Shown here: positions 1-64,000 of the stretch, piece by piece
Numbering within the stretch: position 1 is the first letter of the stretch
Layout: every line of letters starts with the position of its first letter
Assembly (NCBI GenBank): GCA_013387215.1
Contig: WARW01000022.1
Coordinates: 169,897 to 233,896 of the forward strand
From: Patescibacteria group bacterium
GTDB taxonomy: Bacteria > Patescibacteriota > Microgenomatia > UBA12405
Length of the DNA stretch: 64,000 nucleotides
Direction: 5' to 3'
Program-made: the position numbers and the translations under genes
The notes under the pieces: model-generated
Told to the model about the DNA's origin: nothing
Database searches by the model: none
Seen by the model: only the letters and a program-made list of their open reading frames with translations

Positions 1-212
1 TTAACAATATTTTTCTCATAGACTTTCTTCTCCTATATATTTTAATAATTGTAAGAATCACAAGCAGATGGTTATGGTTGTTACTATAATTATTCAGCTT
101 ATAACTTTTACATTTGTAATTAATACATCAGAAAAATGAAGAGAAAATGAACAAAAGTAATATTTTTTACTTTTATTCCCTATTTACCAGTAAAAGAAAT
201 TTTAGAAATCAT

Positions 213-794
213 TTACCAACTTCCACTTGTGACAGTGTTTGATATAGTTTTCTTGAATTTTAGGCCGGTCGTTTGAGACAAACTTTTGTTGTATCCATTA
301 AAAACCAAATTAAAAAAACAAGTTTTGTTTTGCAGATTAGCATCGTTTTTGTTAAATTTTACAAATACAATCCAGTCAGATTGAGTGTTGGGGTTGAGTG
401 CCGGAGATTCGTGAGATAAATTTGTTAATTTGCCATGGAAACTTGATTGATCTTCATAATTTAATTCAATATCCAATGATTCACAAAAATCCCGATCCCC
501 GCCTGTTATTTCTGTTGTAATTTTATTGTATAAATTTGATTGGCCTTCATTCTTTAGGCGTACAGCATTTACCTGAAAACCACCAGGAATTATTCCTTTG
601 ATATCAAATAATTTATTTATTGGTGTGTTTGTGGCGGTGTCGATATCAGTAAAATCGAGTGTTGTGGCAGACATTTTATTGTCGGCGACAATTTTTTTAT
701 CAATAAAATCGGCATCGGTAACACCAGTTAAAATCAAGCCAAGGGAAAATAAAAGGAAAACTATTTTAGGAAAAATGCCAATAGACCTTCGCAT
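213..794 (-). CDS. TasA/camelysin-like secreted protein (SipW-cognate class signal peptide)
   Basis: N-terminal signal peptide followed by a DADFIDKK..ATTLDF motif resembling the A[YF]F[ST]D..TL.L motif of TasA/camelysin proteins; immediately downstream of the SipW-like peptidase gene. Confidence 0.5.
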   Translation of the reverse strand: MRRSIGIFPKIVFLLFSLGLILTGVTDADFIDKKIVADNKMSATTLDFTDIDTATNTPINKLFDIKGIIPGGFQVNAVRLKNEGQSNLYNKITTEITGGDRDFCESLDIELNYEDQSSFHGKLTNLSHESPALNPNTQSDWIVFVKFNKNDANLQNKTCFFNLVFNGYNKSLSQTTGLKFKKTISNTVTSGSW

Positions 795-797
795 AAA

Positions 798-1325
798 TTA
801 ATACGAAAATATTTCTGACAGATCTTTGAAGATCTTTTTGAATTCACCCAAAACAATGAGAAGGGCTGGAAAAAGAACTAAAACTACCAAACCTGGAAGT
901 GTTTTACTGAAAAATACTAATTTTCCAAGATATGGAATTTGATAATTTACTTTGCCGATGATATTCGAGGTGGAAATATAGGCATCATCAAGAACTTTGT
1001 TTGCATCACCTTTGGTATATATTTTTTGGATATTATTTTCAGTTTTGATATTTACAATACGATGAGTAACTTTCTGATTTTTAGAATTATTAAAAGTGAT
1101 GATGTCGCCTGCTTTATAATTTTTATCTGGTTTGATGACAATTAAATCACCTGTTTTGATGGTAGGCGACATGGAACCAGATTGAACCAAAAGGGTTTGA
1201 AAAGACCCTTTGATGTTAATTTTTGAAATTAACATTTCCCCGGCAACGACCAAAAGTATAAAAGTGATAATCCAGGTAAATAATGTCCAAAGATTAAAAC
1301 CCTGCTTCTTTTTATAATTTTTCAT
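798..1325 (-). CDS. sipW: Signal peptidase I, SipW/archaeal-eukaryotic type
   Basis: SGSMSPTIKTGDLIVI (catalytic Ser) and THRIV (His) motifs, KGDAN box, N- and C-terminal TM segments typical of SipW. Confidence 0.7.
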   Translation of the reverse strand: MKNYKKKQGFNLWTLFTWIITFILLVVAGEMLISKINIKGSFQTLLVQSGSMSPTIKTGDLIVIKPDKNYKAGDIITFNNSKNQKVTHRIVNIKTENNIQKIYTKGDANKVLDDAYISTSNIIGKVNYQIPYLGKLVFFSKTLPGLVVLVLFPALLIVLGEFKKIFKDLSEIFSY

Positions 1326-1328
1326 TGT

Positions 1329-1934
1329 TTATTTGATAATTTGTTTGAGACTGAAACTCATATCAAAATTTAGGCTATCGCTTTGAATTTCGTTGCCATA
1401 ATTGTTATCAGCAGTCCACTCCATTTCCAAATTAGCTTCTTGCCCAGGATTTAAAATGATCGGCGGATTAATTGAATCCCAAAGATTGTTAATTTTTGAT
1501 GCAGCTTCTTCTGTCATATATGATTCAACTTCTTTGATACCGTTAATATAAAAAGTTACTTTTATGTATTTACCTAATTCGCCTTCGTGAGGGCCTGGAT
1601 TACCACAAGTAGAATCAACCTCTTTTTCTGGTTCATTACAACCATTTTCATAATTTACAACATTATCTAGTGAGGCGGAAAATTGACCAGGCAAAGAACC
1701 GGTGTTTTTTACTTTCCAAACTTTTGAACCACTATTTATTCCAGAACCAATATCGGAAATTACAAACGGTTCAACACTAGAACCACTGGCACCTCCAACT
1801 TCAAGATTTAAAGTTCCAACCGCAAAAGTGTTGTTGGTACTAGTTTTTTTATCAGTAAAGTAGGCTTGGGTGACAAAGTATGAAAAAGATCCGATGACTC
1901 CGATAGTAACTAAACTGACTAATACTTTTTTCAT
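1329..1934 (-). CDS. TasA/camelysin-like secreted protein (SipW-cognate class signal peptide)
   Basis: Signal peptide then AYFTDKKTSTNNTFAVGTLNLEV, matching the AYFSD...GTL.L motif of the camelysin/TasA family; operon with the SipW-like peptidase. Confidence 0.55.
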   Translation of the reverse strand: MKKVLVSLVTIGVIGSFSYFVTQAYFTDKKTSTNNTFAVGTLNLEVGGASGSSVEPFVISDIGSGINSGSKVWKVKNTGSLPGQFSASLDNVVNYENGCNEPEKEVDSTCGNPGPHEGELGKYIKVTFYINGIKEVESYMTEEAASKINNLWDSINPPIILNPGQEANLEMEWTADNNYGNEIQSDSLNFDMSFSLKQIIK

Positions 1935-2068
1935 AAAATACTGATGAATTTATATTAATTTAGATTATGATTTATCCAATTTGCTGAGTTATTCTACTTT
2001 CGGATATACATAACAGATATACATTAAATACAAAAACAAAGGCTTAGTCAAGAAACAAATTATGAAGA

Positions 2069-2917
2069 TTAGTTAACTTTTGTTTTGAGAGATTTTATCT
2101 TAACAATAGCGAGTGGTGCCAATAAAAGTAGCGCACCAAAGCCAATAAAAAGGCCAGGAATTATATTTTTTTGTCCTTTTTCGGACGGTGATGGAGTTGG
2201 AGTTTTTGGGTCAGCATTGCTTAAAACTGGTGCAGATGTTGGCGGTATGGTTGGATTATCTGTTGGCAATGGTTCCATGACTGCAGTTGGTTCTGGAGAA
2301 GGTGTTGGGGTGGCAGTTGGTTTTTTTGTTGTAGTGGGTGTGAGTGTTAGGGTTGGAGTGGGAGTCGGGGTTGAGGTTGGGGCTGGAGTACTAGTAGGAG
2401 CGATACAACTATTATTGGCTGCATCTTTAGATGTGGGAGCTAAACACCAACTACCAGAAACTTTTGACCAACTATATTGAACTGAAGACGTATTTGGATA
2501 AGTATAACTATCCACCTCGTTTCCAGCATTATTCACTAATCTTACTTTATCCCCATTATTATTTAGATAATTGGCTGTTCCAAGATCAAATGATTTATAT
2601 GCTTTTGCCGGTATTACGAATGGTGATGGTATAGTTTTTGAAGTATCAGTGGAATCAAAAATTTTCCAACCAGTTAATTGAACTTCAAAATCGTTTGAAT
2701 TATAAAGTTCTACCCATTCATAGCCAGATGAAGGATTGGCTAAAAACTCACTCAAACTAATTCCCGTAATTGGTGTAGTTGTTAGTGTTGGAGTTGATGT
2801 GGAAGTTGGAATAGAGGTTGGTGTTGGGGTGGGTGTTAAAGTTACTGTCGCTGTTTGAGCCCAAACAGGTTTAGAGAAAGGCAGTAAAAATGTAAGCAAT
2901 AGTATAATAATTATCAC
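2069..2917 (-). CDS. Lamin-tail-domain (LTD) surface protein with Thr/Pro-rich linkers and C-terminal membrane anchor
   Basis: Signal peptide; TPTPTPT repeats; central EWVELYN...GWKIFD...NNGDKVRLVNNAGNEVDSYTY matches LTD fold signature; C-terminal hydrophobic segment plus basic tail. Confidence 0.6.
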   Translation of the reverse strand: MIIIILLLTFLLPFSKPVWAQTATVTLTPTPTPTSIPTSTSTPTLTTTPITGISLSEFLANPSSGYEWVELYNSNDFEVQLTGWKIFDSTDTSKTIPSPFVIPAKAYKSFDLGTANYLNNNGDKVRLVNNAGNEVDSYTYPNTSSVQYSWSKVSGSWCLAPTSKDAANNSCIAPTSTPAPTSTPTPTPTLTLTPTTTKKPTATPTPSPEPTAVMEPLPTDNPTIPPTSAPVLSNADPKTPTPSPSEKGQKNIIPGLFIGFGALLLLAPLAIVKIKSLKTKVN

Positions 2918-2933
2918 AAGTTTAGTTTAGCAA

Positions 2934-4418
2934 TTAACTGGTTAATTTAGAAATAGCGAGGTCTAGTTTATGGATAGTTTTTTCTTTACCAAGGGCTGGC
3001 AAACAATCGACAACTGGAGGTGTAAATTTAGACCCACAAATAGCAACTCGGAAAACCATAAAGTATTTTCCAACTTTATTTTCTTCATTCGACCAATTGT
3101 CTGATTTCAGCAATTCATCAATTTTTGCCTGAATATTGGAGGCTTTGAAATCGTCTATTTGCGACATTATGTCTTTGGTTTTTGAAATCATGTCGAGAAC
3201 CAAATCTTTTGACATTTCTTTGTCTTTGTACTCGAGAAGTAACGATTTATCGTAGTCCACATCTTCAAAAATAAATTTTGTTTGAGGTTGAAGATCTGAT
3301 AATTTAACAATTCTTTCTTTTAAAACCGGCAGTAAAATATTTATTTGCTCATCTGAAGCTTGAGGCAAAAACTTTTTAAACAAAACTTTTAATTCATCAT
3401 TGGATTTTTGACGGATATAATATCCGTTTAAATAGTCCAGTTTTTTACGATCAAATACTGGCGATTTTTTGTGGAGATGATCCAAACTAAAAGCTTGAAC
3501 AAATTCATCTAATGTAAAAAATTCACGATTGTCTCCCGGATTCCAACCTAAAAACATTAAAAAATTAAGCATGGCTTCTGGCAAATAACCTTCTTCTAGA
3601 AATGATCTGGCTGAAGTTGCGCCATGGCGTTTACTTAATTTTCCCTTACCGTCTGGATTTAATAATACCGTAAGATGGGCAATTTTAGGTGGTTCCCAGC
3701 CAAAATAGCGATAGAGTAAAAGATGTTTTGGAGTGGAAGTGAGCCATTCCTCACCTCGAAAGACATGAGATATTTCCATTAAATGATCGTCGACGACTGC
3801 AGCAAAATGATATGTAGGAATTCCATTTGATTTTATTAAAACCTGATCATCAATGTCATTAGTATTAAATTTTATTTTGCCGCGGATTACATCTTCGAAA
3901 ATAATAGTTTCATTTTTAGGAATGACCATACGGATGGTGTATGGTACTTTTGCATCAATATTTTTTTGAATTTCCTCGGGTGTTAAATGAAGACAATGTT
4001 GATCATAACGAGGAACTTGCTTGGCGGCTTTTTGAGTAGCACGAAGTTCATCAAGACGCTCTTGAGTACAAAAACAGCGATAAGCCAAACCTTTATCTAG
4101 TAATTCTTGAATATATTTTTGGTAAATTTCAAGACGTTGAGTCTGAATATATGGACCATAAGGCCCACCAATATCTGGACCTTCATCCCATTGCAGACCA
4201 TAGTCTTTTATAACTTGAAGGGTTCTTTCCATGGACCCAGGGACAAAACGTTTTTGATCAGTATCTTCGATTCTTATAATAAATTGGCCATTATTTTTTT
4301 TAGCGAGTGCATAATCATAAAGACAAGTTCTTAAGTGGCCAACATGATATTCCCCCGTTGGACTGGGAGCAATACGAGTTCTCACAATTTTGTTGTCAAT
4401 CATGGTTAATTTTATCAT
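2934..4418 (-). CDS. gltX: Glutamyl-tRNA synthetase
   Basis: HVGHLRT (HIGH motif) and KLSKR (KMSKS motif); class I catalytic core similarity. Confidence 0.9.
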   Translation of the reverse strand: MIKLTMIDNKIVRTRIAPSPTGEYHVGHLRTCLYDYALAKKNNGQFIIRIEDTDQKRFVPGSMERTLQVIKDYGLQWDEGPDIGGPYGPYIQTQRLEIYQKYIQELLDKGLAYRCFCTQERLDELRATQKAAKQVPRYDQHCLHLTPEEIQKNIDAKVPYTIRMVIPKNETIIFEDVIRGKIKFNTNDIDDQVLIKSNGIPTYHFAAVVDDHLMEISHVFRGEEWLTSTPKHLLLYRYFGWEPPKIAHLTVLLNPDGKGKLSKRHGATSARSFLEEGYLPEAMLNFLMFLGWNPGDNREFFTLDEFVQAFSLDHLHKKSPVFDRKKLDYLNGYYIRQKSNDELKVLFKKFLPQASDEQINILLPVLKERIVKLSDLQPQTKFIFEDVDYDKSLLLEYKDKEMSKDLVLDMISKTKDIMSQIDDFKASNIQAKIDELLKSDNWSNEENKVGKYFMVFRVAICGSKFTPPVVDCLPALGKEKTIHKLDLAISKLTS

Positions 4419-4486
4419 TGGTTTTAAAATTTGAGCCTGGAAAATTAATATGGAAATTGTTGCTTATTTTTATGTAAAATATTGTA

Positions 4487-5530
4487 ATGTCATCTTTGAC
4501 CCAAACTGCTTACATGAGCAGAAATTTAATTAAATACGGCGGAAGTGGACTCGTAATCTTTTTGATTATGTGGTCGATTATTACTGGAGCAGTCAAAGCA
4601 TACAACTTAGCCCATCCTAAATATATTCCACCAACAGTCAAATATGGAGTGATGCCTAAAATTGTATTTCCAGAAAAACAATTTAACAAGAAAAATTTTA
4701 CTTTTGAATTTCCGAACGATTCGGCACCAAAATTTAAAGATCAATCTAAGGTATTTATTATTTATCGCCCAAACAGCAGCTTTTTGGCGCTTGAGGACGA
4801 TACAAAAACTGCGTCTGATTTAGGTTTTAGTTCCAAACCAACTGAAGTAAAAGAAGGGGTATATGAATTTAAAAATGATAATTTAAATCGTACTTTGACG
4901 ATGAATGTGCTAGATGGCAGCTTTAAAATGGAATATCCATTTCAAAATGACCAAATGCTTTTGACTCCTGGAAATGTTCCAGCAAAAGAAGAAGCTATCG
5001 CAATTGCATCTGCATATTTAAAAACCGGAAATAAATATGCATCTGATATTGAACAAGGCACTCAAAAAGTAAGCTTTTGGAAAATTGAGTTTGATGGACT
5101 GAAAGCTGCTGATTCCCAATCGGATGCGAATGTAGCGAGAGTTGATTTTTATCGAAAAAATTTGGAAGATGATTTAAAAATATTATCTCCAGAGGTGAAT
5201 AAAGCATCAATTTCAGTTTTAGTTTCCGGTTCTACGGTTGATAATAAAAAAATAATTCAAGTGGATTACAAATATGCCAATATCGACAGAGAATCTTTTT
5301 CTACATATCCAATCAAAACATCAGAGGAAGCTATTGCAGAATTAAAAGCCGGTAATTATTGGCCAGCCATAGATGTGAATTCTAATAACGTAATAATCAG
5401 AAAAGTTTACTTGGCATATTTTGAACCGGTAACTTTGACCAATTACATGCAGCCAATTTATGTTTTCGAAGGTGATAATAATTTCGTGGCTTACGTCCCA
5501 GCAATCATAGATAAATACGTCCAAAAATAA
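4487..5530 (+). CDS. Hypothetical membrane-anchored protein
   Basis: Long ORF with a single N-terminal TM helix, divergent from gltX; no recognisable domain. Confidence 0.45.
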   Translation: MSSLTQTAYMSRNLIKYGGSGLVIFLIMWSIITGAVKAYNLAHPKYIPPTVKYGVMPKIVFPEKQFNKKNFTFEFPNDSAPKFKDQSKVFIIYRPNSSFLALEDDTKTASDLGFSSKPTEVKEGVYEFKNDNLNRTLTMNVLDGSFKMEYPFQNDQMLLTPGNVPAKEEAIAIASAYLKTGNKYASDIEQGTQKVSFWKIEFDGLKAADSQSDANVARVDFYRKNLEDDLKILSPEVNKASISVLVSGSTVDNKKIIQVDYKYANIDRESFSTYPIKTSEEAIAELKAGNYWPAIDVNSNNVIIRKVYLAYFEPVTLTNYMQPIYVFEGDNNFVAYVPAIIDKYVQK

Positions 5531-5544
5531 AAGGTTTAGTTAAG

Positions 5545-6465
5545 CTAATAATCACGCCAGGTGATATTTTGCTTTGCCCAATTTACTATCTCTTTTGTAT
5601 CCTGAAACCGATCATCGCTTTGAGCAACAACACTAATTAGTTTGTGCCCGTTTATATTGATTAAGCCAACAAAACAACCGCCTGCTTCTGGAGTCCAACC
5701 GGTTTTTAAACCTTCTATTTCCGGGATGACTCCCAACAGTTCATTGGTCGATTCAAGATTGTGTTGAATTTTATTATCAAGATCAGAAACTATGACTGAC
5801 TTATTTTTAACAATTTCAGTGATGGTGGGATTTTTTATGGCGATTCGAGAGAGTTGGGCCAGATCATATACTGTTGAATAATGATTTGGATCATGAAGAC
5901 CATCATAATTGGTGAAATGAGTGTCTTTGAGTCCATATTTTGACACCAAAAGATTCATTTGATCAACAAAACCGGTTATTCCACCTGGATAATGTTTAGC
6001 CAAATTATAGGCAGAATCATTGGCGGAATATACCAAAAGTGCAGTTACTAAAGATTTTACGGTCATTTTTTCGCCGGGCTGCAAATTCATGACTTGACCT
6101 TCAGTGAAAGCATCAGGAACCGTGATTACTTCATCCAGCGGATAAATATTAAGAGCAGTGATGGCAGTTGCCAGCTTAGTAGTTGAGGCTGGATAAATTT
6201 TATCGTGAGCTCTTTTAGAAACTAAAACAGTGTTTGTGGCACTGTCGATTAAAATATAACTACCAGCATTTGCCTGGGGAGGATTGGCAAGATGAATAAC
6301 CGGCACTTGCGGATGGTTAAATTGAGCCAGAGTGGTGTTTTGGGGAATGATTTTTACTTTTGGATAGATTGTCCACAAACCAGAAAACGGCAGCCAAAAT
6401 AAATTAAGAACTAATAATAAAAATATTATTATGAAACTAATTTTATTCGACTTTAGCAGATTCAT
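5545..6465 (-). CDS. dacA: D-alanyl-D-alanine carboxypeptidase (S11 family, PBP5-like)
   Basis: N-terminal TM; SxxK active-site motif ASTTK; overall PBP5/DacA-like architecture. Confidence 0.75.
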
Positions 6466-8221
6466 TTTTCTCCGGTTTTAACATCAAACCAACATCATCC
6501 AACTGTTTTTGACTGACTTCACTTGGAGCATTCATCATTAAATCTACCCCATTTGAATTGAGAGGGAAAGCATACACATCTCTAATGTTTGGTTCATCCA
6601 AAAGCATCATTAAAAATCGGTCGATTCCAATTGCCCAACCACCGTGTGGAGGTGCACCATAGTGGAAGGCATTGTACATGCCACCAAATTTTTTAATGAC
6701 TTCACTTCGTCCATAACCAATAACTTCAAAAGCTTTGACCAATGTTTCCGGCTCATGATTTCTGATGGAGCCAGAAGCGAGTTCAACTCCATTCATGGTT
6801 AAATCGTATTGATAGGATTCAATTTCCAAAGGATCTTGGGTTTTTAAAGCTTCCATTCCGCCTTTTGGCATTGAGAAAGGATTGTGGCCAAAATCGAGTT
6901 TGCCTTCATCATTGACTTCATAAAATGGAAAGCCAGTAATCCAAACAAGTGATAAAACATTTGGATTACGGAGATTTAACATATCGCCTAAGATAAGGCG
7001 TAAATGACCGAGTGATTTGTTAACAACGGATGGTTTGTCGGCAACTAATAAAAGTAAGTCGCCTGCTTTAGCATCAGTGGCTTTGATTAATTCTTTTTGA
7101 AGTTCTGGACTGAAGAAACGAGAAACTCCAATTTCTAAACCATTTTCAGTGACTTTAGTGTAGGCCAAACCTTTGGCGCCTTTTTCCTTAGCGATAGTTT
7201 CAAGTTTTTCAATTTGGCTTTTTGAATAATTGCCACAACCTGGAGCAACAATGGCTTTAATGTTTTCTGCATTATTAAAAACATTAAATTCACTTTTGCC
7301 TTTTAAGACATCAGTGACATTAATTAATTCAAGACCAAAACGAATGTCTGGTTTGTCGCTGCCAAATCTTTCCATGGCTTCTTTGTATGGCATACGTGGA
7401 AATGGAAATTGAGCAATTTTCTTTTGAGGCGCAGCAACTTCATAGGTTTCTTTGATTAATTTTTCGGCAGTGTCAAAAATTTTATCAATGGTGGGGAAAC
7501 TCATTTCAATGTCGATTTGATAGAAAACACCAGCATGTCTGTCGGCACGAGGATCTTCATCGCGAGCACATGGAGCGATCTGAAAATATTTATCGACTCC
7601 AGACACCATTAATAATTGTTTAAATTGTTGCGGTGCTTGAGGCAAAACGAAAAATTTACCTTTATGAATTCGGGATGGAATAATAAAATCTCTAGCACCT
7701 TCAGGAGAAGTGCTGGTCAAAAGTGGAGTCATAACTTCAGTAAAACCATTTTTTTCCATCCAGTTGCGAACAGCTAAAATGTAGGCGCTTTTCTTTTTCA
7801 TGATATTTACTAAACGTGGTCGGCGCAAATCAAGATAGCGATATTTTAATCGTAAAGATTCGTCGATTTCGGTGCCTTCAGTGTCAAGCGGAAATGGAAC
7901 AACTTCACTCTTATTTAAAACTTCCAATTTTTCGGCAATAACTTCAATAGTTCCAGTTTCCAAATTTGGATTGGAGGCTTTAGCGTCGCGCAAAACAACT
8001 TTACCTTCAACTTCAATCACCCATTCGGTTCCTAAACTAGAAGCGATTTTATGATTTTCTTGACTATCAGCAGCATTAACAACAACCTGAACAATTCCAC
8101 TCCAATCACGAAAATCAATAAAAATTAATTGACCATGATCACGAATATTACTGACCCAACCTTTTAATAAAACTTTTTCTCCAATATGCTGGAGAGCTTC
8201 TTTTGCTAATATTCTTTCCAT
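6443..8221 (-). CDS. aspS: Aspartyl-tRNA synthetase
   Basis: N-terminal OB anticodon-binding domain; class II motifs [12 protein letters not shown]...[13 protein letters not shown] and [14 protein letters not shown]. Confidence 0.92.
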
Positions 8222-8249
8222 GTTTTTTATTTTTTTTAATAACTAATTT

Positions 8250-8420
8250 TATACAAAAAAACCCGACGTGTGTCGGGATACGAAAAATAGCTTTCATTTT
8301 TCGTGCTCTGTTTCTAGTGTGACACACGTTGTAGTGTTTAACGGTTCTACTTCCGTAGGGTTCTAATAAGTGATTAACTTTTCTTCCCTCAGCTTCCCCG
8401 ATGTTTGTCGGGGTTAAACG
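8250..8420 (-). promoter_or_regulatory. Structured aspS 5' leader with candidate terminator/antiterminator switch
   Basis: Three hairpins on the minus strand; 9-nt segment 8321-8329 is the exact reverse complement of 8266-8274 (terminator 5' half plus loop), allowing a mutually exclusive antiterminator. Confidence 0.4.
8254..8277 (-). terminator. Intrinsic terminator hairpin (CCCGAC-ACAC-GUCGGG plus U8) about 30 nt upstream of the aspS start codon
   Basis: Perfect 6-bp GC-rich stem followed by 8 U on the minus strand. Confidence 0.7.
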
Positions 8421-8460
8421 CTTTTGTTTATAGTCTATTTTACTTCTAATTTAATGGATG

Positions 8461-10134
8461 TCAAATAAGAAATATTTCTTTGACCATAAGTTGGGGAAGA
8501 GTTGTGTTATTCCAAGTGTTAAGTTCGAGTCGGGCAATAATATCAACATGATCACCCACTTTTAATTGACCATCCATTGATCCTTTTTTGAAAGCAATCG
8601 CATCGGCACTAATGTTTTCTAATTTTTTTGTGTCTGGATCATCAAATTTTAATTTTAAGTGATCCCCTGTTGAACCAACTAATCTTTTCTGAGAAACAAC
8701 TAAATCTTTAAATAAAAACAATGGTTCTGAGTTATCGATTCCAAATGGTTCAAGTTTTTTTGTTATCTGGCAATTTTTGACAGTGACAGCTTCCAGTTTC
8801 ATTTCTGCATCAACAGTGACAGACGGTTTTAAATCCAAGCCAGCTAATTTTTTATTAACAATTTTAGTTAATTCTTTTTTTAATTTTTCAATTTTTTTAG
8901 TTTCAATACTAAAACCAGCGGCTCCAGCATGGCCACCAAGATCGATAAATAAATCTGATACCTCACGAAGACTTTCTATAATATTTAGTTCTTTTATTGA
9001 ACGGCAAGAACCTTTGGAAACTTCTTCACCAACACTTATGGCAATACAAGGCAAATAATTTTTTTCAGTTAACCGACCAGCGATCAGACCAATAATTCCG
9101 GGATTGAAGGAAGGATCGTAAACAAACAATAGTTTGTCTGGCGAATCAGTTGATGCATTTTTTCGAATATTTTCTTCGGCAAGATCGAGACTGTCTTGTT
9201 GAAGCACTTGACGGTCTTTGTTGAATGAATCTAAAACTTTGGCATATTTATCGGCATAAAGTGAATTTGAACTGCATAAGAGACGCAAAGCATCGGTAGG
9301 ATTAGAAAGCCGGCCAACAGCATTAATTCTGGGACCTAAAATATACCCTAAATCATAGGCAGAAATACTATCGGCCTTAACACCACTTACTTGAACTAAT
9401 TTTTTAATTCCAGGACTGGGATTAAGCCTTAATGACAATAAACCATGAACCACGATGCTGCGATTAATGCCATTTAAAGGCATACAATCTGCAACTGCAC
9501 CTAAAGCTGCCAAACCTAAGTCAGCATTGGGGTTGAATTGCGAGGCCAATAGCCAGGCAAGAGTACAGCCAGACACTTGGGTTGAATGGACAATTGCCAG
9601 AGCGTTTGGCAATTCAGAGGTGGGCAAATGGTGATCCGTAATAATAACTTCAGTGCCAGATTCAACGATTTTTTCAATTTCTTTATTGGCGACGATTCCA
9701 TTATCAACAGTAATCAGTAGAGAGAATTTTTTATCTTTTTCCTTTTCGAAGGCGAAAAATGATTTTGCTTTAATACCATAGCCATCGTGTTCACGGTCGG
9801 GAATGAATGGCAAAACTTTTAGACCAGCATAACGCAAAGATTGCCAAAGAACTGCGGTTGAAGTGATGCCATCAACGTCATAATCTCCATAAATCAGGAC
9901 ATTTTCTTCATTCTTAATCGCTTTTTTAATTCTATCAACAGCTTTATTGAGTTGTTTTTGGCTGACTTTATATTGTTTTGGGGTTAGAGTTCCTGGAAAA
10001 ACAGGTTTTAAAAAATCGCTAATCTGATCTTTTTGAATATTTCTATTTTTTAAAAGCAAATCCAAAAAATCCAACTCAGAAAAGTCTTTTTCAATTACAG
10101 TCTTTGACTTAATAATAATTTCAGGTTTATTCAT
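8461..10134 (-). CDS. recJ: Single-stranded-DNA-specific exonuclease RecJ
   Basis: DHH motifs IYGDYDVDGITS and ITDHH, DHHA1 domain GGHAGAAG, C-terminal OB domain. Confidence 0.85.
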   Translation of the reverse strand: MNKPEIIIKSKTVIEKDFSELDFLDLLLKNRNIQKDQISDFLKPVFPGTLTPKQYKVSQKQLNKAVDRIKKAIKNEENVLIYGDYDVDGITSTAVLWQSLRYAGLKVLPFIPDREHDGYGIKAKSFFAFEKEKDKKFSLLITVDNGIVANKEIEKIVESGTEVIITDHHLPTSELPNALAIVHSTQVSGCTLAWLLASQFNPNADLGLAALGAVADCMPLNGINRSIVVHGLLSLRLNPSPGIKKLVQVSGVKADSISAYDLGYILGPRINAVGRLSNPTDALRLLCSSNSLYADKYAKVLDSFNKDRQVLQQDSLDLAEENIRKNASTDSPDKLLFVYDPSFNPGIIGLIAGRLTEKNYLPCIAISVGEEVSKGSCRSIKELNIIESLREVSDLFIDLGGHAGAAGFSIETKKIEKLKKELTKIVNKKLAGLDLKPSVTVDAEMKLEAVTVKNCQITKKLEPFGIDNSEPLFLFKDLVVSQKRLVGSTGDHLKLKFDDPDTKKLENISADAIAFKKGSMDGQLKVGDHVDIIARLELNTWNNTTLPQLMVKEIFLI

Positions 10135-10357
10135 GACAATAGCTTTAATTTTACACTGTTTTTATTAAAGCTAGGCATATATAAAAATTATATAAAAAAA
10201 CTTGATTTTCAGGGAAAAAGTGATATTATAGGTTGCATTACGAGCGAAAGCTTGTAATAAATTATTATATCGGCTTTGCCGATACTGACGAGTTTAGGTT
10301 CAAATTAAGCTTTGAGCCAGAACAGAGCCAGTGGTACTTTAAAAATACGGATTACCC

Positions 10358-10411
10358 GAGAGCTTGGGCTCATTGTGGGCAGCGCGCTGCCTAGAATGAG
10401 CACAAGCGCTC
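10358..10411 (+). promoter_or_regulatory. Long imperfect hairpin leader (apical palindrome GGCAGCGCGCTGCC) at the predicted 5' end of the 10439 transcript
   Basis: About 17-bp stem GAGAGCTTGGGCTCATT/AATGAGCACAAGCGCTC directly downstream of TTTAAAAAT (-10-like), about 28 nt before the start codon; homologous element before the paralog at 11229. Confidence 0.4.
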
Positions 10412-10438
10412 AAAGTTATAAATTAGGAGGTAATAGGT

Positions 10439-10906
10439 ATGAAAAAATTATTTTCAAGATGGTTCTTGATCCTTATATTGGTGGCTATCTTGTCCGCTTT
10501 TGCTGTTTGCTACGGAGTATCCGCATCAAATGCAAAACATACAACAGACAAATTCACGGTAGAAAATATAAATGGTGAGGTCATCTTGTCTAATTTCGAC
10601 AAAGACATTGCCTCTTATGTTGGACACCAAAGCAGTTATACTGCTACCGGGACTCACGAGTCTACCAGTCTGACAATTAATGTTGGACCTGGCGAATACG
10701 GTATAGTTGGCGGATCAAAAGTATTTTATTTTGATGACTTCTACACTGTTGTCGGACCTGGAACTTATACGTTTCAAGTCACTGACGGCTTTGCAGAAGT
10801 TGTTAATAGTAAATACGCAGCCAAACAGTGGCAATACAGATTGTGGCAAACACAAAAAAATAAATGGTCACTGAAAGGAACCTACAATACACTTTTAAAG
10901 TGGTAA
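10439..10906 (+). CDS. Small secreted protein, paralog A (signal peptide; GPG.YT..TDGF..VV C-terminal block)
   Basis: RBS AGGAGG 8 nt upstream; signal peptide with AxA-like site; paralogous to 11229..11633. Confidence 0.6.
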   Translation: MKKLFSRWFLILILVAILSAFAVCYGVSASNAKHTTDKFTVENINGEVILSNFDKDIASYVGHQSSYTATGTHESTSLTINVGPGEYGIVGGSKVFYFDDFYTVVGPGTYTFQVTDGFAEVVNSKYAAKQWQYRLWQTQKNKWSLKGTYNTLLKW

Positions 10907-10972
10907 TCCGTAAGGGCAGAATTGTTAAATCTTAATAAACTTTATGTTTATTATTTTTTATACTTTTCTGTC

Positions 10973-11028
10973 CTTTGGTCTATTGGTAAACCAATACTGA
11001 TGAGTCCGTTTTGAGGACGAAACCGAAG
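10973..11028 (+). ncRNA. Hammerhead ribozyme, type III (copy 1)
   Basis: CUUUGG-U-C^ / stem I UAUUGG-UAAA-CCAAUA / CUGAUGA / stem II GUCC-GUUUUGA-GGAC / GAAA / CCGAAG; all 11 invariant core nucleotides present, cleavage site GUC at 10978-10980. Confidence 0.85.
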
Positions 11029-11143
11029 AGGTATAGTTTTTTGGGAAATTTGTGCTAAATTACATTAGTTGTAAACTAAAATGGTTATTAAAAATAGCTT
11101 TTAATAGTCATTAGCACTTTAAAAAAGGTTGAATTGTTGTGAA

Positions 11144-11201
11144 ATGAGCTTGAGCTTGTTGTGGACAGTATTTTTACTGTTTAGAATGAGCTCAAGCTCA
11201 A
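11144..11201 (+). promoter_or_regulatory. Long hairpin leader (apical palindrome ACAGTA-TTTT-TACTGT) at the 5' end of the 11229 transcript
   Basis: 13-bp perfect stem GAGCTTGAGCTT/AAGCTCAAGCTC just downstream of TTTAAAAAA; same architecture and basal-stem sequence as 10358-10411. Confidence 0.4.
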
Positions 11202-11228
11202 ATTCTAAGAAGAAAGAAGGTGAGTTAA

Positions 11229-11633
11229 ATGAAAGGAAGGCGTTTTTTGGCTGCATTTTTGACTGTTTTAATTGTTTTTGTTTGTGTTTCAATACCTGCG
11301 TTTGCACATACTTGCAAACATGTAGACGTGAATATTGACAATTACCAATCAAACGGAGTTTATCAATCAACAGGGGTGGGTGTGACAAAAACAATAACGT
11401 TCTACGTTTGCCCAAACCAAATTGGCGTGCTTGGAGCCAATAAATATGGCGGCTACACTGATGGAGTTTACAAAACTTTTGGACCTGGATGGTACACAGA
11501 GACACTGACAGATGGTTTTGTGAATGTTGTAGACAAATCCGATGCCTGGAAAGAATGGACATACAGACTTAAAATGGCACGGGACCATAAGTGGGCAGCT
11601 AATCATCTTTTCACCAATGCGTTACCTAAGTAG
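11229..11633 (+). CDS. Small secreted protein, paralog B
   Basis: RBS GAAGGTGAG; signal peptide ..SIPAFA; C-terminal block GPGWYTETLTDGFVNVVDKSDAWKEWTYRL aligns with paralog A. Confidence 0.6.
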   Translation: MKGRRFLAAFLTVLIVFVCVSIPAFAHTCKHVDVNIDNYQSNGVYQSTGVGVTKTITFYVCPNQIGVLGANKYGGYTDGVYKTFGPGWYTETLTDGFVNVVDKSDAWKEWTYRLKMARDHKWAANHLFTNALPK

Positions 11634-11698
11634 CAATTCAACCTATGGATAGGAAATTTTATTTATAAGCAATTGCTTATTTATATTATTTCTTATCC

Positions 11699-11753
11699 TT
11701 CGGTCTATTGGTAAACCAATACTGATGAGTCCGTTTTGAGGACGAAACCGAAG
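11699..11753 (+). ncRNA. Hammerhead ribozyme, type III (copy 2)
   Basis: Same core as copy 1 with stem III CUUCGG/CCGAAG; the G-C pair here is G.U in copy 1, a compensatory-type difference; cleavage after C11706. Confidence 0.85.
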
Positions 11754-11878
11754 TGTAAGAATTGTGTTTTTTGTGATGTATGTTATATAATTTAATTAGT
11801 TAGTAGTTGTCGCCAACAACTTTTAATGAGGTTTAAACCTTTTAATTTAGTTTAGGAAAAGGAGAAATTCTTGATACT

Positions 11879-12148
11879 ATGGCAAAAAAATTATTTGTAG
11901 GCAATCTCCCATTCGCAATGAATGATGATCAGCTAAGAGAAATCTTTGCCGCTTATGGCAATGTCGTCTCTGCAAATGTCGTTATCGACAGATATGCAAA
12001 TAGGAGTAAAGGATTCGGTTTCGTTGAATTCGAAAACGAAGAAGATGCTTCTAAAGCATTAGCTTCATTAAATGGAACTGAACAAATGGGCAGAAATATT
12101 GCTGTTAAAGAAGCTTTAGCAAAGCCCGAAAGACAAGATAATCAATAA
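11879..12148 (+). CDS. RRM-type RNA-binding protein
   Basis: RNP-2 LFVGNL and RNP-1 KGFGFVEF motifs; 89 aa single RRM. Confidence 0.8.
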   Translation: MAKKLFVGNLPFAMNDDQLREIFAAYGNVVSANVVIDRYANRSKGFGFVEFENEEDASKALASLNGTEQMGRNIAVKEALAKPERQDNQ

Positions 12149-12167
12149 ATTTTCGTGTCTTTTTACA

Positions 12168-12194
12168 CCCTCCGATACTTTCGGAGGGTTTTTG
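12168..12194 (+). terminator. Intrinsic terminator after RRM gene
   Basis: CCCTCCGA-TACT-TTCGGAGGG followed by TTTTT. Confidence 0.7.
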
Positions 12195-12216
12195 GTTTAA
12201 AATACACTATAAAGAT

Positions 12217-13554
12217 ATGATGAAATTAATCATTCCAGAAAAAATTAAGAAAATAATCGACGTGTTTCATAAAGCAAACGCTGAGATTTATGTTGTTGGC
12301 GGAGCTGTCCGAGATTTGATGCTGAACCGAGAAGTAAAAGATTGGGATTTTACAACCAATTTAACTCCAGAAGAAATGAAAAAATTATTTCCAAAAAATA
12401 GTTTTTGCAATAATATTTTTGGAACTTTTAGTATAGTTGATAAAAGTGGAGAAATTTTTGAAGTAACAACATTTAGAACTGAACAGGGATATTCTGATAA
12501 AAGGCACCCTGATGAAGTTAAATGGGGAAAAAGTTTGGAAGAAGATTTGCAAAGACGCGATTTTACAATCAACGCCATGGCTTTGGATGTACAAAACGAG
12601 GAAATAAAGATCATCGATTTGTATAACGGCCAAGAAGATTTAAATAATAAATTAATCCGAACTGTTGGTAATCCAGATGAAAGATTCAGCGAAGATGCTT
12701 TAAGAATGATGAGAGCAATTAGGATTGCTTCACAAATTGGATTTTTGATTGAAGAAAAAACTTTTGAATCAATTCAAAAAAATGCTGGCTTAATTAATCA
12801 AATTGCCAACGAAAGAATTAGGGATGAATTATTCAAAATTCTGATGTCTTCAGTCCCCTCTCAAGGAATAATTCTTTTAAAAAATTCAGGACTTTTGAAG
12901 GAAATAATGCCTGAGTTATTGGAAGGCTATGAAATGAAACAAAAAGGCCATCATATTGATGATGTCTGGACTCATAATTTGAAAGCACTTGATAATTGTT
13001 TAAGCAATAATCCAATTACACGATTAGCTTGTCTTTTGCATGATGTTGGCAAGCCATCAACGGCTGTTGGTGAAGGTGAAGCCCGAACATTCCACAACCA
13101 TGAAATTGTCGGATCAAGAATTGCTGTTCAAATCGGAAAAAGATTAAGGTTGTCTAATAAAGAACTTGATCAATTATTCAAACTGGTGAGATGGCATATG
13201 TTTACTACTGAGGAAACGCAGACTGATAAAGCAGTCAGAAGATTTATTAGAAACGTAACTCCTGAATATATTGATGAAATGATTATTTTAAGAAGAGCTG
13301 ACAGAATGGGCAGCGGTGCCAAAGAAACCAGCTGGAGATGGGAGCTTTTTAAAGAAAGAATTGTTGAAGTGCAAAAACAACCTTTTTCAATTAAGGATCT
13401 GAAAGTAAACGGAAAAGACGTAATGGAAATTTTAAAAATTGAACCGAGCCGAAAAGTGGGCGAAGTTTTGGAATCTATTTTTAAAGAGGTTGAAGAAAAA
13501 CCAGAATTAAATGAAAGAGAAATATTATTAAAAAAAATTGAGGAGTACAAATAA
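12217..13554 (+). CDS. cca: CCA-adding tRNA nucleotidyltransferase with HD domain
   Basis: GGAVRD polymerase-beta motif, DWDF, RRDFTINA; C-terminal HD motif HHIDDVWTH...LHDVGK. Confidence 0.85.
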   Translation: MMKLIIPEKIKKIIDVFHKANAEIYVVGGAVRDLMLNREVKDWDFTTNLTPEEMKKLFPKNSFCNNIFGTFSIVDKSGEIFEVTTFRTEQGYSDKRHPDEVKWGKSLEEDLQRRDFTINAMALDVQNEEIKIIDLYNGQEDLNNKLIRTVGNPDERFSEDALRMMRAIRIASQIGFLIEEKTFESIQKNAGLINQIANERIRDELFKILMSSVPSQGIILLKNSGLLKEIMPELLEGYEMKQKGHHIDDVWTHNLKALDNCLSNNPITRLACLLHDVGKPSTAVGEGEARTFHNHEIVGSRIAVQIGKRLRLSNKELDQLFKLVRWHMFTTEETQTDKAVRRFIRNVTPEYIDEMIILRRADRMGSGAKETSWRWELFKERIVEVQKQPFSIKDLKVNGKDVMEILKIEPSRKVGEVLESIFKEVEEKPELNEREILLKKIEEYK

Positions 13555-13556
13555 AA

Positions 13557-13718
13557 ATGGCAATTGAAAAAATCAGTCCAGTTTTTCCTATTTATCAGTC
13601 TCAAAACAGAAAGGAACCTCAAACTTCCGATCAGCAACCTAATAAAAAACAAAAAGAGAAAGGTGATTTTAAGGACGAAATAGAAAAGGCACTAAGTAAG
13701 TTTGATGTAAAAATCTAG
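13557..13718 (+). CDS. Possible small ORF (53 aa, Lys/Gln-rich)
   Basis: ATG 2 nt after cca stop, weak RBS; below ORF-track length cutoff. Confidence 0.2.
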   Translation: MAIEKISPVFPIYQSQNRKEPQTSDQQPNKKQKEKGDFKDEIEKALSKFDVKI

Positions 13719-13846
13719 TTGCTTGTAAACTATTTTTTTGGTATATTTCCGTAAAATCAATTATATTGCCAGCAATATATTTTTTGGTTCTTTAAAATCT
13801 AGAGAAAGGAGTTTTTATACAAATGAATTTCTGATTTGTATATAAA

Positions 13847-14473
13847 TTGAAAGGAGTCGGTGTTATGGGTAAGTTTTTTAGGCCAATCCAAGGAACTAGA
13901 GTGTACGACAGGAAGTATTTTGAGATTCTGATCGGATTGTTTACCGCGGTTTCACTGTTTATTTGTTTTGCAATGAGCCAATGGTTCAAAAATGATGACA
14001 AGACTGTATGTATTGCAGTTGCCGCAATTTATTTGATTTGCGGAGTTATGGTGTTTGCAAATGCTAAAAAAACTGAATATACGATTATTGGTATGGCATT
14101 AATAATTGCCAGTGCCGGACTTGTGATAAATGTGTTTATTAAGAAGCCGTTTGAGTTTATTGATAAAGCGATAGCTGCGATCGTTGTTTTTAGTGTTGTG
14201 AGCTATTTGTTAACATGCGTATTTAAAATAAAGATACTGTTTTATTGGATTATATATTCGTTATGTTGGGCAACAATTTTGGTTCTATGGTTTAATTTCG
14301 CATTGTATTGGATTCTGATTTTAGCAGTAATTTGTTTTGCGGATATTGTAATATGGTCAAGATCAAGCAAATCATATCCAATAATAAAAAACGTTTTAAA
14401 TAGCGGCCTCTCGTTGTTCACAGTTTCACTGATTGCGTATTTTATCCTCAATTTGGGACTCTCAATCCTCTAG
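13847..14473 (+). CDS. Hypothetical polytopic membrane protein
   Basis: RBS AAAGGAG; 6 predicted TM helices; no recognisable family. Confidence 0.5.
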   Translation: MKGVGVMGKFFRPIQGTRVYDRKYFEILIGLFTAVSLFICFAMSQWFKNDDKTVCIAVAAIYLICGVMVFANAKKTEYTIIGMALIIASAGLVINVFIKKPFEFIDKAIAAIVVFSVVSYLLTCVFKIKILFYWIIYSLCWATILVLWFNFALYWILILAVICFADIVIWSRSSKSYPIIKNVLNSGLSLFTVSLIAYFILNLGLSIL

Positions 14474-14487
14474 AATAATTTGTTTTT

Positions 14488-14541
14488 GACCCTTGAATTT
14501 ATAGCCAGTTTTTTGGTTATTTTTGACAAGGGTCTTTTTTT
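14488..14541 (+). terminator. Hairpin terminator (8-bp stem GACCCTTG/CAAGGGTC, large loop, T8)
   Basis: Follows the 13847 gene stop; lies between convergent genes. Confidence 0.5.
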
Positions 14542-15416
14542 TATTTCTTTTTAGGACGATTTTGAAGCTTTTTCCAAATCAATACCAAAGGAATAGCAAC
14601 ACCGGTTGAGGAATAAGTTCCGCAGGTATAACCGATCAATAAGGCCATAGCAAACCAGCGAGTGGTGTTACCACCAAGAATTACTAAGGCTAAAAGCATG
14701 ATAATAACAGTCATAGAAGTGTTTATGGTTCTATTTAAAACTTCGGTAACAGCTTGATTGGCCAGATCTACCCATTGGAATTTAAAGTTCTGACGTTTTA
14801 ATTCACGAATACGATCAAAAGTAATGACAGTATCGTGAACGGAAGCTGAGAGAGTGGTTAAAAGTGCGGTCACAAATAATGAGTCAAGTTCAGCTCCAAA
14901 AAAATGACCTAGAATTGAAAAGCTTCCAATTAATATGATCGCATCATGGAACATGGCTAGAACTGCTGAGGTGCCAAAGGTGAAATCGTGGAAACGAAGT
15001 CCAATAAAAACTAAAAGCGAAATAGCTGATAATATTACGGCAGCAATGGTTTTAGTTAACAATTCTTTTCCAAGACTTGGACCAAGAGTTTCGAATTTCA
15101 TTTCTTTTGCATCTTTATCCAAAGTTTTGAGTGACTGATCAAGTTTATTTTTTTGTTCTTGATTAATATTGGCAAACTTTAAAGAATATTGATTATTACC
15201 AAGCGGAGCAGTTGAAATAAGATCAATTTTATTTTCTTCAAATATTTTTTTGAATTGATCCTGATTTTTTACTCCTGGAGCATTAACCTGCCAAACAGTA
15301 CCGCCGGCAAAATCAATTGATGGTTTGAAACCCCAAAATACAATCGAGAAAATAGAAAAAAGAATTAAAGTAATAGAAATAAAATAAAACAATGGACGAA
15401 ATTTCATTATGTTCAT
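14541..15416 (-). CDS. secF: Protein translocase subunit SecF
   Basis: SecD/SecF family; FAGGTVWQV motif; 6 TM; adjacent to secD. Confidence 0.85.
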   Translation of the reverse strand: MNIMKFRPLFYFISITLILFSIFSIVFWGFKPSIDFAGGTVWQVNAPGVKNQDQFKKIFEENKIDLISTAPLGNNQYSLKFANINQEQKNKLDQSLKTLDKDAKEMKFETLGPSLGKELLTKTIAAVILSAISLLVFIGLRFHDFTFGTSAVLAMFHDAIILIGSFSILGHFFGAELDSLFVTALLTTLSASVHDTVITFDRIRELKRQNFKFQWVDLANQAVTEVLNRTINTSMTVIIMLLALVILGGNTTRWFAMALLIGYTCGTYSSTGVAIPLVLIWKKLQNRPKKK

Positions 15417-15418
15417 AG

Positions 15419-16816
15419 TTATGCCTTTTTTACATCAAAATTAATATCTTTATTTGTTTTTGCTAAAACGCGGAGCAAGTTTCTGGTGACAAAGACACCA
15501 GTGAAAATACCGAGAAGAATTCCGAGAACTAGAGTTATTGCAAATCCTCGAACCATACCAGAAGTGTTTAAAAACGACCAGTTAAATGGATTAAATAAAA
15601 TTAGACCAGTGATAATAGTACAGGCATTAGCATCTTTGATGGAACTCCAAGCGTGAGTGAAACCAAGCTCCATAGCGATATTCCAAGGTTTCCCTTTTCT
15701 TAATTCTTCCCGCATCCGTTCAAAAATTAAGATATTACTATCGACGGCCATACCGACTGATAAAATAAATCCTACGATACCTGGGAAAGTTAAAGTAACA
15801 GGAATTAAGCGATATAAACTTAAGGTAATTAAACCGTATATTAAAAGTCCGATGTCAGCAATTAAGCCTAATTTTCCGTAATTTCCAACCATAAAGAGTG
15901 AAATAAGAATTAGACCGACAACACCAGCGAAAATACCTTTATTAATTGAATCTTTTCCAAGAGTGGCGCCAATCTGAGTTTGTTGGATCAACTTAATTGG
16001 AAGCGGAAGAGCACCTGCATTTAATTGTGCCGATAAAGCTTTAGCAGTTTTAGCATCGAAACTTCCATTAATGACCGCACGGCCATCTGTGATAACCACA
16101 CCGACTGTTGGATAGGTAATTATTTGGTCATCCAAAAAAATACCGATTCTTTTGTTTAAGAAATCTTTTGTTGCTTTCTCGAATAATTTTGTACCTTTTT
16201 CATCAAATTCCAAGGCAACTTCCGGTTCACCATTATTAGGATTAATTTCAACTTGAGATTTGACTAAGTTCGAACCATTGATTCCCGTATCAAATGGAAA
16301 TGCTTCTTTAAAAGTTGCGGATGCAGTGGAACTGGTTACTTTTTGATCTTCACCACGAAAACTTAGCTGAGCGGTTTGACCCAGTAAAGAAATAGCATCG
16401 GAAACATTTTCTACGCCTGGCAATTCAACAATCATTCGGTTTTGTCCGCCTTGGTTTGAGAGTTGAATATTGGCTTCACTAACACCAAAAAGATTAACTC
16501 TTCTTTCGATGTTACCTTTCAAAGCATCCAAAGCTGAAGGAAGATCTTCTTTTTTAACTTTTGTCGTATCGATGTCATATGAAAGTTCAGCACCACCAGC
16601 CAAATCTAATCCGTACTTTAGATTCAAATCTTTCGTAATAGTGTTAGAACCAATTTTATAGTTGAACTGAGGACGATATAAAGTGTGTTCCCAATTTATT
16701 TTGCCGAAATGAATTTTAATTGGCAAAGTTGTTGGCATGTTTATAACTAAACAGACTAGAGTAATGCCCATGATAGTCCAAAAGATTTTCATGGTTCGGC
16801 TTTTGATTTGAGACAT
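15419..16816 (-). CDS. secD: Protein translocase subunit SecD
   Basis: LDLAGGAEL periplasmic domain, C-terminal RND-like 6 TM bundle. Confidence 0.85.
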   Translation of the reverse strand: MSQIKSRTMKIFWTIMGITLVCLVINMPTTLPIKIHFGKINWEHTLYRPQFNYKIGSNTITKDLNLKYGLDLAGGAELSYDIDTTKVKKEDLPSALDALKGNIERRVNLFGVSEANIQLSNQGGQNRMIVELPGVENVSDAISLLGQTAQLSFRGEDQKVTSSTASATFKEAFPFDTGINGSNLVKSQVEINPNNGEPEVALEFDEKGTKLFEKATKDFLNKRIGIFLDDQIITYPTVGVVITDGRAVINGSFDAKTAKALSAQLNAGALPLPIKLIQQTQIGATLGKDSINKGIFAGVVGLILISLFMVGNYGKLGLIADIGLLIYGLITLSLYRLIPVTLTFPGIVGFILSVGMAVDSNILIFERMREELRKGKPWNIAMELGFTHAWSSIKDANACTIITGLILFNPFNWSFLNTSGMVRGFAITLVLGILLGIFTGVFVTRNLLRVLAKTNKDINFDVKKA

Positions 16817-16820
16817 AATT

Positions 16821-17009
16821 TTATTTTTGACTAATTAAAGACAACTGGCGAGGGTGACCAGAAAATATATAAGTAACTGTTGCTTTCGTTTTATTTATTT
16901 TTAATTGAACCAAATCCCCTTCTTTAATATTAAAGTCTTTTATAGATTTTGAAGGTATTGTTAGGGCTAGGCTGTTTCCTGTTTTGATTACTTTTCTTGG
17001 AGCACTCAT
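16821..17009 (-). CDS. AbrB/MazE/SpoVT-family small DNA-binding protein
   Basis: VIKTGNSLALTIPSK...EGDLVQL swapped-hairpin motif. Confidence 0.5.
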   Translation of the reverse strand: MSAPRKVIKTGNSLALTIPSKSIKDFNIKEGDLVQLKINKTKATVTYIFSGHPRQLSLISQK

Positions 17010-17603
17010 TTATAGATTGGAAATATCTTCCGGATTACCAATTATAACAACTGGACTATTTAGAAAAAATTCAACGATAAATTGATCGCGTTTTTGTTTG
17101 CGTAACTGAAATTCATTTTTGTCCATAATCATGTAGTTGATTTCATGACCGCGAGTTTCTTCTTCTTGCTTAATATTATTTTCGATTTCTTTATAGGAAA
17201 CATCGCCAACAATTATCAAATCAATATCATCTTCAGTCTTTTTTTCGTTAGTTATAAATTTGTAGCTATAGATCAAAAGTTTAATTTGACCTAGACTTTC
17301 ATTTTTATTGTGCAATTTAAAACCTAATCCAGTTGACTTGTTAGCAATCGATACTAATTCAGGAAATAAACATGAACGTTTGTTTGCCCAATAATAAAGA
17401 CGATTGCCGCGCCACTCGGATTCGATAATGTCAGCTTTTTTAAGATTATCCAGCTCACGTCGGACTGAGTTAATTTCTTCGTCTAGTAATCTGACTAACT
17501 GACGAACATAATAAATTTCTTTTGGGAAATAAAAGAGAGTATTTATTAGCTTTAGTCTGGTTTGAGAGATAAAAAGATGTTTAAGACTGGACTGCACCTT
17601 CAT
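17010..17603 (-). CDS. Hypothetical protein with N-terminal winged-helix-like region
   Basis: Abuts the AbrB-like gene (1-nt gap); overlaps DUF3048 gene 3' end; no confident family. Confidence 0.35.
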   Translation of the reverse strand: MKVQSSLKHLFISQTRLKLINTLFYFPKEIYYVRQLVRLLDEEINSVRRELDNLKKADIIESEWRGNRLYYWANKRSCLFPELVSIANKSTGLGFKLHNKNESLGQIKLLIYSYKFITNEKKTEDDIDLIIVGDVSYKEIENNIKQEEETRGHEINYMIMDKNEFQLRKQKRDQFIVEFFLNSPVVIIGNPEDISNL

Positions 17604-18840
17604 AGCTTACTTTTGAACCTATAGGTATAATTTCAACCCAGATTTGTCCAGGTACAAAATTAATTTCTTTGCCAGCACTGTCTTTGTAGATAGTTCGAGA
17701 AAGACGATTTGCCTTAGACCAGGTAATTTCTGTTTTCTCTCCATTTTGGAAAAGAATTCCTGTACCAGTTCCAGTTACACCATAAAGATTGTGTAAATGT
17801 TCATCAACTGATCGAGTTTCTTTGGCATATTCAACAACAATATTTTTAGTGGTAATTTGGGCACCGGTATTGAAATCGATGTGTGGTTTGCCAGCGTTGG
17901 TTCGAGCATAAGTGTTGGTAGTTTTATCGTATTTCCAAGAAACTGAGTAATAGGTGTCACCCGGCCAAAAATCCATAGAGATAGTTGCGGCGGTTGTATT
18001 TGCACTGGCTTGATCAGCTTGCTTAAAGCTCCATGGCCGGAAGCTTTTATCCCAAGATGAGTTTGTTTTAGCAGTGACATTTGTTAAACCTCTTTGAGCA
18101 GCGACATTGTAAAGTTCATTTGTTGAACAATACATTGTGTGTTCTGTGGCTTTTTCAGTGCCAGTTCGATCTGGTTCACGTCGACAAGCTTTATAGCCTA
18201 AAGAAAATTGATTCATATCGCCCCAAGTGCCATCAGTATTCCAACCGTAAGAGGCAATTTGCTCTAGAGCTTGAGCTCTCTTATCGGTGGTACAAGGGCC
18301 AGTATAATGAGTTGAAGCATTTTCAGCACCACTACAATTAGCACCTCCAACGTGGTTATAGAGAGGATAATCGGCATATTCTGAGGCTAGATCAACATAA
18401 TAAGTTCTGGCAGATCGGACAGGACCAACATCATATTGATTTGGAGTTCCTTTAACGATATTACAATAAAAAACACCCATAAATCGGGTAATTCCACCTT
18501 CGGCAACTGCTTCGTAAACAACATCTGCACTTTGAAGACCTGATTGGGGACGAGAATCGCTGTGATTTTCGATCATAACAAGCAATGGACGTCTTTGAGA
18601 CCAAATATTTTTTTCTTCTTTAGTGAACATCTGACCATTCATTGGACACATTTCAGTTTTAGGGCCCGTAAAGTTAATGACACCAGGAGTAGTTTTAGTA
18701 GAAGCTGTAGTATTAGTTGTTTCTGAAGAAATTGATTTTGATTTCACTGGTAAAAATTTATCAAAGGCAAAATAAGAAACACCTGTTAATAATAAGAACA
18801 AGCCTAGATAGACAGGTATTTTAATTGTGTTGTTATTCAT
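17581..18840 (-). CDS. DUF3048 (YerB-like) secreted protein
   Basis: Signal/TM anchor; RPLLVMIENH...RPQSGL..ADVVYEAVAEGGITRFMGVF matches DUF3048 N-terminal signature. Confidence 0.7.
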   Translation of the reverse strand: MNNNTIKIPVYLGLFLLLTGVSYFAFDKFLPVKSKSISSETTNTTASTKTTPGVINFTGPKTEMCPMNGQMFTKEEKNIWSQRRPLLVMIENHSDSRPQSGLQSADVVYEAVAEGGITRFMGVFYCNIVKGTPNQYDVGPVRSARTYYVDLASEYADYPLYNHVGGANCSGAENASTHYTGPCTTDKRAQALEQIASYGWNTDGTWGDMNQFSLGYKACRREPDRTGTEKATEHTMYCSTNELYNVAAQRGLTNVTAKTNSSWDKSFRPWSFKQADQASANTTAATISMDFWPGDTYYSVSWKYDKTTNTYARTNAGKPHIDFNTGAQITTKNIVVEYAKETRSVDEHLHNLYGVTGTGTGILFQNGEKTEITWSKANRLSRTIYKDSAGKEINFVPGQIWVEIIPIGSKVSYEGAVQS

Positions 18841-18847
18841 TTAAATT

Positions 18848-19198
18848 TTAACTTTTAATAGTTTTTACTATAGCCAATTTTTCTTCCTTTGATAAGGTGA
18901 TGTTATCTCCTTCTCCGTTTTTTAGAGGTTTGGCATAGACGCGGGTAAAATCGCGACTATGTAATGAAGTAATGATAACACCAGAATTATTACTGTCCAA
19001 TATACAGAGAATAAAGCTCTGATCGCCCCCAACATCTTCAAATGGATTGAACCGTGTTACAGTTATGCGTAGATTGTTATCTTTTGTTGCTAAAGTTGCT
19101 GGTTTATTTTTATGACTATTTCTCTTATAAACTAAGTAGGTTAGATAGCTAAGCCAAATTAGATTACAAATTGTTAGCAAATATATTAAGTAAGACAT
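18848..19198 (-). CDS. Hypothetical membrane-anchored protein
   Basis: N-terminal TM, 116 aa. Confidence 0.4.
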   Translation of the reverse strand: MSYLIYLLTICNLIWLSYLTYLVYKRNSHKNKPATLATKDNNLRITVTRFNPFEDVGGDQSFILCILDSNNSGVIITSLHSRDFTRVYAKPLKNGEGDNITLSKEEKLAIVKTIKS

Positions 19199-19276
19199 TA
19201 CTTAATTATTGTAACAAACCAGCGTGCTATACTGGCCTTGTAAAATGAAAGAGATAAATTACATAAAAAAAGATTT

Positions 19277-19298
19277 ACTTAAAAGTATACTTTTAAGT
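19277..19298. promoter_or_regulatory. 22-bp perfect palindrome ACTTAAAAGTA|TACTTTTAAGT
   Basis: Candidate operator about 95 nt upstream of the small ORF at 19392. Confidence 0.3.
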
Positions 19299-19391
19299 AT
19301 GTTTTCTATTATAGTGATAGTTGCGGTATATTATTTTCAGACCAAATTTAACCATTAATTTTTATTAATTATTTAAGGGGGTGAATTTTTA

Positions 19392-19568
19392 ATGCCAACT
19401 ATTAAATTTTATTCAGTCAAATCAAGAAAGACTGTCGAAGTCGACGTCTCAAAAGTTAAAAAAGTAACTTTAAAGAACGGCCGACCAGCAGCAGAAACCA
19501 TCGATCCAGAAACAGGTACAAAAATGTTCAAAATCCTTTCTGCAGCTGACGCAGCTTTATTGAAATAA
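19392..19568 (+). CDS. Small basic protein (58 aa), unknown function
   Basis: Strong RBS AAGGGGGTGA 6 nt upstream; followed by strong terminator. Confidence 0.5.
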   Translation: MPTIKFYSVKSRKTVEVDVSKVKKVTLKNGRPAAETIDPETGTKMFKILSAADAALLK

Positions 19569-19588
19569 AAAATTTTGATAATAAAAAT

Positions 19589-19615
19589 ACACGGCCTTCG
19601 GGCCGTGTTTTTTTT
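19589..19615 (+). terminator. Intrinsic terminator ACACGGCC-TTCG-GGCCGTGT plus T7
   Basis: 8-bp GC-rich stem, UUCG tetraloop, U-tract. Confidence 0.8.
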
Positions 19616-19633
19616 GGTAAAATACACTATCCT

Positions 19634-19933
19634 AGAGAAGCTGAAGGGTTAACTCCGACGTAAAGCCGGAGAGGAAAGTCTGGACCACAAAAAGCAAGGA
19701 ACTTAAAAATATAGAGCAAGGCGTGAGCTTTGGGCAATGCTACAGAGACGAGTAGTCCCGCAAGGGATGAGATGAAACGAGCATCCTTCCTGTGGAAATC
19801 TCAAGTTGAGACGTTTGTATCTGGCTTCCCGAAGTAAATTCGGGATCAGGTTCGAAAGAATCTGATTTGAGAGTCTCAGGTGGAGAGAATAGATAGATGA
19901 CCCATAAACAGAATCCAGCTTAACAGTTTCTCT
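19634..19933 (+). ncRNA. rnpB: RNase P RNA (bacterial type A)
   Basis: P1 pairing AGAGAAGCUG/CAGUUUCUCU; P4 strands GAGGAAAGUCUGG and ACAGAAUCCAGCUUA match the universally conserved RNase P regions; TAAAAT -10 element 11 nt upstream. Confidence 0.8.
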
Positions 19934-19941
19934 GGGATATT

Positions 19942-20928
19942 TTATTTGATTGGCAGTTCTTTTTTAAAAAGAACTTTTATAATCACTTCAACGGTCATGT
20001 ATATCGGCACTGCTAAGATGGCACCAGGAACTCCTCCAAGTTTGGCACCAGTAAGTAATAACAAAATTGTTATTACTGGATTGATATCACAAGATTCTTT
20101 CATTACTTTGGGTGCAATAAAATTTCCTTCTAATTGTTGAATTAAAATACCAGCACCGAGAGTTAGTAAACCTATGGTTGGTGATACAGTAAAACCAATA
20201 ATTGATGAAAACACCACTGAAATTATAGAACCAATATTGGGTACTATTTCTAAAAGTCCTGTAATTATTGCTAAAGATACAGCATAGTTTAGTCCTAAAA
20301 TTAAATAAACAAAATAAGATAAAATACCCATAACAACCATTAATATTAATTCGGCATTGACCCAATTACCGAGTCTTATTTCAAGGTTATCAATTATTTT
20401 AGTTATAAGACCGCCGTTTTTTTCTCCAAAAAAGTCAATGCTATATTTGGCAAAATGTTTTCTTTCTAAGAGTAAATAAAATGTAATGATAAGAATAATT
20501 ATGGCTGAAAATAAATTTGAAACAAAAGATACTGCGATATTGGCTATTCCACCGGGAACAGGTTCAAGTATTTTGAGCTGAGAAGAAAAATCAGAGGCTT
20601 TTAGCCCGTAGATATTTATGTTTTTAACCAAATCGGGCAGAGTTTTTATTAAGCCGGTAGTTTGATCTACTAAAGGTGGAATTATGCCGGCAAAAGCAAA
20701 AAATAAGACGGATAAACCAAGCAGATAAATAATTAATATAGCCAAGGCCCTTGGTACTTTTAATTTTTGCAACCTATTTATAGTAGGATTTATGGCTTCC
20801 ATGAAAATAAAACAAACGAAAACCAAAATTATTATGCTTCGGATGTTCCACAATAAAGCCAAAGCAAGTAAAAACAAGACAGTAAAAACAATCGTTTTGG
20901 GCGATATTTCAATCCTTTTAGTTCTCAT
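19942..20928 (-). CDS. AI-2E family transporter (PerM/UPF0118)
   Basis: 8 TM architecture; conserved GGVPGAILAVP motif. Confidence 0.8.
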   Translation of the reverse strand: MRTKRIEISPKTIVFTVLFLLALALLWNIRSIIILVFVCFIFMEAINPTINRLQKLKVPRALAILIIYLLGLSVLFFAFAGIIPPLVDQTTGLIKTLPDLVKNINIYGLKASDFSSQLKILEPVPGGIANIAVSFVSNLFSAIIILIITFYLLLERKHFAKYSIDFFGEKNGGLITKIIDNLEIRLGNWVNAELILMVVMGILSYFVYLILGLNYAVSLAIITGLLEIVPNIGSIISVVFSSIIGFTVSPTIGLLTLGAGILIQQLEGNFIAPKVMKESCDINPVITILLLLTGAKLGGVPGAILAVPIYMTVEVIIKVLFKKELPIK

Positions 20929-20965
20929 GATTTATTTTATCATTACCGGCGTGTATTCCACGATC

Positions 20966-21952
20966 TTATTGAATTTTGAGATCTCTTCCGAAAACGATTT
21001 TTATAACTACTTCGATAGTCATATAGACCGGAACGGCTAAAATGGCACCAACTATTCCACCAAGCTGAGCACCTACAACCAAAAGTAAAATTGTGATTAC
21101 TGGACTAATATTGCAAGTCTCTTTCATAATCTTGGGAATAATAAAGTTATTTAAAATCAAGTGAAGTACAGTGCAGCAAGCAATAACTAAAAGTGCAGAG
21201 GTCGGCGAAATCGTGAGACCAATAATGGCGGCAAAGATAACTGCAATAATGGCTCCGATGTTTGGAACTATTTCCAATATTCCGGCAATTATGGCCAAAG
21301 ATACAGCATATTTTAGACCAAGAATTAAATATATTAGATATGAAATAATACCAACAGATATCATGAGAATTAATTGCGAATTAACCCAATTACCTAAGCG
21401 GGCTTCAAGACCATCAATAATTTTTGAAATTTTATTGCCAGCATTGTCTCCAAAATAATTAGTGGCGTATTTATGGAAATGTTTTCTTTCCAAGATTAAA
21501 TAAAAAGTTATCATCATGACGATGATGGTATAAAAGATATTAGAAACAATTGAAACTGCAATATTAGCAATATCCCCAGGAAGCGGTTCAAGTATTTTAA
21601 ATTGTGATGATAAATCAATGGCCGACTTTCCAAAGAAATTAGTGTTTTGGATAATATCGGGAAGGGTTTTAACAAGTCCTGTTGTTTGTTCTACTAAAAC
21701 TGGAACAATTCCGGCAAAAGCAAAAAATAAAATTGCCAGAATAACTAAATAAATTATTGAGACAGATAAGAGCCTTGGGATTTTAATTTTTTCAAGACTA
21801 GTAACAGTAGGATTTATGGCTTCCATTAAAACGAAACAAACAAAAATTAAGACGATTATTCCACGAATACTCCATAATAAAGCTAAGGCTAAAAGAAATA
21901 GAACGGTAAAAACAATAGTTTTGGGCGATATTTCAATCTTTCTGGTTCTCAT
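20966..21952 (-). CDS. AI-2E family transporter (tandem paralog)
   Basis: Roughly 60 percent identical to the 19942 gene; same length (328 aa). Confidence 0.8.
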   Translation of the reverse strand: MRTRKIEISPKTIVFTVLFLLALALLWSIRGIIVLIFVCFVLMEAINPTVTSLEKIKIPRLLSVSIIYLVILAILFFAFAGIVPVLVEQTTGLVKTLPDIIQNTNFFGKSAIDLSSQFKILEPLPGDIANIAVSIVSNIFYTIIVMMITFYLILERKHFHKYATNYFGDNAGNKISKIIDGLEARLGNWVNSQLILMISVGIISYLIYLILGLKYAVSLAIIAGILEIVPNIGAIIAVIFAAIIGLTISPTSALLVIACCTVLHLILNNFIIPKIMKETCNISPVITILLLVVGAQLGGIVGAILAVPVYMTIEVVIKIVFGRDLKIQ

Positions 21953-22881
21953 GGTTTATTGTACCATTCGCTTGCTGTTTCGAAGACATTTTGTTCCCAT
22001 AAGTTTTGAGTAATATCGAAGGAGTTGATGTTGGTCTTGTTTTTAAACCAGGTTTTTTGGCGACGGGCGTATGCATGTTCATCAAATTTCCATTGCTGAA
22101 TACAATCTTTGAGGGTCGCATCATAAGGTTCTTTTACGGATTTAACATTAAAGCTTTTTGCAAAATATTTTTTGAATTCTTTGTAGGCCAAAGTATTTAA
22201 TCCAATATCCGACCATGTGTATTTTTTTAATAATTTATTAATCTCTTCCAATAATCCTAACTTCAATCTAGACTCAACCCGCTTATCTATTTTTTGATAA
22301 AGATGATCATTGGGAGCAGTTAATGAAATATGAAGGTAATCAAATTTATTATTAGGAACTACAGATAATATTTTTTTTGGTGAAAGAGTAATTTCAATTT
22401 TTCTGATTAAGCGATGAGGATTGTGAACTTCAGAATTATTTAATTTTATATATTCAGATTTATTTAAAAATTTATATATTTTTTGTAAATTCGGAACAGA
22501 AAAATGTTTTAAAACAGTTCTTAAAATATGGTTTGGTTTGATTGAATATGTTTCACAATTGGAATTAATTATAGAATCTATATATAGGCCAGTACCGCCA
22601 ACTATTATAGGTAATTTACCTTTATTCTGAATTTCTTCGATTTTTTCTATAGCTAATTTTCGGTATTGAGCGACTGAAAAAGATTGGTCAGGATTAATTA
22701 GATCAATCAAATTAATATGGATATTTTTTGAATGATCTTTGCCAGTGCCAATATCCATTCCTTTATATATTTGACGCGAATCAGCAGAAATCAATTCACC
22801 ATTAAATTGTTTTGCCAATTTTATGGCTAAATCCGTTTTGCCAGTAGCTGTTGGCCCAGAAATGATCAAAACTTTATTCAT
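21949..22881 (-). CDS. miaA: tRNA dimethylallyltransferase
   Basis: P-loop GPTATGKT, SADSRQIYKGMDIGTGK. Confidence 0.85.
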   Translation of the reverse strand: MNKVLIISGPTATGKTDLAIKLAKQFNGELISADSRQIYKGMDIGTGKDHSKNIHINLIDLINPDQSFSVAQYRKLAIEKIEEIQNKGKLPIIVGGTGLYIDSIINSNCETYSIKPNHILRTVLKHFSVPNLQKIYKFLNKSEYIKLNNSEVHNPHRLIRKIEITLSPKKILSVVPNNKFDYLHISLTAPNDHLYQKIDKRVESRLKLGLLEEINKLLKKYTWSDIGLNTLAYKEFKKYFAKSFNVKSVKEPYDATLKDCIQQWKFDEHAYARRQKTWFKNKTNINSFDITQNLWEQNVFETASEWYNKP

Positions 22882-22922
22882 GGTGATATTTTACCCTATT
22901 TATTTGATACAATCGCAAGCAT

Positions 22923-23573
22923 ATGAACGGAAAAGAATGCGGTTTTTGTAAAAACTCGACAGGCAAGAACCCAACAAGAGTGACAATTGGCAAGCTTCGC
23001 TGTATGAATACGACCAACATGGAATCTGTAATAAAAGAATCAAGCATTAGTATTAGATTTGGAGATAAAAATAGAAATTACAAAAATATGATTTTAAAAA
23101 TTCCCCACTACTTTGAAGGCGAAGAAAAAGAATTTCCAGAAGCAATACCCGAAAATGTTTTAAAGAAATATAAAAAATTAAAAGAAAATGGGTTTCCGGT
23201 GGTGCCAACTTTTAGATATGATCCAGAGAATAAATATTTTTTAATGACTGATTTAACTGAAAATGGCAAAAATATTATTATTGATAAACATGAACCTTTA
23301 AAAAATACTAATATAAATATCGAGAATATCGACCAAATCAAAAAAGAAATACTCCAAACGGCAGAAAAAGCTTGGAATAACGAAATATTTTTAAGTTATG
23401 ATGCTTATGCGGTGGTAGTTAACAAAGAAACAAGAATTGGTAAACTCTATATTCTTGACATTGGACAAATGTCCTATGAAATAGACCATAGATATTGTTT
23501 AATTTACGACACTAAAGATGATGCTATAGATAAAGCTGAACTTTTTTTAAAACATTCCTTTTCTAAAGACTAA
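22923..23573 (+). CDS. Hypothetical protein
   Basis: ORF; true start possibly an internal Met; N-terminal CxxC; no confident family. Confidence 0.35.
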   Translation: MNGKECGFCKNSTGKNPTRVTIGKLRCMNTTNMESVIKESSISIRFGDKNRNYKNMILKIPHYFEGEEKEFPEAIPENVLKKYKKLKENGFPVVPTFRYDPENKYFLMTDLTENGKNIIIDKHEPLKNTNINIENIDQIKKEILQTAEKAWNNEIFLSYDAYAVVVNKETRIGKLYILDIGQMSYEIDHRYCLIYDTKDDAIDKAELFLKHSFSKD

Positions 23574-24658
23574 GCATTGATTCTGAACTCTACAACATCG
23601 TCTGGCTGCATGATATAGTCTCTGCCTTCGTGTCGAAGTCGGCCTGCTTCCTTGGCTCCTGTGAGCCCTTTAAATTGAACGAAGTCGTCATAGGAAACAA
23701 CTTCAGCCATGATAAATCCTTTTTCAAAATCGGTGTGGATTGCGGCTGCAGCTTTGGGAGCCGTGTCGCCTTTATAAATAGTCCAGGCACGAGCCTCTTT
23801 GACTCCTGCGGTGTAGTAGGATTGTAAGCCTAAAGTGTCGTAAGCCTTTTGAATGACGCGTTCTAGGCCTGATTTTTCCATTCCTAATTCTTTGAGATAA
23901 TCTGTTTTTTCTTCGGGAGATAGTTCAGATAAATCATATTCAATTTTGGCGCAAACAGGAATTACAGAATTATAATTTTCGATATTAATTTTCCAATTAT
24001 TAATATTTTTGTAGGTCCCCTCATCAACATTTGCAACTATAAAATATGGCTTGGCCGTCAATAAAAAGAATTCTTTAAGCAATTCTTTTTCTTCATCATT
24101 TAAAGGCATATTGATAGCTAAATGACCTTGATCGAATTCTGATTTTAGTTTTTGGGCAAGAATAAACTTTTTAGATTTGCTTTCTTTGGGGTTATTTTTA
24201 TTGGTACTAATATATTTTTCAACACTATCCAAATCTTTAATTATCAACTCAGCACAAATAACTTCAAAATCGCCCTGAGGATCAACTGAACCTTCTTTAA
24301 TAATATTGTCGTCGGTAAAAGATCTGACTACATGACAAATAGCATCACAATCACGAATGTTGGTTAAAAATTTATTACCTAAACCTTCACCCTGAGAAGC
24401 ACCTTTAACAAGCCCTGCAATATCAACAAATTCGACAATAGCAGGAACAACTTTATCGGTTTTAACAATTTCTGCCAATACTGGCAATTTGTCGTCTGGA
24501 ACTTCGACGACACCAACATTTGGATCGATGGTACAAAAAGGATAATTACTAGCATCCGCTACTTGCTTGCCAAGTAGAGCGTTGAAGAGAGTTGATTTGC
24601 CGACATTAGGAAGACCGACAATTCCAATACTTAATTTAGACATGAGGTATTTTATCAA
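23570..24658 (-). CDS. ychF: Ribosome-binding ATPase YchF
   Basis: G1 GLPNVGKST, Obg-like G domain, C-terminal TGS domain. Confidence 0.9.
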   Translation of the reverse strand: MIKYLMSKLSIGIVGLPNVGKSTLFNALLGKQVADASNYPFCTIDPNVGVVEVPDDKLPVLAEIVKTDKVVPAIVEFVDIAGLVKGASQGEGLGNKFLTNIRDCDAICHVVRSFTDDNIIKEGSVDPQGDFEVICAELIIKDLDSVEKYISTNKNNPKESKSKKFILAQKLKSEFDQGHLAINMPLNDEEKELLKEFFLLTAKPYFIVANVDEGTYKNINNWKINIENYNSVIPVCAKIEYDLSELSPEEKTDYLKELGMEKSGLERVIQKAYDTLGLQSYYTAGVKEARAWTIYKGDTAPKAAAAIHTDFEKGFIMAEVVSYDDFVQFKGLTGAKEAGRLRHEGRDYIMQPDDVVEFRINA

Positions 24659-24706
24659 TAATTATCTAGAATGTCGTCTAAATGAAGCTAAAATGTTTTA
24701 ATATAT

Positions 24707-25348
24707 TTAGATTTTTGATTTTGTCCGACGATTATACGCATGATGATATGGGAACTCTTCAGTGGTTAAATCTTCTGGAGAAAAAACTTTTTGTTTTAAT
24801 TTTAAAGTCCACTTGTATAGCGCATCCAATAGTTCTTTAATTTTTTCTTTAGTATGTTCGTCGGTTAAATTTTCATTTGAGTCTATTTTTTTTGAAATTT
24901 CCGGAACGATTACTTCTGGACGATTAAGCGGAAACATATTTAAGAAAATAAATATTTGTCTTAAATTAAGCTGAGCCCGAACGCCACCCATCATGCCGCT
25001 TGATGCAGACATAATGGCGGCCGGTTTTCCTTCCCAAGCGCTATCACCATATGGACGGGATGCCCAGTCGATAGCATTTTTTAAAACTCCTGGAATTGAA
25101 TAATTATATTCCGGAGTTGAAATTAAAATGGCATCGGCTGATTTTATTTGATTTTTAAAATCAACCACAACTTCCGGCGGATTATTTTCATAATCCTGAT
25201 TAAAAATGGGAATTTCTCCAAGTCTTCCAAAGACCATCACTTCCATATTTTCGGGACTTAATTTTTGGGCAGTATTTAGGACTAAAGTGTTATAAGAGTT
25301 TTTTCTTATGCTTCCAGAAATACCTAAAACAGTAATTATATTTTTCAT
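24707..25348 (-). CDS. NADPH-dependent FMN reductase family flavoprotein
   Basis: ITVLGISGSIRKNSYN flavodoxin-like N-terminus. Confidence 0.7.
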   Translation of the reverse strand: MKNIITVLGISGSIRKNSYNTLVLNTAQKLSPENMEVMVFGRLGEIPIFNQDYENNPPEVVVDFKNQIKSADAILISTPEYNYSIPGVLKNAIDWASRPYGDSAWEGKPAAIMSASSGMMGGVRAQLNLRQIFIFLNMFPLNRPEVIVPEISKKIDSNENLTDEHTKEKIKELLDALYKWTLKLKQKVFSPEDLTTEEFPYHHAYNRRTKSKI

Positions 25349-25785
25349 TATTTTTCTTGATTAACCCGTTTTCGGATACTAATTTTTTTAGGAGCTTGTT
25401 TTTCAATTTTAGGAAAAGTCATCTTTAAAACTCCATTATCAAATTCACAGATCGGTTCCTGATTAGACGCTGCGTTTTTAGGTAATCTAAAAGTGTAATT
25501 GTATGTTTGAAGCATGGAAGACATAAAATATTTTCGCTTATTTTTATCTTCCTCTTGAGTTTCATTGGACCCAGTGACTCTCACAACATTATCATCATCA
25601 ACTGTTATATCTATTTTATCCTCAGGAATACCAGGTAAAGCAGCTTCGGCTATTATTTCAGAATCCGTTTCATAAATATTCAAACCTTGTCCAACCAATC
25701 TTGATAAACCTGGAAAGGTAGGCATGTCTAATTCATCATCAAAAAACCTGTCAATATTCCAGGGATTCCATCTAATTATTGCCAT
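25348..25785 (-). CDS. Hsp20/alpha-crystallin small heat-shock protein
   Basis: Start moved to the internal ATG preceded by AAGGAGGTGA; alpha-crystallin domain; C-terminal I-x-I (KISIRKR). Confidence 0.8.
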   Translation of the reverse strand: MAIIRWNPWNIDRFFDDELDMPTFPGLSRLVGQGLNIYETDSEIIAEAALPGIPEDKIDITVDDDNVVRVTGSNETQEEDKNKRKYFMSSMLQTYNYTFRLPKNAASNQEPICEFDNGVLKMTFPKIEKQAPKKISIRKRVNQEK

Positions 25786-25901
25786 ATTAATCACCTCCTT
25801 TTCATTAATTAATATATAAAAGTTAATTAAGATTTTTTTAAAAAAAGAAAACGAGATCAGTAAGAAGCGGATAATCAATTAGTTTCTAGAATTATTACAA
25901 A

Positions 25902-26516
25902 ATGTACAAATATTTTGTGGTATTATTTCTGTTTGAAACTCGTAAAAATTTTGTAAGAATGATTAAAAACTGTTACCAATTGAAACGGTACAAGATAAGC
26001 ATTAAACAAAACAAAAAGTCTTCCCAAATTAAAATGGAAATGCCGTTGTGTTGCCTGAGCACGGAACATTTGCCATTTACCAAGACTATTTTGAATATTC
26101 TTTTGCCTCATATTTTCAGAGGCAAGTGTTTCAACGATGGTGAACTGCCATTTCGAATCGAAGTTGAAAATACAGAGACAGGCCATCTTTTTGAACATAT
26201 TCTTTTGGAATACCTTTGTGACTACAAAATTAAACTTGGTGCAAAAACAGTAACTTTTTGCGGCGAAACCCAATGGAATTGGAAAAAAGAAAAGCGGGGT
26301 ATTTTTAATATTACCGTCAACACTTGTGATGAGGACGTTGATATTTTTTACCCCGCTTTAGAAAAGTCGATCGAGCTTTTTGACTTTATTCTTGAAAATG
26401 GTCAGCGCAACTTTACTAATAATACTTTTAACAATTGGTATTATCTGCTGGCTGTTGATTTCTTAGCTGCACCTCGTCTTGATCTTTGTCCGCCTTTCTT
26501 TCCGATACGGCTGTAG
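25902..26516 (+). CDS. Hypothetical protein (boundaries uncertain)
   Basis: ORF only; 3' end overlaps the convergent KGG gene; start may be the internal Met (MEMPL). Confidence 0.3.
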   Translation: MYKYFVVLFLFETRKNFVRMIKNCYQLKRYKISIKQNKKSSQIKMEMPLCCLSTEHLPFTKTILNILLPHIFRGKCFNDGELPFRIEVENTETGHLFEHILLEYLCDYKIKLGAKTVTFCGETQWNWKKEKRGIFNITVNTCDEDVDIFYPALEKSIELFDFILENGQRNFTNNTFNNWYYLLAVDFLAAPRLDLCPPFFPIRL

Positions 26517-26614
26517 AAGTCAGAACCGTGGGATTTTTTTGTTGCTTCCCCACCCTTTCGTCCTGCTTCCTGAACAGTCATGGAACCTTTGCGGCGATTT
26601 GATGTGTTTGCCAT
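26441..26614 (-). CDS. KGG-repeat general stress protein (57 aa)
   Basis: Not in ORF track; RBS GGAGGAAAAG; MANTSNRRKGSMTVQEAGRKGGEATKKSHG...GKKGGQRS with repeated KGG motifs. Confidence 0.6.
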   Translation of the reverse strand: MANTSNRRKGSMTVQEAGRKGGEATKKSHGSDFYSRIGKKGGQRSRRGAAKKSTASR

Positions 26615-26726
26615 TTAACTTTTCCTCCATAAATATTTAACATTTAACATCGTTGTTAAATGGTATTCTATTGCGATTGTTTAAAATCCAAACGAAAATG
26701 AGGTAAGAGGAAAGTAAGAGTTTGCT

Positions 26727-27425
26727 TTATCCGTGAGGGTAGAGATTAATAGCTATATTTTTTACTTGAACAAGGGTTTCTTCTTCACCCGAACAAACAA
26801 CCGATGGCAAAGTTATTGGATGAATGTTTTTGGCCACAAAATCTTTTAAAAAATCAACACAAGTTTGATGTTCAATTGGCAAGCATCTGGATTGTAAATC
26901 TTCAACTGTATCGAAAGGAAAAATATCAACTCTATTTGTTTTTAAAACTTGACCTTCATCAAAATTTAAAGCAACCTTTTGGACAATAACATTAGTCCAA
27001 TAATCTCTTTTAGTTAAACGACGAAATAATAAAGTGGCAGCGTGCACCCGGCGACCATACATTCCTTTTCCCCCAAAGTCAGGTACAATCCCTGGGTGCT
27101 GATTAAATATGGAATTTTTATATTGATTAATTACAATTGGCGGAGTTAATGGCAACCAACCGTTTTGCGAGACAACTGTAACATTTCTTATTTTCAATTC
27201 GTTAATTAAAGTAGCGGCAAAATTTTCCTTGTCTTTTGGGTCTACAGTTATGACATCTTTTTGAGGAATACCAAGATCAAGTGCTTTTCTGATACCGCCT
27301 GCATCTGGATTGCTAGAAATTACACAGGCAATATCCAAATCAAGTTCTTTTGATTGGACTGATTTAATAATTTGCTGCATAGTAGAACCACCACCAGAAA
27401 TTAGAATTGCCAATCGCTCTTTCAT
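26727..27425 (-). CDS. purN: Phosphoribosylglycinamide formyltransferase
   Basis: ILISGGGS N-terminus, formyl transferase fold, conserved HPG/D region. Confidence 0.8.
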   Translation of the reverse strand: MKERLAILISGGGSTMQQIIKSVQSKELDLDIACVISSNPDAGGIRKALDLGIPQKDVITVDPKDKENFAATLINELKIRNVTVVSQNGWLPLTPPIVINQYKNSIFNQHPGIVPDFGGKGMYGRRVHAATLLFRRLTKRDYWTNVIVQKVALNFDEGQVLKTNRVDIFPFDTVEDLQSRCLPIEHQTCVDFLKDFVAKNIHPITLPSVVCSGEEETLVQVKNIAINLYPHG

Positions 27426-27494
27426 AAATGCAGTCTAGCATAACCAAAAAACTCCCCCAATATCTTGGAGGAGTTTGAAAAAGTAATTTAAAAA

Positions 27495-27767
27495 TTACTT
27501 GACCATTTTTTTGATTTTGGTACCTGGAATGTAGCGAGGCATTCTTCGAGCGATAATCTTTTTAGCTTCTTTGGAGCCAATAGCTTTAATGGTTTTAGCT
27601 TTGAACATTTTGGTTTTGAAAGTTCCAAAACCTGAAAGTTTAACAACTTCACCACTTGAAAGAGCTTTCATAATTTCATTTAAGAAAGTTTCGACAGCTT
27701 GTTTAGCAGCTTTTTTACTGAGCTTAGCTTTTTGAGATACAAGTTCGATGAGATCTTTTTTGGTCAT
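27495..27767 (-). CDS. hup: DNA-binding protein HU
   Basis: 90 aa; GFGTF arm motif; MTKKDLIELVS N-terminus. Confidence 0.85.
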   Translation of the reverse strand: MTKKDLIELVSQKAKLSKKAAKQAVETFLNEIMKALSSGEVVKLSGFGTFKTKMFKAKTIKAIGSKEAKKIIARRMPRYIPGTKIKKMVK

Positions 27768-27833
27768 TATTTTTTATTATTTAATTAGTAATTAAGATAA
27801 TTTTATCGGAATATCGGCAAAATGCAAGTGTTC

Positions 27834-29450
27834 TTAATCATTTTTTACCGCATTTTTGTTGATTTTACTACCGACAATGACACTGCTGGTGCGAACTTCG
27901 CGGATAACAGTGACTTTTATCTGACCTGCCCACTTAGCTTCTTCTTCCAAATGTTCGGCAATATTTTGACTTAATACTTCCGCTTCAGTATCAGAAACTA
28001 TTGATGGTTCAACAATAACAACAACTTCTCTTCCGGCTTGATAAGCAGCGACACTTAGTACACCTGGAAAGTTTTTAGCAACTTCTTCAATGTTCTTCAT
28101 TCGCTTCAAATATTCTTCATGAACTTCATATCTAGCACCAGGACGAGCTCCAGAAGCTGCGTCACCAATATAAACGATAATTGATTCAATAGAAGAGAAT
28201 TCTTTATCCTCATGGTGTTCAGAGACACAATTTATGACGGCTTCGGAAATCTTGAATTTTCGTAAAAGATCAACACCGAGATCGATGTGGGTTCCTTCCT
28301 GGTCGGTAACCACTTTTCCGATATCATGCAATAAAGCGCCTTGTCGGACAATGTTGACATCTGCTTTTAGCTCATATGCAATAGCGGTAGCAATTTTGGT
28401 TGCCTCAATGGTGTGTTTAGCAAGGTTTTGACCATAAGAATATCGGTATTTATATTTTCCAATTTCTTTCATCAAATCGATTGGAAGATTGAAAACGCCG
28501 ACTTCTTGGCAAATTCTTTTACCTTCATTAGTCAAGATTTTATCCATTTCAGTTTTAGTTTGAGCAACAAGCTGTTCAATTTTAAGAGGCTGAATTCGGC
28601 CATCTTTAATTAATTTTTCAAGAGAGATGCGGGCAATTTCACGACGAGTAGAATCGAAAGAAGAAATTCTGATGTCATTGGTTTCATCAAGTTCCAACTC
28701 TACACCAGTAGCTTTTTCAAAAGCTCGAATATTTCGTCCTTCACGACCAATAATCTTACCTTTAATCTTTTCGTCTGGCAAAGAAATTGTGGAGACAGTA
28801 TATTCAGCGACATAGTCAGTTACACCATGTCGAATACAATCAACAATTATTTCTTTGGCTAAATCGTCTTCTTTGCTTTTAATTTCTTCATTAGCTTCTT
28901 CGATCTTTTTAGCAATCCAACTGGTCATTTTCTTTTCAGTGCTACTGATGATTAATTTTTTTGCTTTTTCAACGTCGAGTCCAGAAATATTTTCTAGTTT
29001 TTCAAGTTGTTTTTTATAAAGATCATCAACACTAGCTAATTTAGTTCTGATTTCAGCAGCTTGGCTGTCAAGTGTTCTTTCTTTTTGGATCATGTAACGC
29101 TCTTTCTCATCAAGAGAAGCGAGTCGCTGGAAAATTTCGGCTTCTTTAGCTTTGGCTTCACTTTCAATCTTTTTAGCATTTTGCAAAGCAAGTTGAATGG
29201 AAGCTTCGACTTGAGCGGTATTAACAGCTGGAGCAACAGCAGTGACTACAGGAGCTGCAGGTTCTGAAGCTTGTGATTTTTTAGGCGCAAATACCACTCT
29301 ATTTTTATTGGTATCTTTGGAATCCTTTGCATCCTTACTGTCGACACTGACTTTTGTAATAACTGGGGTTTCGGTTTTTTTAGCTGTATTACCAGCAGTT
29401 TCAGGCACCGAAAATAAACCTTTAACCTTCGATAAAAAATAATCTAACAT
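27834..29450 (-). CDS. rny: Ribonuclease Y
   Basis: KH domain GREGRNIRAFEKATGV; HD domain LLHDIGK; coiled-coil N-terminus. Confidence 0.85.
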   Translation of the reverse strand: MLDYFLSKVKGLFSVPETAGNTAKKTETPVITKVSVDSKDAKDSKDTNKNRVVFAPKKSQASEPAAPVVTAVAPAVNTAQVEASIQLALQNAKKIESEAKAKEAEIFQRLASLDEKERYMIQKERTLDSQAAEIRTKLASVDDLYKKQLEKLENISGLDVEKAKKLIISSTEKKMTSWIAKKIEEANEEIKSKEDDLAKEIIVDCIRHGVTDYVAEYTVSTISLPDEKIKGKIIGREGRNIRAFEKATGVELELDETNDIRISSFDSTRREIARISLEKLIKDGRIQPLKIEQLVAQTKTEMDKILTNEGKRICQEVGVFNLPIDLMKEIGKYKYRYSYGQNLAKHTIEATKIATAIAYELKADVNIVRQGALLHDIGKVVTDQEGTHIDLGVDLLRKFKISEAVINCVSEHHEDKEFSSIESIIVYIGDAASGARPGARYEVHEEYLKRMKNIEEVAKNFPGVLSVAAYQAGREVVVIVEPSIVSDTEAEVLSQNIAEHLEEEAKWAGQIKVTVIREVRTSSVIVGSKINKNAVKND

Positions 29451-29604
29451 AATAACCTCCGTTACTTTTTACAACACGACACCCCCGAATTAGGATATAA
29501 GATTGGGCAAAATTAGAAAACCAAATAATCTAAATGACATGTAGGTGCGTAAATAAAAAGTTGTGTAATTAATAATTAAAATATAAAGTTGAGTTATAGG
29601 TATT

Positions 29605-30255
29605 TTACCTGGAATAAAGAAGCTCGTCAATTGCGGTTTTAATGTTAGATAGGGAAAATCCTTTTCTGTACAAAAAAGCCGTAATTTTGTTTTTATATTC
29701 AAAGTTAGCCAAATTCTTTGGGTCTGACACTTTTTTGGCAAGCAACTTTTTGATTTTGTCCAAATCTGATTCTTCGCCAAATAGACTGGGAGATAAAGAA
29801 TCAACATTTATCCCTTCCTGCTGCAACAAATAAATTATTTCCCGCTTGGATTTTTTATAGTGCTTTTTAATAAAATAAGCGATATATTCATTATCGTTTA
29901 ACAATCCTTGGGATTTTATTTTTTGAATGCAATTAAAGGAAATTTCTTTTAAATCTGCCGAATTTTCTGGATATTTATATTTAAAAATAACCCGTTTCAG
30001 ATAGCCGCTGATTTTTTGATGCAATACTTTTTCAGTCTTCGGAGAAAGGGCAATTTGTTTGAGGCCATATTCCCAGGCGAGGTAGGATAGTGAGGCAGTG
30101 ATAATCTTATTAAACTTGGCATCATCAATTGCTTCTCCCGTTATTAAGGATAATTTTACAATATCATCGATAAAAAACGGGAAAAACAAACCAGTTGAGA
30201 ATTTTAAATAAACCCGACTAGGAAAACGACTAGTTTTGATAGCGGCGAGAATCAT
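29605..30255 (-). CDS. recX: RecA regulator RecX
   Basis: Three-repeat helical RecX fold; immediately downstream of recA. Confidence 0.65.
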   Translation of the reverse strand: MILAAIKTSRFPSRVYLKFSTGLFFPFFIDDIVKLSLITGEAIDDAKFNKIITASLSYLAWEYGLKQIALSPKTEKVLHQKISGYLKRVIFKYKYPENSADLKEISFNCIQKIKSQGLLNDNEYIAYFIKKHYKKSKREIIYLLQQEGINVDSLSPSLFGEESDLDKIKKLLAKKVSDPKNLANFEYKNKITAFLYRKGFSLSNIKTAIDELLYSR

Positions 30256-30260
30256 AATTA

Positions 30261-31355
30261 TTATTCTTCATCACCAGCACCTATTTTTACAGATGCATTT
30301 TCTTTGTTATTTTTAGCTTTTTCCCAAACTTTGGCTTTTACTTCTTCGGCGATGTTTTGATTTTCTTTTAAGAATCTTTTAGCGCCTTCACGACCTTGAA
30401 TGTTTTGGTCATTAATTTTGAAGAAAGCTCCAGATTTAGTGATAATGCCGTATTGAACAGCTAAATCGACTAGACCGCCGTATACTGAGATGCCTTCGGT
30501 ATTCATAATATCGAATTCAGCTTCTTTGAATGGAGGAGCGATTTTATTTTTAATGATTCTGGCACGATGCTGAGAACCAATGGATTCGCCTGATGGAGTT
30601 TTAATGTTAGCAATTTTTCTCAAATCGATTCTGACTGAGGAATAGAATTTTAGAGCTAAACCACCAGGAGTAGTTTCAGGATTACCAAACATTACGCCTA
30701 TCTTTTGGCGAAGTTGATTGGTAAAGATGACTACTGTTTTAGATTTAGAAATAGCGCCAGTGAGTTTTCTTAAGGCTTGAGACATCAAGCGAGCTTGAAC
30801 ACCCATCATAGAATCGCCCATTTCGCCTTCAATTTCGGCCTTAGGAACTAATGCGGCAACCGAATCGACAACGACGACATCAACAGCATTGGAACGAACT
30901 AATGTTTCAACGATTTCCAAGGCTTGTTCACCATTGTCTGGCTGAGAAATTAATAAACTATCGAGATTGACGCCAACAGTAGCGGCTCTTTCAGGATCCA
31001 AAGCGTGTTCGACATCAATAAATGCGGCAGTGCCACCCATTTTTTGGGCTTCTGCAATTAAGTGTAAACAGACAGTGGTTTTTCCAGAAGCTTCTGGTCC
31101 GAATATTTCACTAATACGGCCGCGTGGCAGACCACCAACACCAAGGGCAATATCAAGAGGAATACAACCAGTAGGAATAACTTCGACTGACATATCGGCT
31201 CTTCGGTCACCCATTTTCATGATGGCACCATCGCCGTAGGCTTTAGTAATTTGTTCCATAGCAACTCGAACTGCTTCGAGCTTTTTATTTTGAATGTTGG
31301 AAGTGTTTGTAGTCTCAGACTTTATTTTTGTTTTTTTCATTTTATCTTTAATCAT
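30261..31355 (-). CDS. recA: Recombinase RecA
   Basis: Walker [11 protein letters not shown]1/L2 loops; full-length similarity. Confidence 0.95.
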
Positions 31356-31572
31356 TTTTTATTTAACAAATATAGTGATAACAAAATTTGATCGCTTAAG
31401 TCAATAAGTAAAACCGAAGAAAAACCGAAGTTGAATTAAGTATAACATGATGTAGCTTGCTTAATGTTAAAATTAAAACGAAAAATCATAAGTTAATTTA
31501 TGTTTAGAAACTAGCGAATTTGTCTAGTGATTATTGGAAATTTAGATATGATTGAGTAAAATAGGATACTCT

Positions 31573-31646
31573 CGGGAATTGGCGCAATTGGCTAGCGCGC
31601 ACGGATGGGGTCCGTGAGGCTGCAGGTTCGAATCCTGTATTCCCGA
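31573..31646 (+). tRNA. tRNA-Pro (anticodon GGG)
   Basis: Manual cloverleaf: acceptor CGGGAAT/ATTCCCG, D stem GCGC/GCGC, anticodon stem CACGG/CCGTG with loop AUGGGGU, T arm GCAGG-TTCGAAT-CCTGT; CCA not encoded. Confidence 0.85.
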
Positions 31647-31793
31647 CTCAGTTTTGTAAACAAAACTTCGTCGGATTTCAGATCGATTAAGAAATATCGA
31701 TCTTCAACCCTACTCGCTTGTATTTTATGGATTTCAACTGGACTATATATATAGTAGATTTGATGTTTTTTGCTATAATTCTTAAATAATTAA

Positions 31794-32363
31794 GTGATAT
31801 TTATGGCCAAAATACTTTCAGAAATACATCATATCGTGGTAAAGATAAACGCTTTTTTGAGAAAATTTGCCAAAACAATTTTCAGAATTTTTGAAGTCAG
31901 CATTATTATTAAAGGAATCGATGGTATTTTGGAAATAATCGGAAGCGGAATTCTTTTTTATGTAGCCAAACCAGAAAGAATGGACAGGATTGTTCTTTTA
32001 TTAACCGAACATGAATTGAGCCAAGATCCAGATGATACTTTTGCCAATCTTATTACCGGATTGGGCCAACACTTGTCAGTGGGCGGCGCTAGATTTGGAG
32101 CAATATATCTTCTGGCTCATGCATGTATAAAAATATTTATGGTGACAATGCTTTTAAGTAAAAAGATGTGGGCTTATCCGGTAGTGGCAGTGGCATTAGT
32201 AGGATTTGCGGGTTACCAGATTTATAGATTTACCCATACCCATTCAGCTCCTTTAATATTCTTTTCCTGTTTTGATATTTTTACGGCAATTTTGACGATT
32301 CTAGTTTACCGACAATTAAAGAAAGAAGAATTACACCGCGCCAAAGTTCTTGCTACTGCCTAA
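31794..32363 (+). CDS. Hypothetical membrane protein
   Basis: 4 predicted TM helices. Confidence 0.4.
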   Translation: MIFMAKILSEIHHIVVKINAFLRKFAKTIFRIFEVSIIIKGIDGILEIIGSGILFYVAKPERMDRIVLLLTEHELSQDPDDTFANLITGLGQHLSVGGARFGAIYLLAHACIKIFMVTMLLSKKMWAYPVVAVALVGFAGYQIYRFTHTHSAPLIFFSCFDIFTAILTILVYRQLKKEELHRAKVLATA

Positions 32364-32894
32364 TTTTTCCAGTTTTTGGACTAAATCTGAGTCGTTTTTC
32401 ATTTTTGTAATATCTATTTCCATCTTTTTAGAAATAATCATACCTTGGATTATTCTTCTGGCTTTTAAGGCTTGATCTTTTTTAAGATATTTTAAAGTAA
32501 TAGGTGTGGTTGGTGAAGAAGCTTCAACAATATTTAAAGTAGCAAAAAATGGAACAACTACAGCCGTTACTTCGGCAATATTTTCAATATCGATACTTCT
32601 GATCCGGTCACTCAGAAAAAACATTTTAGAAATTACGTGAATTTGACTATAGTCGATAACAAGAGTGGTTGGAAAAATATCCAAAGGGAAAATGGTAGTA
32701 GTCCTAAAAATAACATTATTAGACAAAGATAATAAATTATCTAATTTTTGCTGATTAATGTTGGTATCTTTTGTGGTTTCCTTTTTAGCTTCGTTCATTC
32801 CTTCGGAAACCGGATCATTATCGGGATTTGCATCAGCTTTCAAATTGGTGCGGGAAGAAATGTTTTTGCTGTTTTCTGTGTCGGGCATGTTCAT
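32331..32894 (-). CDS. Hypothetical protein
   Basis: ORF only. Confidence 0.35.
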   Translation of the reverse strand: MNMPDTENSKNISSRTNLKADANPDNDPVSEGMNEAKKETTKDTNINQQKLDNLLSLSNNVIFRTTTIFPLDIFPTTLVIDYSQIHVISKMFFLSDRIRSIDIENIAEVTAVVVPFFATLNIVEASSPTTPITLKYLKKDQALKARRIIQGMIISKKMEIDITKMKNDSDLVQKLEKLGSSKNFGAV

Positions 32895-33036
32895 AATAAT
32901 ATATTAATTTCAGAAGAGGAGCTTAATAAGAAAGTTAGAATGCAGTAAGCATAGTTCTTTCTAAACTATTACCCGTTTCTTATTCGGACAAGAGACTTGT
33001 TGCCTAGAATTTAATTATTAATATTTATGGAATAAA

Positions 33037-33603
33037 TTGAACAAATCCATAGCAGCAATATTGGCGGTAGTGATATTAATGTTGGCAGGCGGGGTGGTGG
33101 CGGTAATAAAAAGAAATTTAACTTTACCATCTACTACAAATATACCAACACCAGAATTAATAAGTCCGGTTCCATCGGGCACACCAACTCAAATACCAAC
33201 TACCAATATAGTGGACACGCTTAATGAGTTGGGAGCTTTTAGATATTCAGTGGCAGCAATTAAATTAAGTAATCTGAATTCAGCTTTAAGCGATGGCGGA
33301 AATTACACTATTTTTGCACCGACTGATGATGCTGTGGCCAAGCTTTTCAATAATCAACCAAGTTTACCAAGGACCACAGCCGAAATAAATAAAATTGTAG
33401 GTTATCATGTGGTTTCAGGGAAAACTACATCGACAGATTTATTAAAGTCGCCTATTTTAAAAACTTTAGAAGGCCAGAGTTTAACAATAAAAATCAGCAG
33501 CATGTCGGCAACAGTTAATAATGCCCAAATTATTGATGTTGATATTCCAGCAAGTAACGGGGTTATTCATGTTATTGATTCAGTTTTAATTCCACCAAAA
33601 TAA
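33037..33603 (+). CDS. Fasciclin (FAS1) domain protein, membrane-anchored
   Basis: N-terminal TM, Pro/Thr linker, FAS1 motifs TIFAPTDDAV...YHVV..K......TLEG....I......V........NGVIHVID.VLIP. Confidence 0.75.
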   Translation: MNKSIAAILAVVILMLAGGVVAVIKRNLTLPSTTNIPTPELISPVPSGTPTQIPTTNIVDTLNELGAFRYSVAAIKLSNLNSALSDGGNYTIFAPTDDAVAKLFNNQPSLPRTTAEINKIVGYHVVSGKTTSTDLLKSPILKTLEGQSLTIKISSMSATVNNAQIIDVDIPASNGVIHVIDSVLIPPK

Positions 33604-33605
33604 TT

Positions 33606-34169
33606 ATGAGACCAATAATAATTGCATTGCTGGCACTTTTAGGAGTGTTGTTAATTGTTTTTTTAATAGTTAGAGCTAGCGGACCAATCAGTTTGGTTAC
33701 TAGCCCAACTCCGACTCCTAGCCAAATGCCAACTCCGACTCCTACCATAACACCTTCATATGCAATGACGGCCACAGTTACAGTTTCACCAATTACACCG
33801 GCGCCAACCAGTACGACTGGCATAACAGATGCTTTAAGCCACAATAATTCCTTAGGACTTTTTACAAAAGCAATTAATGATACCGGTTTGAATGGAATAT
33901 TGAATTCCGGCGATCCATACACTGTTTTTGCATTGGATAACAATAATATGCAGAGCATATTAAATAGTGCGGGCAGCAATACCAATATTTTAAACGATAA
34001 ATTAAAAATGCAAATTGTTTATGGAATTTTAGATAGCAATCAAATTAAAAATAGAATGACTTCCTTAAGCGGTCAAGATATTAGTCTTGGAAATGCAAAT
34101 GTGGATGGAACAATTCCAGTTAATAATGGAATAATTTATATTGTCAGCTCACCTGTAACTCCTCAGTAA
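33606..34169 (+). CDS. Fasciclin (FAS1) domain protein (tandem paralog)
   Basis: TM, TPTPT linker, TVFALDNNNM...NGIIYIV FAS1 motifs. Confidence 0.7.
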   Translation: MRPIIIALLALLGVLLIVFLIVRASGPISLVTSPTPTPSQMPTPTPTITPSYAMTATVTVSPITPAPTSTTGITDALSHNNSLGLFTKAINDTGLNGILNSGDPYTVFALDNNNMQSILNSAGSNTNILNDKLKMQIVYGILDSNQIKNRMTSLSGQDISLGNANVDGTIPVNNGIIYIVSSPVTPQ

Positions 34170-34187
34170 AAATGGTATATTTTAAAT

Positions 34188-34583
34188 GTGAGACATGGAG
34201 TTTTGTGGATTTTTATACTAATAATTATTGTTATATCAATATTTATTTATCATGACTTGGTTTACACCTACAAAGTGCTGCCGGAAACTATTGTTTTACT
34301 GCCAGATAAACTGACTGATATTGAAATTGCCGAAAATTGCCAAAGCGATATGAATTCTATTAAAGCGTGTCCAAACGGAGATTATATTTTTGAAAAAACA
34401 GATACATTAAGAAATGTGTATAATCACGGCAAATTCTTAGTTTATACCGACAAACTAGAAAACAACGGCTTTGAAATTACGACAACCAGAACCAATTCGA
34501 TTTTGTTTTATCTTCGAGCAATAACAAAGACCAGTTCGGGATGTACTGCTGAAGAAGCAAAAAACGGCTGCGACCATATATAA
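34188..34583 (+). CDS. Hypothetical membrane-anchored protein
   Basis: N-terminal TM, Cys-containing ectodomain. Confidence 0.4.
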   Translation: MRHGVLWIFILIIIVISIFIYHDLVYTYKVLPETIVLLPDKLTDIEIAENCQSDMNSIKACPNGDYIFEKTDTLRNVYNHGKFLVYTDKLENNGFEITTTRTNSILFYLRAITKTSSGCTAEEAKNGCDHI

Positions 34584-34607
34584 ATTAGATCTGTCAAAAT
34601 ATTTAAA

Positions 34608-35141
34608 ATGAACAATATTGAAGTTGAAATCAGAAGTTTTATTAGCAAAGAAAAATATGAAGAATTAATAAAGTTTTTTGATAAAAACGCAGAAAAACTA
34701 AGCGATGATTATCAGGAAACCTATTATTTTGATACACCGCAAGATTTGAGAATTCAGAAAAATAAATATTTTTCCAAAGTCTGGCTTAAGAAAGGAAAAA
34801 TCCATGATGAATCGAGAGAAGAAATTGAAATTAAATCAAAAGTTGAAGATTTTGAAAACTTAGAAAAGCTGTTTTTAGCTTTGGATTATAAAGTGAAAAT
34901 CAAATGGTTCAGAAACCGAACGGAATATAGGTGGCAAGAAATGAATGTTTGCATTGATTATTCAAAAGGATATGGATATATTGTTGAACTGGAAAAAATG
35001 AGTTCCGAGAAGGAAAAAGAAAATAGTCTGGAGTATTTGAAGAATAAATTAAAAGAACTGGAGATTCCTTTGACTTCACGAGAAGAATTTGAAAGAAAGT
35101 TCAAAGATTACGAGGATAATTGGCAAACATTAACTCAATGA
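34608..35141 (+). CDS. CYTH-domain protein (class IV adenylyl cyclase/triphosphatase fold)
   Basis: N-terminal EVEIRSF (ExExK-like) motif and YYFDTP..DLRIQK. Confidence 0.55.
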   Translation: MNNIEVEIRSFISKEKYEELIKFFDKNAEKLSDDYQETYYFDTPQDLRIQKNKYFSKVWLKKGKIHDESREEIEIKSKVEDFENLEKLFLALDYKVKIKWFRNRTEYRWQEMNVCIDYSKGYGYIVELEKMSSEKEKENSLEYLKNKLKELEIPLTSREEFERKFKDYEDNWQTLTQ

Positions 35142-35219
35142 ATTCTTGTGTAATTCTTATAATTCTTTGAAAATTGGCTGAGATAATTGTAATGAAGAAT
35201 TACAAATTCTTTTAAGGAG

Positions 35220-35474
35220 GTGATTATCAAAATGAATCGAGTTAATTCATTAGATTACGTTGCTCTAGTTTTAATAATCATCGGAGCGTTAAATTGGGGT
35301 CTTGTCGGCTTGTTTGGTTTTAACCTTATCGATACAATATTTGGTGCTGGAAGCATTCTTGCTAGGATAATCTATATAATCGTAGGTTTGGCGGGCTTAT
35401 ACACCTTGTATTTGATATCTAAAATCAGTTCAAGTATTGAAGAAAGATCAGGCAGACCTCACACCAGTACGTAG
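35220..35474 (+). CDS. DUF378 small membrane protein
   Basis: RBS AAGGAGGTGA; two TM with ALNWGLVGLFGFNLI signature. Confidence 0.65.
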   Translation: MIIKMNRVNSLDYVALVLIIIGALNWGLVGLFGFNLIDTIFGAGSILARIIYIIVGLAGLYTLYLISKISSSIEERSGRPHTST

Positions 35475-35481
35475 ATAGAGG

Positions 35482-36039
35482 TTACGCTTCGGGGTTGGCG
35501 GCAATTTGAGAGAGTTTTTCTTTTTGCTCTTCTTTGTATACTCTCATTGAATCAACAATGATTTGGCGAGCTTCTTTGCGTCCAAGCCAGCCTTTGACTT
35601 CAACATTTTTTTCTTCAAGACGTTTATATTCGGTGAAAAAGTGAACCAGTTCTTTTAGTATATGAGGAGATACGTCTTTAAGACTTTTAATTTCGGCATA
35701 ATTTGGATTTTTTAAAGGCACGGCAAGAATTTTTTCATCATCACCATGTTCATCAGACATGATTAAAACACCAATCGGTCTGACTTCCATTAGACAGCCA
35801 GTGAATACGGGGGAATTAGTTATAACCATAATATCAAGATGATCCCCGTCTTTAGAGCGGGTTTCAGGAATAAAACCGTAATCAACTGGATAGAACATTG
35901 GAGAATGGAGCACGCGGTCGAGTTTGATGATATCAAGTTCCTCATCATACTCATATTTATTGGAAGTTTGTTTTGCAATTTCAATAATTGCATTAACTAC
36001 TTTTGGTGCCTCTTCGCCAGCTGTAATCAAAGGATTCAT
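35482..36039 (-). CDS. ppa: Inorganic pyrophosphatase (family I)
   Basis: Conserved EIPxxSNxKYE (here EIAKQTSNKYE) and DGDPLDIMVI-like motifs. Confidence 0.9.
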   Translation of the reverse strand: MNPLITAGEEAPKVVNAIIEIAKQTSNKYEYDEELDIIKLDRVLHSPMFYPVDYGFIPETRSKDGDHLDIMVITNSPVFTGCLMEVRPIGVLIMSDEHGDDEKILAVPLKNPNYAEIKSLKDVSPHILKELVHFFTEYKRLEEKNVEVKGWLGRKEARQIIVDSMRVYKEEQKEKLSQIAANPEA

Positions 36040-36212
36040 AGTGCCGGAATTATAACACTTATAATATGTAAGTCAAATTTTGAATACATATTATATGTGT
36101 ATATCATTTTTATTTTTTCCCATATTTAAGGAATTATATTAGTTTATTAACTAATTGTATCAAACAGTATCAAAAAGCGAGTATAATCGAAGTATCAATA
36201 TAAAATACCCAT

Positions 36213-36437
36213 ATGACAATCTACATTAAGGTTAAGCCTGGGGCCTCTAGAAACGAAATAATCAAAAAGGATGAAAACCATTGGGAAGTCTTTGTGACTG
36301 TAACTCCTCAAAAAGGAAAAGCCAATAAAGCTGTGATTGATATTCTAGCTAAAGAGTTAGGAGTGCCCAAGTCGAGAATCAGCATTAAACAGGGATTAAA
36401 AAGTAAACTTAAGGCGGTCGAGATTCTGAACTTTTAG
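36213..36437 (+). CDS. DUF167/YggU family protein
   Basis: IKVKPGASRNEI...GKANKAVI...LGV motif typical of UPF0235. Confidence 0.7.
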   Translation: MTIYIKVKPGASRNEIIKKDENHWEVFVTVTPQKGKANKAVIDILAKELGVPKSRISIKQGLKSKLKAVEILNF

Positions 36438-36454
36438 GTTATAATTATTAAATT

Positions 36455-37426
36455 ATGGCCATAAATATTACCCCAAATGAACTAATCCGCGATCGTCATT
36501 TTTTAGTTGTCAGCAAAGAGACCAAACAAACCAAATCAGGTGATGCTTATTACGTTTTAGAATTAAGCAATTCGTCAGGTAAGATTGAGGCTAAAATTTG
36601 GAACAATAATATTGCCCACTGCAATTTTGAAGTTGGCAAAATAATAGAATTAAACGGAAAGTCACAAGAATACAACGGTAAAGTCGGATTGATTATTGAT
36701 AGCTGCCAGGTGGTCGATAATGAAGAAACCGCCAATTATTCCCCCACTGTGCCAACTTTAGTATTTGACATTGAAACTGTAGGCAAGAAGTTTGAAGAAC
36801 TGGATGCTAAAGAACAGGATTATTTGCTCAATAATTTGCTTAAAAATGATGAAGATAAAGAAGAAGCCAAAAAGAAAACAGCTTTATTTTCGATTTTTGG
36901 TTTTGTCTGTGCTATTGGCTGCTACAATCCCGGAACAGACAGAGGTATTGTTTTATGTTTAACTCCTGGCGAATCTAGAGAGCTAGTTCCAGAAAGCGAG
37001 GCTTATTCTTATGAATGTTTTGCTGATGAAAAAAACCTTTTAAAAAGATTTTGGGAAATAACCGAAAAATACGAGAAATTTGTTACTTATAACGGCGATA
37101 ATTTTGATTTTCCATATTTAATAATCAGATCAGGAATAAATAGAGTTAAGGTGCCAATGGCAATTAAAAAATGGTCGGATGATGTTATTGATCTGCAAAA
37201 TAAAATAAGACAAGGAAGCGGTCAACACAGCGCTTTTAAACTGGAAATGCTATGCAAGGCTTTTGGGGTGGAAAATCCAAAAGAAGCTGGGGTGTCGGGA
37301 GGTGAAGTTACTTCCCTATTTGAAAAGAAAGAATATAATACGATAGCTGACTATGTTTCCCGTGACGCATTCTCGACCAGCAGATTATATTTGATCTGGA
37401 AAGAATATATGAGCGGAGAAAAGTAA
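36455..37426 (+). CDS. OB-fold plus RNase H-like (PolB-exonuclease-like) predicted 3'-5' exonuclease
   Basis: N-terminal OB-like domain; LVFDIETVG (Exo I) and FVTYNGDNFDFPYL (Exo II) motifs. Confidence 0.5.
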   Translation: MAINITPNELIRDRHFLVVSKETKQTKSGDAYYVLELSNSSGKIEAKIWNNNIAHCNFEVGKIIELNGKSQEYNGKVGLIIDSCQVVDNEETANYSPTVPTLVFDIETVGKKFEELDAKEQDYLLNNLLKNDEDKEEAKKKTALFSIFGFVCAIGCYNPGTDRGIVLCLTPGESRELVPESEAYSYECFADEKNLLKRFWEITEKYEKFVTYNGDNFDFPYLIIRSGINRVKVPMAIKKWSDDVIDLQNKIRQGSGQHSAFKLEMLCKAFGVENPKEAGVSGGEVTSLFEKKEYNTIADYVSRDAFSTSRLYLIWKEYMSGEK

Positions 37427-37608
37427 ACTTATTATTTTTTTAATTTTATGGATATAAATCAAGAATTCGAGCAAGAATTAGTTTTTCAGGTGGAACCTGA
37501 AAATAAAAAAAGTAATAAAGAGGTTAAGACTAAGAAAATAACTAAGATTGCGACTGAGAATTTAAAAAAATTGGTTTTAGACAGATTAAACGAACGAACC
37601 GGCGAGTG

Positions 37609-37839
37609 CTAATTTTCGACAATATTGTCTTTTTTTTCCGAGGGAGTTGAGGAATAAAAGTCTGTTTTAGTGCTGGGAGCATTAACTTGATCGACGCTTA
37701 ATTTGATGATGTCGATTAGGGCTTCATCAAACTCTTTTTCCGACCAGCCTTTTTCAAGCAAAAGCTTTTTTATGGACTCAACCTTGACTCCTTCTTCGAG
37801 CTGGGCTTGAATATATTCAATTAATTCTTGATTGGCCAT
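37609..37839 (-). CDS. Hypothetical small acidic protein
   Basis: ORF with ATG; 76 aa. Confidence 0.3.
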   Translation of the reverse strand: MANQELIEYIQAQLEEGVKVESIKKLLLEKGWSEKEFDEALIDIIKLSVDQVNAPSTKTDFYSSTPSEKKDNIVEN

Positions 37840-37880
37840 ACCATATTATAGCCTAAAAAGAATGTTTTGTGTATTATTTA

Positions 37881-38690
37881 TTACAATATAAAGAAAGTGA
37901 TGATTGCCAAAATAAGTGTATAGATCCCGAAATACCACAATTTTCGGCTGACTAGCAATTTTTTTAAGACAGTTAGGGCACCAAGACCCACAAAAAACGT
38001 AACGATAAAGGCAATAATGTAGTTTAGTTGAAATACATTAGCGCCTACTAAATCTTTAGCGTCAAACACTAATGCCCCAAAAGAAGCAGGGATTAAAAGA
38101 CAAAAAGAAAAATTAAATGCATCAACGGCAGACAGACCAACCAATAAGCCAGCAAAAATAGTTGAACCTGAACGGGATACACCGGGCAATATGGCTACAG
38201 ACTGGAATAATCCAACTATTAAGGCTCTTTTCCAATCCATCCTGATTTCCTTTTTATATAAATATTTTGTGGATAAAATAAAAGCTGAAGTAACCAAGAA
38301 GAAAAGCGGCAAGATATGGGTGTTGGTAAAAACAGCATCGATTTTATGACGGAATATAAGGGTAACCAAAACTGTGGGCAAGGTGGCGATAATAATATAT
38401 TTTAAATTTTTTATAAAATATGGAATTTGCTTTCGGAAAAAGAAAAAGACTGAAAAAAGAGTGGCAGTATTAAGAAAAATATCAAGTGTGATTGATGGCT
38501 GAAGACCTAATAAATGCTGAAAAATGTTCAAATGGCCTTTTGAAGAGATTGGTAAAAATTCAGCGATTCCCTGAACTATACTTAAAACGATTGCTTGAAA
38601 TAAATTCATGTATTGATTATACAAGCTATTTTGAATTATACCTACCAGTATCTTGAGGATCAAAAAGACCGTTTGAATCATAACTATCAC
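37881..38690 (-). CDS. uppP: Undecaprenyl-diphosphatase
   Basis: GIAEFLPISSKGHL and PGVSRSG motifs; 8 TM. Confidence 0.85.
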   Translation of the reverse strand: MIVMIQTVFLILKILVGIIQNSLYNQYMNLFQAIVLSIVQGIAEFLPISSKGHLNIFQHLLGLQPSITLDIFLNTATLFSVFFFFRKQIPYFIKNLKYIIIATLPTVLVTLIFRHKIDAVFTNTHILPLFFLVTSAFILSTKYLYKKEIRMDWKRALIVGLFQSVAILPGVSRSGSTIFAGLLVGLSAVDAFNFSFCLLIPASFGALVFDAKDLVGANVFQLNYIIAFIVTFFVGLGALTVLKKLLVSRKLWYFGIYTLILAIITFFIL

Positions 38691-39561
38691 GAGAGATCAT
38701 GGAATCACACGTTTCTTCAAGCGGACACAGATCGTGCCTTTCTTTGTTGCAGCATTTACTGCCAATATACCAAAGAGTTTCCGAAACTTCACGGGTTTGC
38801 CAATTGTTTTCCAAACACATTTCAGACAACAAAGGCAGTAAAGTTCTAACCGAAACGTGATGAGTCCCAGTTGGTTTGTCCAGTTCAATTCCTTTGGTTT
38901 GAATCATAATTCTTGAAACCTGAAAATCAACAGGTATGCCGTTGTTTTGGGTGTTTTTTAATTCGTAAAAACCATATTGATCCACCCACTGAACAAATAA
39001 ACGTGATAATTTGGGACCGTAACGCCGGAAATCAGGTTTTTTTGAAGTTTTTGCTCTTGGTTTTACAACCAATGATTCAATTATTTTAGTAGAATCATCA
39101 TTATTGGCTTTAAAAAAATTCTTCATGTCTCCCCCAAATTTATTTTGAAGAACCGAACAATTATGAACCCATTGAGAAAAAGTAGTTTTGTTGTATCCCC
39201 CGGGTCTGAAAAAATTTTTACATTCTTTTTCAACATCAATGCCATTTGAATCGGCATCGAGTACTTTTTCCGGCTGAAATATCCAGGCATATTTGTTTAA
39301 TAGTTCTGCTTCAGAAAACTTTTTAAAAAACAACTCTGTGTTTTCTGCATGAATTAAACTGGTAGTAAAGAAAAGGGCATTTAAGGCAAAATTATCATCA
39401 TTGGTATTTTGTCCGTAATCTTTTATGAGTTTTATAAATTCTTCTTCAGGGGCTTTAATTTCTTTTTCAAAAATACCATATCTGTTTTCTCTGGCGTTTA
39501 AAGAGATTTGAATAGTATTATAAATTCTCTCTTTGTTTACGTTAATTCCTTCAATTGACAT
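38626..39561 (-). CDS. Hypothetical protein with C-terminal Cys cluster
   Basis: 311 aa; CCNKERHDLCPLEETC near C-terminus; no confident family. Confidence 0.4.
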   Translation of the reverse strand: MSIEGINVNKERIYNTIQISLNARENRYGIFEKEIKAPEEEFIKLIKDYGQNTNDDNFALNALFFTTSLIHAENTELFFKKFSEAELLNKYAWIFQPEKVLDADSNGIDVEKECKNFFRPGGYNKTTFSQWVHNCSVLQNKFGGDMKNFFKANNDDSTKIIESLVVKPRAKTSKKPDFRRYGPKLSRLFVQWVDQYGFYELKNTQNNGIPVDFQVSRIMIQTKGIELDKPTGTHHVSVRTLLPLLSEMCLENNWQTREVSETLWYIGSKCCNKERHDLCPLEETCDSMISRDSYDSNGLFDPQDTGRYNSK

Positions 39562-39578
39562 GGGATTATAAGAATAAT

Positions 39579-40400
39579 TTAATAATTATCTTTTTCTAAG
39601 AGAAAATTAATGTGTGAAGCTACAATATTGTGTAAGACAGCGGCTTGTTCGGGAGTGTCCACGTTATGGCTATGATATTTGGGATCGTTTCTATTTTCTA
39701 AAGCATAAGTGGTCCGATCACCTTGAACACTGACAAAATTTAATATTCCCCTGTCATTAAAACCAAGATCTAGTAAATCTAAACCAAATCTACCGGCAAT
39801 ATTGTGAGCGTTATAGATAAATTTTTCCTGATAATAGGAATTAGTTACAGTATCCTGGCTTTCAAAATATTTTTTTGGTACTTTTAATCCGTCTGGTCCA
39901 AAACCACCTCCCATGCTTATTCTATTACCTCCGATATACGCATAGTCATTTTCATTCCAGATACTTTTTAGATACGAGGCACCTATTTCTTGAAAAATAA
40001 AAGCAGCATCAATAGTAGTTAAATTCTCTGCCTCATAGATGCCCTTTTCTTCAAAAGGAAAACTAGCTAAATGCAATTTTGAAATTGTATTTGTTTTGTT
40101 GTTTTTGATTTGAACTTCTTTGAGAACATTGTTTGGATCAAGTTTCAGGCTTTCCAATGAAAAATCCCAATCAGAACAAATTTTGGTGTAAAAATCTGTC
40201 ATTCTTTGAGGACTGATGGCTTTCAAATTATCGAGTTTTAATTCCCATTCTCTGGGTAAATTAAGACCGGTGATTTTAAAATCTTTTCCGGTACCATTGG
40301 CAACGATTTCCACTATTCTAAAATCACTTCCCCAAACATCTTCAGGATTTATTGGTATTTCCTGAGATATTCTGCGATCAAAGCCTGCTTCTTTATTCAT
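39579..40400 (-). CDS. Hypothetical protein
   Basis: 273 aa ORF, co-directional and 18 nt upstream of the 38626 gene; starts a transcription unit after the rpsI terminator. Confidence 0.4.
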   Translation of the reverse strand: MNKEAGFDRRISQEIPINPEDVWGSDFRIVEIVANGTGKDFKITGLNLPREWELKLDNLKAISPQRMTDFYTKICSDWDFSLESLKLDPNNVLKEVQIKNNKTNTISKLHLASFPFEEKGIYEAENLTTIDAAFIFQEIGASYLKSIWNENDYAYIGGNRISMGGGFGPDGLKVPKKYFESQDTVTNSYYQEKFIYNAHNIAGRFGLDLLDLGFNDRGILNFVSVQGDRTTYALENRNDPKYHSHNVDTPEQAAVLHNIVASHINFLLEKDNY

Positions 40401-40456
40401 GGTGAAGATTAACCTATTGTTAGAACAATCTCAACCGATTGGATTGCGTCGTATAA

Positions 40457-40485
40457 CCAAAAAGCCCCGCACGGATGCGGGGCTT
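40457..40485 (-). terminator. Intrinsic terminator ending the ribosomal operon (AAGCCCCGCA-UCCG-UGCGGGGCUU plus U-tract)
   Basis: 10-bp GC-rich stem plus UUUUUGG on the minus strand, 18 nt after the rpsI stop. Confidence 0.8.
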
Positions 40486-40502
40486 GTGAATACAAAAGTG
40501 TA

Positions 40503-40922
40503 TTAACGCTTTGGAGATTGCTTTTGGCGTCTAGCTTTACCGCCAGTACCAACCATTCTTCTTTCTCTAACGCGTGAATCAACAGTTAATAAACCAACTT
40601 CGTGTAAAGCAGGTTTGAAAACTTCATTGATGGCTTTGAGAGCGCGAGCTAATGCGAGCATTAAAGCTTCGACTTGACCTTGTTTGCCACCACCAGTAAC
40701 TTTAGCTTCAAAATGATATTTGCCTAAAGTTTGGGTAACTGCGAAAGGTTTATCGTAGTTAATTTTATCAGTAGCACCTGGGAAGTATTTATCGATAGCA
40801 ATTTTATTGACTAAAGTTTCACCTTTTCCAGAGAATAGCTTGACTGTAGCAACGGCAGATTTTCGTCGGCCGACTGCGTAAGTGTAAGTATTTTTAGTTG
40901 TTTTAGTTGTTTTTGCTGCCAT
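40503..40922 (-). CDS. rpsI: 30S ribosomal protein S9
   Basis: C-terminal GGKARRQKQSPKR. Confidence 0.9.
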   Translation of the reverse strand: MAAKTTKTTKNTYTYAVGRRKSAVATVKLFSGKGETLVNKIAIDKYFPGATDKINYDKPFAVTQTLGKYHFEAKVTGGGKQGQVEALMLALARALKAINEVFKPALHEVGLLTVDSRVRERRMVGTGGKARRQKQSPKR

Positions 40923-40927
40923 AGTCT

Positions 40928-41350
40928 TTATTTTGCTAATTTGTCAGCGTAAATGTGTTCAGCGCCAACAAAAACTTTTAATCGGGTCATTCTGACATCA
41001 CGGAGTTTATTTTTAGGAAGCATTCCTAAAACACCATGTTCAATAACTAAGCGTGGATCCTTTTTAAGTAATTCAGCTAAAGTTAATTCTTTTAAATGAC
41101 CAGCCCATGGAGTGTGATGGTAATAAACTTTTTGTTTGGTTTTATTACCAGTAGCAACGATTTCAGAGGCATTTATGGCAACAACATAGTCACCATCATC
41201 ACGATGATAAGAAAATGTTGGTTTATCTTTACCCATCAATAGTTTAGCTATTTCGGTACATGCACGACCAATTGATTTACCTTTAAGATCGATTAAGACC
41301 CAATTTCTTTCAACTGCGGCACCTTTTAATACGGTAGTTTTTGCGTTCAT
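40928..41350 (-). CDS. rplM: 50S ribosomal protein L13
   Basis: N-terminal WVLIDLKGKSIGR; L13 family. Confidence 0.9.
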   Translation of the reverse strand: MNAKTTVLKGAAVERNWVLIDLKGKSIGRACTEIAKLLMGKDKPTFSYHRDDGDYVVAINASEIVATGNKTKQKVYYHHTPWAGHLKELTLAELLKKDPRLVIEHGVLGMLPKNKLRDVRMTRLKVFVGAEHIYADKLAK

Positions 41351-41832
41351 TATTTTGTCTCCTTTACAGCTTTAACTTTCTTGACGGTTTTAACTGCTTT
41401 TTTAGCGACAGTTTTCTTTGCTTTAGGTTCAACTTTTTCAACTGCAACTTCTTCTTTTTTAACAGAGAATTTGACTGGTTTAACAAAGCTTAACTTAACA
41501 ACTAAAGCATTATCACCATAGCGATATTTAATTTTAGTTACTTTAGTAAAGTTTGATTTTTGATCACCAAAAGTAGATTTGAATGTAGTGACAACATTAT
41601 TGACCCAAGTTTGATCTTGGAGATGTCTAAACATTTCGCGTCGAGCTGTTAATTCTGGCTTACTGACGATGGTTGAAGCTAATCTTTCCACTAATGGAAT
41701 GACTGCTTTTGCCTTTGCATCGGTAGTTTCGATTGAACCATGAGTGAACATGGATCGAGTCAAAGAACGGAACAAAGCTTGTCGTTCGTTGTGGTTTCTA
41801 CCTAATTTTTTTCCAAAAATACGATGTTTCAT
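41350..41832 (-). CDS. rplQ: 50S ribosomal protein L17 (with Lys/Ala-rich C-terminal extension)
   Basis: MKHRIFGKKLGRNHNERQALFRSL. Confidence 0.9.
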   Translation of the reverse strand: MKHRIFGKKLGRNHNERQALFRSLTRSMFTHGSIETTDAKAKAVIPLVERLASTIVSKPELTARREMFRHLQDQTWVNNVVTTFKSTFGDQKSNFTKVTKIKYRYGDNALVVKLSFVKPVKFSVKKEEVAVEKVEPKAKKTVAKKAVKTVKKVKAVKETK

Positions 41833-41835
41833 AAT

Positions 41836-42753
41836 TTATTTCCAGGTAAAACCCCGTTCCTTTAACCAAGAGTCAATGATTTTTAATGATTTTTCACCAA
41901 CGTTTTTTGCTTTGCTAACATCGAGTCGGCCAGCTTTTAATAAAGCTTCAATGGTTGGATAACCAGCTTTTTTAAGAGCGTTAGTGACGCGAAGTGGTAA
42001 TTCAATTTCTTCTACAGAAATGTCAGAACCAGAATTTGATGGAGTTGAAGAAATAGTGATGACTTCATCTTCAAATTCTTTTGGATCAGCAATTTGGCTG
42101 TAAGAATTGATTAAATCGTTAGCAGCTAACTTAAGAGCATATAATGGATCAACTGAACCATCAGTCCAGATTTCCATGGTTAATTTGTCGTAGTTAGATT
42201 TTTTACCTAAACGAGTAGGTTCAACAGCGTAGTTAGTTTTGATAACTGGAGTGAAAGCGGCATCAAGGATGATTTCGCCAACAACATCAGTTTTTTGTTC
42301 TTTTGCTAAAGTGTATCCAACTCCTCTTTCAACGGTAAGATCCATTTTAAGAGTAGACTTGCTGTCTGCTAAAGTAGCAATGACTTGATCTGGGTTGGTA
42401 ACTTTACAAAGATCATTGTCGGTAATATCACCAGCGGTGACAACACCTGGACCTTTCTTTTCGAGGTGAAGCGTAATAGGTTCATCTTTGCTGTAGGCAA
42501 ATTTGATTTTTTTAAGATTCAAAGAAACTTCAACTAAATCTTCTTTAACACCTGGAAGAGTTGTAAAAAGATGGTTTGCACCATCGATTTTGATGCGAGT
42601 AATAGCAGCACCAGGAATAGTAATGAGAAGAACTCGTCGTAAACTATTTCCTAAGGTGTGGCCTAAACCGCCAAAAAGAGGACTAAGTTCGAACTTACCG
42701 TAGTTTTCGGAAGTCTTGACTGCTTTGATATTGAATTTGCTTGTATCAATCAT
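41836..42753 (-). CDS. rpoA: DNA-directed RNA polymerase subunit alpha
   Basis: NTD GHTLGNSLRRVLL; C-terminal domain; position between rpsD and rplQ. Confidence 0.9.
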   Translation of the reverse strand: MIDTSKFNIKAVKTSENYGKFELSPLFGGLGHTLGNSLRRVLLITIPGAAITRIKIDGANHLFTTLPGVKEDLVEVSLNLKKIKFAYSKDEPITLHLEKKGPGVVTAGDITDNDLCKVTNPDQVIATLADSKSTLKMDLTVERGVGYTLAKEQKTDVVGEIILDAAFTPVIKTNYAVEPTRLGKKSNYDKLTMEIWTDGSVDPLYALKLAANDLINSYSQIADPKEFEDEVITISSTPSNSGSDISVEEIELPLRVTNALKKAGYPTIEALLKAGRLDVSKAKNVGEKSLKIIDSWLKERGFTWK

Positions 42754-42770
42754 ATGGTCTCCTTTAATTT

Positions 42771-43403
42771 TTATCTAGAATAATATTCAACAATTAAATT
42801 CACATCGATACCATTGGTTAATTCTTCACAAAGAGGCAAAGAAGTAACTTTGGCAGAGTGATCTTTTTTAATTACATCCAACCAACTTGGAGCTTTGAAG
42901 TCTGCATCTTTAATTGGCAAAATGTCTTGAAATTTTTCAATGATCTTTGGAGATAAAGCGATGGTATCACCGACTTTAAGTTCAGAAGATGCAATGTTTA
43001 ATGTTTTTCCGTTAACTAATACATGTCCATGACTAATTAATTGTTTTGCACTACTTCGAGAAAGAGAAAGACCAGATTTGTATATAGCATTATCAAGTCT
43101 TCTTTCCAATAAAACCATTAAGTTGTCACCAACAAGACCTTTAAGTCTTTTAGCTTTATCAAAATAGTTTCTGAATTGGGTTTCTTGAATTCCGTAAATT
43201 CTTTTAGCTTTTTGCTTAGCTCTGAGCTGAATACCGTAATCGGTAGGCTTGGAATTGGTTTTAACACCGTGCATACCAGGAGCAACTGCACCTTTCTTTT
43301 CTAAAGGACATTTAGCTGATAAACAACGATCACCTTTAAGGTAAAGTTTTGTGCCTTCTCTTCGACAGAGTCTGCATTTTGCGTCTAATGTAATTCTGGA
43401 CAT
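42771..43403 (-). CDS. rpsD: 30S ribosomal protein S4
   Basis: Cys4 N-terminus CRLCRREG...C; S4 domain. Confidence 0.9.
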   Translation of the reverse strand: MSRITLDAKCRLCRREGTKLYLKGDRCLSAKCPLEKKGAVAPGMHGVKTNSKPTDYGIQLRAKQKAKRIYGIQETQFRNYFDKAKRLKGLVGDNLMVLLERRLDNAIYKSGLSLSRSSAKQLISHGHVLVNGKTLNIASSELKVGDTIALSPKIIEKFQDILPIKDADFKAPSWLDVIKKDHSAKVTSLPLCEELTNGIDVNLIVEYYSR

Positions 43404-43434
43404 AAATTAGTTTAAAAAGTTATTAAAGGATAAA

Positions 43435-43854
43435 TTAAACACGGCGTTGTTTTGGAGGTCGTGGACCATTGTGTGGAATGGGAGTGACATCAGAGATCAT
43501 ATCGATATCGAAATCTCTCTTGGTCCGGAGGTAACGCAAAGCTGCATCACGACCAGCACCAGGACCTTTCAAATAAACTGCTAATTTTTTAACACCGTAT
43601 TTTTTAGCTTCTTCAAGGGTTTTTTCAATTGCAGTAGTAGCGGCAAATGGAGTTGATTTTCTTGCACCCTTAAATCCACAATGACCTGCACTTGACCAAG
43701 CCAAGCTTCGACCTTTAGTGTCGGTTACTGTAACAATAGTGTTATTAAAAGAAGATTGAATATATAATCTGCCTTCAGCAACGTTTTTGTAGGTTTTTTT
43801 CTTAGCTACAGTTTTGTTAGCGGTAGTAGTTGATGTAGTAGTTTTTTCTGCCAT
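43435..43854 (-). CDS. rpsK: 30S ribosomal protein S11
   Basis: S11 family; C-terminal PHNGPRPPKQRRV. Confidence 0.9.
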   Translation of the reverse strand: MAEKTTTSTTTANKTVAKKKTYKNVAEGRLYIQSSFNNTIVTVTDTKGRSLAWSSAGHCGFKGARKSTPFAATTAIEKTLEEAKKYGVKKLAVYLKGPGAGRDAALRYLRTKRDFDIDMISDVTPIPHNGPRPPKQRRV

Positions 43855-43868
43855 ATTATTTTAAATGT

Positions 43869-44288
43869 TTATTTTGAAGAACCGCCAGATGCAGCTTTTT
43901 GTTGAGCTTCGATTTTTGCCCAAGCTTCCTTGGTTAACGAACCGACTGTCTTCTTCTTACCTTTTCGGGTACGAGAGTTGGTTTTAGTGCGTTGACCATG
44001 AACTGGTAAACTAACGATATGACGAATTCCTCGGTATGTTCGGATAGCTTTTAACCGATCAATGTTTTCACGAATTTCTTTTTTAAGATCACCTTCGATT
44101 TTAAAAGTTTCGAGGGCTTTCATTAAGTTGGCAACATCATCACGAGTAAGATCTTTGATACGAGTATCTAAATTTATACCGGCTGCTTTAGCCAAAGTTT
44201 TAACATTAGTTTTTCCGATACCAAAAAAACGAGTTAAGCCGATTTGGGCTCTTTCGTTATCTGGAATTTCAACACCGACAATTCTCAT
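43869..44288 (-). CDS. rpsM: 30S ribosomal protein S13
   Basis: Start trimmed to ATG (MRIVGVEIP); the ORF-track start is an upstream TTG that overlaps rpmJ. Confidence 0.85.
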   Translation of the reverse strand: MRIVGVEIPDNERAQIGLTRFFGIGKTNVKTLAKAAGINLDTRIKDLTRDDVANLMKALETFKIEGDLKKEIRENIDRLKAIRTYRGIRHIVSLPVHGQRTKTNSRTRKGKKKTVGSLTKEAWAKIEAQQKAASGGSSK

Positions 44289-44296
44289 ATTAATAG

Positions 44297-44410
44297 TTAA
44301 CCCTGTTTCTGGGTATGCTTTTTTGTAGAACAAATAATACGTCGTGCTCCTCTTCGGATCACAATTTTACAATTTTTACAGCGACGTTTGATACTAGATT
44401 TGACTTTCAT
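44297..44410 (-). CDS. rpmJ: 50S ribosomal protein L36 (zinc form)
   Basis: Not in ORF track; MKVKSSIKRRCKNCKIVIRRGARRIICSTKKHTQKQG with C-x2-C-x12-C-x4-H. Confidence 0.85.
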   Translation of the reverse strand: MKVKSSIKRRCKNCKIVIRRGARRIICSTKKHTQKQG

Positions 44411-44466
44411 AGGAACTTGGATATTGTAACCTAAAAAGATCACAATATCAAAGACTAAATTTAAAT

Positions 44467-44673
44467 TTATATGCGATAGACGATCCGGCCCTTTTCACCT
44501 TCTGGACTTAAGACCATTGAAACAAAATCACCAGCCATAACCCGGATATGGTTCATTCTGAGTTTTCCGGCTAAATGAGCAATGATTTCGTTACCGTTTT
44601 CGAGTTTAACGCGAAATAGTGCATTAGGCAATACCTCTGTTACTTGTCCTTTGACTGTTGGTTCTTTTGGCAT
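44467..44673 (-). CDS. infA: Translation initiation factor IF-1
   Basis: 68 aa S1-like OB; [14 protein letters not shown]. Confidence 0.9.
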
Positions 44674-44679
44674 AATTGG

Positions 44680-45264
44680 TTATTTACTAATTTTATCAAT
44701 AATTTGGCAAATGTCACCAATAATAGGCTCAACAGGACGATTACCATCCACCTTGATTAATCTTTCGGATCGAGAAAAATAATCTAAGATTGGATTAATG
44801 GTATCGTCATATGATTTTTGACGTTGAGCAATAGCTTCAGGAGTGTTATCGGTACGAGCGGCATCTTGGAATGTTTGGCCAAGTCTTTGCCGACGAGCCA
44901 TGATTTCCTCAAAGGTGACATCTAAAAATATTAAGGCAGACATAGGTTTGTTGTTTGATTTCAAATAGGCTTCGATTTCTTCACCTTGAATTAACATTCG
45001 AGGGAATCCATCGACAATGAAGTTTTCATTGTTAACTTTTTGAAGATTATCCTTAAGAATGGCGATAACGAGATCATCTGGAGCCCAGATGCCTTGATCG
45101 ACATAAGATTGAGCTTTGAGGCCAAGTTCTGATTTGGCAGCCATTTCATCTCTTAATAATTGACCCATGGAAAAATGTTTTAAGTTGTATTTTTCAGCAA
45201 TAAGCTTGGCTTGAGTGCTTTTGCCGCAACCTGATGGACCGATGATGAATAAGTTTAATGACAT
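44680..45264 (-). CDS. adk: Adenylate kinase (short LID form)
   Basis: P-loop GPSGCGKST. Confidence 0.9.
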   Translation of the reverse strand: MSLNLFIIGPSGCGKSTQAKLIAEKYNLKHFSMGQLLRDEMAAKSELGLKAQSYVDQGIWAPDDLVIAILKDNLQKVNNENFIVDGFPRMLIQGEEIEAYLKSNNKPMSALIFLDVTFEEIMARRQRLGQTFQDAARTDNTPEAIAQRQKSYDDTINPILDYFSRSERLIKVDGNRPVEPIIGDICQIIDKISK

Positions 45265-45279
45265 TTTATTTTTTGGTAA

Positions 45280-46560
45280 TTAATAAGAAATTTTTTCGTA
45301 ATTATACATTTGGACTACATTCTCAAGCCGACGAGTCAATTCAATGACCACTGAGACAACGATAAGAACACTGGTACCACCAATAGTTAAAGTGGTAATT
45401 CCGGTAATTTTTTGGACCACTGATGGAGCCACAGCAATAAAACCTAGGAAGACAGCTCCAATTATAATGACACGATTAATTAAAAATTGAAGTCTTTTTT
45501 CTGTAGCAATACCAGGTCTGATGCCAGGCATAAATCCACCGGATTTTCTTAATTCATCGGCAATATCTTTGGGTTTGAAAATAACTGAGGTGTAGAAAAA
45601 GGTAAAGCCAATAACTAAAAAGAAGTAGAAAACCATGTAGACATATGAGCCAGTTTTAAAGAAATCAGCCAAAGCTAGGGCAAAACTAGAAATTAAATGA
45701 TTGGGAACTTTCCCGAGGAACTGTCCAATAAGAGATGGTGCAGTGGCTAAGGATACGGCAAAGATAATAGGCATGACTCCGGCAGTATTTACTTTAATAG
45801 GCAAATAAGTGACTTGAGCCCGTTTAGCATAGTGAATAGGAATTCTTAAAACTGCTTCCTCAACCATAACGATACCAATAACCAAAGCGACGGCTAAAAG
45901 TGCAAAAATAAGCATATTTAAGCCAGTCTGAGGGTTATTGAAATCAGAAATACTGAGGGTCTTGAGGAAACCAGTTGGAAGTCTTGAGACGATACCGGCA
46001 AAGATCAACATAGAAATTCCATTGCCAACACCAAAAGTATTGATGAGTTCACCAAGGAAAATCATGATCATGGTGCCAGCAACCATACTGACAATCATGG
46101 CTACTATAGTAATAGGAGTAAAGGTGGTGATGATATTTTGAGATTTCAAAATAGCAAACATACCCAAAGCATTGACGATAGCAAACGGAATTGTGGCAAT
46201 ACGGGTGTACTGATTAATTTTAGCCCGGCCATATTCCCCTTCTTTTTGGAGTTCTTCAATTTGAGGGAAAACAAGACCGAGAAGCTGCATCATAACCGAA
46301 GCATTGATATAGGGATTTAAACCTAGAGCAGCAATCGAGAAATTAGCAAGAGTACCACCGGAAAAAATGTCCAATAATGATAAAAGTTGATTTTGTGAAA
46401 AAAATCTTTGGAGAAGAGCTAAATTGACACCTGGAACTGGAACGTGAGCTATAAATCTAAAGAGGATTAAAATCCCCAAAGTGATTAGTAATTTTTTCCT
46501 AAATATTGGAGTTTTTATTCCTTCAATATAAAGAGACAGGGCCTTAGTTAGCTGGTTCAT
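45280..46560 (-). CDS. secY: Preprotein translocase SecY
   Basis: 10 TM; position between rplO and adk. Confidence 0.9.
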
Positions 46561-47009
46561 TATTCTATATTACCACCCAATGCGATTATTTTTTTACTTG
46601 CACTTTCAGATACTAAAATTCCCTTAATAGTAAGTTTTTTTGTTAGCTTACCATCAGCAAGAATTTTAATTCTGCCATTAAGATCTTTTATAGATAATTT
46701 AGCTTTTTTAGTTAAAGTGTTTAAATCGACAGTTTCGCCAGCTTTAAACCATTTTTCGAGTTGACCAAGATTTACAGAAGCGAATTCGCATCTTTTATTG
46801 GTTCGATTTTTACCTCTCATAAAAGGAAGTCTTTTGATCCAGGATTTCTTGATTTTTGTTCCGTCAAAAGTTAATTTGGTTTTACCTCTGACTTTGTCAC
46901 CTTTAGCACCACGGCCAGTTGTGTGACCACCATTACCAGAACCGATTCCTCGGCCGACTCTTCTTTTTTGTTTAGTAGTAGTTTTTTCTAATTGATGTAG
47001 GATTTCCAT
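46560..47009 (-). CDS. rplO: 50S ribosomal protein L15
   Basis: Gly/Arg-rich N-terminus [19 protein letters not shown]. Confidence 0.9.
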
Positions 47010-47010
47010 A

Positions 47011-47490
47011 TTATTTCTTCAACATTGAAAGAGCTTTAAGTGTAGCCCAGACGTTTATTGATTTATTCTTAGAACCAATAATTTTTGATACGACATCTTT
47101 GATACCTGCTAATTCAACAACAGATCGGACAGGACCGCCGGCAATGAGACCGCTTCCCTGTTTACCTGGACGAATTAAAACGATAGCACCTTTAAATTTA
47201 AGTTGGAGTGAACCAGGAATAGTGCCATTAATAATTGGAACATTAATCATGGATTTTTGTGCTTTTTTGATACCTTTTTGGATAGCTTCAGCAACACTTT
47301 TTGCTTTACCAAGACCGACACCGACTCGAGATTTCTTGTCTCCAGAGACAACTAATGCAGTAAAGTGGATTTGGTTTCCACCTTTAGTTTTTTTAGATAC
47401 TCTTTTGATTTGAACTACTTTATCAGAAAATTCACTGACTGGTTTTTCTGGTCTTTCGAATCTTTTATTTTGTTGATTATTTGGTGCCAT
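47011..47490 (-). CDS. rpsE: 30S ribosomal protein S5
   Basis: S5 dsRBD and C-terminal domains; abuts rplO with a 1-nt gap (no L30 gene). Confidence 0.9.
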   Translation of the reverse strand: MAPNNQQNKRFERPEKPVSEFSDKVVQIKRVSKKTKGGNQIHFTALVVSGDKKSRVGVGLGKAKSVAEAIQKGIKKAQKSMINVPIINGTIPGSLQLKFKGAIVLIRPGKQGSGLIAGGPVRSVVELAGIKDVVSKIIGSKNKSINVWATLKALSMLKK

Positions 47491-47493
47491 ATT

Positions 47494-47838
47494 TTAAAAA
47501 TTTAAACCTTTAGATCGAGCACCTTCAGCAAGGGCCTTAACTCGACCATGATAGCGGTAAGCGCCACGGTCAAATCTAATATTTTTAATTTTCTTTTCTT
47601 GAGCTAAGCTAGCGATAGCTTCACCAACAGCGAAGGCTTTTTCAACTTTGGTACCTTTTAATTTTTCAACGCTTTTTGTGGAGGCTGAAACTAAAGTTCG
47701 GCCGTGTTTATCGTCGACTATTTGGGCCCAAATATGTTGGTTGCTTCGGAAAACAGAAAGACGAGGAATACCCAAATTAAGGGCTAATTTGCCTCTGACT
47801 CTTTTTGCTCTTCTAAGTTTTGCGTTATGTGTAATCAT
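47494..47838 (-). CDS. rplR: 50S ribosomal protein L18
   Basis: L18/L5e family. Confidence 0.9.
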   Translation of the reverse strand: MITHNAKLRRAKRVRGKLALNLGIPRLSVFRSNQHIWAQIVDDKHGRTLVSASTKSVEKLKGTKVEKAFAVGEAIASLAQEKKIKNIRFDRGAYRYHGRVKALAEGARSKGLNF

Positions 47839-47846
47839 GGTTTTAA

Positions 47847-48386
47847 TTAGGCTTTAGCTTTTTTACCAGCCTTAAGTTTTATAAATTCGTCAATATATCG
47901 AATACCTTTACCCTTGTAAGGTTCAGGTGGTTTGACTTTGCGAATATTACTAGCTACTTGGCCAACCATAGTTCGGTCAGCACCAGAAACAGTAATTTTT
48001 GTATCGTCTGCAACTTGGAATTGTACTCCAGTTGGAGCAACAATATCAACTGGGTGAATAAATCCGACATTTAATCTGATTTTATTACCATTGAGTTGAA
48101 CTTTATAACCAGTTCCTCGGACTTCCAATTCTTTTTTCCAATTGGTTTGAACACCAAGGATCATATTATTAATATGAGCACGAGTTGTGCCATGGTTAGC
48201 TCGGGTTTTTTTGTCTTCGCCAAGGCGAGTAACAACAACTTGACCATCGATTATTTCAACTTTAATTCGAGGGGCAACAATTAAGTCGATATTACCTTTT
48301 GGACCAGTAACATTAACTTTGTTGTCATTGATAGTGACAGTGACTCCGGCAGGGATAGTGATTGGTTGTTTACCTATTCTGGACAT
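47847..48386 (-). CDS. rplF: 50S ribosomal protein L6
   Basis: MSRIGKQPITIPAGV. Confidence 0.9.
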   Translation of the reverse strand: MSRIGKQPITIPAGVTVTINDNKVNVTGPKGNIDLIVAPRIKVEIIDGQVVVTRLGEDKKTRANHGTTRAHINNMILGVQTNWKKELEVRGTGYKVQLNGNKIRLNVGFIHPVDIVAPTGVQFQVADDTKITVSGADRTMVGQVASNIRKVKPPEPYKGKGIRYIDEFIKLKAGKKAKA

Positions 48387-48391
48387 AGTCG

Positions 48392-48781
48392 TTAATAAAT
48401 TTCTGCGATAACTTCTCCGCCTAAACCTTTGGTTTTAGCCTCTTTTTGAGACATAACACCACTGGAGGTGGAGATAATAATTAATGATTTAGGAGTTTTG
48501 CCCCAAGGTAAGGAAGAAGATTTTTCATAAAGTCTTCGGCCAGGCTTGGAGAAAAGTTGGACATCAGAAACTTTTGGCTCACTATTTTCGTAAGCGAGTT
48601 TAAGAGTCATAACTTTTTTGACATCACCTTCAATAGAAAAATCAGTAATGAAGCTGTATCTTTTCAATAATTCAGCCATGCTGACAGTGAAGTTGGAAAC
48701 AGGAGCATCAATGGTTTTTCTACCTGCTCGGTAGCCATTTTTAATTCTAATTAAGAAATCAGTTGAGATTGATTGCATCAT
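48392..48781 (-). CDS. rpsH: 30S ribosomal protein S8
   Basis: S8 family. Confidence 0.9.
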   Translation of the reverse strand: MMQSISTDFLIRIKNGYRAGRKTIDAPVSNFTVSMAELLKRYSFITDFSIEGDVKKVMTLKLAYENSEPKVSDVQLFSKPGRRLYEKSSSLPWGKTPKSLIIISTSSGVMSQKEAKTKGLGGEVIAEIY

Positions 48782-48793
48782 ATATTTTTAAAT

Positions 48794-48979
48794 TTACCAG
48801 CTGGCTTTTCTTACACCAGGAAGCATCCCTTGATGTGCCAATTTGCGGAAGCAAAGACGGCAAACGCCAAATAAACGAATAAATCCACGAGGACGACCAC
48901 AGATATGACAACGATTATGATGTCGTACGCTAAATTTTAGTTTTTTATCTTCTCTGACAATTTTTGCTGTAGTAGCCAT
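48794..48979 (-). CDS. rpsN: 30S ribosomal protein S14 type Z (zinc)
   Basis: 61 aa, CHICGR...CRLCFR. Confidence 0.9.
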
Positions 48980-48981
48980 AG

Positions 48982-49530
48982 TTAGTTATTTTCCTTTTTT
49001 TCAAATGGAAGACCTAGGGTCGATAGTAACATTTTTGAATCTTCTTTTGAAGAGGCAGTTATACCTAATGTTACCTGAATAGATCTAATATGATTTATTT
49101 TATCAAGATTGATCTCTGGGAAATAGGTTTGATCTTTAATAGTAAAGTTATAATTACCTTCAGAATCAAAAGCATTTAATGGAAGACCTTTAAAGTCACG
49201 CAAACGAGGTAAAACTATATTGAATAGCTTTTCAACGAAATCGTACATTCTGGCACCTCTTAAAGTAACTTTAAGAGCTAATGGATCACCTTGTCTGACT
49301 TTGAATGAAGAAACTGCTTTTTTAGCGCGGCAAAGTTTTGGTTTTTGACCGGTAATAGCAACGATTTCATTGGTAGCAGCTGCGAGTGATTCTTGACTTT
49401 CACGAGCATCGTTAACGCGGTAATTGATAACCACTTTATCAAGGCGTGGCAAAGAGAAAACGTTTCTTTTGGAACCGAGTTCTTTGGTCAAGGTTTCTTT
49501 AACAGTGGTATTAATAATATTTTTTAACAT
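48982..49530 (-). CDS. rplE: 50S ribosomal protein L5
   Basis: L5 family. Confidence 0.9.
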
Positions 49531-49532
49531 AA

Positions 49533-49859
49533 TTATTTTTTAATCGTGGTGTTTGGAATGAGAGCTTCGCATTTTTTGCAAAATCTGTATTTTTCACCGG
49601 ATTTATCAATTTTATAACCAACACGAGTTGCTTTTTTACATTCTGGGCAAATTAAGGCAACTTTTGAAACTAAAAGGGCTCTTTCTTTTTCAATAATACC
49701 GCCTTTTTGACCTTGAGATGGCTTAACGTGTTTTTTAAAGATATTTAAATCTTTGACAACGATTTTACCTTTTTTTGGCATAGTCATTAAGACTTCACCA
49801 TCACGGTTTTTATCTTTGCCGATAAGTACTTTAACTTTATCACCTTTAAGTATTTTCAT
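49533..49859 (-). CDS. rplX: 50S ribosomal protein L24 with Cys4 C-terminal zinc-ribbon-like tail
   Basis: KOW N-terminus; C-terminal CPECKK...CKKCE. Confidence 0.85.
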   Translation of the reverse strand: MKILKGDKVKVLIGKDKNRDGEVLMTMPKKGKIVVKDLNIFKKHVKPSQGQKGGIIEKERALLVSKVALICPECKKATRVGYKIDKSGEKYRFCKKCEALIPNTTIKK

Positions 49860-49860
49860 A

Positions 49861-50232
49861 TTAGTACACCTCTTGAGCCATGGAGGCTATTTTATTAAAT
49901 CCTAAATCTTTAATTTCACGAGCAATTGGCCCGAAGATACGAGTACCTCGTGGGTTATTTTGAGAATCAATTATAACACCTGCATTATCGCTAAAACGAA
50001 TGTATGATCCATCAGCTCGGCCAAATTCTTTTCTGGTTCGAACAATAACCATTTTAACTTTTTCTTTTTTCTTAACTAAACCGTTTGGAATAGCATCTTT
50101 AACAACAGCAAGAACGATATCACCAATTGATCCTTTCTTGTGGAAATGACCTCGGTAGACATGGACAACTTGGACGAGTTTAGCGCCGCAATTGTCTGCT
50201 GGTTTCATTATAGTTCTTAATTGGACTGACAT
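49861..50232 (-). CDS. rplN: 50S ribosomal protein L14
   Basis: L14 family. Confidence 0.9.
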   Translation of the reverse strand: MSVQLRTIMKPADNCGAKLVQVVHVYRGHFHKKGSIGDIVLAVVKDAIPNGLVKKKEKVKMVIVRTRKEFGRADGSYIRFSDNAGVIIDSQNNPRGTRIFGPIAREIKDLGFNKIASMAQEVY

Positions 50233-50234
50233 AA

Positions 50235-50492
50235 TTAGGCTTTTTTAATGATTTCTAAAGTAGTAAATCTTTTAAGTTTACTGAGCGGACGAGTCTCGAG
50301 AACCTTAACTCTATCACCGACTTTAGCTGAAAGATTGTTTTCAGCATAAATCTTTTTGTGTTTACTGACGATTTTTTTATAAATCGGATGTCTGCTGGTG
50401 TATTCAAGAGATACAGCAATTGTGTTGGCCATTTTATCAGAGACAATAGTGCCTTCAAATGTTTTTCCAGTTTTATTAATTTTGTTTGTCAT
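50235..50492 (-). CDS. rpsQ: 30S ribosomal protein S17
   Basis: GTIVSDKMANTIAVSLE. Confidence 0.9.
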   Translation of the reverse strand: MTNKINKTGKTFEGTIVSDKMANTIAVSLEYTSRHPIYKKIVSKHKKIYAENNLSAKVGDRVKVLETRPLSKLKRFTTLEIIKKA

Positions 50493-50694
50493 GTTCTTTT
50501 TCAGTTAAAAGAGTAGAGATATATGCTATCTCATATTTAATTTTTTCAAAGACTGAGGTGTCTTTTTGGGTTCCACTTGCTAATTTAGCTTTAGTTTCAA
50601 CCAGTTTATTTCGAAGATCAGATAAGTTTTTAGTCAATTCTTCACTGCTCTTTTGTCTGTAGGAAATTTTATCAGTTTTTTTCATAAAGTCCAC
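50476..50694 (-). CDS. rpmC: 50S ribosomal protein L29
   Basis: 72 aa helical; position between rplP and rpsQ. Confidence 0.85.
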   Translation of the reverse strand: MDFMKKTDKISYRQKSSEELTKNLSDLRNKLVETKAKLASGTQKDTSVFEKIKYEIAYISTLLTEKEHDKQN

Positions 50695-50696
50695 CC

Positions 50697-51101
50697 TTAT
50701 TTTCTATTAACTATTTTGGTAACTAATGGTAATTTAGCAGCAGCTAGTTTCAAGGCGACTTTAGCGTCTGCTTCGCTAACACCAGAAACTTCGAACATAA
50801 TTCGACCTGGTTTTATAACGGAAACATAACCTTTGACGTCACCTTTTCCGGCACCTAATGGAGCACCTGAACCTTTTTCAGTGACAGGTTTATCTGGGAA
50901 AATACGGACCCACATACGACCGTTTCTTTTGGTAGCATGAGCAATAGCGCGTCTTGCAGCTTCGATTTGATTAGCTGTGACCCAGCCACATTCGAGAGAC
51001 TTGAGACCGAAATCTCCAAAGGCAACTAAATTACCTTTTGAGTTTCCTCGCATTTTTCCTCTAAATTGTTTTCTATATTTGGTTCTACTTGGTTGCAACA
51101 T
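50697..51101 (-). CDS. rplP: 50S ribosomal protein L16
   Basis: MLQPSRTKYRKQFRGKM. Confidence 0.9.
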   Translation of the reverse strand: MLQPSRTKYRKQFRGKMRGNSKGNLVAFGDFGLKSLECGWVTANQIEAARRAIAHATKRNGRMWVRIFPDKPVTEKGSGAPLGAGKGDVKGYVSVIKPGRIMFEVSGVSEADAKVALKLAAAKLPLVTKIVNRK

Positions 51102-51107
51102 AATGGT

Positions 51108-51749
51108 TTAGCCTAAACACAAATAAACTTTTACGCCAATATAACCTGATCGGGTTAATGATGGACATTCGTGATAATCAATGATTGATCGGATAGTACT
51201 TAATGGTACTTTACCTTCTGAGAATTTTTCTCGGCGTCCGATTTCGGATCCGTTGATTCTTCCAGAAAGAATAATCTTAATACCTTTGGCACCAGCTGAA
51301 ATGGATTTTTCCATTGCAGATAATACGACTCGGCGGTAAGGCATTCTTTTGGTAAGTTGATATGCTACTTTTTCAGCAATTAATTTAGCTGAAAGATCGG
51401 CATGTTTGAATTCTTCGACTTGGATTTCGATGCTTTGTTTGCCAGGGACTTTAGCGATAAGTTTTTGAATATCTTTTTTCAAGACTTCCAATTCTTTACC
51501 ACCGCGACCGATGACTAAGCCAGGTCGAGAAACGACGATAATTAATTTAATTTTTTTAACAGATCTTTCGATTTTTAATGAAACAACACCAGCAGAATAG
51601 AGTTTCTTTTGAAGATAATCTCTAATTTTTTTATCTTCGAGAAGATAAATTCCGTACTGTTTGGTATTGGCATACCAGGATGATTGCCATTCTGGACTGT
51701 TTTTGACAGTTTCTAATCTAAAACCAATTGGATTTACTTTTTGACCCAT
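51108..51749 (-). CDS. rpsC: 30S ribosomal protein S3
   Basis: Start trimmed to MGQKVNPIGFRL (ATG with GGAG RBS); KH plus S3-C domains. Confidence 0.9.
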   Translation of the reverse strand: MGQKVNPIGFRLETVKNSPEWQSSWYANTKQYGIYLLEDKKIRDYLQKKLYSAGVVSLKIERSVKKIKLIIVVSRPGLVIGRGGKELEVLKKDIQKLIAKVPGKQSIEIQVEEFKHADLSAKLIAEKVAYQLTKRMPYRRVVLSAMEKSISAGAKGIKIILSGRINGSEIGRREKFSEGKVPLSTIRSIIDYHECPSLTRSGYIGVKVYLCLG

Positions 51750-51753
51750 AGTT

Positions 51754-52203
51754 TTACTTTTGAACTCCCTTAACATTTATTAGTAGACGACTGTGTCTCT
51801 TCATCATAAGACCTCGAGCAAATCGAGAACCGTGGGATTTATCCATTCTTTTGATTTTAAGACCTTCGTTAACTTGGATGGTGTCGAATTTTAAGGTTTC
51901 AATGTCCATGCCAAAATTGTTTTTTGCATCAGCAATAACATTTTGGATAGCACGAACTAAAATTCGAGCAGATTTAGTATTGGTAAATTTAAGTCTCAAT
52001 AAAGCTTCGGTTGGAGCTAATTTCTTGATATCGTTTGCAAGTAATCTGAGCTTACGAGGCGAAATCATGACATTCTTATTGATATATTTTGCCACTTTAA
52101 AAACTGGTTCGGATTTTACTTCAGCAGTCTTTTTGGTTTTTGCGACTACTGGTTTTTTATCGACCACAGTTTTTGTAGTTTTTTTATTAATAGTTTTTGC
52201 CAT
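51754..52203 (-). CDS. rplV: 50S ribosomal protein L22 (Lys-rich N-terminal extension)
   Basis: ISPRKLRLLANDIK core. Confidence 0.85.
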   Translation of the reverse strand: MAKTINKKTTKTVVDKKPVVAKTKKTAEVKSEPVFKVAKYINKNVMISPRKLRLLANDIKKLAPTEALLRLKFTNTKSARILVRAIQNVIADAKNNFGMDIETLKFDTIQVNEGLKIKRMDKSHGSRFARGLMMKRHSRLLINVKGVQK

Positions 52204-52206
52204 AGT

Positions 52207-52482
52207 TTATGTCTTTTCAATAACTCTTTTAACGACACGTCCATGACCTTTGAAGGTTCTTGTTGGAGCGAATTCTCCAAAACGATGTCCTACCATTTCT
52301 TCAGTAACATAGACATTTATAAATTTTTTGCCATTGTAGACTTCGAAATTTGTGCCGATGAAATCTGGAGCGATTTGGCTCGATCTGGCATAAGTTTTAA
52401 CTGGGGTTGAACCCTGTTTGTTAGCAACTTTTTTTAGAATGTTTTGATCGATGTATGGACCTTTCTTTGAACTTCTAGACAT
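52207..52482 (-). CDS. rpsS: 30S ribosomal protein S19
   Basis: [12 protein letters not shown]. Confidence 0.9.
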
Positions 52483-52484
52483 GT

Positions 52485-53225
52485 TTATTTGCTTTTGCGC
52501 TTAACAATTAATTTATTAGATGCATTTTTTCGCTTTCTAGTTTTTCGGAAAGCAGATTTACCCCATGGTGTTTTTGGATTCATACCAATAGAGCTTCGAC
52601 CTTCACCACCTCCATGTGGATGGGAGTGAGGATTCTGAGCAACACCTCGGACAGATGGTCTGATACCTCGATGTCGGGAATCACCGGCTTTAACTAATTT
52701 TTGATTGCTGTGATCAGAATTTCCAACTTGGCCAATAGTAGCTTGAGCGTCAGCATGGAAAATTCTAATTTCGCCTGATGGTAATTTAATAGTAGCTTTA
52801 TCACCGTCTATGCTTTGAACATAGGCTGCAGAACCTGCACTTTTTACTAATTGAGCTGGTCTGCCTTTGTGGAAAGCTAAAGCATGAATAGGAACACCAA
52901 CTGGGATGTTTCTTAATGGTAAACAGTTTCCATCTTTAATTGGAGCATTTTGAGAAGCAACAACAACATCGCCGACTTTTAAATTGGTTGAAGCTAAAAT
53001 ATAAGTTTTAGCACCATTTTCATAAGATAAAACGGCAATATCAGCAGTTCGGTTTGGATCGTATTCGATTGCAGTAACTTTTGCCTTAATATCGGTTTTA
53101 TTTCGATTCCATTCGATTTCTCTTAAATAGCGCTTGTGTTCTCCGCCGCGATGTCTAACTGAAACATGACCTTGAGAGTCACGTCCGCTTTGTTTCTTTT
53201 TAATGGTTAATAATGCACCTATCAT
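52485..53225 (-). CDS. rplB: 50S ribosomal protein L2 (short N-terminus)
   Basis: [18 protein letters not shown] motifs. Confidence 0.9.
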
Positions 53226-53227
53226 AA

Positions 53228-53530
53228 TTATTTGTTTAGAGTTAATAATTCGATTTTTTGATCTTTTCCAACAGTGATCAAAGCTTTTTTCTGATCAGGT
53301 TTTTGAATTGGTTTTCTTTTTTTCCAATCAGTTTTAAGTTTTCCTTTAAGAGTGGTTGTGTTGACAGATAAAGGTTTAACACCAAATACTTCTTGAAAGG
53401 CAGCACCAATTTGGTTTTTGTTAGCTGAAACGCTAACCCAAAAAGAGTATTTACCTTTAGACTGCTCTATAAGAGCTTTCTCAGTAATAATTGGTTTTAA
53501 AATAATGTGTTGTGAACTTATGAGGGTCAT
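53228..53530 (-). CDS. rplW: 50S ribosomal protein L23
   Basis: L23 family. Confidence 0.9.
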   Translation of the reverse strand: MTLISSQHIILKPIITEKALIEQSKGKYSFWVSVSANKNQIGAAFQEVFGVKPLSVNTTTLKGKLKTDWKKRKPIQKPDQKKALITVGKDQKIELLTLNK

Positions 53531-53532
53531 GT

Positions 53533-54168
53533 TTATCTAGAAAAATGTTTTAAGGCCTTTTTGCTGACAATCAAAAATTGTTGATTGGCAAGGTCATAAG
53601 TATTTAATGATTTAAGGGACAAAAGATTTACTTTTTCCAAATTTCCAAAAGCTCTTTTAACATTAGTCAATGTTTTAGTGGTAATTATACCAACTTTTGA
53701 ACTTTTAGATAATACTTCATTCTTGGCTTTAAGTCCAGTAATAAGTTTTAACGCTTCTTTGGTTTTTGGAGTTAAAGTGTTGATTTGTTCAACTATAAGA
53801 ATTCTCTTTTCTTTAGCAAATTTAGATAAAAGTGAATTTACAGCCACTTTTTTCATTTTCTTGTTAAGGCTAAGAAGGTAGTTTTGATCACCTTTTGGAC
53901 CGAGAGCAATGCCTCCACCGACAAAGATTGGAGCAGTTCTGTTACCGTGACGAGCACGACCAGTACCTTTTTGAGCCCAAACTTTTTGTCTGGTTCCAGC
54001 AACTTGAGATCTGGTTTTGGTTTTAGCAAAAGAAGATCTTTGGTTGGAAAGATAGACTCGGATAGCTTGAGAAATTAATTTTTCGGAAATTTCGTTTTCA
54101 AAAACTGCCTTTGGTAAGGTGATTTCTCCAACGTTTTCTGCTTTGATATTATATACTTGGGCTTTCAT
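53533..54168 (-). CDS. rplD: 50S ribosomal protein L4
   Basis: Start trimmed to MKAQVYNIK (ATG, RBS AAAGAGAG); GTGRARHG motif. Confidence 0.9.
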   Translation of the reverse strand: MKAQVYNIKAENVGEITLPKAVFENEISEKLISQAIRVYLSNQRSSFAKTKTRSQVAGTRQKVWAQKGTGRARHGNRTAPIFVGGGIALGPKGDQNYLLSLNKKMKKVAVNSLLSKFAKEKRILIVEQINTLTPKTKEALKLITGLKAKNEVLSKSSKVGIITTKTLTNVKRAFGNLEKVNLLSLKSLNTYDLANQQFLIVSKKALKHFSR

Positions 54169-54169
54169 G

Positions 54170-54790
54170 TTAGGCTCTCTTTGAAATGGTGACCCAGGAA
54201 TTAAACGAACCAGGGACAGAACCACTAATTAATATTTCGTTAGTATCTTTGTTGACAGCTACTACTTTTAAGTTAGTAATTGTTTTAGTGACAACACCCA
54301 TGTGTCCTGGCATTTTTTTACCACGAACAACTTTTCCTGGGGTTTGTGCTCCAATAGAACCTGGTGCTCTGATACGATCAGAAGCATTTTTGATAGGTTG
54401 CTTTTTGAAGTTGTGTCTTTTGATAACACCAGCAAAACCACGACCCTTAGTTATGCCGGTAGCATCAACGGTATCGCCGACTGCAAAAACAGAATCAATA
54501 GCAATATCGTTACCTACTTCAATTGTTTGATCTGCGGCTGCAGTGAATTCTTTAAAATGTTGAGGTTTTAAATCAACGTTAATTTTTGTAAGTTTGGCAG
54601 AGGTTGCTTTGTCCAATTTTTTCTTGGAACCATAAGCGACTTGAACAGCTTGGTAGCCATCTTTCTCGGTATTTTTGACTTGAGTTACTTTGAGAGGTAA
54701 AGCTACACATTTGGTTACAGCTATTCTTTTGCCGTCTTCAGTGAATACGCTGGTCATGAGACCTTTTTTTACAATAAATCCTGTGATCAT
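54170..54790 (-). CDS. rplC: 50S ribosomal protein L3
   Basis: L3 family. Confidence 0.9.
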   Translation of the reverse strand: MITGFIVKKGLMTSVFTEDGKRIAVTKCVALPLKVTQVKNTEKDGYQAVQVAYGSKKKLDKATSAKLTKINVDLKPQHFKEFTAAADQTIEVGNDIAIDSVFAVGDTVDATGITKGRGFAGVIKRHNFKKQPIKNASDRIRAPGSIGAQTPGKVVRGKKMPGHMGVVTKTITNLKVVAVNKDTNEILISGSVPGSFNSWVTISKRA

Positions 54791-54794
54791 AATT

Positions 54795-55106
54795 TTACAT
54801 CTTAACTTCTACTTCCACGCCTGAAGGCAAATCTAAATGCTGAAGACTATCAACAGTACGAAGACTGGTATTTGATATGTCGATTAGACGCTTGTGAGTA
54901 AGTATTTCGAAATGCTCACGAGCATTTTTGTCTGTATGAGGGCTGGTTAAAACAGTAATTGTTTTTCTCTCAGTTGGTAAAGGAATTGGTCCTTCCACTT
55001 GAGCACCTGCGGTAACCGCAGCCTCAACGATTTTGACTGCAGCTTCATCGATAATACGATGATCAAACGATTTTAATCTGATTCGGATACGGTTACCTTT
55101 GGTCAT
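54795..55106 (-). CDS. rpsJ: 30S ribosomal protein S10
   Basis: [15 protein letters not shown]. Confidence 0.9.
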
Positions 55107-55110
55107 AGTT

Positions 55111-56283
55111 TTACTTGATAATTTCTGTTATAGCACCTGCACCAACAGTCAAACCACCTTCACGAATAGCGAAGCGTTGACCAGGTTGCATAGCAACAGG
55201 TTTAATTAATTTAACTGTCACAGCGGCATTATCGCCTGGCATGACCATTTCCATACCTTCTGGTAAGGCAATGTCACCGGTTACATCAGTAGTTCTGATG
55301 AAGACTTGAGGTCTGTAACCAGAGAAGATTGGGGTGTGACGACCACCTTCTTCTTTCTTTAATAAAATAACTTCAGCTTTGAATTCAGTGTGAGGAGTGA
55401 TTGAACCTGGTTTAGATAAAACTTGTCCTCGTTCAATATCGTCTTTTTCAACTCCGCGGAGTAATAAACCGACGTTGTCTCCTGCTTGACCTTGATCGAG
55501 CATTTTGTGGAACATTTCAACACCAGTAACGATAGCTTTTCGAGTATCTCTTAAACCGACGATTTCAATTTCATCGTTGACTTTAACGACACCTTTTTCG
55601 ATTCTACCAGTAGCGACAGTACCTCTACCTTTAATAGAGAAAACGTCTTCAACAGGCATTAAGAAAGGTTTATCGAGTTCACGAACAGGTTCAGGAATGT
55701 AAGTGTCAAGAGCTTCCATTAATTTCTTAATAGATTCAACACCATCAGCTTCACCGTTGAGAGCTTTTAAAGCAGAACCACGAATAATTGGAGTTTCATC
55801 ACCTGGGAAGCCGTATTTAGTTAATAAATCACGGATTTCCATTTCGACGAGATCTAAGAATTCTGGATCTTCAACTAAGTCGACTTTGTTTAAGAAGACT
55901 ACGAGAGATGGAACGTTAACCTGTTTAGCCAAAAGAACGTGTTCTCTGGTTTGAGGCATTGGACCATCTGGTGCAGAAACGACGAGAATAGCACCATCCA
56001 TTTGAGCAGCACCGGTGATCATGTTTTTGACGTAATCAGCGTGTCCTGGACAATCGATGTGAGCATAGTGTCTTTTTTCTGTTTCGTATTCAATGTGAGA
56101 AATGGCAATAGTGACGATTTTAGAAGAATCACGGACAGTACCACCCTTAGCGATATCTGCATATGATTTTGCACTTCCTTGTACTTTAGAAATTGCTGCT
56201 GTTAAAGTTGTTTTACCATGATCGACGTGACCAATGGTACCGACGTTGACGTGTGGCTTAGTTCTTTGATAAGTATCTGCCAT
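55111..56283 (-). CDS. tuf: Elongation factor Tu
   Basis: [22 protein letters not shown] motifs. Confidence 0.95.
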
Positions 56284-56610
56284 TTTTTGTCTCCTTTTTT
56301 TTGATTTATTGTCTTTGGTAAGACGAAAGTTTCTAATTAATAATATTTAGAATAAAACGCTTTTAGATTGTATCAACTAAATAAAGCCATTGCAACATAC
56401 AAAATATATCAAAATGACTATATGTTAGTAGATATTTTGTCTTAATTCGTTTCTGAAATTATAACCCGTGCTACTTTAAATAAATAGGGATGACTTTGAA
56501 AAAATAATACAGAGTCGATGTGTATATATTTTTTATAAAAAAAATACCCGGCAGTAAAACAAGTTTGAAGCACAAAGGTGCAACAAACGGTTTTAGAACC
56601 GGGTTGACGG

Positions 56611-57018
56611 TTAAATACTCCAAAGGAGTCCTCGAGGTAATCTTTCAACTGATTCTGTTTGAAATAGTGCCCACTGCCCGATTTCATCTTTTTTATAGAT
56701 GTCTACATGATAATTACTATAACTGTCTAAATCAGCAGATGCACCACTGTGTCCACCCCATGCGTGATAACTTTTTTCAGAAATATAGACATTTATGCTG
56801 TCTCCACTTTCCGATTTAGAAAGACCAATAATTCTGTAGGATGTAACATGACGGCTGTCGTCTAGATAACATCCTTTAAGGTTATTAGCGATGGAAATGT
56901 TTAAAAACAAAAACATGGCATTTTGTTGACTACCTGTTGCGGCGACCAAGGCAGCAATAAGGCTACGTGCCTCTTTTTTGATTTTTCCAAACAATTCAGT
57001 TTTTCGTTTTTCGTCCAC
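56611..57018 (-). CDS. Hypothetical small protein (cassette gene 3 in the fusA-tuf insert)
   Basis: GTG start with GGGGAAAG RBS; 135 aa; U-rich terminator-like region downstream. Confidence 0.4.
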   Translation of the reverse strand: MDEKRKTELFGKIKKEARSLIAALVAATGSQQNAMFLFLNISIANNLKGCYLDDSRHVTSYRIIGLSKSESGDSINVYISEKSYHAWGGHSGASADLDSYSNYHVDIYKKDEIGQWALFQTESVERLPRGLLWSI

Positions 57019-57195
57019 TGATACTACCTACTTTCCCCTGTTTTTTTATTAATGACAGGAACCTGTTTTGGAACTTAAAACAAATTCCTACCATTAATAT
57101 ATTATTTAAAAGAGCTAGTAATAACTATTTTGTTATAGAAAATAAAACTGCAGGCATTATAAGATAGAAGGAACGTTAAGGCAATATTTTATTGC

Positions 57196-57244
57196 AAAAA
57201 AAAATACCCCAAACGTTTTTGTCAGCAAGCTGACCGTTTGAGGT
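57196..57244 (-). terminator. Complex intrinsic terminator (CCCCAAACG...CGUUUGGGG enclosing GUCAGC/GCUGAC, then U-tract); repeat copy 1
   Basis: Nested hairpin plus U7 on the minus strand directly after the 57266 gene stop; near-identical copy at 57822-57868. Confidence 0.7.
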
Positions 57245-57265
57245 ATAAGATGAAATTAGGAAATA

Positions 57266-57700
57266 TTAATAAGAAAGAATAAAGAAGTCGTAGAGCGGAG
57301 ACAAAATGTCTGAGTAGTGTCGTTTAAGAATTAGCTTGATTTTGTTTGACCAACAGATGGATCCAATGGTTATAAGATCAAGTTTGTGCTTATCAATTAT
57401 TTTAGTTTCCATTAAACCCGTAAATTTACCATTTTCAATATGAGTATCTGGATCATCTACTTCAAGATAAAGTCGATAAAAAAGATTTTGTATGCCAGCA
57501 CTATAGATTGAAAAATAATATTTACCGTCGACAAATTTTGCCTTGGTTCTAATAAAATAACTATTTTCATGTAAGTATGAAGTAGGAAGAGGTTGGTTTA
57601 AACCTTTAGCTGCACTTTTCTCAATTTCCGGAGGTATAAAGCCATTTATCAGCTCATACCAAATGTAAATGTCTTTTGTGTTTTTTTCCAATAAAATCAC
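57266..57700 (-). CDS. Hypothetical small protein, paralog 2 (IW.E...IDKHK family)
   Basis: GTG start; 144 aa; shares the IWYE and IDKHK blocks with the 57884 gene. Confidence 0.45.
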   Translation of the reverse strand: MILLEKNTKDIYIWYELINGFIPPEIEKSAAKGLNQPLPTSYLHENSYFIRTKAKFVDGKYYFSIYSAGIQNLFYRLYLEVDDPDTHIENGKFTGLMETKIIDKHKLDLITIGSICWSNKIKLILKRHYSDILSPLYDFFILSY

Positions 57701-57821
57701 TCTCTTTCTTTTAATTATCCTGATTTTAAAATGTGCTATTCAAAAAGAATGCGTGAGCTTGGCTCAATTCTTTCGAATGGGTTCGATTGTATCACAAGGT
57801 CTTTGATTTCCAAAATTTTGA

Positions 57822-57868
57822 CAAAAAATACCCCAAACGTTTTTGTCAGCAAGCTGACCGTTTGGGGT
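57822..57868 (-). terminator. Complex intrinsic terminator, repeat copy 2
   Basis: Identical to copy 1 except 2 substitutions. Confidence 0.7.
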
Positions 57869-57883
57869 GTAAGGACTAAATAA

Positions 57884-58300
57884 TTAAGATTGCAGATGAT
57901 ATGGCTTCAAATAATAGACATTTGTGTAGGGATAAAATCCTATTGGAGCATATTCATCATCTAAACTATAGACAGTACCATTCAGTTTAAATATGTCTTT
58001 TTTATAGAGCGGCTCTGCACAGATTTTGTGTTTATCAATTTCAAAGCGTTTGTTTGGCTGGTCGATTTCATACAATTCTTTAAAAAAACGAAATTGGATA
58101 TTATTGTAACCTTCTGTGTGAACTGTAATCTCAAGATTTTTTGACTCTTGTTTTGAAACTAGTTGTCTGACGAAGATACTGTGATCTTTTTCAAAAACCT
58201 GGTATACAGCAGTACATTGTCTCAATTCAAGTAAACTCTTTTTTAAATCTTCTGGTAAAGAGTTTTTGGGATATTCAACCCAAATATAAGTGGGATCCAT
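57884..58300 (-). CDS. Hypothetical small protein, paralog 1 (IW.E...IDKHK family)
   Basis: RBS AAGAGGAG plus ATG; 138 aa. Confidence 0.5.
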   Translation of the reverse strand: MDPTYIWVEYPKNSLPEDLKKSLLELRQCTAVYQVFEKDHSIFVRQLVSKQESKNLEITVHTEGYNNIQFRFFKELYEIDQPNKRFEIDKHKICAEPLYKKDIFKLNGTVYSLDDEYAPIGFYPYTNVYYLKPYHLQS

Positions 58301-58410
58301 TAAACCATCTCCTCTTTTATTATTTTTCCTAATTTTAAAATGAGCTATTCAAGAAAAATGCCGCATTCTTCCGAATTGGGCTGATTGTATCATAAGATCT
58401 GAAATTTTGG

Positions 58411-58441
58411 CAAAAAAAATACCCCCGAAGGATCGGGGGTA
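58411..58441 (-). terminator. Intrinsic terminator after fusA (ACCCCCGA-UCCU-UCGGGGGU plus U8)
   Basis: 8-bp GC-rich stem, U-tract on the minus strand, 20 nt after the fusA stop. Confidence 0.8.
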
Positions 58442-58462
58442 TAAAAAATTCAAAATTAATTT

Positions 58463-60574
58463 TTATTTTGCAGCGACACCAGTCTTGATGGTCAAAGCTT
58501 CTTGAACATCTCTTGGAACCGGATCATAGTGTGATGGTTCCATGTAGAATGAACCTCGACCTTGAGTCAAAGATCGGATAACTGTGGCGTAACCACGGAT
58601 AGCTTCCAAAGGAATGAAGGCGTTAATGGTGGTAAAGTTGCCTGATTCAGTTGTACCGTTGATTTGGCCACGGCGAGATGAAAGATCTCCGATAACAGTA
58701 CCCAAGAATTCAGATGGGGTGCTAACTTCGAACTTCATAATAGGTTCAAGTATTTGAGGTTTAGCTTTAGTAAATGCATCTTTAATTGCATATGCACCAG
58801 CTAGTTTGAATGCCATTTCAGAAGAATCGACTTCGTGGTAGGTACCGTCGTAAACAGTAACTTTAATATCGGTAGCTGGATAGCCAGCAATAATACCTTT
58901 AAGCAATGTTTCTCGGACACCTTTTTCAATAGCAGGAATGAAGTTGGCAGGAATTGCACCACCTTTAACAGCGTTGACAAATTCAACACCTTCTCCCCTA
59001 TTTTTAGGTTCGATTTTAATTTTACAATGACCGTATTGACCGTGACCGCCAGATTGATGAATATATTTACCTTCACCGTCTGCAGGAGCAGAAATAGCTT
59101 CTCGATAAGCAACTTGAGGAGCACCGGTTTTGACGCCAACTCCGAATTCTCTTTTTAAACGATCAACGATAATTTCCAAATAAAGTTCACCCATACCGGC
59201 GATAATGGTTTGGCCAGTTTCGTGATTGTAGGAAACTCTAAAGGTAGGATCTTCAATTGAAAGTCTGTTTAAAGCAGCACCCATTTTTTCTTGATCGTCA
59301 GAAGTGGCTGGTTCGATTGAAAGGGAAATAACTGGTTCAGAGAATTGAATTGGAGATAATGAAATTGGGTTGTTTGCATCGCAAAGAGTGTCACCAGTAG
59401 TAGATTCTTTTAAACCAATACAGGCAACGATTTCTCCAGCGAAACCTTCTTCAATACCTTCTCTTTTATCAGCATGCATCAATAGCAAACGTCCGATTCT
59501 TTCGCTCTTTTTCTTGGTGGTGTTGTAGACTTCAGTACCTGCTTTTAAGGTGCCTGAGTAAACACGAACATAAGAAAGAGTACCAACGTGGGCATCTGAT
59601 TGAACTTTAAAAAGAAGAGCAGAAAGAGGTTCAGTCTTTTCTGGTTTTCTGGTTAAAATGTCATTAGTTTCAGGATCATAACCTTCGACTGGAGGTAAAT
59701 CCAAAGGAGAAGGTAAATAATCAACGATACCATCGAGAATTGGATGGATACCTTTGTTTCTCCAAGCAGCACCGCAGTAAACTGGGAATAATTTTCGAGC
59801 AATAGTAGCTTTTCTTAAAGCTGCTTTTAATTCTGGAACAGAAATTTCTTCATCATTTAAGAATTTTTCCATTAAAACTTCGTCTTCACCAGCGATTTTT
59901 TCAATCATTTCTGCACGAGCTTTGAGAGCGGCATCTTTATATTCATCAGTGACATCTTTAGTGGTAAATTCCATACCTTCAACGTCCTTATCGTAGACAA
60001 TCATTTTGAGAGTCATAAGATCGACGACACCAACGTGGTCGTGTTCTTCACCAACAGGAATAACGACTGGAACTATTGGAGCTCGTAATTTTTCATTAAT
60101 ACTTTGAAGAGTACCTTTGAAAGAAGCACCAATTTTATCCATTTTATTGACGAAAGCAATTCGAGGAACACCATATTTGTCGGCTTGTCTCCAAACAGTT
60201 TCAGATTGAGCTTGAACACCAGCGTTTCCGTCGAAAATCATGATAGCACCGTCTAATACACGCAAAGATCGTTCTACTTCAGCAGTAAAATCGACGTGTC
60301 CTGGAGTATCGATAATATTTAAACGGTAATCTTTCCAATAAGTAGTAATACAGGCAGATTGAATAGTAATACCTCTTTCTTTTTCCTGAACCATGGAATC
60401 GGTAGTAGTTGAACCTTCGTCAACTGAACCAATTTTGTGAATCTTTCCAGTATAGAAGAGAATTCTTTCAGTAGTAGTAGTTTTTCCACCGTCAATGTGG
60501 GCAATAATACCGATGTTTCGGACCTTTTCCATAGGTACTTCTCGGTTTTTAGTAAGTTTGATTTGTTCGGCCAT
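58463..60574 (-). CDS. fusA: Elongation factor G
   Basis: Start trimmed to MAEQIKL (ATG); AHIDGGKTT, DTPGHVDF, NKMD motifs. Confidence 0.95.
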   Translation of the reverse strand: MAEQIKLTKNREVPMEKVRNIGIIAHIDGGKTTTTERILFYTGKIHKIGSVDEGSTTTDSMVQEKERGITIQSACITTYWKDYRLNIIDTPGHVDFTAEVERSLRVLDGAIMIFDGNAGVQAQSETVWRQADKYGVPRIAFVNKMDKIGASFKGTLQSINEKLRAPIVPVVIPVGEEHDHVGVVDLMTLKMIVYDKDVEGMEFTTKDVTDEYKDAALKARAEMIEKIAGEDEVLMEKFLNDEEISVPELKAALRKATIARKLFPVYCGAAWRNKGIHPILDGIVDYLPSPLDLPPVEGYDPETNDILTRKPEKTEPLSALLFKVQSDAHVGTLSYVRVYSGTLKAGTEVYNTTKKKSERIGRLLLMHADKREGIEEGFAGEIVACIGLKESTTGDTLCDANNPISLSPIQFSEPVISLSIEPATSDDQEKMGAALNRLSIEDPTFRVSYNHETGQTIIAGMGELYLEIIVDRLKREFGVGVKTGAPQVAYREAISAPADGEGKYIHQSGGHGQYGHCKIKIEPKNRGEGVEFVNAVKGGAIPANFIPAIEKGVRETLLKGIIAGYPATDIKVTVYDGTYHEVDSSEMAFKLAGAYAIKDAFTKAKPQILEPIMKFEVSTPSEFLGTVIGDLSSRRGQINGTTESGNFTTINAFIPLEAIRGYATVIRSLTQGRGSFYMEPSHYDPVPRDVQEALTIKTGVAAK

Positions 60575-60673
60575 AAAATTAATTTGTAAGTAAAAAATAA
60601 CTGTTACCTGTAAAGTCGGCAACAGTGAACGGTTTTATGATACCATGAGGCTTAGTTATAATAAAGAACTATA

Positions 60674-61993
60674 ATGAATAGTATGCAGAATACAGAAATT
60701 GCAATTATTGGCGGAGGTTTAACAGGTTTGACGGCTGCATACCGATTGTCAAAAACAGGTGCTAAAGTTACTGTTTTTGAGAAAAGCAGTAATTTGGGAG
60801 GACTGGCTGGCGGTTTTCAAATCAATGGAACCAGTCTTGAAAAAGCTTATCATCACATTTTTAGAACTGATAAAGAAATTATAAACTTAACAAAAGAGCT
60901 AAAAATCGATAAAAAATTGAAATGGCACGAAAGCTCGATTGGTCTTTATTACAATAAAAAATTATATCCATTTGTTACGCCAGTTGAACTTTTGAAATTT
61001 GATCAATTGGGTCTGGTTGATAAATTCAGATTAGGCTTGGTGGCAGTTTATTTGCAAAAGTCTAAAAATTATAAAGATTTGATAAATATTCCAGCTGCTG
61101 ATTGGATGGAAAAATGGTGCGGGAAAAGAGCTTATAAGGTTATTTGGGAACCACTATTGAAAGGCAAATTTCATAATTATTATAAAAAAGTTTCCATGGC
61201 CTGGCTTTGGGCAAGAATTAATACCCGGGGAAATTCAAAAGAAAAAGGCGAACAAACCGAAAAACTAGGATATTTTGATGGCGGGTTTGAAATAATTTCT
61301 AAAGCGTTGGAAAAAGAAATCAAAAAACATGGCGGCAAAATTATTTTAAATAGCAATATTGAAAAAATTAAGGAAGATCGGAATGGAAAAGTGAAAATTA
61401 AAATTGAGGGAAAAGAAATGAGTTTTGACAAGGTTATAGCTTCTATACCAAGCCATGTTTTAGGAAAATTAATTGATGCAAAAAAATATAAAAAATATAT
61501 CGAAAAATTAAACAGTATAAATTATTTAGGAGCAATCACGGTGGTGTTTTCGTCTTTCCAAAGCCTGAGCAAATATTACTGGCATAATATAAATGATATA
61601 AAATCCCCTTTCCTGGCATTTTTGCAGCACACAAATTTGGTGGATAAATCCAATTATAAAAATGAAGAAGTATATTATTTGGGAACTTACCTTCCACATG
61701 AACACAAATATTTTAAAGCCAGTGAAGAAGAAATTTATAAAGATTTTTTTGATTATCTTAAAAATATATTCCCTGATTTTGATAGAAATAAAATTACTTC
61801 AAAGTATGTTTTCAAGCTGGCTAATGCTCAACACGTGGTGGACACAAAATATGTGAATAAAATTCCTGATTATGAAACGCCAATAAAAAATTTATATTTG
61901 GCCAATTTTTCCCAAATATTTCCAGAAGACCGCGGCACGAATTTTGCAGTGAGAGAGGGAAACAAAATATCAAAAATAATACAAAATCCATAA
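60674..61993 (+). CDS. FAD-dependent oxidoreductase (amine oxidase/phytoene desaturase-like)
   Basis: N-terminal Rossmann IAIIGGGLTGLTAAYRL...VFEKSSNLGG. Confidence 0.7.
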   Translation: MNSMQNTEIAIIGGGLTGLTAAYRLSKTGAKVTVFEKSSNLGGLAGGFQINGTSLEKAYHHIFRTDKEIINLTKELKIDKKLKWHESSIGLYYNKKLYPFVTPVELLKFDQLGLVDKFRLGLVAVYLQKSKNYKDLINIPAADWMEKWCGKRAYKVIWEPLLKGKFHNYYKKVSMAWLWARINTRGNSKEKGEQTEKLGYFDGGFEIISKALEKEIKKHGGKIILNSNIEKIKEDRNGKVKIKIEGKEMSFDKVIASIPSHVLGKLIDAKKYKKYIEKLNSINYLGAITVVFSSFQSLSKYYWHNINDIKSPFLAFLQHTNLVDKSNYKNEEVYYLGTYLPHEHKYFKASEEEIYKDFFDYLKNIFPDFDRNKITSKYVFKLANAQHVVDTKYVNKIPDYETPIKNLYLANFSQIFPEDRGTNFAVREGNKISKIIQNP

Positions 61994-61996
61994 AAC

Positions 61997-62025
61997 AGAA
62001 AAAAGAGGAGAAAGAAACTCCTCTT
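61997..62025 (-). terminator. Terminator hairpin AGAGGAG-AAAGAAA-CTCCTCT with U-tract on the minus strand
   Basis: Follows the 62024 gene stop; overlaps the end of the convergent oxidoreductase gene. Confidence 0.6.
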
Positions 62026-62422
62026 ATCTAAGATAAAGTCGTGAAGTGCAAAGATAAAGAGAAAAGTTTCTGACATTGTGACCTAGATTAAAGAAGGCAT
62101 CACGGACTTCATAGCTAAAAAAATTCCAATCGGTTTGATCGAGCTTCTCAAAAATAGAAGAAAAGTAGGCCATTTCGTTGAAACTGTATCTTTTCCCTTT
62201 GTCAGATAGATAATTGTCATAAATAATTTGAAAAGCTTTATCATCTGAAGTCTTTTTAAGTTGGTATTTAGATATTGGGGTTATTTTTAGTACTTTTGCT
62301 TTTAATGATCGGTCGTTTTTTATGTCAACTTTGAGTCCTACCAGTTTGGCGAGTTTTTTTAAACAAGATTCTGTTCGCCAAGTAATTATTTTAGCTTGGA
62401 TGTTTTGAAAGAAAATAAACAC
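62024..62422 (-). CDS. Hypothetical small protein, family WR.ES..L.KLAK..GL (paralog A)
   Basis: Probable GTG start 8 nt after AGAGAGG; homologous to the 63254 and 62632 genes. Confidence 0.45.
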   Translation of the reverse strand: MFIFFQNIQAKIITWRTESCLKKLAKLVGLKVDIKNDRSLKAKVLKITPISKYQLKKTSDDKAFQIIYDNYLSDKGKRYSFNEMAYFSSIFEKLDQTDWNFFSYEVRDAFFNLGHNVRNFSLYLCTSRLYLR

Positions 62423-62631
62423 AATAAACACCTCTCTTTCTGTTTTATGGATTTTTAAAGTCCAAAGATAAAAATCTAAAGCAAAATTAGATTTATCTGA
62501 ATACGGGAAAATTATACACCTTAAACTTAAGCAAGGTTTTATTTGAAAAATGTAAATCCATAAAATATAAAAAGATGTTAAAGAGGAGAAAAAATTCCCC
62601 TCTTAAAAAGTATTATTGTTTTTTAGCTGTC

Positions 62632-63060
62632 TTATTCGTTTTTTGATGAAGATAATTTGATTTTGGCTGCATGTGCTTCGAACTGAGAAAGATCATCTTC
62701 TAATGATTTAGCCTTCCAATAGTCCTGTCTGTCGATAAAAAACCGATTAAGGTTATGGAAAAACAACATTTCTTCATAATAAGTCAAACCTTTATCTGCC
62801 CCGATTGTAAAAAGATTCACGCCATCTTCTTTGACAATAGGAACGTGGAATAAATTTCCTGCCTCAAAAAAATCAAAAATTTCTTGTCTAACTGTCTGTT
62901 CTTTGGGGGAACAATTACATTTGTCCATTTCAAGACCATTAACAATAATTCTTGTTAAACCACGCGATCTTTTAACAGATACTTTTACACCGACATCTCC
63001 CATTACAAATTGCAAGCAGCCTTCCATGCAAAACCGTAGCCACCATTTTTTTAGAGTCAT
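62632..63060 (-). CDS. Hypothetical small protein, same family (paralog B)
   Basis: RBS AAAGGGG plus ATG; 142 aa. Confidence 0.5.
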   Translation of the reverse strand: MTLKKWWLRFCMEGCLQFVMGDVGVKVSVKRSRGLTRIIVNGLEMDKCNCSPKEQTVRQEIFDFFEAGNLFHVPIVKEDGVNLFTIGADKGLTYYEEMLFFHNLNRFFIDRQDYWKAKSLEDDLSQFEAHAAKIKLSSSKNE

Positions 63061-63253
63061 ACGAACACCCCTTTCTATATTTTATGGATTTCAAGGTACT
63101 TCAGTATTCAGAAGGAAAAGCTAAGCTATATAGAATAACCAGAATACTGGCCGATTATAACATACGCAAGCTAATAAACTGCTTAGGATTGTTGGAAAAA
63201 AAAATGAAAATCCATAAAACTCAAAAGAACCAAGAGGAGACTTAAGCCCCCTC

Positions 63254-63652
63254 TTATTTAAAAAACAGTTTTGTAGAGCAACCAACATCTTCAAGATAAT
63301 CGATCCATTTTTTTAACTTTTCAAAATGCTTTTTGCGTTTATGAGAAAAGTTCATGTGATCAATATAATCTTCAAGAATCTTATATACTTCTTCAAAATA
63401 TTTCAGTTCGTTTTGCGATAAACCACAAGATAATTGGTTTTCGTATTCATTATAGAGTTCTTTACCCTTAGCAACAAAGTTTTTAGGCAATAAGTCGTTT
63501 GTATATGGAACTATGGTGATGGTTCTATTCCCAGGGATATACCTAGAACTAAAATTAATTTCTAAACCTAGAGTTTTAGCCAAATTAATAAAATTTGATT
63601 CGGCGCGCCATAAATAAAAATCTCTCTTCATTTGTAAAACATAATCAATCAT
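63254..63652 (-). CDS. Hypothetical small protein, same family (paralog C)
   Basis: RBS GAAGGAG plus ATG; WRAESNFINLAKTLGLEI aligns with paralog A WRTESCLKKLAKLVGLKV. Confidence 0.5.
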   Translation of the reverse strand: MIDYVLQMKRDFYLWRAESNFINLAKTLGLEINFSSRYIPGNRTITIVPYTNDLLPKNFVAKGKELYNEYENQLSCGLSQNELKYFEEVYKILEDYIDHMNFSHKRKKHFEKLKKWIDYLEDVGCSTKLFFK

Positions 63653-63938
63653 TTATTTTCTCCTTCTTTCCGTTTGGATAAATATCAAAGCAAAGGCTGA
63701 TTGGGCACGCTTCTATGTTGCAACGTGAAGTCCATTTTTGGAAACAATCAAATAAAGGTCTTATCCGATGTGTTTCGGAAAAAAGATGCATATGTTGGCA
63801 AATTATATGGTAGATGTCTATAAAATAGATTACCTCGTTGAAGTTAGAGTTTTCTTGATATTGTCTATTTATATAGTCCAACCAAATCTCTGAGTGAATT
63901 TTTTTGATTTTATCAGGAAGTATAAATTTGTTTTTCAA
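63645..63938 (-). CDS. Hypothetical His/Cys-rich small protein
   Basis: 97 aa; HIICQHMH...H...C...C..EAC cluster; 8-nt overlap with the downstream paralog C gene. Confidence 0.35.
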   Translation of the reverse strand: MKNKFILPDKIKKIHSEIWLDYINRQYQENSNFNEVIYFIDIYHIICQHMHLFSETHRIRPLFDCFQKWTSRCNIEACPISLCFDIYPNGKKEKIND

Positions 63939-64000
63939 AGAAATAATTCTTATTTCTCTTAAATGTAAATCTGTTCCAGGTATAATCTCAACGTCCAGCT

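Follow-up and report, generated by a model that had tools for sequence, protein, structure and literature searches.

Long hairpins in mRNA leaders are a familiar kind of element. In T7 R1.1-type signals and in the pnp and rnc leaders of E. coli, long irregular hairpins set mRNA ends and half-life. Internal loops in the T7 R1.1 and pnp leaders direct single-strand cuts by RNase III. The stabilizers of E. coli ompA and of B. subtilis aprE and ermC work from the very 5' terminus of the primary transcript. In S. aureus saePQRS, the RNase Y cut lies 6 nt upstream of, and requires, a 24-bp double-stranded element; the fragment downstream of the cut is stabilized, and the guiding is reported to be independent of the sequence at the cleavage site (Marincola & Wolz 2017, PMC5449607). 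Multiple bacterial and prophage hammerhead ribozymes flank single genes and process polycistronic RNA (Perreault et al. 2011, PMC3088659).

The locus described here combines such parts. It lies in a 64-kb stretch of DNA (the window) from a Shapirobacteria-like (CPR) genome. It contains two short paralogous genes for small secreted proteins, A and B, each with a long hairpin (hp1 and hp2) in its leader and a type III hammerhead ribozyme directly 3' of it; the ribozymes were overlooked in the initial annotation. The features are collected in Table 1. The module looks like one of the ordinary mRNA processing and stability kind in an unusual combination. Our preferred reading, which we hold tentatively and at somewhat less than even odds, is that each hairpin is a sense-strand, cis-acting RNA element of the mRNA 5' leader that determines processing and stability.

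Table 1. Features of the two-gene locus and of the RNase Y gene, in positions of the window
Feature	Position	Strand	Basis or description
Promoter, sigma-70-like, TTGATT-16-TATTAT with TG extension	10202..10229	+	Promoter scan, 9/12; prediction only
Hammerhead-like relic, leader A	10268..10323	+	Sequence reading and fold
Leader motif TACTTTAAAA	10335..10344	+	Comparison of leaders
Leader hairpin 1 (hp1)	10358..10411	+	Fold, covariance-model score
Paralog A	10439..10906	+	155-aa protein, N-terminal signal/TM segment
3'-UTR hairpin (AAGGGCAGAA ... UUCUGUCCUU)	10913..10976	+	Sequence reading
Type III hammerhead ribozyme 1	10974..11028	+	RF00008 match, intact core
Leader motif CACTTTAAAA	11115..11124	+	Comparison of leaders
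Leader hairpin 2 (hp2)	11145..11200	+	Fold, covariance-model score
Paralog B	11229..11633	+	134-aa protein with signal peptide
3'-UTR hairpin, gene B	11641..11704	+	-25.6 kcal/mol
Type III hammerhead ribozyme 2	11698..11753	+	RF00008 match, intact core
RNase Y gene	27834..29450	-	NCBIfam TIGR03319 equivalog and signature motif

In the protein of paralog A, a C-terminal domain of some 95 aa is conserved and has no assigned function. Paralogs A and B are 36% identical over the shared domain. The AF2 model of paralog B has a pLDDT of 84.9. The neighbors of the cassette encode RecJ, AspRS, an RRM protein, and the CCA enzyme. The units are tandemly duplicated, and relatives differ in the whole cassette region that separates RecJ from RRM. 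The initial annotation offered the hairpins as a binding site for the neighboring RRM protein. This was not supported: the order RecJ, RRM, CCA is also present in two relatives (L141 and L142) that have neither cassette nor hairpin, so the adjacency of the RRM gene comes from the site of cassette insertion.

Both hairpins were found where the initial annotation had placed them (10358-10411 and 11144-11201), the second with slightly refined ends. hp1 contained about 25 pairs and three 1x1 mismatches, among them a conserved G.G (G10375/G10394). The Shine-Dalgarno sequence AGGAGG (10425-10430) starts 13 nt past its end. hp2 contained 16 pairs, a G.G mismatch (G11161/G11184), and 9 further pairs under a UUUU loop, and the Shine-Dalgarno sequence of gene B lies 16 nt downstream. 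The hairpins never overlap the Shine-Dalgarno sequence or start codon. The minimum free energy was -36.3 kcal/mol for hp1 (z-score, -5.4) and -38.2 kcal/mol for hp2 (z-score, -8.8), and 0 of 200 shuffles were as stable in either case. When all 70-nt windows on both strands of the 64 kb were folded, these two hairpins were the two most stable (-38.2 and -36.9 versus a mean of -9.5 and a standard deviation of 4.2).

The apical palindromes described earlier, GGCAGCGCGCUGCC and ACAGUAUUUUUACUGU, are both present. The shared base (GAGCUUG.GCU / AGC.CAAGC) is present as well, but the best-conserved part is the middle of the stem and not its base. This middle reads GCUYRUU-G-UGGRCAG ... CUGYYUA-G-AAUGAGC and includes a G.G mismatch and a neighboring G.U pair, neither of which varies among the copies. 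Neither stem is followed by a U-tract (the sequences directly after them are AAAGUUAUAAAU and AAAUUCUAAGAA), and a terminator scan flagged neither, in agreement with the earlier view that they are not intrinsic terminators. No Rfam 15 family matched the hairpins, whether by E-value on the locus or by gathering score on the whole window; the sole overlap was a chance match to mir-556 (19.4 bits versus a gathering score of 84). The models for twister, twister-sister, pistol, hatchet, and hairpin ribozymes gave no match to the hairpins at E<=10.

A third homologous hairpin precedes the orthologous gene in a related genome (L135/L136). Like hp1, it contains 24 to 25 pairs with small internal loops. 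In the three-way alignment, 93.4% of cells were paired, and 8 of 26 pairs had changed on both sides, a statistic matched by 0 of 500 shuffles. Four more pairs had changed on one side in a wobble-compatible manner. The 12 invariant pairs of the 26 cluster around the G.G/G.U center, and base and apex covary freely. The third copy and this covariation support the claim that structure is kept while sequence drifts. The complete copies number three and come from two genomes, and two of them are paralogs, so shared ancestry inflates the apparent conservation.

Conservation at orthologous loci was found in part. L135 keeps the hairpin, and the closest relative (L132/L137; RecJ 78% identical) lacks it. 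That relative retains the gene and the ribozyme, and in place of the hairpin a short stem surrounds its Shine-Dalgarno sequence and start codon. The contig of another related locus (L131) begins inside the apparent 3' arm of a probable fourth copy (GCUGUUAGUUGAG...); its 5' arm is unassembled, and the covariance model (R1) gives it no score. At the same leader position, other genes for small secreted proteins carry nonhomologous long hairpins in related genomes (L144 and L146). The three hairpins of L144 were considered as homologues of those in the window and rejected because the shared UGUGG...CUAGA is out of register.

Within the window and nine related loci, R1 found only the three known copies. 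A loose hairpin pattern gave 120 matches in a viral scan, and 0 of these were hairpin-like on folding. The 9 matches of a metagenome scan belonged to two unrelated sequence families, and none was a hairpin. The refined core pattern had 0 matches in genome contigs and 0 in viral contigs, and the hairpin had no blastn match among phages and plasmids. A protein-based locus search of genome contigs produced a 26-sequence alignment without a usable conserved stretch, and a 4-sequence protein alignment searched against genome contigs found no relative. The motif is so far confined to a few genomes.

Pairing was much better on the sense strand. The + strand folds at -36.3 versus -31.0 for hp1 and -38.2 versus -27.1 for hp2, because several hairpin pairs are G.U. 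All three copies behaved in this way (-36 to -38 versus -27 to -31 kcal/mol). R1 also scored the sense strand higher in all three (75 to 81 versus 33 to 43 bits; hp1, 75.1 versus 43.3; hp2, 80.6 versus 34.8). The hairpin is therefore an RNA element.

This result bears on the idea that the hairpin is a DNA-level palindrome, whether a miniature mobile or REP-like element, an attC-like recombination site, or a dimer operator. Such an origin would suit the presence or absence of the hairpin as a whole block between orthologous leaders (winB versus L132), the variable region between RecJ and RRM, and the tandem duplication of units. Integron attC sites, too, are imperfect palindromes that separate short ORFs poor in promoters within a variable, tandem array of cassettes. 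By reading, however, the hairpins have no R/L core sites (GTTRRRY/RYYYAAC), no extrahelical bases, and no adjacent integrase; their mismatch is the symmetric G.G. Unlike in attC, G.U pairs and one-sided changes preserve their pairing only at the RNA level and in the sense strand. The conserved half-stems are 20, 24, and 23 nt apart in the three copies, a variation compatible with an RNA loop and incompatible with a dimeric DNA site. The absence of further copies in the window and nine related loci, and of real matches in the viral, metagenome, and genome scans, also counts against a DNA element, and we consider it very unlikely.

The invariant center could have another cause. The hairpin may be a sequence-specific operator for a trans-acting protein or RNA regulator, with nuclease processing secondary. 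The invariant G.G/G.U helix would then be a putative binding site controlling translation or decay of the secreted-protein mRNAs. Twelve invariant pairs are more sequence constraint than a structural stabilizer needs, and the proteins encoded downstream share only about 36 to 43% identity over aligned regions. The adjoining invariant block YACTTTAAAA could belong to the same site. On the other hand, the cassette holds no candidate regulator, the RRM neighbor is unrelated to cassette presence, the element is missing in the closest ortholog, and, with three copies, the invariance could be shared ancestry. We judge an operator unlikely, though it deserves consideration. Identity comparisons of hairpin against coding sequence by global alignment carry no weight here, because AT-rich DNA has a baseline of about 60%.

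The initial annotation expected transcription to start just past TTTAAAAAT/TTTAAAAAA. That string proved to be part of the YACTTTAAAA block, which is identical in the four leaders compared and has no -35 partner. By reading, all four lack a -35 element or TG extension at the right spacing, and TTTAAAAA(T/A) lacks the final T of the -10 hexamer in three. A sigma-70 scan found no promoter at the TTTAAAA motif, and no start was predicted that would make the hairpin the primary 5' terminus. Promoters in these genomes resemble the sigma-70 consensus, for example that of the L135 RRM gene (TTGATA-18-TATAAT with TG). Near-consensus promoters lie upstream in L135 and L144 (11/12 and 11/12 with TG). 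Relative to the starts predicted from them, ACTTTAAAA falls near +26 to +33 and the long hairpin near +42 to +56. Because the block lies 26 to 33 nt past the predicted start in these related leaders, the hairpins are probably internal to their leaders.

The sigma-70-like promoter of the window is likely the start of the cassette transcript. Its predicted start is near 10236, which would put hp1 at about +122. From hammerhead 1 to hp2, the scan found no sigma-70-like promoter on the + strand, which makes an intercistronic position of hp2 probable.

These predictions weigh on the model of the initial annotation, in which TTTAAAAA(T/A) serves as the -10 element, the transcript begins a few nucleotides 5' of the stem, and the hairpin works as a 5'-terminal stabilizer of the primary transcript, as in ompA and aprE. 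The hairpins resemble the ompA and aprE/ermC stabilizers in being stable stem-loops 5' of a free ribosome-binding site, and a stem a few nucleotides from the 5' end is the classic stabilizer geometry. The distance from YACTTTAAAA to the stem is 12 to 23 nt in three leaders, and TAAAAT within the L135 block agrees with a -10 element at 5/6 positions. Unlike in those stabilizers, the predicted start here is 56 to 122 nt upstream of the hairpin. Besides the poor promoter match of the block and the better promoters upstream (winA, L135, and L144), conserved small hairpins 5' of the motif suggest that this region is transcribed. The motif occurs again in L144, some 100 nt past a 12/12 promoter, where two tandem hairpins flank it. 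A primary 5'-terminal stabilizer is therefore improbable in our view. With the predicted start this far upstream, stabilization of the 5' end requires that a processing step be assumed.

Leader A also contains a hammerhead-like relic. It reads, in order, as a hairpin resembling stem I (UAUCGGCUUUGCCGAUA), the segment CUGACGAG, and a hairpin resembling stem II (GGUUCAAAUUAAGCUUUGAGCC). It has AGAAC in place of CGAAAC and no stem III, so it is probably inactive. Rfam gave no match at this position at E<=10. The reading is tentative because a divergent RecJ promoter-like site on the - strand overlaps it.

Two other leader features were rejected. An upstream ORF could begin at the AUG in the conserved UAGAAUGAGC, but by reading it has no Shine-Dalgarno sequence, and its frame and length differ in the three copies. 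An 11-nt complementarity joins UACGGAUUACC (10346-10356) to the stop region of gene A (10901-10911). It is near chance for a region of this size (by a rough estimate, about 0.4 such pairs), and its apparent second helix is the TTTAAA palindrome.

Hammerhead 1 matched Rfam RF00008 with 30.3 bits (E=7e-4) and hammerhead 2 with 44.7 bits (E=6e-8); neither reaches the gathering score of 48.5 bits, and both matches are significant. Both contain the catalytic core (CUGANGA ... GAAA and a cleavage triplet NUH). Both copies, like three related loci, retain an intact GUC / CUGAUGAG / CGAAAC. The RNAalifold consensus of the five hammerhead sequences contained 18 pairs, 9 of them changed on both sides, in the three-stem type III layout with stems I and II closed and stem III open. 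Cleavage of hammerhead 1 is predicted after GUC (C10980/U10981). That of hammerhead 2 is predicted at C11705/U11706, 725 nt past the first site.

Each gene also has a hairpin ahead of its ribozyme. That of gene A abuts stem III of hammerhead 1, and the 3' arm of that of gene B overlaps the 5' strand of stem III of hammerhead 2. Hairpins of this kind also stand before the L132 and L135 ribozymes. By reading, L131 has an intrinsic-terminator-like hairpin and a T-run at the position of the ribozyme in the other loci, which fits a 3'-end-forming role for the ribozyme. As in the clusters of Perreault et al. (PMC3088659), at least two hammerheads in the same orientation bracket one short gene, and cutting of a polycistronic RNA into gene-length mRNAs is predicted. 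Unlike those clusters, this one lies in a CPR chromosome with no phage genes nearby, and each of its type III ribozymes is accompanied by a 3' hairpin and by a conserved hairpin in the 5' leader.

The window encodes RNase Y, a candidate trans-acting endonuclease for hairpin-guided processing. The gene product scored 458.7 bits against TIGR03319 (cut-off, 454.35). The RNase Y-guiding element of saePQRS needs about 24 bp of double-stranded RNA with a single-stranded region 5' of it, in an organism that encodes RNase Y. The stems here have 25 to 26 positions and single-stranded flanks, and they lie in a leader or between cistrons. The downstream saePQRS mRNA begins with the stem and is stabilized, and by analogy the same may be true here. 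Unlike saePQRS, with which they share no sequence similarity, these hairpins have an invariant 15-bp core with G.G; no conserved sequence is reported as a requirement there. Because RNase Y guiding is reported to be independent of the cleavage-site sequence, the processing model alone leaves the sequence conservation of the hairpin unexplained. Two further observations count against it. A passive stabilizer would need no invariant 15-bp core, and the closest relative (L132/L137) dispenses with the hairpin.

The hairpin might instead be processed by RNase III alone, like the T7 R1.1 signal or the pnp and rnc leaders. The enzyme would then cut the stem close to or at the G.G mismatch, and decay or maturation would follow. 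RNase III substrates contain at least about 20 bp of near-continuous double-stranded RNA, as do hp2 (16 + 9 pairs), hp1, and the L135 copy. The stem of 25 to 26 bp makes about two helical turns. Its lone conserved internal mismatch, 9 to 10 bp from the loop, resembles the loops that direct single-strand cuts, and its position in the leader or between cistrons is also that of RNase III processing hairpins. The sequence, however, is unrelated to those of the T7, pnp, and rnc hairpins, and no RNase III signature or gene was found within the 64-kb window. The enzyme's little sequence specificity would also leave the invariant core unexplained. We consider an RNase III-only site rather doubtful. 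It is a variant of the processing and stability explanation, and the two overlap. A role for the hairpin in 5' stability or as an RNase target, as initially suggested, is viable.

We infer each step of the processing and stabilization model from these features. Transcription would begin upstream of the hairpin, for gene A from the promoter near 10202-10229. For gene B, the route would probably be read-through from gene A with self-cleavage by hammerhead 1. An endonuclease that recognizes long double-stranded stems would cut the single strand just 5' of the stem, in the manner of RNase Y, or alternatively within the stem, in the manner of RNase III. The part recognized by the enzyme or protein would be the invariant stretch of some 15 bp at the center of the stem, which holds the G.G mismatch and the G.U pair. 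The 25- to 26-bp hairpin left at or near the new 5' end would block 5'-end-dependent decay, and the Shine-Dalgarno sequence, 13 to 16 nt downstream, would stay free. Self-cleavage of the hammerhead would set the 3' end of the same mRNA and leave a 3'-terminal hairpin. The outcome would be a discrete, stable, monocistronic mRNA from each cassette.

A broader reading joins these parts. The leader hairpin, small secreted-protein gene, 3' hairpin, and hammerhead may form a movable, self-contained cassette, possibly CPR-specific, that could duplicate and move. The G.G helix would be the site of a dedicated factor. The RNA between the hammerhead cuts (10981-11705), with hp2 and gene B, could be ligated into a translatable circular mRNA of 725 nt. 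This joint reading is highly speculative, and we give it very little credence.

If the processing and stability model is true, the locus would be an example from the poorly studied CPR/Patescibacteria of an mRNA with both ends set posttranscriptionally. The 5' end would come from a conserved hairpin-guided cut and the 3' end from a self-cleaving ribozyme that replaces a terminator. It would give bacterial hammerheads a natural function outside prophages. It would also provide a compact, testable set of parts: the hairpin, its G.G mismatch, the YACTTTAAAA block, and RNase Y.

The names carried by the closest RecJ homologs identify the host as a Candidatus Shapirobacteria-like CPR bacterium. In the cassette region, one unit occurs twice in tandem, with ~725 nt from copy to copy. 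Each copy consists of a leader with a long hairpin (hp1 or hp2), a gene, a 3' hairpin, and a hammerhead. The two genes, paralogs A and B, encode small proteins with an N-terminal signal/TM segment that are 36% identical across 88 residues. For the cassette protein, close relatives are nearly absent; its C-terminal domain (~95 aa) was found in 132 cluster representatives by a full HMMER search. The window also contains an RNase P RNA, and its best match to an archaeal model contrasts with the bacterial (Shapirobacteria-like CPR) genes of the window.

Coordinates of features in the window and at related loci (L-handles)
Feature	Location	Strand	Details
RecJ gene	8461-10134	-	divergent; left border of cassette region
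Cassette region	10135-11878		between RecJ and RRM-protein genes
Promoter candidate	10202-10229		TTGATT-16-TATTAT with TG; upstream of hp1
Hammerhead-like relic (putative)	10268-10323	+	leader of paralog A
Motif YACTTTAAAA	10335-10344, 11115-11124; L132 400-409; L135 3883-3892; L144 1448-1456
hp1	10358-10411		-36.3 kcal/mol, z = -5.4; better than 200/200 shuffles
Paralog A	10439-10906		155 aa
Hammerhead 1	10974-11028	+	type III; directly 3' of paralog A
hp2	11145-11200		-38.2 kcal/mol, z = -8.8; better than 200/200 shuffles
Paralog B	11229-11633		134 aa
Hammerhead 2	11698-11753	+	type III; directly 3' of paralog B
RRM gene promoter/5' UTR	11760-11878; L132 1040-1158; L131 560-683; L135 5175-5298
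RRM-protein gene	11879-12148		right border of cassette region
RNase P RNA	19633-19934	+	RF00373, 101.7 bits
RNase Y gene	27834-29450	-	TIGR03319 equivalog, above cut-off
Related hammerheads	L132 ~937-1010; L135 ~4516-4588		3' of orthologs
Further hammerhead	L144 1184-1246
Third hairpin copy	L135 3908-3962		-37.4 kcal/mol, z = -6.8
Promoter candidate	L135		TTGACA-17-TAAAAT, 11/12
Other long hairpins	L135 4599-4668; L144 1461-1530, 2636-2705, 2731-2800; L146 2421-2490, 2826-2895, 3501-3570

Both hairpins exist as the initial annotation reported, with the apical palindromes and common basal sequence that it described. No U-tract follows either one, and they are indeed not terminators. They ranked first and second by stability among all 70-nt folds computed for either strand of the 64-kb window (-38.2 and -36.9 kcal/mol, against a mean of -9.5 and a standard deviation of 4.2). 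The stem is conserved at its base, as had been noted, but the best-conserved part is the middle, which was under-described (5' strand, GCUYRUU-G-UGGRCAG; 3' strand, CUGYYUA-G-AAUGAGC). It includes a G.G mismatch and an adjoining G.U pair in both hairpins.

The copy at the related locus L135 has the same core, G.G mismatch, and G.U pair, and its base differs. The three sequences were aligned as one helix of 26 pairs, which is 93.4% paired. Eight of the 26 pairs are altered on both sides, 4 are altered on one side (wobble compatible), and 12 are invariant. The structure was therefore kept despite sequence drift, as had been claimed. The pairing score was approached by none of 500 shuffles and by no slid register. 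RNAalifold finds the same helix again and, on this alignment, no other conserved structure from the leader motif to the start codon. The sense fold beats the antisense fold by 5 to 11 kcal/mol in all three copies, and a covariance model derived from this alignment gives 75 to 81 bits sense versus 33 to 43 bits antisense. The conserved half-stems are 20, 24, and 23 nt apart. Covariation, sense-strand preference, and variable spacing make the hairpin an RNA element of the mRNA strand and not a DNA operator. An attC site was also considered and rejected on the attC criteria. The hairpin matches no Rfam family. The covariance model found no extra copy in the window or nine related loci, and pattern scans of viral, metagenome, and species-representative genome collections gave no genuine hit. 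The hairpin is rare.

Syntenic loci of four kinds were retrieved by exact-protein look-ups. L135 and L136 contain a hairpin, a 155-aa ortholog, a hammerhead, a second long hairpin, an unrelated 130-aa gene, and a terminator between AspRS-RecJ and RRM-CCA. L132, L133, L134, and L137 contain an ortholog of 129/139 aa, which shares 63% identity with paralog B, and a hammerhead between RecJ and RRM-CCA, with no long hairpin. This group is the closest relative (RecJ 78% identical to that of the window). The L131 contig starts 50 nt ahead of the gene, apparently within the 3' arm of a hairpin, and has a terminator-like hairpin and T-run in place of the ribozyme. L138 to L143 contain RecJ-RRM-CCA or RecJ-CCA (RecJ 68 to 71% identical) and lack the cassette. 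Given this variation among the related loci, the entire cassette is an insertion at a variable position, and its place beside the RRM gene is incidental. The initial annotation had listed binding by the RRM protein as one option for the hairpins. Conservation at orthologous loci holds in L135 but not in L132 and L137, where a short stem (CACGGAU/AUCCGUG) encloses the Shine-Dalgarno sequence and GUG start. Since these loci lack the hairpin, it is dispensable.

The 10-nt leader motif, which ends in TTTAAAAA, does not vary among the four leaders that were compared. It lies 12 to 23 nt 5' of the long hairpins and is also retained in the leader without one. It is not enriched in the whole window (5 matches versus 2.15 expected). 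Transcription had been placed just after TTTAAAAA(T/A), which is poor as a -10 element, and better promoter candidates lie upstream. Read as a sigma-70 -10, the motif has no -35 or TG extension at workable spacing, and the last hexamer position is A, not T, in three of the four leaders. Recognizable promoters in these genomes are near consensus (e.g., TTGATA-18-TATAAT with TG at the L135 RRM gene). At L144, from the L135 genome, two other genes for small secreted proteins have leaders with promoters of 12/12 and of 11/12 with TG. The L135 promoter and the L144 promoter at 1388-1415 are each followed by a small hairpin, ACTTTAAAA at ~+26 to +33, and a long hairpin at ~+42 to +56. A near-copy of the motif, AACTTTTAAAAA, lies between two tandem hairpins 3' of the second L144 promoter. 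On balance, with starts predicted from sequence, the hairpins are probably internal to leaders and not at primary 5' ends. Since no plus-strand promoter-like site was found between hammerhead 1 and hp2, gene B may owe its expression to read-through and ribozyme cleavage, and hp2 would then be intercistronic. The RRM gene is preceded by a separate conserved promoter of its own with an extended -10 (TGTTATATAAT in the window, L132, and L131; TGTTATAAT in L135) and has a conserved 5' UTR with two small hairpins, GUUGUCGCCAACAAC and AGGUUUAAACCU.

The initial annotation overlooked both hammerheads. Their RF00008 scores (30.3 bits, E = 7e-4, for hammerhead 1 and 44.7 bits, E = 6e-8, for hammerhead 2) are under the Rfam curated threshold of 48.5. 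Both nonetheless have a complete catalytic core, GUC / CUGAUGAG / CGAAAC, and they are the only full core-pattern matches within the 64-kb window. They have 51 identical nucleotides in common. A 3'-UTR hairpin precedes each ribozyme and abuts stem III. Aligned with those of three related loci, they show the three canonical stems, and 9 of the 18 pairs are altered on both sides. The L132 and L135 hammerheads differ in stem II sequence. A full-text literature search returned no relevant paper on hammerheads in Patescibacteria/candidate phyla radiation. The leader of paralog A contains what looks like a decayed hammerhead, read from sequence only. Hairpins corresponding to stems I and II flank CUGACGAG; AGAAC replaces CGAAAC, and stem III is missing. 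Small hairpins 5' of the motif in other leaders have the loops AUAGC, UCAAGC, and AUGGC. Because these are similar to stem II loops in the active L132/L135 ribozymes, the leaders may descend from decayed ribozymes.

The hairpin stem is 25 to 26 bp, with single-stranded flanks, 13 to 16 nt 5' of a free Shine-Dalgarno sequence. The setting is a leader or intercistronic, and the mRNA 3' end is ribozyme-cleavable, beside a 3' hairpin. From this anatomy, the saePQRS precedent, and the RNase Y gene in the window, we propose that the hairpin would define, and then protect, the processed mRNA 5' end. The hammerhead and 3' hairpin would set the 3' end, and the outcome would be a discrete monocistronic mRNA. 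The closest documented mechanism is hairpin-guided endonucleolytic processing. In Staphylococcus aureus saePQRS, an RNase Y cut 6 nt upstream needs a 24-bp double-stranded element, similar to the stem here, and the fragment downstream of the cut is stabilized (PMC5449607). Cleavage here is predicted. A ribozyme as 3'-end former fits the terminator-like hairpin that takes its place in L131. The obvious alternative is that RNase III cuts within the stem. Its signature was not found in the 64-kb window. A sequence-specific factor could instead bind the helix. The invariant 15-bp core and G.G mismatch are the main argument for such binding, and the processing model does not explain them.

Two Logan contigs end near these elements. 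L001 (1-60) breaks exactly where the stretch common to both hammerhead copies begins, and L131 (1-50) breaks inside the presumed hairpin. These ends are assembly breaks at repeats/palindromes, not biological ends.

Other long hairpins were also observed. The one between the L135 hammerhead and the unrelated 130-aa gene folds much better antisense than sense (-32.5 versus -22.7 kcal/mol), opposite to the hp1/hp2 bias. L144 contains three copies of another (AAAGGAGAGAUCUGGAGUGUGGCUCCUCUAGAGUYUCGCACCCCGUUUCUCCUUUG) in leaders of ~250 to 380 nt that precede other genes for small secreted proteins. Two of the three are in tandem, 3' of a 12/12 consensus promoter. Those of L146 (Shapirobacteria GCA_037142555.1) are near perfect. 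Long hairpins in leaders appear to be habitual in the Shapirobacteria-like lineage.

Hammerhead clusters that cut polycistronic RNA have been documented around single genes in bacteria and prophages (PMC3088659), and the hammerheads here likewise bracket single genes. A dedicated ribozyme-bounded expression cassette, including a possible 725-nt circular mRNA between the hammerheads, is unlikely, because orthologous loci have one ribozyme only and that study reports that circular or spliced products were not detectable. Leader hairpins that govern mRNA processing or stability are a well-known kind, as are hammerheads that bracket single genes. The novelty lies in the particular hairpin motif, its combination with predicted 3' ends formed by ribozymes, and the lineage of the host.

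Follow-up and report, generated by a model that had tools for sequence, protein, structure and literature searches.

Two type III hammerhead ribozymes behind stable hairpins in the 3' untranslated regions of tandem small secreted-protein genes of a candidate-phyla-radiation bacterium

Sequence analysis, Rfam and homologues confirm that two elements in a 64-kb stretch of DNA (64,000 nucleotides; hereafter the window) are genuine type III hammerhead self-cleaving ribozymes, both of them additional members of a well-known ribozyme class. The host is an uncultured, Shapirobacteria-like bacterium of the candidate phyla radiation. Each ribozyme occupies, together with a long hairpin that we call P0, the 3' untranslated region (3' UTR) of a small secreted-protein gene: P0 and hammerhead copy 1 follow gene 1, and P0 and copy 2 follow gene 2. 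We consider it somewhat probable that self-cleavage during transcription gives the mRNA a 3' end protected by the hairpin and uncouples the genes on either side. The locus is best explained as a cassette made up of a promoter-like region, a 5'-UTR hairpin, a small secreted-protein gene, P0 and the hammerhead. This cassette lies between recJ and an RRM-protein gene, and it is here tandemly duplicated. Promoters were assigned from consensus matches only. The features of the locus are as follows.

10358-10411, + strand: long 5'-UTR hairpin of unit 1 (inverted repeat; conserved in unit 2 and in relative L019)
10439-10906, + strand: small secreted-protein gene 1 (open reading frame; 155 aa; N-terminal hydrophobic signal-like segment)
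10908-10978, + strand: P0 hairpin of unit 1 (fold z-score; compensatory changes relative to unit 2 and relative L002)
10973-11028, + strand: hammerhead ribozyme copy 1, type III (sequence; Rfam RF00008; covariance model R1)
11145-11200, + strand: long 5'-UTR hairpin of unit 2 (inverted repeat; comparison with unit 1)
11229-11633, + strand: small secreted-protein gene 2 (open reading frame; 134 aa)
11647-11698, + strand: P0 hairpin of unit 2 (inverted repeat, folding, z-score, compensatory changes)
11698-11753, + strand: hammerhead ribozyme copy 2, type III (sequence; Rfam RF00008; covariance model R1)
11766-11791, + strand: promoter-like block of the RRM gene (TTTTTGTGA..TGTTATATAAT; invariant in 8 lineages)
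11879-12148, + strand: RRM RNA-binding protein gene (Pfam RRM_1, E = 1.5e-25; syntenic in all relatives)
12167-12189, + strand: first canonical G+C-rich intrinsic terminator after genes 1 and 2 (terminator search)

Both hammerhead copies are 56 nt long and have a complete catalytic core. In copy 1, stem III is formed by the 5' strand CUUUGGU (10973-10979) and the 3' strand ACCGAAG (11022-11028), stem I is UAUUGG-UAAA-CCAAUA (10981-10996), and stem II is GUCC-GUUUUGA-GGAC (11004-11018). The core consists of CUGAUGA (10997-11003) and GAA (11019-11021), then A (to 11022). Copy 2 has the same layout shifted by +725, with CUGAUGA at 11722-11728 and GAA then A at 11744-11747. Each copy carries C3 U4 G5 A6 N7 G8 A9, G12 A13 A14, the A15.1-U16.1 pair (A15.1 pairs with U10979 in copy 1 and U11704 in copy 2) and H17, which is C17 of a GUC triplet at 10980 and 11705, respectively. 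The topology is that of type III, with stem III open and stems I and II closed by hairpins, as seen in an RF00008 alignment that covers model positions 1-54 of 54. The original prediction of two canonical type III hammerheads with a full core and a GUC triplet is borne out by sequence, by RF00008 and by homologues. Cleavage is predicted 3' of C10980 in copy 1, as had been proposed, and 3' of C11705 in copy 2, where the site had been placed one base too far, at C11706; similarly, the copy 2 base at position 16.4 is C11701 and not 11702. The copies had also been described as minimal, but they may not be: Perreault et al. 2011 (PMC3088659) link their geometry, a 6-bp stem I with a 4-bp stem II, to tertiary contacts between the loops of type III hammerheads. 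Ten of 16 aligned sequences share this geometry. In a test of canonical pairing, the complementarity of loop I and loop II (AAA with UUU in the window copies) was no better than that of shuffled loops (P about 0.5), and a Watson-Crick pseudoknot between them was set aside.

The two copies are identical at 55 of 56 bases, including a 48-base block (10977-11024 and 11702-11749). The sole difference within the ribozyme, U10976 versus C11701, gives a G.U wobble with G11025 in copy 1 and a G-C pair with G11750 in copy 2, where stem III is fully Watson-Crick. This difference had been offered as covariation, but it is a one-sided U-to-C change between paralogous copies in one genome, and genuine compensatory changes appear only once homologues from other genomes are added.

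Against Rfam RF00008 (Hammerhead_3), copy 1 scores 30.3 bits (E = 0.019) and copy 2 scores 44.7 bits (E = 1.6e-6), the E-values covering the whole 64-kb window, both strands and all 4227 families. Neither score reaches the curated gathering threshold of 48.5 bits, a shortfall due to stem and loop composition, with no core deviation. Our own covariance model, R1, gives 67.8 and 70.3 bits for copies 1 and 2, and the descriptor GGTC-N12-24-CTGATGA-N10-40-CGAAACC has two matches in the window against 0.00 expected from 100 shuffles. The two window copies were aligned with 14 further retrieved sequences (n = 16). In this alignment 91.2% of the cells are paired, compared with 73.5% after shuffling (0/500 shuffles reach 91.2%) and 31.6 to 47.8% when partners are slid, and the covariation score is 0.50 versus 0.15 in shuffles. 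Stem I is 99% paired with four covarying pairs, stem II has two covarying pairs, and stem III is consistently kept only in its first 3 to 4 pairs. Twelve of the 16 sequences were retrieved with a pattern that fixes the core and the helix-proximal pairs; independent of this pattern are inner stem I and the sequences from L002 and L019. L002/L018 and L019 were reached via protein homology and synteny rather than through the ribozyme pattern; the ribozyme is at the equivalent place there, and all three of its stems show compensatory changes.

The gene 1 product is 36% identical to the gene 2 product and 37% identical to the L019 homologue. No family in Pfam or PHROGs matched the small secreted proteins. 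An AlphaFold model of the gene 2 product (pLDDT 70) comprises a signal-like helix, a beta-sandwich and a C-terminal helix, and a fold search with this model returned no significant match. The ribozyme begins ~65 nt past the stop codon in both units, and gene 2 is flanked by the two predicted cleavage sites, 725 nt apart. The 5'-UTR hairpin has 23 pairs, 5 of them with a compensatory change. Outside the ribozyme the tandem units are 40 to 55% identical everywhere, coding sequence included, and within it they are ~97% identical; judged from this comparison of sequences, the ribozyme is far more conserved than the adjoining coding sequence. The 48-nt identity extends through the loops and may reflect gene conversion rather than purifying selection. 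A third hammerhead 5' of gene 1 (UAUCGGCUUUGCCGAUA-CUGACGAG, 10268-10292) was considered and rejected: it has no Rfam match, reaches only 17 bits with our own model and lacks both a GUC site and a CGAAAC box. The hammerhead-like half-site at 10260-10313 is at most a decayed relic. We also discarded the start of contig L001 at GGTC as an RNA end, since it is an assembly break at the 48-nt repeat. Three elements of this context had been missed in the original prediction, namely, P0 abutting stem III, the 3'-UTR position after paralogous genes and the RRM promoter-like block.

That block lies downstream of hammerhead copy 2 and, together with the 5' UTR of the RRM gene, is invariant in 8 lineages, in 5 of which recJ is directly adjacent and the cassette is absent. 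Because the block persists without the cassette, we assign the ribozyme to the upstream gene and regard the RRM gene as the next gene downstream, outside the cassette. The same observation weighs against an alternative that we consider unlikely, in which the ribozymes would serve the downstream gene by giving the gene 2 and RRM mRNAs a defined, structured 5'-OH end. Processing of 5' ends has already been proposed for prophage hammerhead clusters and for the halovirus HF2 hammerhead, and gene 2 is flanked and the RRM gene preceded by ribozymes as in the clusters of Perreault et al. 2011 (PMC3088659). A strong terminator is absent between the genes, the first canonical one on the + strand past genes 1 and 2 sitting beyond the RRM gene. 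Moreover, a start codon comes immediately past the ribozyme in the unrelated metagenome hit L011, and an ATG one base after it in L012. However, the ribozyme tracks the upstream gene family, with hairpin and ribozyme kept downstream of it in relatives L019 and L002, and what follows the ribozyme is not constant: L007, L008 and L013 have a promoter there, L006 has a terminator and L005 an A+T-rich stretch.

The core helix of P0 in unit 1 pairs GGGCAGAA (10914-10921) with UUCUGUCC (10966-10973), and its extension (CCG, AA with UU, UGG) overlaps and competes with the 5' strand of stem III. In unit 2, GGAUAGGAAAU pairs with AUUUCUUAUCC, in addition to an inner hairpin (AUAAGC-AAUU-GCUUAU), and 6 of 15 pairs show a compensatory change. 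This P0 ends exactly where stem III starts, and coaxial stacking of both helices is therefore possible. The predicted 5' cleavage product of unit 1 folds at -25.8 kcal/mol (z = -7.9), and that of unit 2 has a z-score of -7.4. Neither P0 in the window has the U-tract that, with a G+C-rich hairpin, makes an intrinsic terminator; the ribozyme comes next. Readings of P0 as a terminator or as an integron attC were rejected, there being neither a U-tract nor R'/R'' core sites. An outer helix across P0 (CAAUUC 11634-11639 with GAAUUG 11759-11764) was also set aside, as it was noticed by eye, in copy 2 only, and is about chance-level.

Ten independent instances of the arrangement were collected: w1 and w2 (the two window units), L002/L018, L019, L031, L005, L006, L007, L008 and L013. 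All ten are sense-oriented, lie about 55 to 155 nt past a stop codon and have stable hairpins 5' of the ribozyme; in seven a long hairpin ends 0 to 5 nt from stem III. The nine predicted 5' cleavage products that were tested have z-scores of -4.2 to -7.9. A 3' end left embedded after cleavage (1- to 2-nt tail) was dropped as a distinguishing feature: it is found in 6/7 members of the P0 class but also in 18 to 32% of shuffles. The small proteins showed no homology detectable by direct comparison to the genes upstream of the L007, L008 and L013 ribozymes and a marginal match to the L006 upstream gene (E = 0.008 in a tiny database); they are linked to those upstream-gene proteins only by domain architecture and domain co-occurrence.

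Folding of the relatives and of the window units bears on whether P0 helps or hinders the ribozyme. For copy 2, the whole 3' UTR has the active hammerhead fold as its minimum-free-energy structure, and in the comparison of alternative folds the active one is 0.1 kcal/mol above the minimum. That of copy 1 is 3.2 kcal/mol above the minimum free energy, the favoured fold placing P0 over the 5' strand of stem III, and those of L007 and L008 are 6.3 to 6.5 kcal/mol above it. Given the energy gaps in copy 1, L007 and L008, P0 could inhibit, not assist, cleavage. The module might then be a conditional switch that lowers expression: extended P0 and stem III compete for the same nucleotides, cleavage would occur only once the 5' strand of P0 is unwound, e.g., by a ribosome terminating 2 to 15 nt upstream, and it would destabilise the mRNA. 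We think this improbable, as the active fold is within 0 to 1.2 kcal/mol of the minimum in w2, L019 and L013, and a hairpin-terminated product is the classical stabilising arrangement. Positions 16.2-16.x can nonetheless pair with upstream bases in 7/7 P0-class members, and w1, L007 and L008 have this alternative pairing as their state of minimum free energy. In w1, w2, L002, L019 and L008, P0 (its 5' strand or the extension) starts 2 to 14 nt past the stop; in L007 and L013 the hairpin or extension starts about 21 to 25 nt past it, outside the terminating ribosome's footprint.

A natural comparison is available for 3'-end formation. In L030, the syntenic member of the family (43% identity to gene 2) is followed by the hairpin CCUGUGGGUGGAA..UUCCACCCAC, CC and U8, with no ribozyme. 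L019 has the same hairpin, its P0 matching the L030 terminator hairpin in sequence, and then the ribozyme in place of the U-tract. The valid pair is L030 versus L019; L019 gene 2 was rejected as a terminator-bearing paralogue, since it is unrelated to the small-protein family. As part of the best explanation, we tentatively suggest that hairpin plus hammerhead may be an interchangeable, ribozyme-based alternative to the U-tract of an intrinsic terminator. Because a normal terminator follows the L006 ribozyme, the hammerhead is not always a terminator substitute.

The ribozymes could instead be selfish or neutral passengers, remnants of mobile elements or phages inserted with the cassette, with a recent duplication or gene conversion behind their identity. 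Bacterial hammerheads are mostly associated with phages (PMC3088659; PMC6765202), and the cassette is lineage-specific, recJ directly adjoining the RRM gene in several relatives. The 48-nt identity, loops included, is compatible with gene conversion, and the decayed half-site at 10260-10313 would fit as well. The neighbours, however, are housekeeping genes (those for AspRS, RecJ, the RRM protein, the CCA-adding enzyme and SecDF), with no phage genes among them, and the small proteins have no PHROGs family. Furthermore, the core is intact and compensatory stem changes are kept across lineages whose associated proteins are 37 to 63% identical, and the ribozyme keeps its place with respect to stop codon and hairpin even where the upstream genes are unrelated. 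These findings make a passenger origin quite doubtful.

The tandem arrangement raises one further scenario, which we regard as very improbable. Double cleavage would excise a 725-nt RNA (U10981 to C11705) whose ends, a 5'-OH and a 2',3'-cyclic phosphate, come together again as a whole hammerhead; ligation by the ribozyme or by an RtcB-type ligase would yield a circular gene 2 mRNA. Two identical same-orientation type III hammerheads have the geometry of a viroid or retrozyme unit, and every pair of the chimeric stem III (C11701 with G11025) would be Watson-Crick. Yet L002/L018 and L019 carry a single ribozyme, and circles therefore cannot be the ancestral function; a promoter-like region is present for each gene, and Perreault et al. 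(PMC3088659) did not detect circular products from bacterial clusters. If true, this scenario would mean a natural bacterial circular, exonuclease-proof mRNA for a secreted protein, made by hammerheads.

Our preferred reading remains the formation of a protected 3' end. What the sequences show is the identity, position, hairpin and conservation of the ribozymes and the hairpin-plus-terminator counterpart in a relative; we infer that cleavage takes place in vivo, that the mRNA is stabilised and what becomes of the polymerase. RNA polymerase would read through the A+U-rich P0, which has no U-tract, into the ribozyme, which would fold with P0 stacked on stem III and cut 3' of C10980 or C11705. 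The upstream mRNA would keep the long P0 hairpin and a few further nucleotides at its 3' end, the last with a 2',3'-cyclic phosphate; this P0-capped end should resist 3' exonucleases. The downstream RNA would start with the 5'-OH ribozyme body, separated from the upstream message. Such an end on the upstream mRNA, with the ribozyme body left on readthrough RNA, had been foreseen, and the sense orientation and position downstream of the gene uphold it. A readthrough transcript of gene 1, gene 2 and the RRM gene would be cut into single-gene mRNAs, and the module would both form 3' ends and insulate neighbouring genes, in a position where a related gene has an intrinsic terminator. In vitro, Perreault et al. 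2011 (PMC3088659) saw clustered gene-flanking bacterial hammerheads cut transcripts of roughly 2 kb, and ribozymes in the 3' UTR influence expression in bacterial reporters (review, PMC6765202).

The window elements resemble the type III hammerhead model (RF00008, clan CL00010) at all core positions, including G10.1-C11.1, in their three helices and in their 6-bp and 4-bp stems. They depart from it in the long P0 directly 5' of stem III, which abuts and partly competes with that stem, and from its members in scoring below the gathering score and in their host, a candidate-phyla-radiation bacterium. Full-text literature searches returned no paper that links hammerheads to this group; two papers that name Patescibacteria mention hammerhead once each. 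As in prophage hammerhead clusters (Perreault et al. 2011, PMC3088659), same-orientation ribozymes bracket single genes, and the role proposed for those clusters is likewise the cutting of long transcripts into single-gene mRNAs. Unlike those clusters, the present locus has a housekeeping context, its ribozyme and hairpin are tied to the 3' UTR of one gene family, and in a syntenic relative this hairpin recurs with a U-tract terminator in the ribozyme's stead.

Intrinsic (Rho-independent) terminators likewise come directly after a stop codon and leave a stable hairpin at the 3' end that they create. They differ in that U-tract release leaves a 3'-OH, whereas self-cleavage is predicted to leave a 2',3'-cyclic phosphate, and there is no obvious release of polymerase at P0 plus hammerhead. 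Ribozymes have reportedly been engineered into bacterial 3' UTRs by Felletti, Bieber and Hartig (RNA Biol 2016/17, cited in PMC6765202 and PMC5502269). Like these and the mammalian CLEC2 hammerhead, the window ribozymes lie between a stop codon and a 3'-end signal, and in all three cases cleavage decides the form of the mRNA 3' end. The CLEC2 3'-UTR hammerhead is discontinuous and lowers expression, whereas the window would provide a natural bacterial case with an upstream hairpin predicted to be protective. The glmS ribozyme is also bacterial and cis-cleaving and controls the fate of its own mRNA, as predicted here, but its place is the 5' UTR, its activity depends on a metabolite and its fold is unrelated. 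Its 5'-OH product is said to be a substrate of RNase J1 (Collins et al. 2007).

Apart from glmS, bacterial self-cleaving ribozymes have roles described as "largely elusive" (PMC6765202). Prophages, where function is hard to isolate, contain most of the known hammerheads, and the present locus offers a clean non-phage case in which the hammerhead stays with the 3' UTR of one defined gene family, always behind a hairpin. The natural L019/L030 pair makes it testable whether a hammerhead replaces the release step of termination and defines a protected, cyclic-phosphate 3' end. The finding extends hammerheads to bacteria of the candidate phyla radiation, whose reduced genomes make RNA-only solutions interesting.

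Direct reading of positions 10800-11900 revealed a complete type III hammerhead in duplicate, each copy approximately 65 nt past the stop codon of a small secreted-protein gene.

10439-10906, + strand: gene 1, 155 aa
10973-10979, + strand: copy 1, stem III 5' strand, CUUUGGU
10980, + strand: copy 1, C17 (cleavage site), C
10981-10996, + strand: copy 1, stem I, UAUUGG-UAAA-CCAAUA
10997-11003, + strand: copy 1, core, CUGAUGA
11004-11018, + strand: copy 1, stem II, GUCC-GUUUUGA-GGAC
11019-11021, + strand: copy 1, G12 A13 A14, GAA
11022-11028, + strand: copy 1, stem III 3' strand, ACCGAAG
11229-11633, + strand: gene 2, 134 aa

Copy 2 (11698-11753) has the same elements. The copies share 48 consecutive identical bases, and the sole difference within the ribozyme is U10976 in copy 1 versus C11701 in copy 2. 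The original prediction of two canonical type III hammerheads was confirmed: all parts can be read in both, and Rfam Hammerhead_3 aligns with both end to end at 30.3 bits (copy 1; E = 0.019) and 44.7 bits (copy 2; E = 1.6e-6), searching the whole window against all 4227 Rfam families. Its copy 1 coordinates and its outer limits held, but two positions in copy 2 needed shifting by 1 nt, C17 to 11705 and the 16.4 base to 11701. Both scores fall below the curated gathering score of 48.5 bits, so a default Rfam scan misses both elements. An invariant-box descriptor matched twice in the window, with 0.00 matches expected. Judged by sequence, both elements are members of the hammerhead class, carrying every sequence-testable defining feature except a score above the Rfam threshold, and self-cleavage of both is predicted. 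The label "minimal" was not established. The 6-bp/4-bp stem geometry present here is linked to tertiary contacts (PMC3088659), but a test for Watson-Crick loop-loop complementarity was not significant.

The covariation originally claimed rests on a stem III pair that is G.U in copy 1 and G-C in copy 2. Because only one side of the pair differs, and this between paralogs of one genome, it is not covariation; we therefore collected homologs by two routes. The first, which used no ribozyme pattern, followed protein relatives of genes 1 and 2. The gene 2 protein has a single close relative (63% identical; loci L002-L004 and L018), and a hammerhead occupies the corresponding position there, as it does in a more distant homolog (L019-L021; 37% identical to the gene 1 protein). 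Compensatory changes were found at stem I pairs 1.3-2.3 (U-A, C-G, and U.G in the three lineages) and 1.4-2.4 (U-A to C-G), at stem II pair 10.3-11.3 (C-G to U-A), and at stem III pairs 15.4-16.4 (G-C to A-U) and 15.5-16.5 (A-U to G-C). The second route, a pattern search constraining only the core and helix-proximal pairs, matched four genome loci (two in Candidatus Shapirobacteria assemblies), eight metagenome loci, and one viral locus. In the resulting 16-sequence alignment, 91.2% of cells pair, versus 73.5% in shuffles (0 of 500 reached 91.2%) and 31.6 to 47.8% when partners were slid; the covariation score was 0.50 versus 0.15 for the control. Stem I, whose inner pairs were free of search-pattern constraint, is 99% paired with four covarying pairs, and stem III consistently retains only its first three to four pairs. 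With a covariance model derived from the alignment, we found an additional hammerhead beyond the reach of the pattern (L031:1179-1251, + strand), of type III with N7 = C, stem II GCCC/GGGC, and an 8-bp stem III. L031 and L019 are on the same 1.1-Mb contig; that genome therefore has at least two 3'-UTR hammerheads. The L031 element lies approximately 105 nt past a stop codon, after two hairpins, and is followed by a promoter-like site and the next secreted-protein gene.

The gene 1 and gene 2 proteins, both with a hydrophobic N-terminal signal-like segment, are paralogs only 36% identical. DNA identity between the aligned units is 40 to 55% throughout, coding sequence included, and 97% over the ribozyme, reflecting either very strong purifying selection or gene conversion homogenizing the copies. 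The proteins share an ~85-aa core (Y.ETG.G..K....V....IVGG..V.G..DGVYK..GPGTYT.TVTDGF..VV....A..E..FR..QA...GWA), a domain that has no Pfam match in the two window proteins and occurs in 152 representative clusters (E up to 1e-3). It is usually C-terminal in proteins of 150 to 430 aa that combine a Zn-ribbon or signal at the N terminus with a transmembrane segment and a Pro/Thr-rich linker. Some proteins (P0136, P0162, and P0180) contain both this core and the C-terminal domain of the proteins encoded upstream of the L007, L008, and L013 ribozymes.

Other elements precede the small genes. A conserved 5'-UTR hairpin of ~50 nt (..GCUCAUUGUGGRCAG..CUGYCUAGAAUGAGC..; 10358-10411 and 11145-11200, + strand; L019 ~2623-2665) has 23 predicted pairs, 5 of them compensatory among three sequences; it matches no Rfam family, is absent from L002, and could be an mRNA stabilizer or cis-regulatory element. 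Upstream of it are a conserved GNACTTTAAAAA box (10333-10345 and 11113-11125; L002 ~398-410) and, another ~70 to 90 nt upstream, a conserved, extended -10-like TTTGTNNTAAATTA block; both occur ahead of all three small genes and are likely promoter elements. Upstream of gene 1, a half-hammerhead-like stretch (10260-10313, + strand) consists of a stem I hairpin, UAUCGGC-UUU-GCCGAUA, and CUGACGAG. It scores 17 bits with our covariance model, lacks the GUC site, the CGAAAC box, and any Rfam match, and may have arisen by chance or be the remnant of a decayed ribozyme.

Between each small-gene stop codon and hammerhead is a long hairpin, P0, with core helices 10914-10921/10966-10973 in unit 1 and 11647-11657/11688-11698 in unit 2. 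In unit 2, the last base of P0 is the base where stem III begins, and the predicted minimum-free-energy fold of the whole 3' UTR stacks P0 on a correctly folded hammerhead. In unit 1, an extended P0 can cover the stem III 5' strand, in a competing fold predicted to be 3.2 kcal/mol more stable than the active one. Such competition, strongest in copy 1, L007, and L008, leaves room for a regulated, possibly translation-coupled switch as a rival reading. The hairpin-then-hammerhead order recurs in L002/L018, L019, L007, L008, and L013, the last three downstream of genes for unrelated Zn-ribbon, transmembrane, Pro/Thr-linker proteins. The P0 base is GGAUAG/CUAUCC in five of seven, compensatory changes affect 6 of 15 pairs in one trio of sequences and 3 of 30 pairs in a second trio, and predicted 5' cleavage products have folding z scores of -4.2 to -7.9 (nine elements tested, including L005 and L006).

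Relatives differ in what accompanies this hairpin. A syntenic family member, L030 (43% identical to gene 2), has no ribozyme; its hairpin, CCUGUGGGUGGAA..UUCCACCCAC, is followed by CC and U8, by structure an intrinsic terminator. L019 has the same hairpin sequence followed by a hammerhead. The paralog P0126 in L031 lacks a ribozyme, and its long P0-like hairpin shares the inner GAUAAGC..GCUUAUC hairpin; L006 has a strong hairpin, a ribozyme, and then a normal terminator. Downstream of genes 1 and 2, the window has no canonical + strand terminator before the one at 12167, past the RRM gene.

In L007, L008, and L013, a perfect TTGACA-17-TATAAT promoter follows the ribozyme. A conserved block, CCTATAATCTTGAC(A/T)TTTT, occurs soon after the hammerhead (L007 ~2470-2505, - strand; L008 ~4690-4725, - strand; L013 ~1690-1720, + strand), reads as that perfect sigma-70 promoter in L007 and L008, and precedes a further secreted-protein gene with a long, structured 5' UTR. 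This suggests arrays of surface-protein genes, each transcribed independently, with hairpin and hammerhead between them.

In five lineages (L022-L029), recJ directly adjoins the RRM gene with no cassette. Taken together, these arrangements show the small-gene cassette to be an insertion, specific to some lineages, that separates recJ from the RRM gene. Rival explanations for the ribozymes include a selfish or neutral element and 5'-end processing for the downstream gene. The RRM promoter-like block TTTTTGTGA..TGTTATATAAT (11766-11791) and 5' UTR lie downstream of the ribozyme and are conserved in eight of eight lineages, cassette present or not. Across these lineages (11766-11878, + strand; L002, L019, L022, L024, L025, L027, and L030), invariant 5'-UTR motifs, GCCAAC and AGGTTT(TA)AAACCTGTTAAT (a small hairpin), suggest that a leader or regulatory structure is conserved.

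Constant across the elements is the order of stop codon, stable hairpin, and hammerhead in sense orientation; downstream content varies. On the best-supported reading, it is the upstream gene that the ribozyme serves. Hammerhead cleavage is established to generate a 2',3'-cyclic phosphate; after self-cleavage, the mRNA would end in P0 and a few more nucleotides bearing this terminus, and RNA transcribed downstream would be detached. The module would functionally take the position held by the terminator in L030. Any readthrough RNA spanning gene 1, gene 2, and RRM in the window would also be cut into single-gene mRNAs, as Perreault et al. (PMC3088659) proposed for gene-flanking hammerheads. Copy 2 lies 725 nt downstream of copy 1, and circularization of the 725-nt inter-ribozyme RNA is a rival outcome. 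For the module acting on the upstream gene, stabilization by the hairpin, the fate of the polymerase, and activity in vivo are all inferred.

Bacterial hammerheads usually occur in a prophage context (PMC3088659), which does not apply here: the flanking genes are bacterial housekeeping genes (RecJ and class II CCA-adding enzyme; AspRS and SecDF in relatives), no phage-like features were found in the neighborhood, and the small proteins match no PHROGs family. The closest homologs of the RRM protein carry the source name Candidatus Shapirobacteria. Elsewhere in the window, the RNase P RNA (19633-19934, + strand) best matches the archaeal Rfam model RF00373 rather than a bacterial one (101.7 bits, gathering score 84, full length; a lower same-clan match was suppressed in the output).

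Gene-flanking hammerheads and effects of 3'-UTR ribozymes were already known (PMC3088659; PMC6765202; PMC5502269), and a full-text literature search found no paper on hammerheads in candidate-phyla-radiation bacteria. New here are the host lineage, the non-phage housekeeping context, the tight pairing of hammerhead with a 5' hairpin, and the counterpart in a relative in which the same hairpin precedes a U-tract terminator. Together with these, we offer a testable functional hypothesis for the hairpin-hammerhead module.

Follow-up and report, generated by a model that had tools for sequence, protein, structure and literature searches.

A gene-turnover hotspot between fusA and tuf in a clade of Candidatus Shapirobacteria, and an undescribed protein family with its own predicted expression signals

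Chromosomal hotspots for accessory genes between conserved core genes are known, for example the minimal mobile elements of Neisseria and integration hotspots. Arrays of orphan immunity genes against interbacterial toxins are also known, for example the acquired interbacterial defense clusters, and attC sites have the core consensus RYYYAAC / GTTRRRY. CPR bacteria have very small genomes, and little is known about the location or turnover of their variable genes. We analyzed a 64-kb stretch of DNA (henceforth the window) from the CPR clade Candidatus Shapirobacteria; its EF-G is 87–90% identical to that of named Shapirobacteria MAGs. A sequence-only reading of the window had described an insertion between fusA and tuf carrying three small gene cassettes with near-identical flanks and fast-evolving coding sequences, as seen for immunity or anti-defense arrays. 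It proposed comparing the interval between related genomes, searching for further copies of the terminator element and checking the folds of the proteins.

The gene order oxidoreductase, fusA, variable interval, tuf and rpsJ is kept among relatives, and all features given here with window coordinates lie on the minus strand. The coding sequence of fusA (EF-G; 58463–60571) probably starts at the ATG at 60571, given that the products of relatives begin MAEQIKL; the mechanical open reading frame (58463–60622) reaches up to a TTG at 60622. The coding sequence of tuf (EF-Tu; 55111–56283) was placed from the list of open reading frames and from relatives. The adjacency of the two genes that had been assumed is confirmed inside this clade by two empty sites, with 127 nt (L003) and 122 nt (L091) between them. 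In the window they are separated by three minus-strand genes of 135–144 aa: gene B (57884–58300, 138 aa), gene A (57266–57700, 144 aa from a GTG) and gene C (56611–57018, 135 aa). The true start of gene A may be the TTG at 57691, judged from the spacing of its ribosome-binding site. Downstream of fusA we predict an intrinsic terminator (58419–58442; ATACCCCCGATCCTTCGGGGGTAT and then a T-run), a type that is absent from both empty-site relatives read (L003 and L091). At the right edge of the variable interval is the predicted tuf promoter (56367–56395; TTGCAA, 17-nt spacer, TG-TACAAT), which is kept in all relatives; similarity between genomes picks up again about 15 nt upstream of its −35 box.

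We compared the interval in the window with that of 12 aligned relatives, whose EF-G is 82–90% identical, so that the comparison is at the level of species and genera and not of strains. Presence, absence and gene content all vary: 2 of the 12 sites are empty and 10 hold different cargo. The shorter intervals measure 122, 127, 673, 809, 1016, 1086, 1091, 1310 and 1334 nt and the longer ones >1545, 2179 (the window), 2250 and 3439 nt, and the open reading frames are mostly unrelated across all of them. Non-empty intervals of 0.7 to 3.4 kb with mostly unrelated cargo were found in at least 12 relatives, and neighbors on the EF-G tree differ in content. Among the cargo elsewhere are a DUF5677 protein, a YafQ/RelE toxin pair and, in L081 and L085, proteins similar to REP-associated tyrosine transposases (NCBIfam E 3.9e-10, which falls short of the curated cut-off). 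The fusA–tuf interval is a gene-turnover hotspot in this clade.

With constant flanking genes, varied cargo and empty sites, the interval fits the definition of a hotspot or minimal mobile element. As in minimal mobile elements, a pair of core genes brackets mostly unrelated cargo, most versions lack mobility genes, and homologous exchange through the flanking conserved genes is the natural mechanism. Unlike them, the fusA–tuf site lies in a CPR bacterium, at the head of its ribosomal-protein gene cluster, a single cargo family is seemingly long-resident and brings its own conserved leader and terminator, and our comparison is between species or genera rather than strains. Full-text literature searches yielded no title or abstract on the fusA–tuf locus or on the family to which A and B belong.

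Genes A and B are distant paralogs, with an identity of 25% over 102 aa (pairwise E 1e-4) where about 20% had been estimated. Both match the family HMM with E-values of about 1e-39 to 1e-40; we note that both are rows of the HMM's own alignment, which makes this a confirmation by construction. A profile search of 1.84 billion representatives retrieved 11 distant members to which the conserved motifs are common, and a search with a 13-member profile recovered just four members that were already known. Word-index protein searches with A and with B each returned the query alone, and B had no exact match in the contig index. Clustering of the family members assigned A and B to two separate subfamilies. 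We conclude that A and B represent a previously undescribed family whose members are cytoplasmic proteins some 140 aa long, that the subfamilies are old, and that A and B are old paralogs and not a recent, fast-diverging duplication.

The fold check of the gene B product gave a confident AlphaFold2 model (pLDDT 89.6, pTM 0.84) but one that matches no known fold; matches of the family to solved structures were far below significance, and profile searches against PDB sequences retrieved nothing. Searches of Pfam, PADLOC, PHROGs and NCBIfam gave no significant match for A, B or C, including to known toxin, antitoxin or anti-phage defense families; gene B has a very weak PADLOC match (PDC-M49B, E 0.013). 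We tentatively guess that the A and B products are non-enzymatic binding proteins of the accessory genome. Gene C is unrelated to A and B, and its candidacy as a distant family member was ruled out (hhalign probability 0.1). In L171/L172 a homolog of C (50% identity over 76 aa) comes after family genes, as does one in L167 (30%); viral contigs yielded none, and the single-sequence structure model of C was too poor for use (pLDDT 47.7).

At least four genomes besides that of the window have family genes immediately downstream of fusA, three of them with tuf on the far side (five and four, respectively, when the window is counted). They occur between fusA and tuf in L161/L162, L163 and L169/L170 and directly after fusA in L171/L172. 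L165 and L166 were placed beside fusA solely through a hairpin resembling the fusA terminator, and L164 and L173 are short contigs without flanking genes. A B-type gene precedes an A-type (or A′-type) gene in the window, L164 and L165, and a B-type gene is the first gene in L167 and L173. The window order of B-type, family-like and C-type genes recurs in L167 and the A-then-C order in L171. The L167 array sits in a different neighborhood, so that some mobility of the array may exist. The array looks like a long-term resident of the fusA–tuf site in one subclade.

We assessed selection in the sole close ortholog pair, gene 1 of L165 and gene 1 of L167, for which dN is 0.08, dS is 0.61 and dN/dS is 0.13. 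The leader of this gene is identical at 101 of 108 nt (93.5%) versus 58% at synonymous sites. The cassette-and-hotspot picture from which we started survives in part. The interval is a hotspot, but the array appears long-resident rather than randomly inserted, selection in the one ortholog pair is purifying rather than diversifying, and fast-evolving coding sequences between near-identical flanks, as after a recent duplication, do not agree with the different old subfamilies of A and B or with the recurrent B-before-A order. The proposed immunity or anti-defense role finds no support in PADLOC, PHROGs, Pfam or NCBIfam.

For each of the three genes we predict a terminator and a promoter-like site, in agreement with the earlier proposal. 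The predicted promoter of gene B (58384–58413) has TTGCCA, an 18-nt spacer and the extended −10 box TG-TACAAT (10/12 matches), that of gene A (57786–57813) has TTGGAA, a 16-nt spacer and TG-TACAAT, and the promoter-like site of gene C (57156–57184) has TTGCCT, a 17-nt spacer and TATAAT (10/12 matches). The shared upstream motif reported as GATTGTATCA is present but is properly the reverse complement of the extended −10 box TGATACAAT, which also occurs in the tuf promoter (56366–56375). The similarity of about 75% reported for the upstream regions of A and B was reproduced (76% over 66 nt, 77% over 43 nt; 70% over 152 nt with BLAST).

The 5′ leader of gene B (58301–58383) holds a short form of a family hairpin (about 58347–58376; arms ATTCGGAAGAAT / ATTTTTCTTGAAT), an A/U-rich block CATTTTAAAATTAGGA and a GGAG ribosome-binding site. 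The leader of gene A (57701–57785) holds the full hairpin (about 57738–57778; AUUCGAAAGAAU-UGAGC-CAA-GCUCA-CGC-AUUCUUUUUGAAU), followed by CACATTTTAAAATCAGGA and a ribosome-binding site. They score 71.5 bits (B) and 92.4 bits (A) against our leader covariance model R2, which in 254 kb matches solely upstream of family genes, including one copy on which it was not trained. The leader hairpins have no stability beyond that of shuffled sequence (z −0.4 to −1.2).

Past the coding sequences of A and B we predict nested-hairpin terminators. That of gene B (57822–57873) has a core at 57831–57867, CCCCAAACG-GUCAG-CUUG-CUGAC-AAAAA-CGUUUGGGG, which is followed by a U-run; that of gene A (57198–57249; core 57207–57243) is of the same nested type. 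Both reported properties of these elements, near-identity and an unusual nested fold, were borne out: 57199–57249 and 57823–57873 match at 49 of 51 nt (96%), and the A and B elements fold at −20.3 kcal/mol (z −5.0) and −21.2 kcal/mol (z −3.7). The hairpins begin 15–20 nt past the stop codon and are followed by 6–9 U, as in intrinsic terminators, and are predicted to terminate transcription. The 37-nt core has exactly two copies in the window versus 0 expected. In 264 kb plus 107 kb of related loci, every match of a terminator covariance model (R1) directly follows a family gene, and the matches include four copies outside its training set. The search for further copies thus found them in the loci of other genomes, but in these 371 kb always just after family genes. 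The specificity of the covariance model to family genes excludes a chance similarity of ordinary terminators. A hairpin-pattern search of IMG/VR found no true copy; its single match, inside a phage tail gene, is due to chance. Gene C has a predicted long-hairpin terminator (56537–56604; −29.6 kcal/mol, z −6.7), whose stem base ACCCGG...CCGGGU and U-run recur after the third array gene in L167 and L173. Small hairpin repeats of other kinds recur across these loci.

The family terminators resemble ordinary intrinsic terminators in being G+C-rich hairpins with a U-run right past the stop codon, and the leader hairpins resemble 5′-terminal stabilizing stem-loops in lying at the predicted 5′ end of the transcript. 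Unlike such elements, they are kept in their very sequence across genomes and across paralogs that are just 17–35% identical, and unlike ordinary terminators the nested stem carries a 5–7 nt bulge on its 3′ side that persists in most copies. The common leader and terminator go with these divergent members in other genomes too, which upholds the notion of modular units with conserved flanks. In the terminator 88% of cells form the proposed base pairs, and in the leader 81%, compared with 25–57% when the partners are shifted; covariation was not significant in either hairpin (eight sequences each), and no Rfam family matched the leaders or terminators of the interval or related loci at the gathering threshold. 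The conserved flanks are, as far as sequence can tell, family-specific expression signals made up of a promoter with an extended −10 box, a leader with a 5′ hairpin and a terminator with a nested hairpin. Their conservation lies mostly in the sequence and would equally fit recognition by a protein. A rather unlikely possibility is that the encoded proteins recognize their own conserved leader or terminator RNA.

We consider it probable that a hotspot with a resident family of old paralogs, family-specific expression signals and homogenization of terminators within the genome together account for the locus. The array would consist of a B-type and an A-type member of the undescribed family and the unrelated 135-aa partner C. 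Each gene would form its own transcription unit, comprising a sigma-70-type promoter with its extended −10 box, a leader with the hairpin at its 5′ end, an A/U-rich tract with the ribosome-binding site, the coding region and, at the end, a strong intrinsic terminator. The leader and nested-hairpin terminator would travel with the family genes and be maintained by purifying selection, and the large coding divergence of A and B would reflect the age of these paralogs rather than rapid change at present. That the two window terminators are nearly the same suggests homogenization within the genome, since their cores are 98% identical to each other and 72–85% identical to the copies in all other genomes although A and B belong to different subfamilies. 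Exchange between the repeated flanks, whether gene conversion or unequal crossing-over, probably maintains this likeness and would explain the arrays of one to three genes in varied combinations elsewhere. Cargo probably enters and leaves the interval by homologous recombination, with the very conserved fusA and tuf as arms.

A rather unlikely extension of this account is that the leader and terminator themselves act as portable homology arms. The locus would then be an integrase-free cassette array of binding proteins, perhaps in immunity or defense, in which paralogous small-protein genes are duplicated, deleted and swapped by homologous recombination inside the hotspot bounded by fusA and tuf. 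The sequence-only reading had suggested that the terminator doubles as a recombination or protein-binding site; it may do so, and the one hint is the closer likeness of the two window cores to each other than to copies elsewhere. Like orphan immunity arrays, the locus has tandem, highly diverged paralogs that encode small cytoplasmic proteins without catalytic motifs in a variable region. Unlike them, it has no match to a known immunity family, no toxin gene nearby and, in the one pair available, the low dN/dS given above.

If a tandem duplication had happened recently and the coding sequences had since come under rapid diversifying selection, in an immunity or anti-defense arms race, the flanks would still be alike owing to the youth of the duplication. 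The regular repeat unit (spacings 598–624 nt), the similarity of terminators (49/51 nt) and leaders (about 76%), the toxin–antitoxin pair among the other cargo of the hotspot and the very weak PDC-M49B match of gene B fit such an event. We nevertheless judge it improbable: A and B each have closer relatives in other genomes, in keeping with their different subfamilies, a B-type gene comes first wherever both types occur, the sole close ortholog pair is under purifying selection, no known immunity, defense or anti-defense family was matched, and the leaders of A and B (80%) are no closer than those of A and L165 (81%). A toxin–antitoxin system was rejected, with no match to known toxin or antitoxin families.

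To the idea that the position is functional, with the A and B proteins or the leader RNAs acting with EF-G, EF-Tu or the ribosome, for example by binding RNA or the factors and being co-regulated with both elongation-factor genes, we likewise assign a low probability. The recurrence of the family just downstream of fusA in five genomes including the window, with tuf beyond in four, speaks for it. Sister genomes, however, hold unrelated cargo or nothing at this site, the L167 array is located elsewhere, and fold matches are far below significance; moreover, A, B and C are probably insulated from fusA and tuf because each has its own predicted promoter and terminator.

Integron arrays likewise have tandem small genes in the same orientation, imperfect hairpin ends and a content that varies by genome. 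A site-specific cassette system of this kind, with the 3′ nested hairpin as an attC-like site at which a recombinase cuts and inserts cassettes, would suit the conservation of the hairpin in sequence besides structure, its asymmetric bulge, the varying make-up of the arrays and the different neighborhood of the L167 array. We consider it very unlikely. No IntI-type recombinase or attI was found among the neighbors, which are fusA, tuf, ribosomal-protein genes and an FAD oxidoreductase, and up to about 4 kb away there is no recombinase gene. Unlike integron cassettes, which are promoterless, the genes all have predicted promoters of their own, with extended −10 boxes. The stem ends CCCAAAC / GTTTGGG misfit the attC core with 1–2 mismatches per core (compared by eye), and the hairpin is followed by a U-run and placed past the stop codon as in an ordinary terminator. 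It is tied to one gene family only, being absent from the other hotspot cargo, and has no true copy in IMG/VR. A reading of the hairpins as REP-like repeats that a REP-associated tyrosine transposase moves, or as another small mobile repeat adjoining the genes by chance, is extremely unlikely despite the transposase-like proteins in the hotspot of L081 and L085 and the other small hairpin repeats of related loci, given two copies in 64 kb rather than a dispersed palindrome, none away from family genes in the 371 kb searched, and no tblastn match in the window to the L081 protein.

In one Shapirobacteria clade, genes are thus gained and lost recurrently between fusA and tuf, which rank among the most conserved genes of bacteria. 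One tenant of the interval is an undescribed family, for which the confident predicted structure of gene B matches no solved fold. Its signals, kept across deep divergence, represent a candidate new cis-regulatory leader and a candidate sequence-recognized terminator. If the leader and terminator did act as portable arms, CPR bacteria with their tiny genomes would gain a variable set of binding proteins. Although our result is descriptive, the locus offers a concrete place for studying gene flux and small-protein function in uncultured episymbionts.

Downstream of the fusA ORF (58463-60622, minus strand; its true start is probably the ATG at 60571, matching relatives), the same strand carries genes B (57884-58300, 138 aa), A (57266-57700, 144 aa) and C (56611-57018, 135 aa), followed by tuf (55111-56283). 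The sequence-only reading had described three genes, two of them with near-identical terminators and similar upstream regions, and a repeat search bears this out. The terminator regions 57199-57249 and 57823-57873 are 96% identical over 51 nt, and two upstream repeats are 76% (57687-57752 and 58296-58361) and 77% identical (57767-57809 and 58365-58407). Exactly two copies of the 37-nt terminator core are present in the window, where none would be expected, and each folds into a nested hairpin with a U-run behind it (-21.2 and -20.3 kcal/mol, z of -3.7 and -5.0). Promoter-like sites were found for gene B (TTGCCA, 18 nt, TG-TACAAT), gene A (TTGGAA, 16 nt, TG-TACAAT) and gene C (TTGCCT, 17 nt, TATAAT). 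Read on the opposite strand, the previously noted block GATTGTATCA is the extended -10 box, and the tuf promoter has it too. The three genes are separate units, each with a promoter-like site and a strong terminator hairpin. The A and B proteins share 25% identity over 102 aa (pairwise E 1e-4), and C is unrelated to either.

A long hairpin terminator closes the last gene of three-gene arrays in the window (56537-56604) and on two contigs of related genomes, L167 (~4331-4388) and L173 (~1385-1450). The stem base ACCCGG...CCGGGU is kept and the interiors are unrelated; the L173 gene preceding this terminator has no detectable relation to C.

We compared the fusA-tuf interval across relatives. 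The nearest EF-G sequences are from Candidatus Shapirobacteria MAGs (87-90% identity), and a scan of metagenome contigs added further relatives (82-89%). All relatives have the order FAD oxidoreductase (divergent strand), fusA, a variable stretch, tuf and rpsJ, and the variable stretch is different in nearly every genome compared. Two intervals are empty except for the tuf promoter (122 nt in L091 and 127 nt in L003). Others hold single ORFs of 123 aa (L083, 673 nt), 172 aa (L082, 809 nt) and 319 aa (L092, 1310 nt), an uncertain 119-aa ORF (L002, 1086 nt), a hydrophobic membrane-like protein of 158 aa (L001, 1016 nt), or ORFs of 145 and 100 aa (L088, >1545 nt). Cargo family matches were drawn from Pfam and NCBIfam. 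L084 (1091 nt) encodes a DUF5677 protein on the opposite strand (10205-10975, E 8.5e-22). In L087 (1334 nt), a 97-aa ORF that matches no family, a putative antitoxin, precedes a YafQ/RelE-type toxin gene (2522-3087, Pfam E 1e-12). L081 (2250 nt) holds a member of a 91-aa family, a transposase-like protein and a 229-aa ORF, and L085 (3439 nt) a 576-aa ORF, a transposase fragment and ORFs of 118 and 119 aa. The L081 protein (10492-11127) resembles a REP-associated tyrosine transposase (NCBIfam E 3.9e-10, under the curated cut-off), as does the truncated copy in L085 (12159-12491). None of these 12 relatives encodes A, B or C, which fill the 2179 nt of the window, and the genomes become similar again ~15 nt before the tuf -35 box. 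These comparisons mark the interval as a hotspot of gene turnover, as the sequence-only reading had proposed; such hotspots are known as a general class.

Other elements recur in this hotspot. In L081 (~11115-11311), L002 (~12257-12376) and, in three copies, L088 (~1747-1986, 2492-2731 and 2952-3041), a separate conserved module ~200 nt long lies upstream of unrelated cargo genes. It comprises a promoter (CTTGACTTT...CCTATAAT), a long hairpin (TTGATGAACGGAAA...TTTCCGTTCATCA) and a ribosome-binding site, and matched no Rfam family. A second small-protein family of 79-91 aa, with the motifs FIRRIDQ and CPGTYS-x-FC-x-T, recurs in three genomes (L081 10187-10462, L166 1381-1620, L169 ~5740-5985); in L169, where no start codon is evident, the copy may be a remnant. 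The short hairpin repeat AACTCCGATTTATCGGAGT is intergenic in the hotspot of several genomes (L002 12974-12992, L088 1752-1770, L166 8-26, L173 ~1512-1530) and lies inside a longer common segment, TAAATAGGTCTAAATTTGAA...CAAATTTTGCCTATTTA.

Word-index protein searches with A and B returned no match beyond the query itself. When an A+B profile was run in full with HMMER against 1.84 billion representatives, it retrieved a further 11 proteins, 135-165 aa in length (E 1e-9 to 8e-4), with the shared motifs W-x-E, (L/I)P, S-x-F-x-R and (T)(A/G)GW-x-NL-x-YR-x-YLE. A and B are members of a real, undescribed small-protein family. The AlphaFold2 model of B, built from the family alignment, is confident (pLDDT 89.6, pTM 0.84) and has about ten strands and one helix. 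Foldseek found nothing significant for it in the PDB (E >0.4) or BFVD (E >0.2), nor did the family profile among PDB sequences (best E 0.11), and Pfam, PADLOC, PHROGs and NCBIfam gave no match. The N-terminal half of B weakly resembles ferredoxin-like folds, which we did not take as functional evidence. A, B and C have no catalytic motifs, no homologs hinting at function and, by eye, no obvious signal peptide or hydrophobic stretch of membrane-span length.

Single family genes lie between fusA and tuf in L161/L162 (P0012; EF-G 88% identical to that of the window) and L163 (P0006; 85%). In L169/L170 (EF-G 90%), the interval holds a 91-aa-family remnant, a family member of 160 aa and P0010. L171/L172 has the fusA end, P0011 and a C homolog (50% identity over 76 aa), and L165 and L166 each start with a fusA-terminator-like hairpin followed by two family genes. 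L164 carries three family genes in a tight operon, L173 a B-type gene with two further genes, and L167 a B-type gene, a weak family member and a C homolog (30% identity, E 2e-13). In a neighbour-joining tree of EF-G, the carriers (window, L161, L163, L169) fall within one subclade, interleaved with genomes holding other cargo or nothing. The simplest reading is that the family is a long-time resident at fusA-tuf in this subclade and was often lost or replaced. A functional link of the array to EF-G or EF-Tu is possible but weakened because the site holds unrelated cargo or nothing in sister genomes, the L167 array adjoins unrelated genes rather than fusA, and every gene has a promoter and terminator of its own that insulate it.

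Clustering separates the family into a B-type group (window B, P0007, L165 gene 1, P0009, P0013), an A-type group (window A, P0006, P0011, P0005, P0003, P0010, L164 gene 3) and an A'-type group (P0012, P0004, P0008). In the window, L164 and L165 the B-type gene stands ahead of the A-type or A'-type one, and in L167 and L173 it is the first gene. By this clustering and recurring order, the A/B duplication happened before these genomes diverged, which makes A and B old paralogs. Gene 1 of L165 and of L167, the sole close ortholog pair (85% protein identity), is under purifying selection (dN 0.08, dS 0.61, dN/dS 0.13). The hotspot part of the sequence-only reading stands; its picture of conserved flanks around fast-evolving coding sequence is not supported, and the evidence argues against a recent duplication with diversifying selection: A and B sit in separate old subfamilies, and the dN/dS of this pair speaks against fast-evolving coding sequence.

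The aligned leaders have, in order, an extended -10 box, a 5' hairpin, a CAC(A/T)TTTAAAATTAGGA block and the ribosome-binding site. The hairpin is at the predicted 5' end of the transcript, with arms ATTC(R)AAAGAAT and ATTCTTT..GAAT enclosing an inner stem-loop that varies and is absent from the window B leader. Between L165 and L167 the leader is identical at 101 of 108 nt, compared with 58% identity at synonymous sites, indicating constraint on the leader. The aligned terminators keep CCCCAAAC(R)GTCAG, a loop, CTGAC, a 5-7 nt bulge, GTTTGGGG and a U-run, and in L167 the outer stem shows a single compensatory change. The proposed partners can pair in 88% (terminator) and 81% (leader) of cells, versus 25-57% when they are shifted. 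Covariation in these hairpins was not significant with eight sequences, which indicates conservation mainly of sequence. The terminator covariance model matched only directly after family genes across 264 kb and, in a further 107 kb, found four untrained copies (L169-L172) and nothing else; every match of the leader model in 254 kb lay upstream of a family gene, and one of them (L169) was a copy outside its training data. Neither element matched an Rfam family, and IMG/VR held no true copy of the nested hairpin. Leader and terminator are family-specific expression signals conserved across genomes, and the evidence speaks against both an integron-like system of cassettes and a mobile repeat of the REP type.

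The A and B terminator cores are 98% identical to each other but only 72-85% identical to all copies in other genomes, including those of same-subfamily genes. Near-identical terminators on old paralogs point to homogenisation within the genome, which we infer to have come about through unequal crossing-over or gene conversion. No comparable excess is seen in the leaders (A versus B 80%, A versus L165 81%).

Elsewhere in the window, a second array of small orphan genes occupies 62024-63938 on the minus strand (62024-62431, 62632-63060, 63254-63652, 63645-63938). Three of the four genes are paralogs, and every intergenic region has a terminator (AAGAGG...CCTCTT), then TTTTATGGATTT, then AAATCCATAAAA directly before the next gene, repeating the pattern of diverged coding sequence between conserved flanks. 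Relatives L002, L003, L161 and L169 have dTDP-rhamnose genes at this position, and none of the relative loci encodes the array proteins. The classical str operon is split in this clade (L161 1-7745; window 60674-61993): in L161, rpsL and rpsG follow rpoC, and between them and fusA lie a LytR_C-domain gene, dTDP-rhamnose genes and a divergent FAD amine-oxidase-like gene. Among Rfam models, the archaeal RF00373 gives the RNase P RNA (19633-19934, plus strand) its best score, 101.7 bits against a gathering score of 84. Two adjacent 328-aa paralogs (19942-20928 and 20966-21952, minus strand) share 65.5% identity.

Transcription of family genes would start just before the leader hairpin, which may act on mRNA stability or translation. 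Gene A is bracketed by 51-nt direct repeats (96% identity) that would permit gain or loss of whole units, in agreement with the one- to three-gene arrays in other genomes, and fusA and tuf may serve as homology arms for cargo turnover. The result is so far descriptive: a hotspot housing a new family of small proteins whose genes have conserved expression signals of their own.
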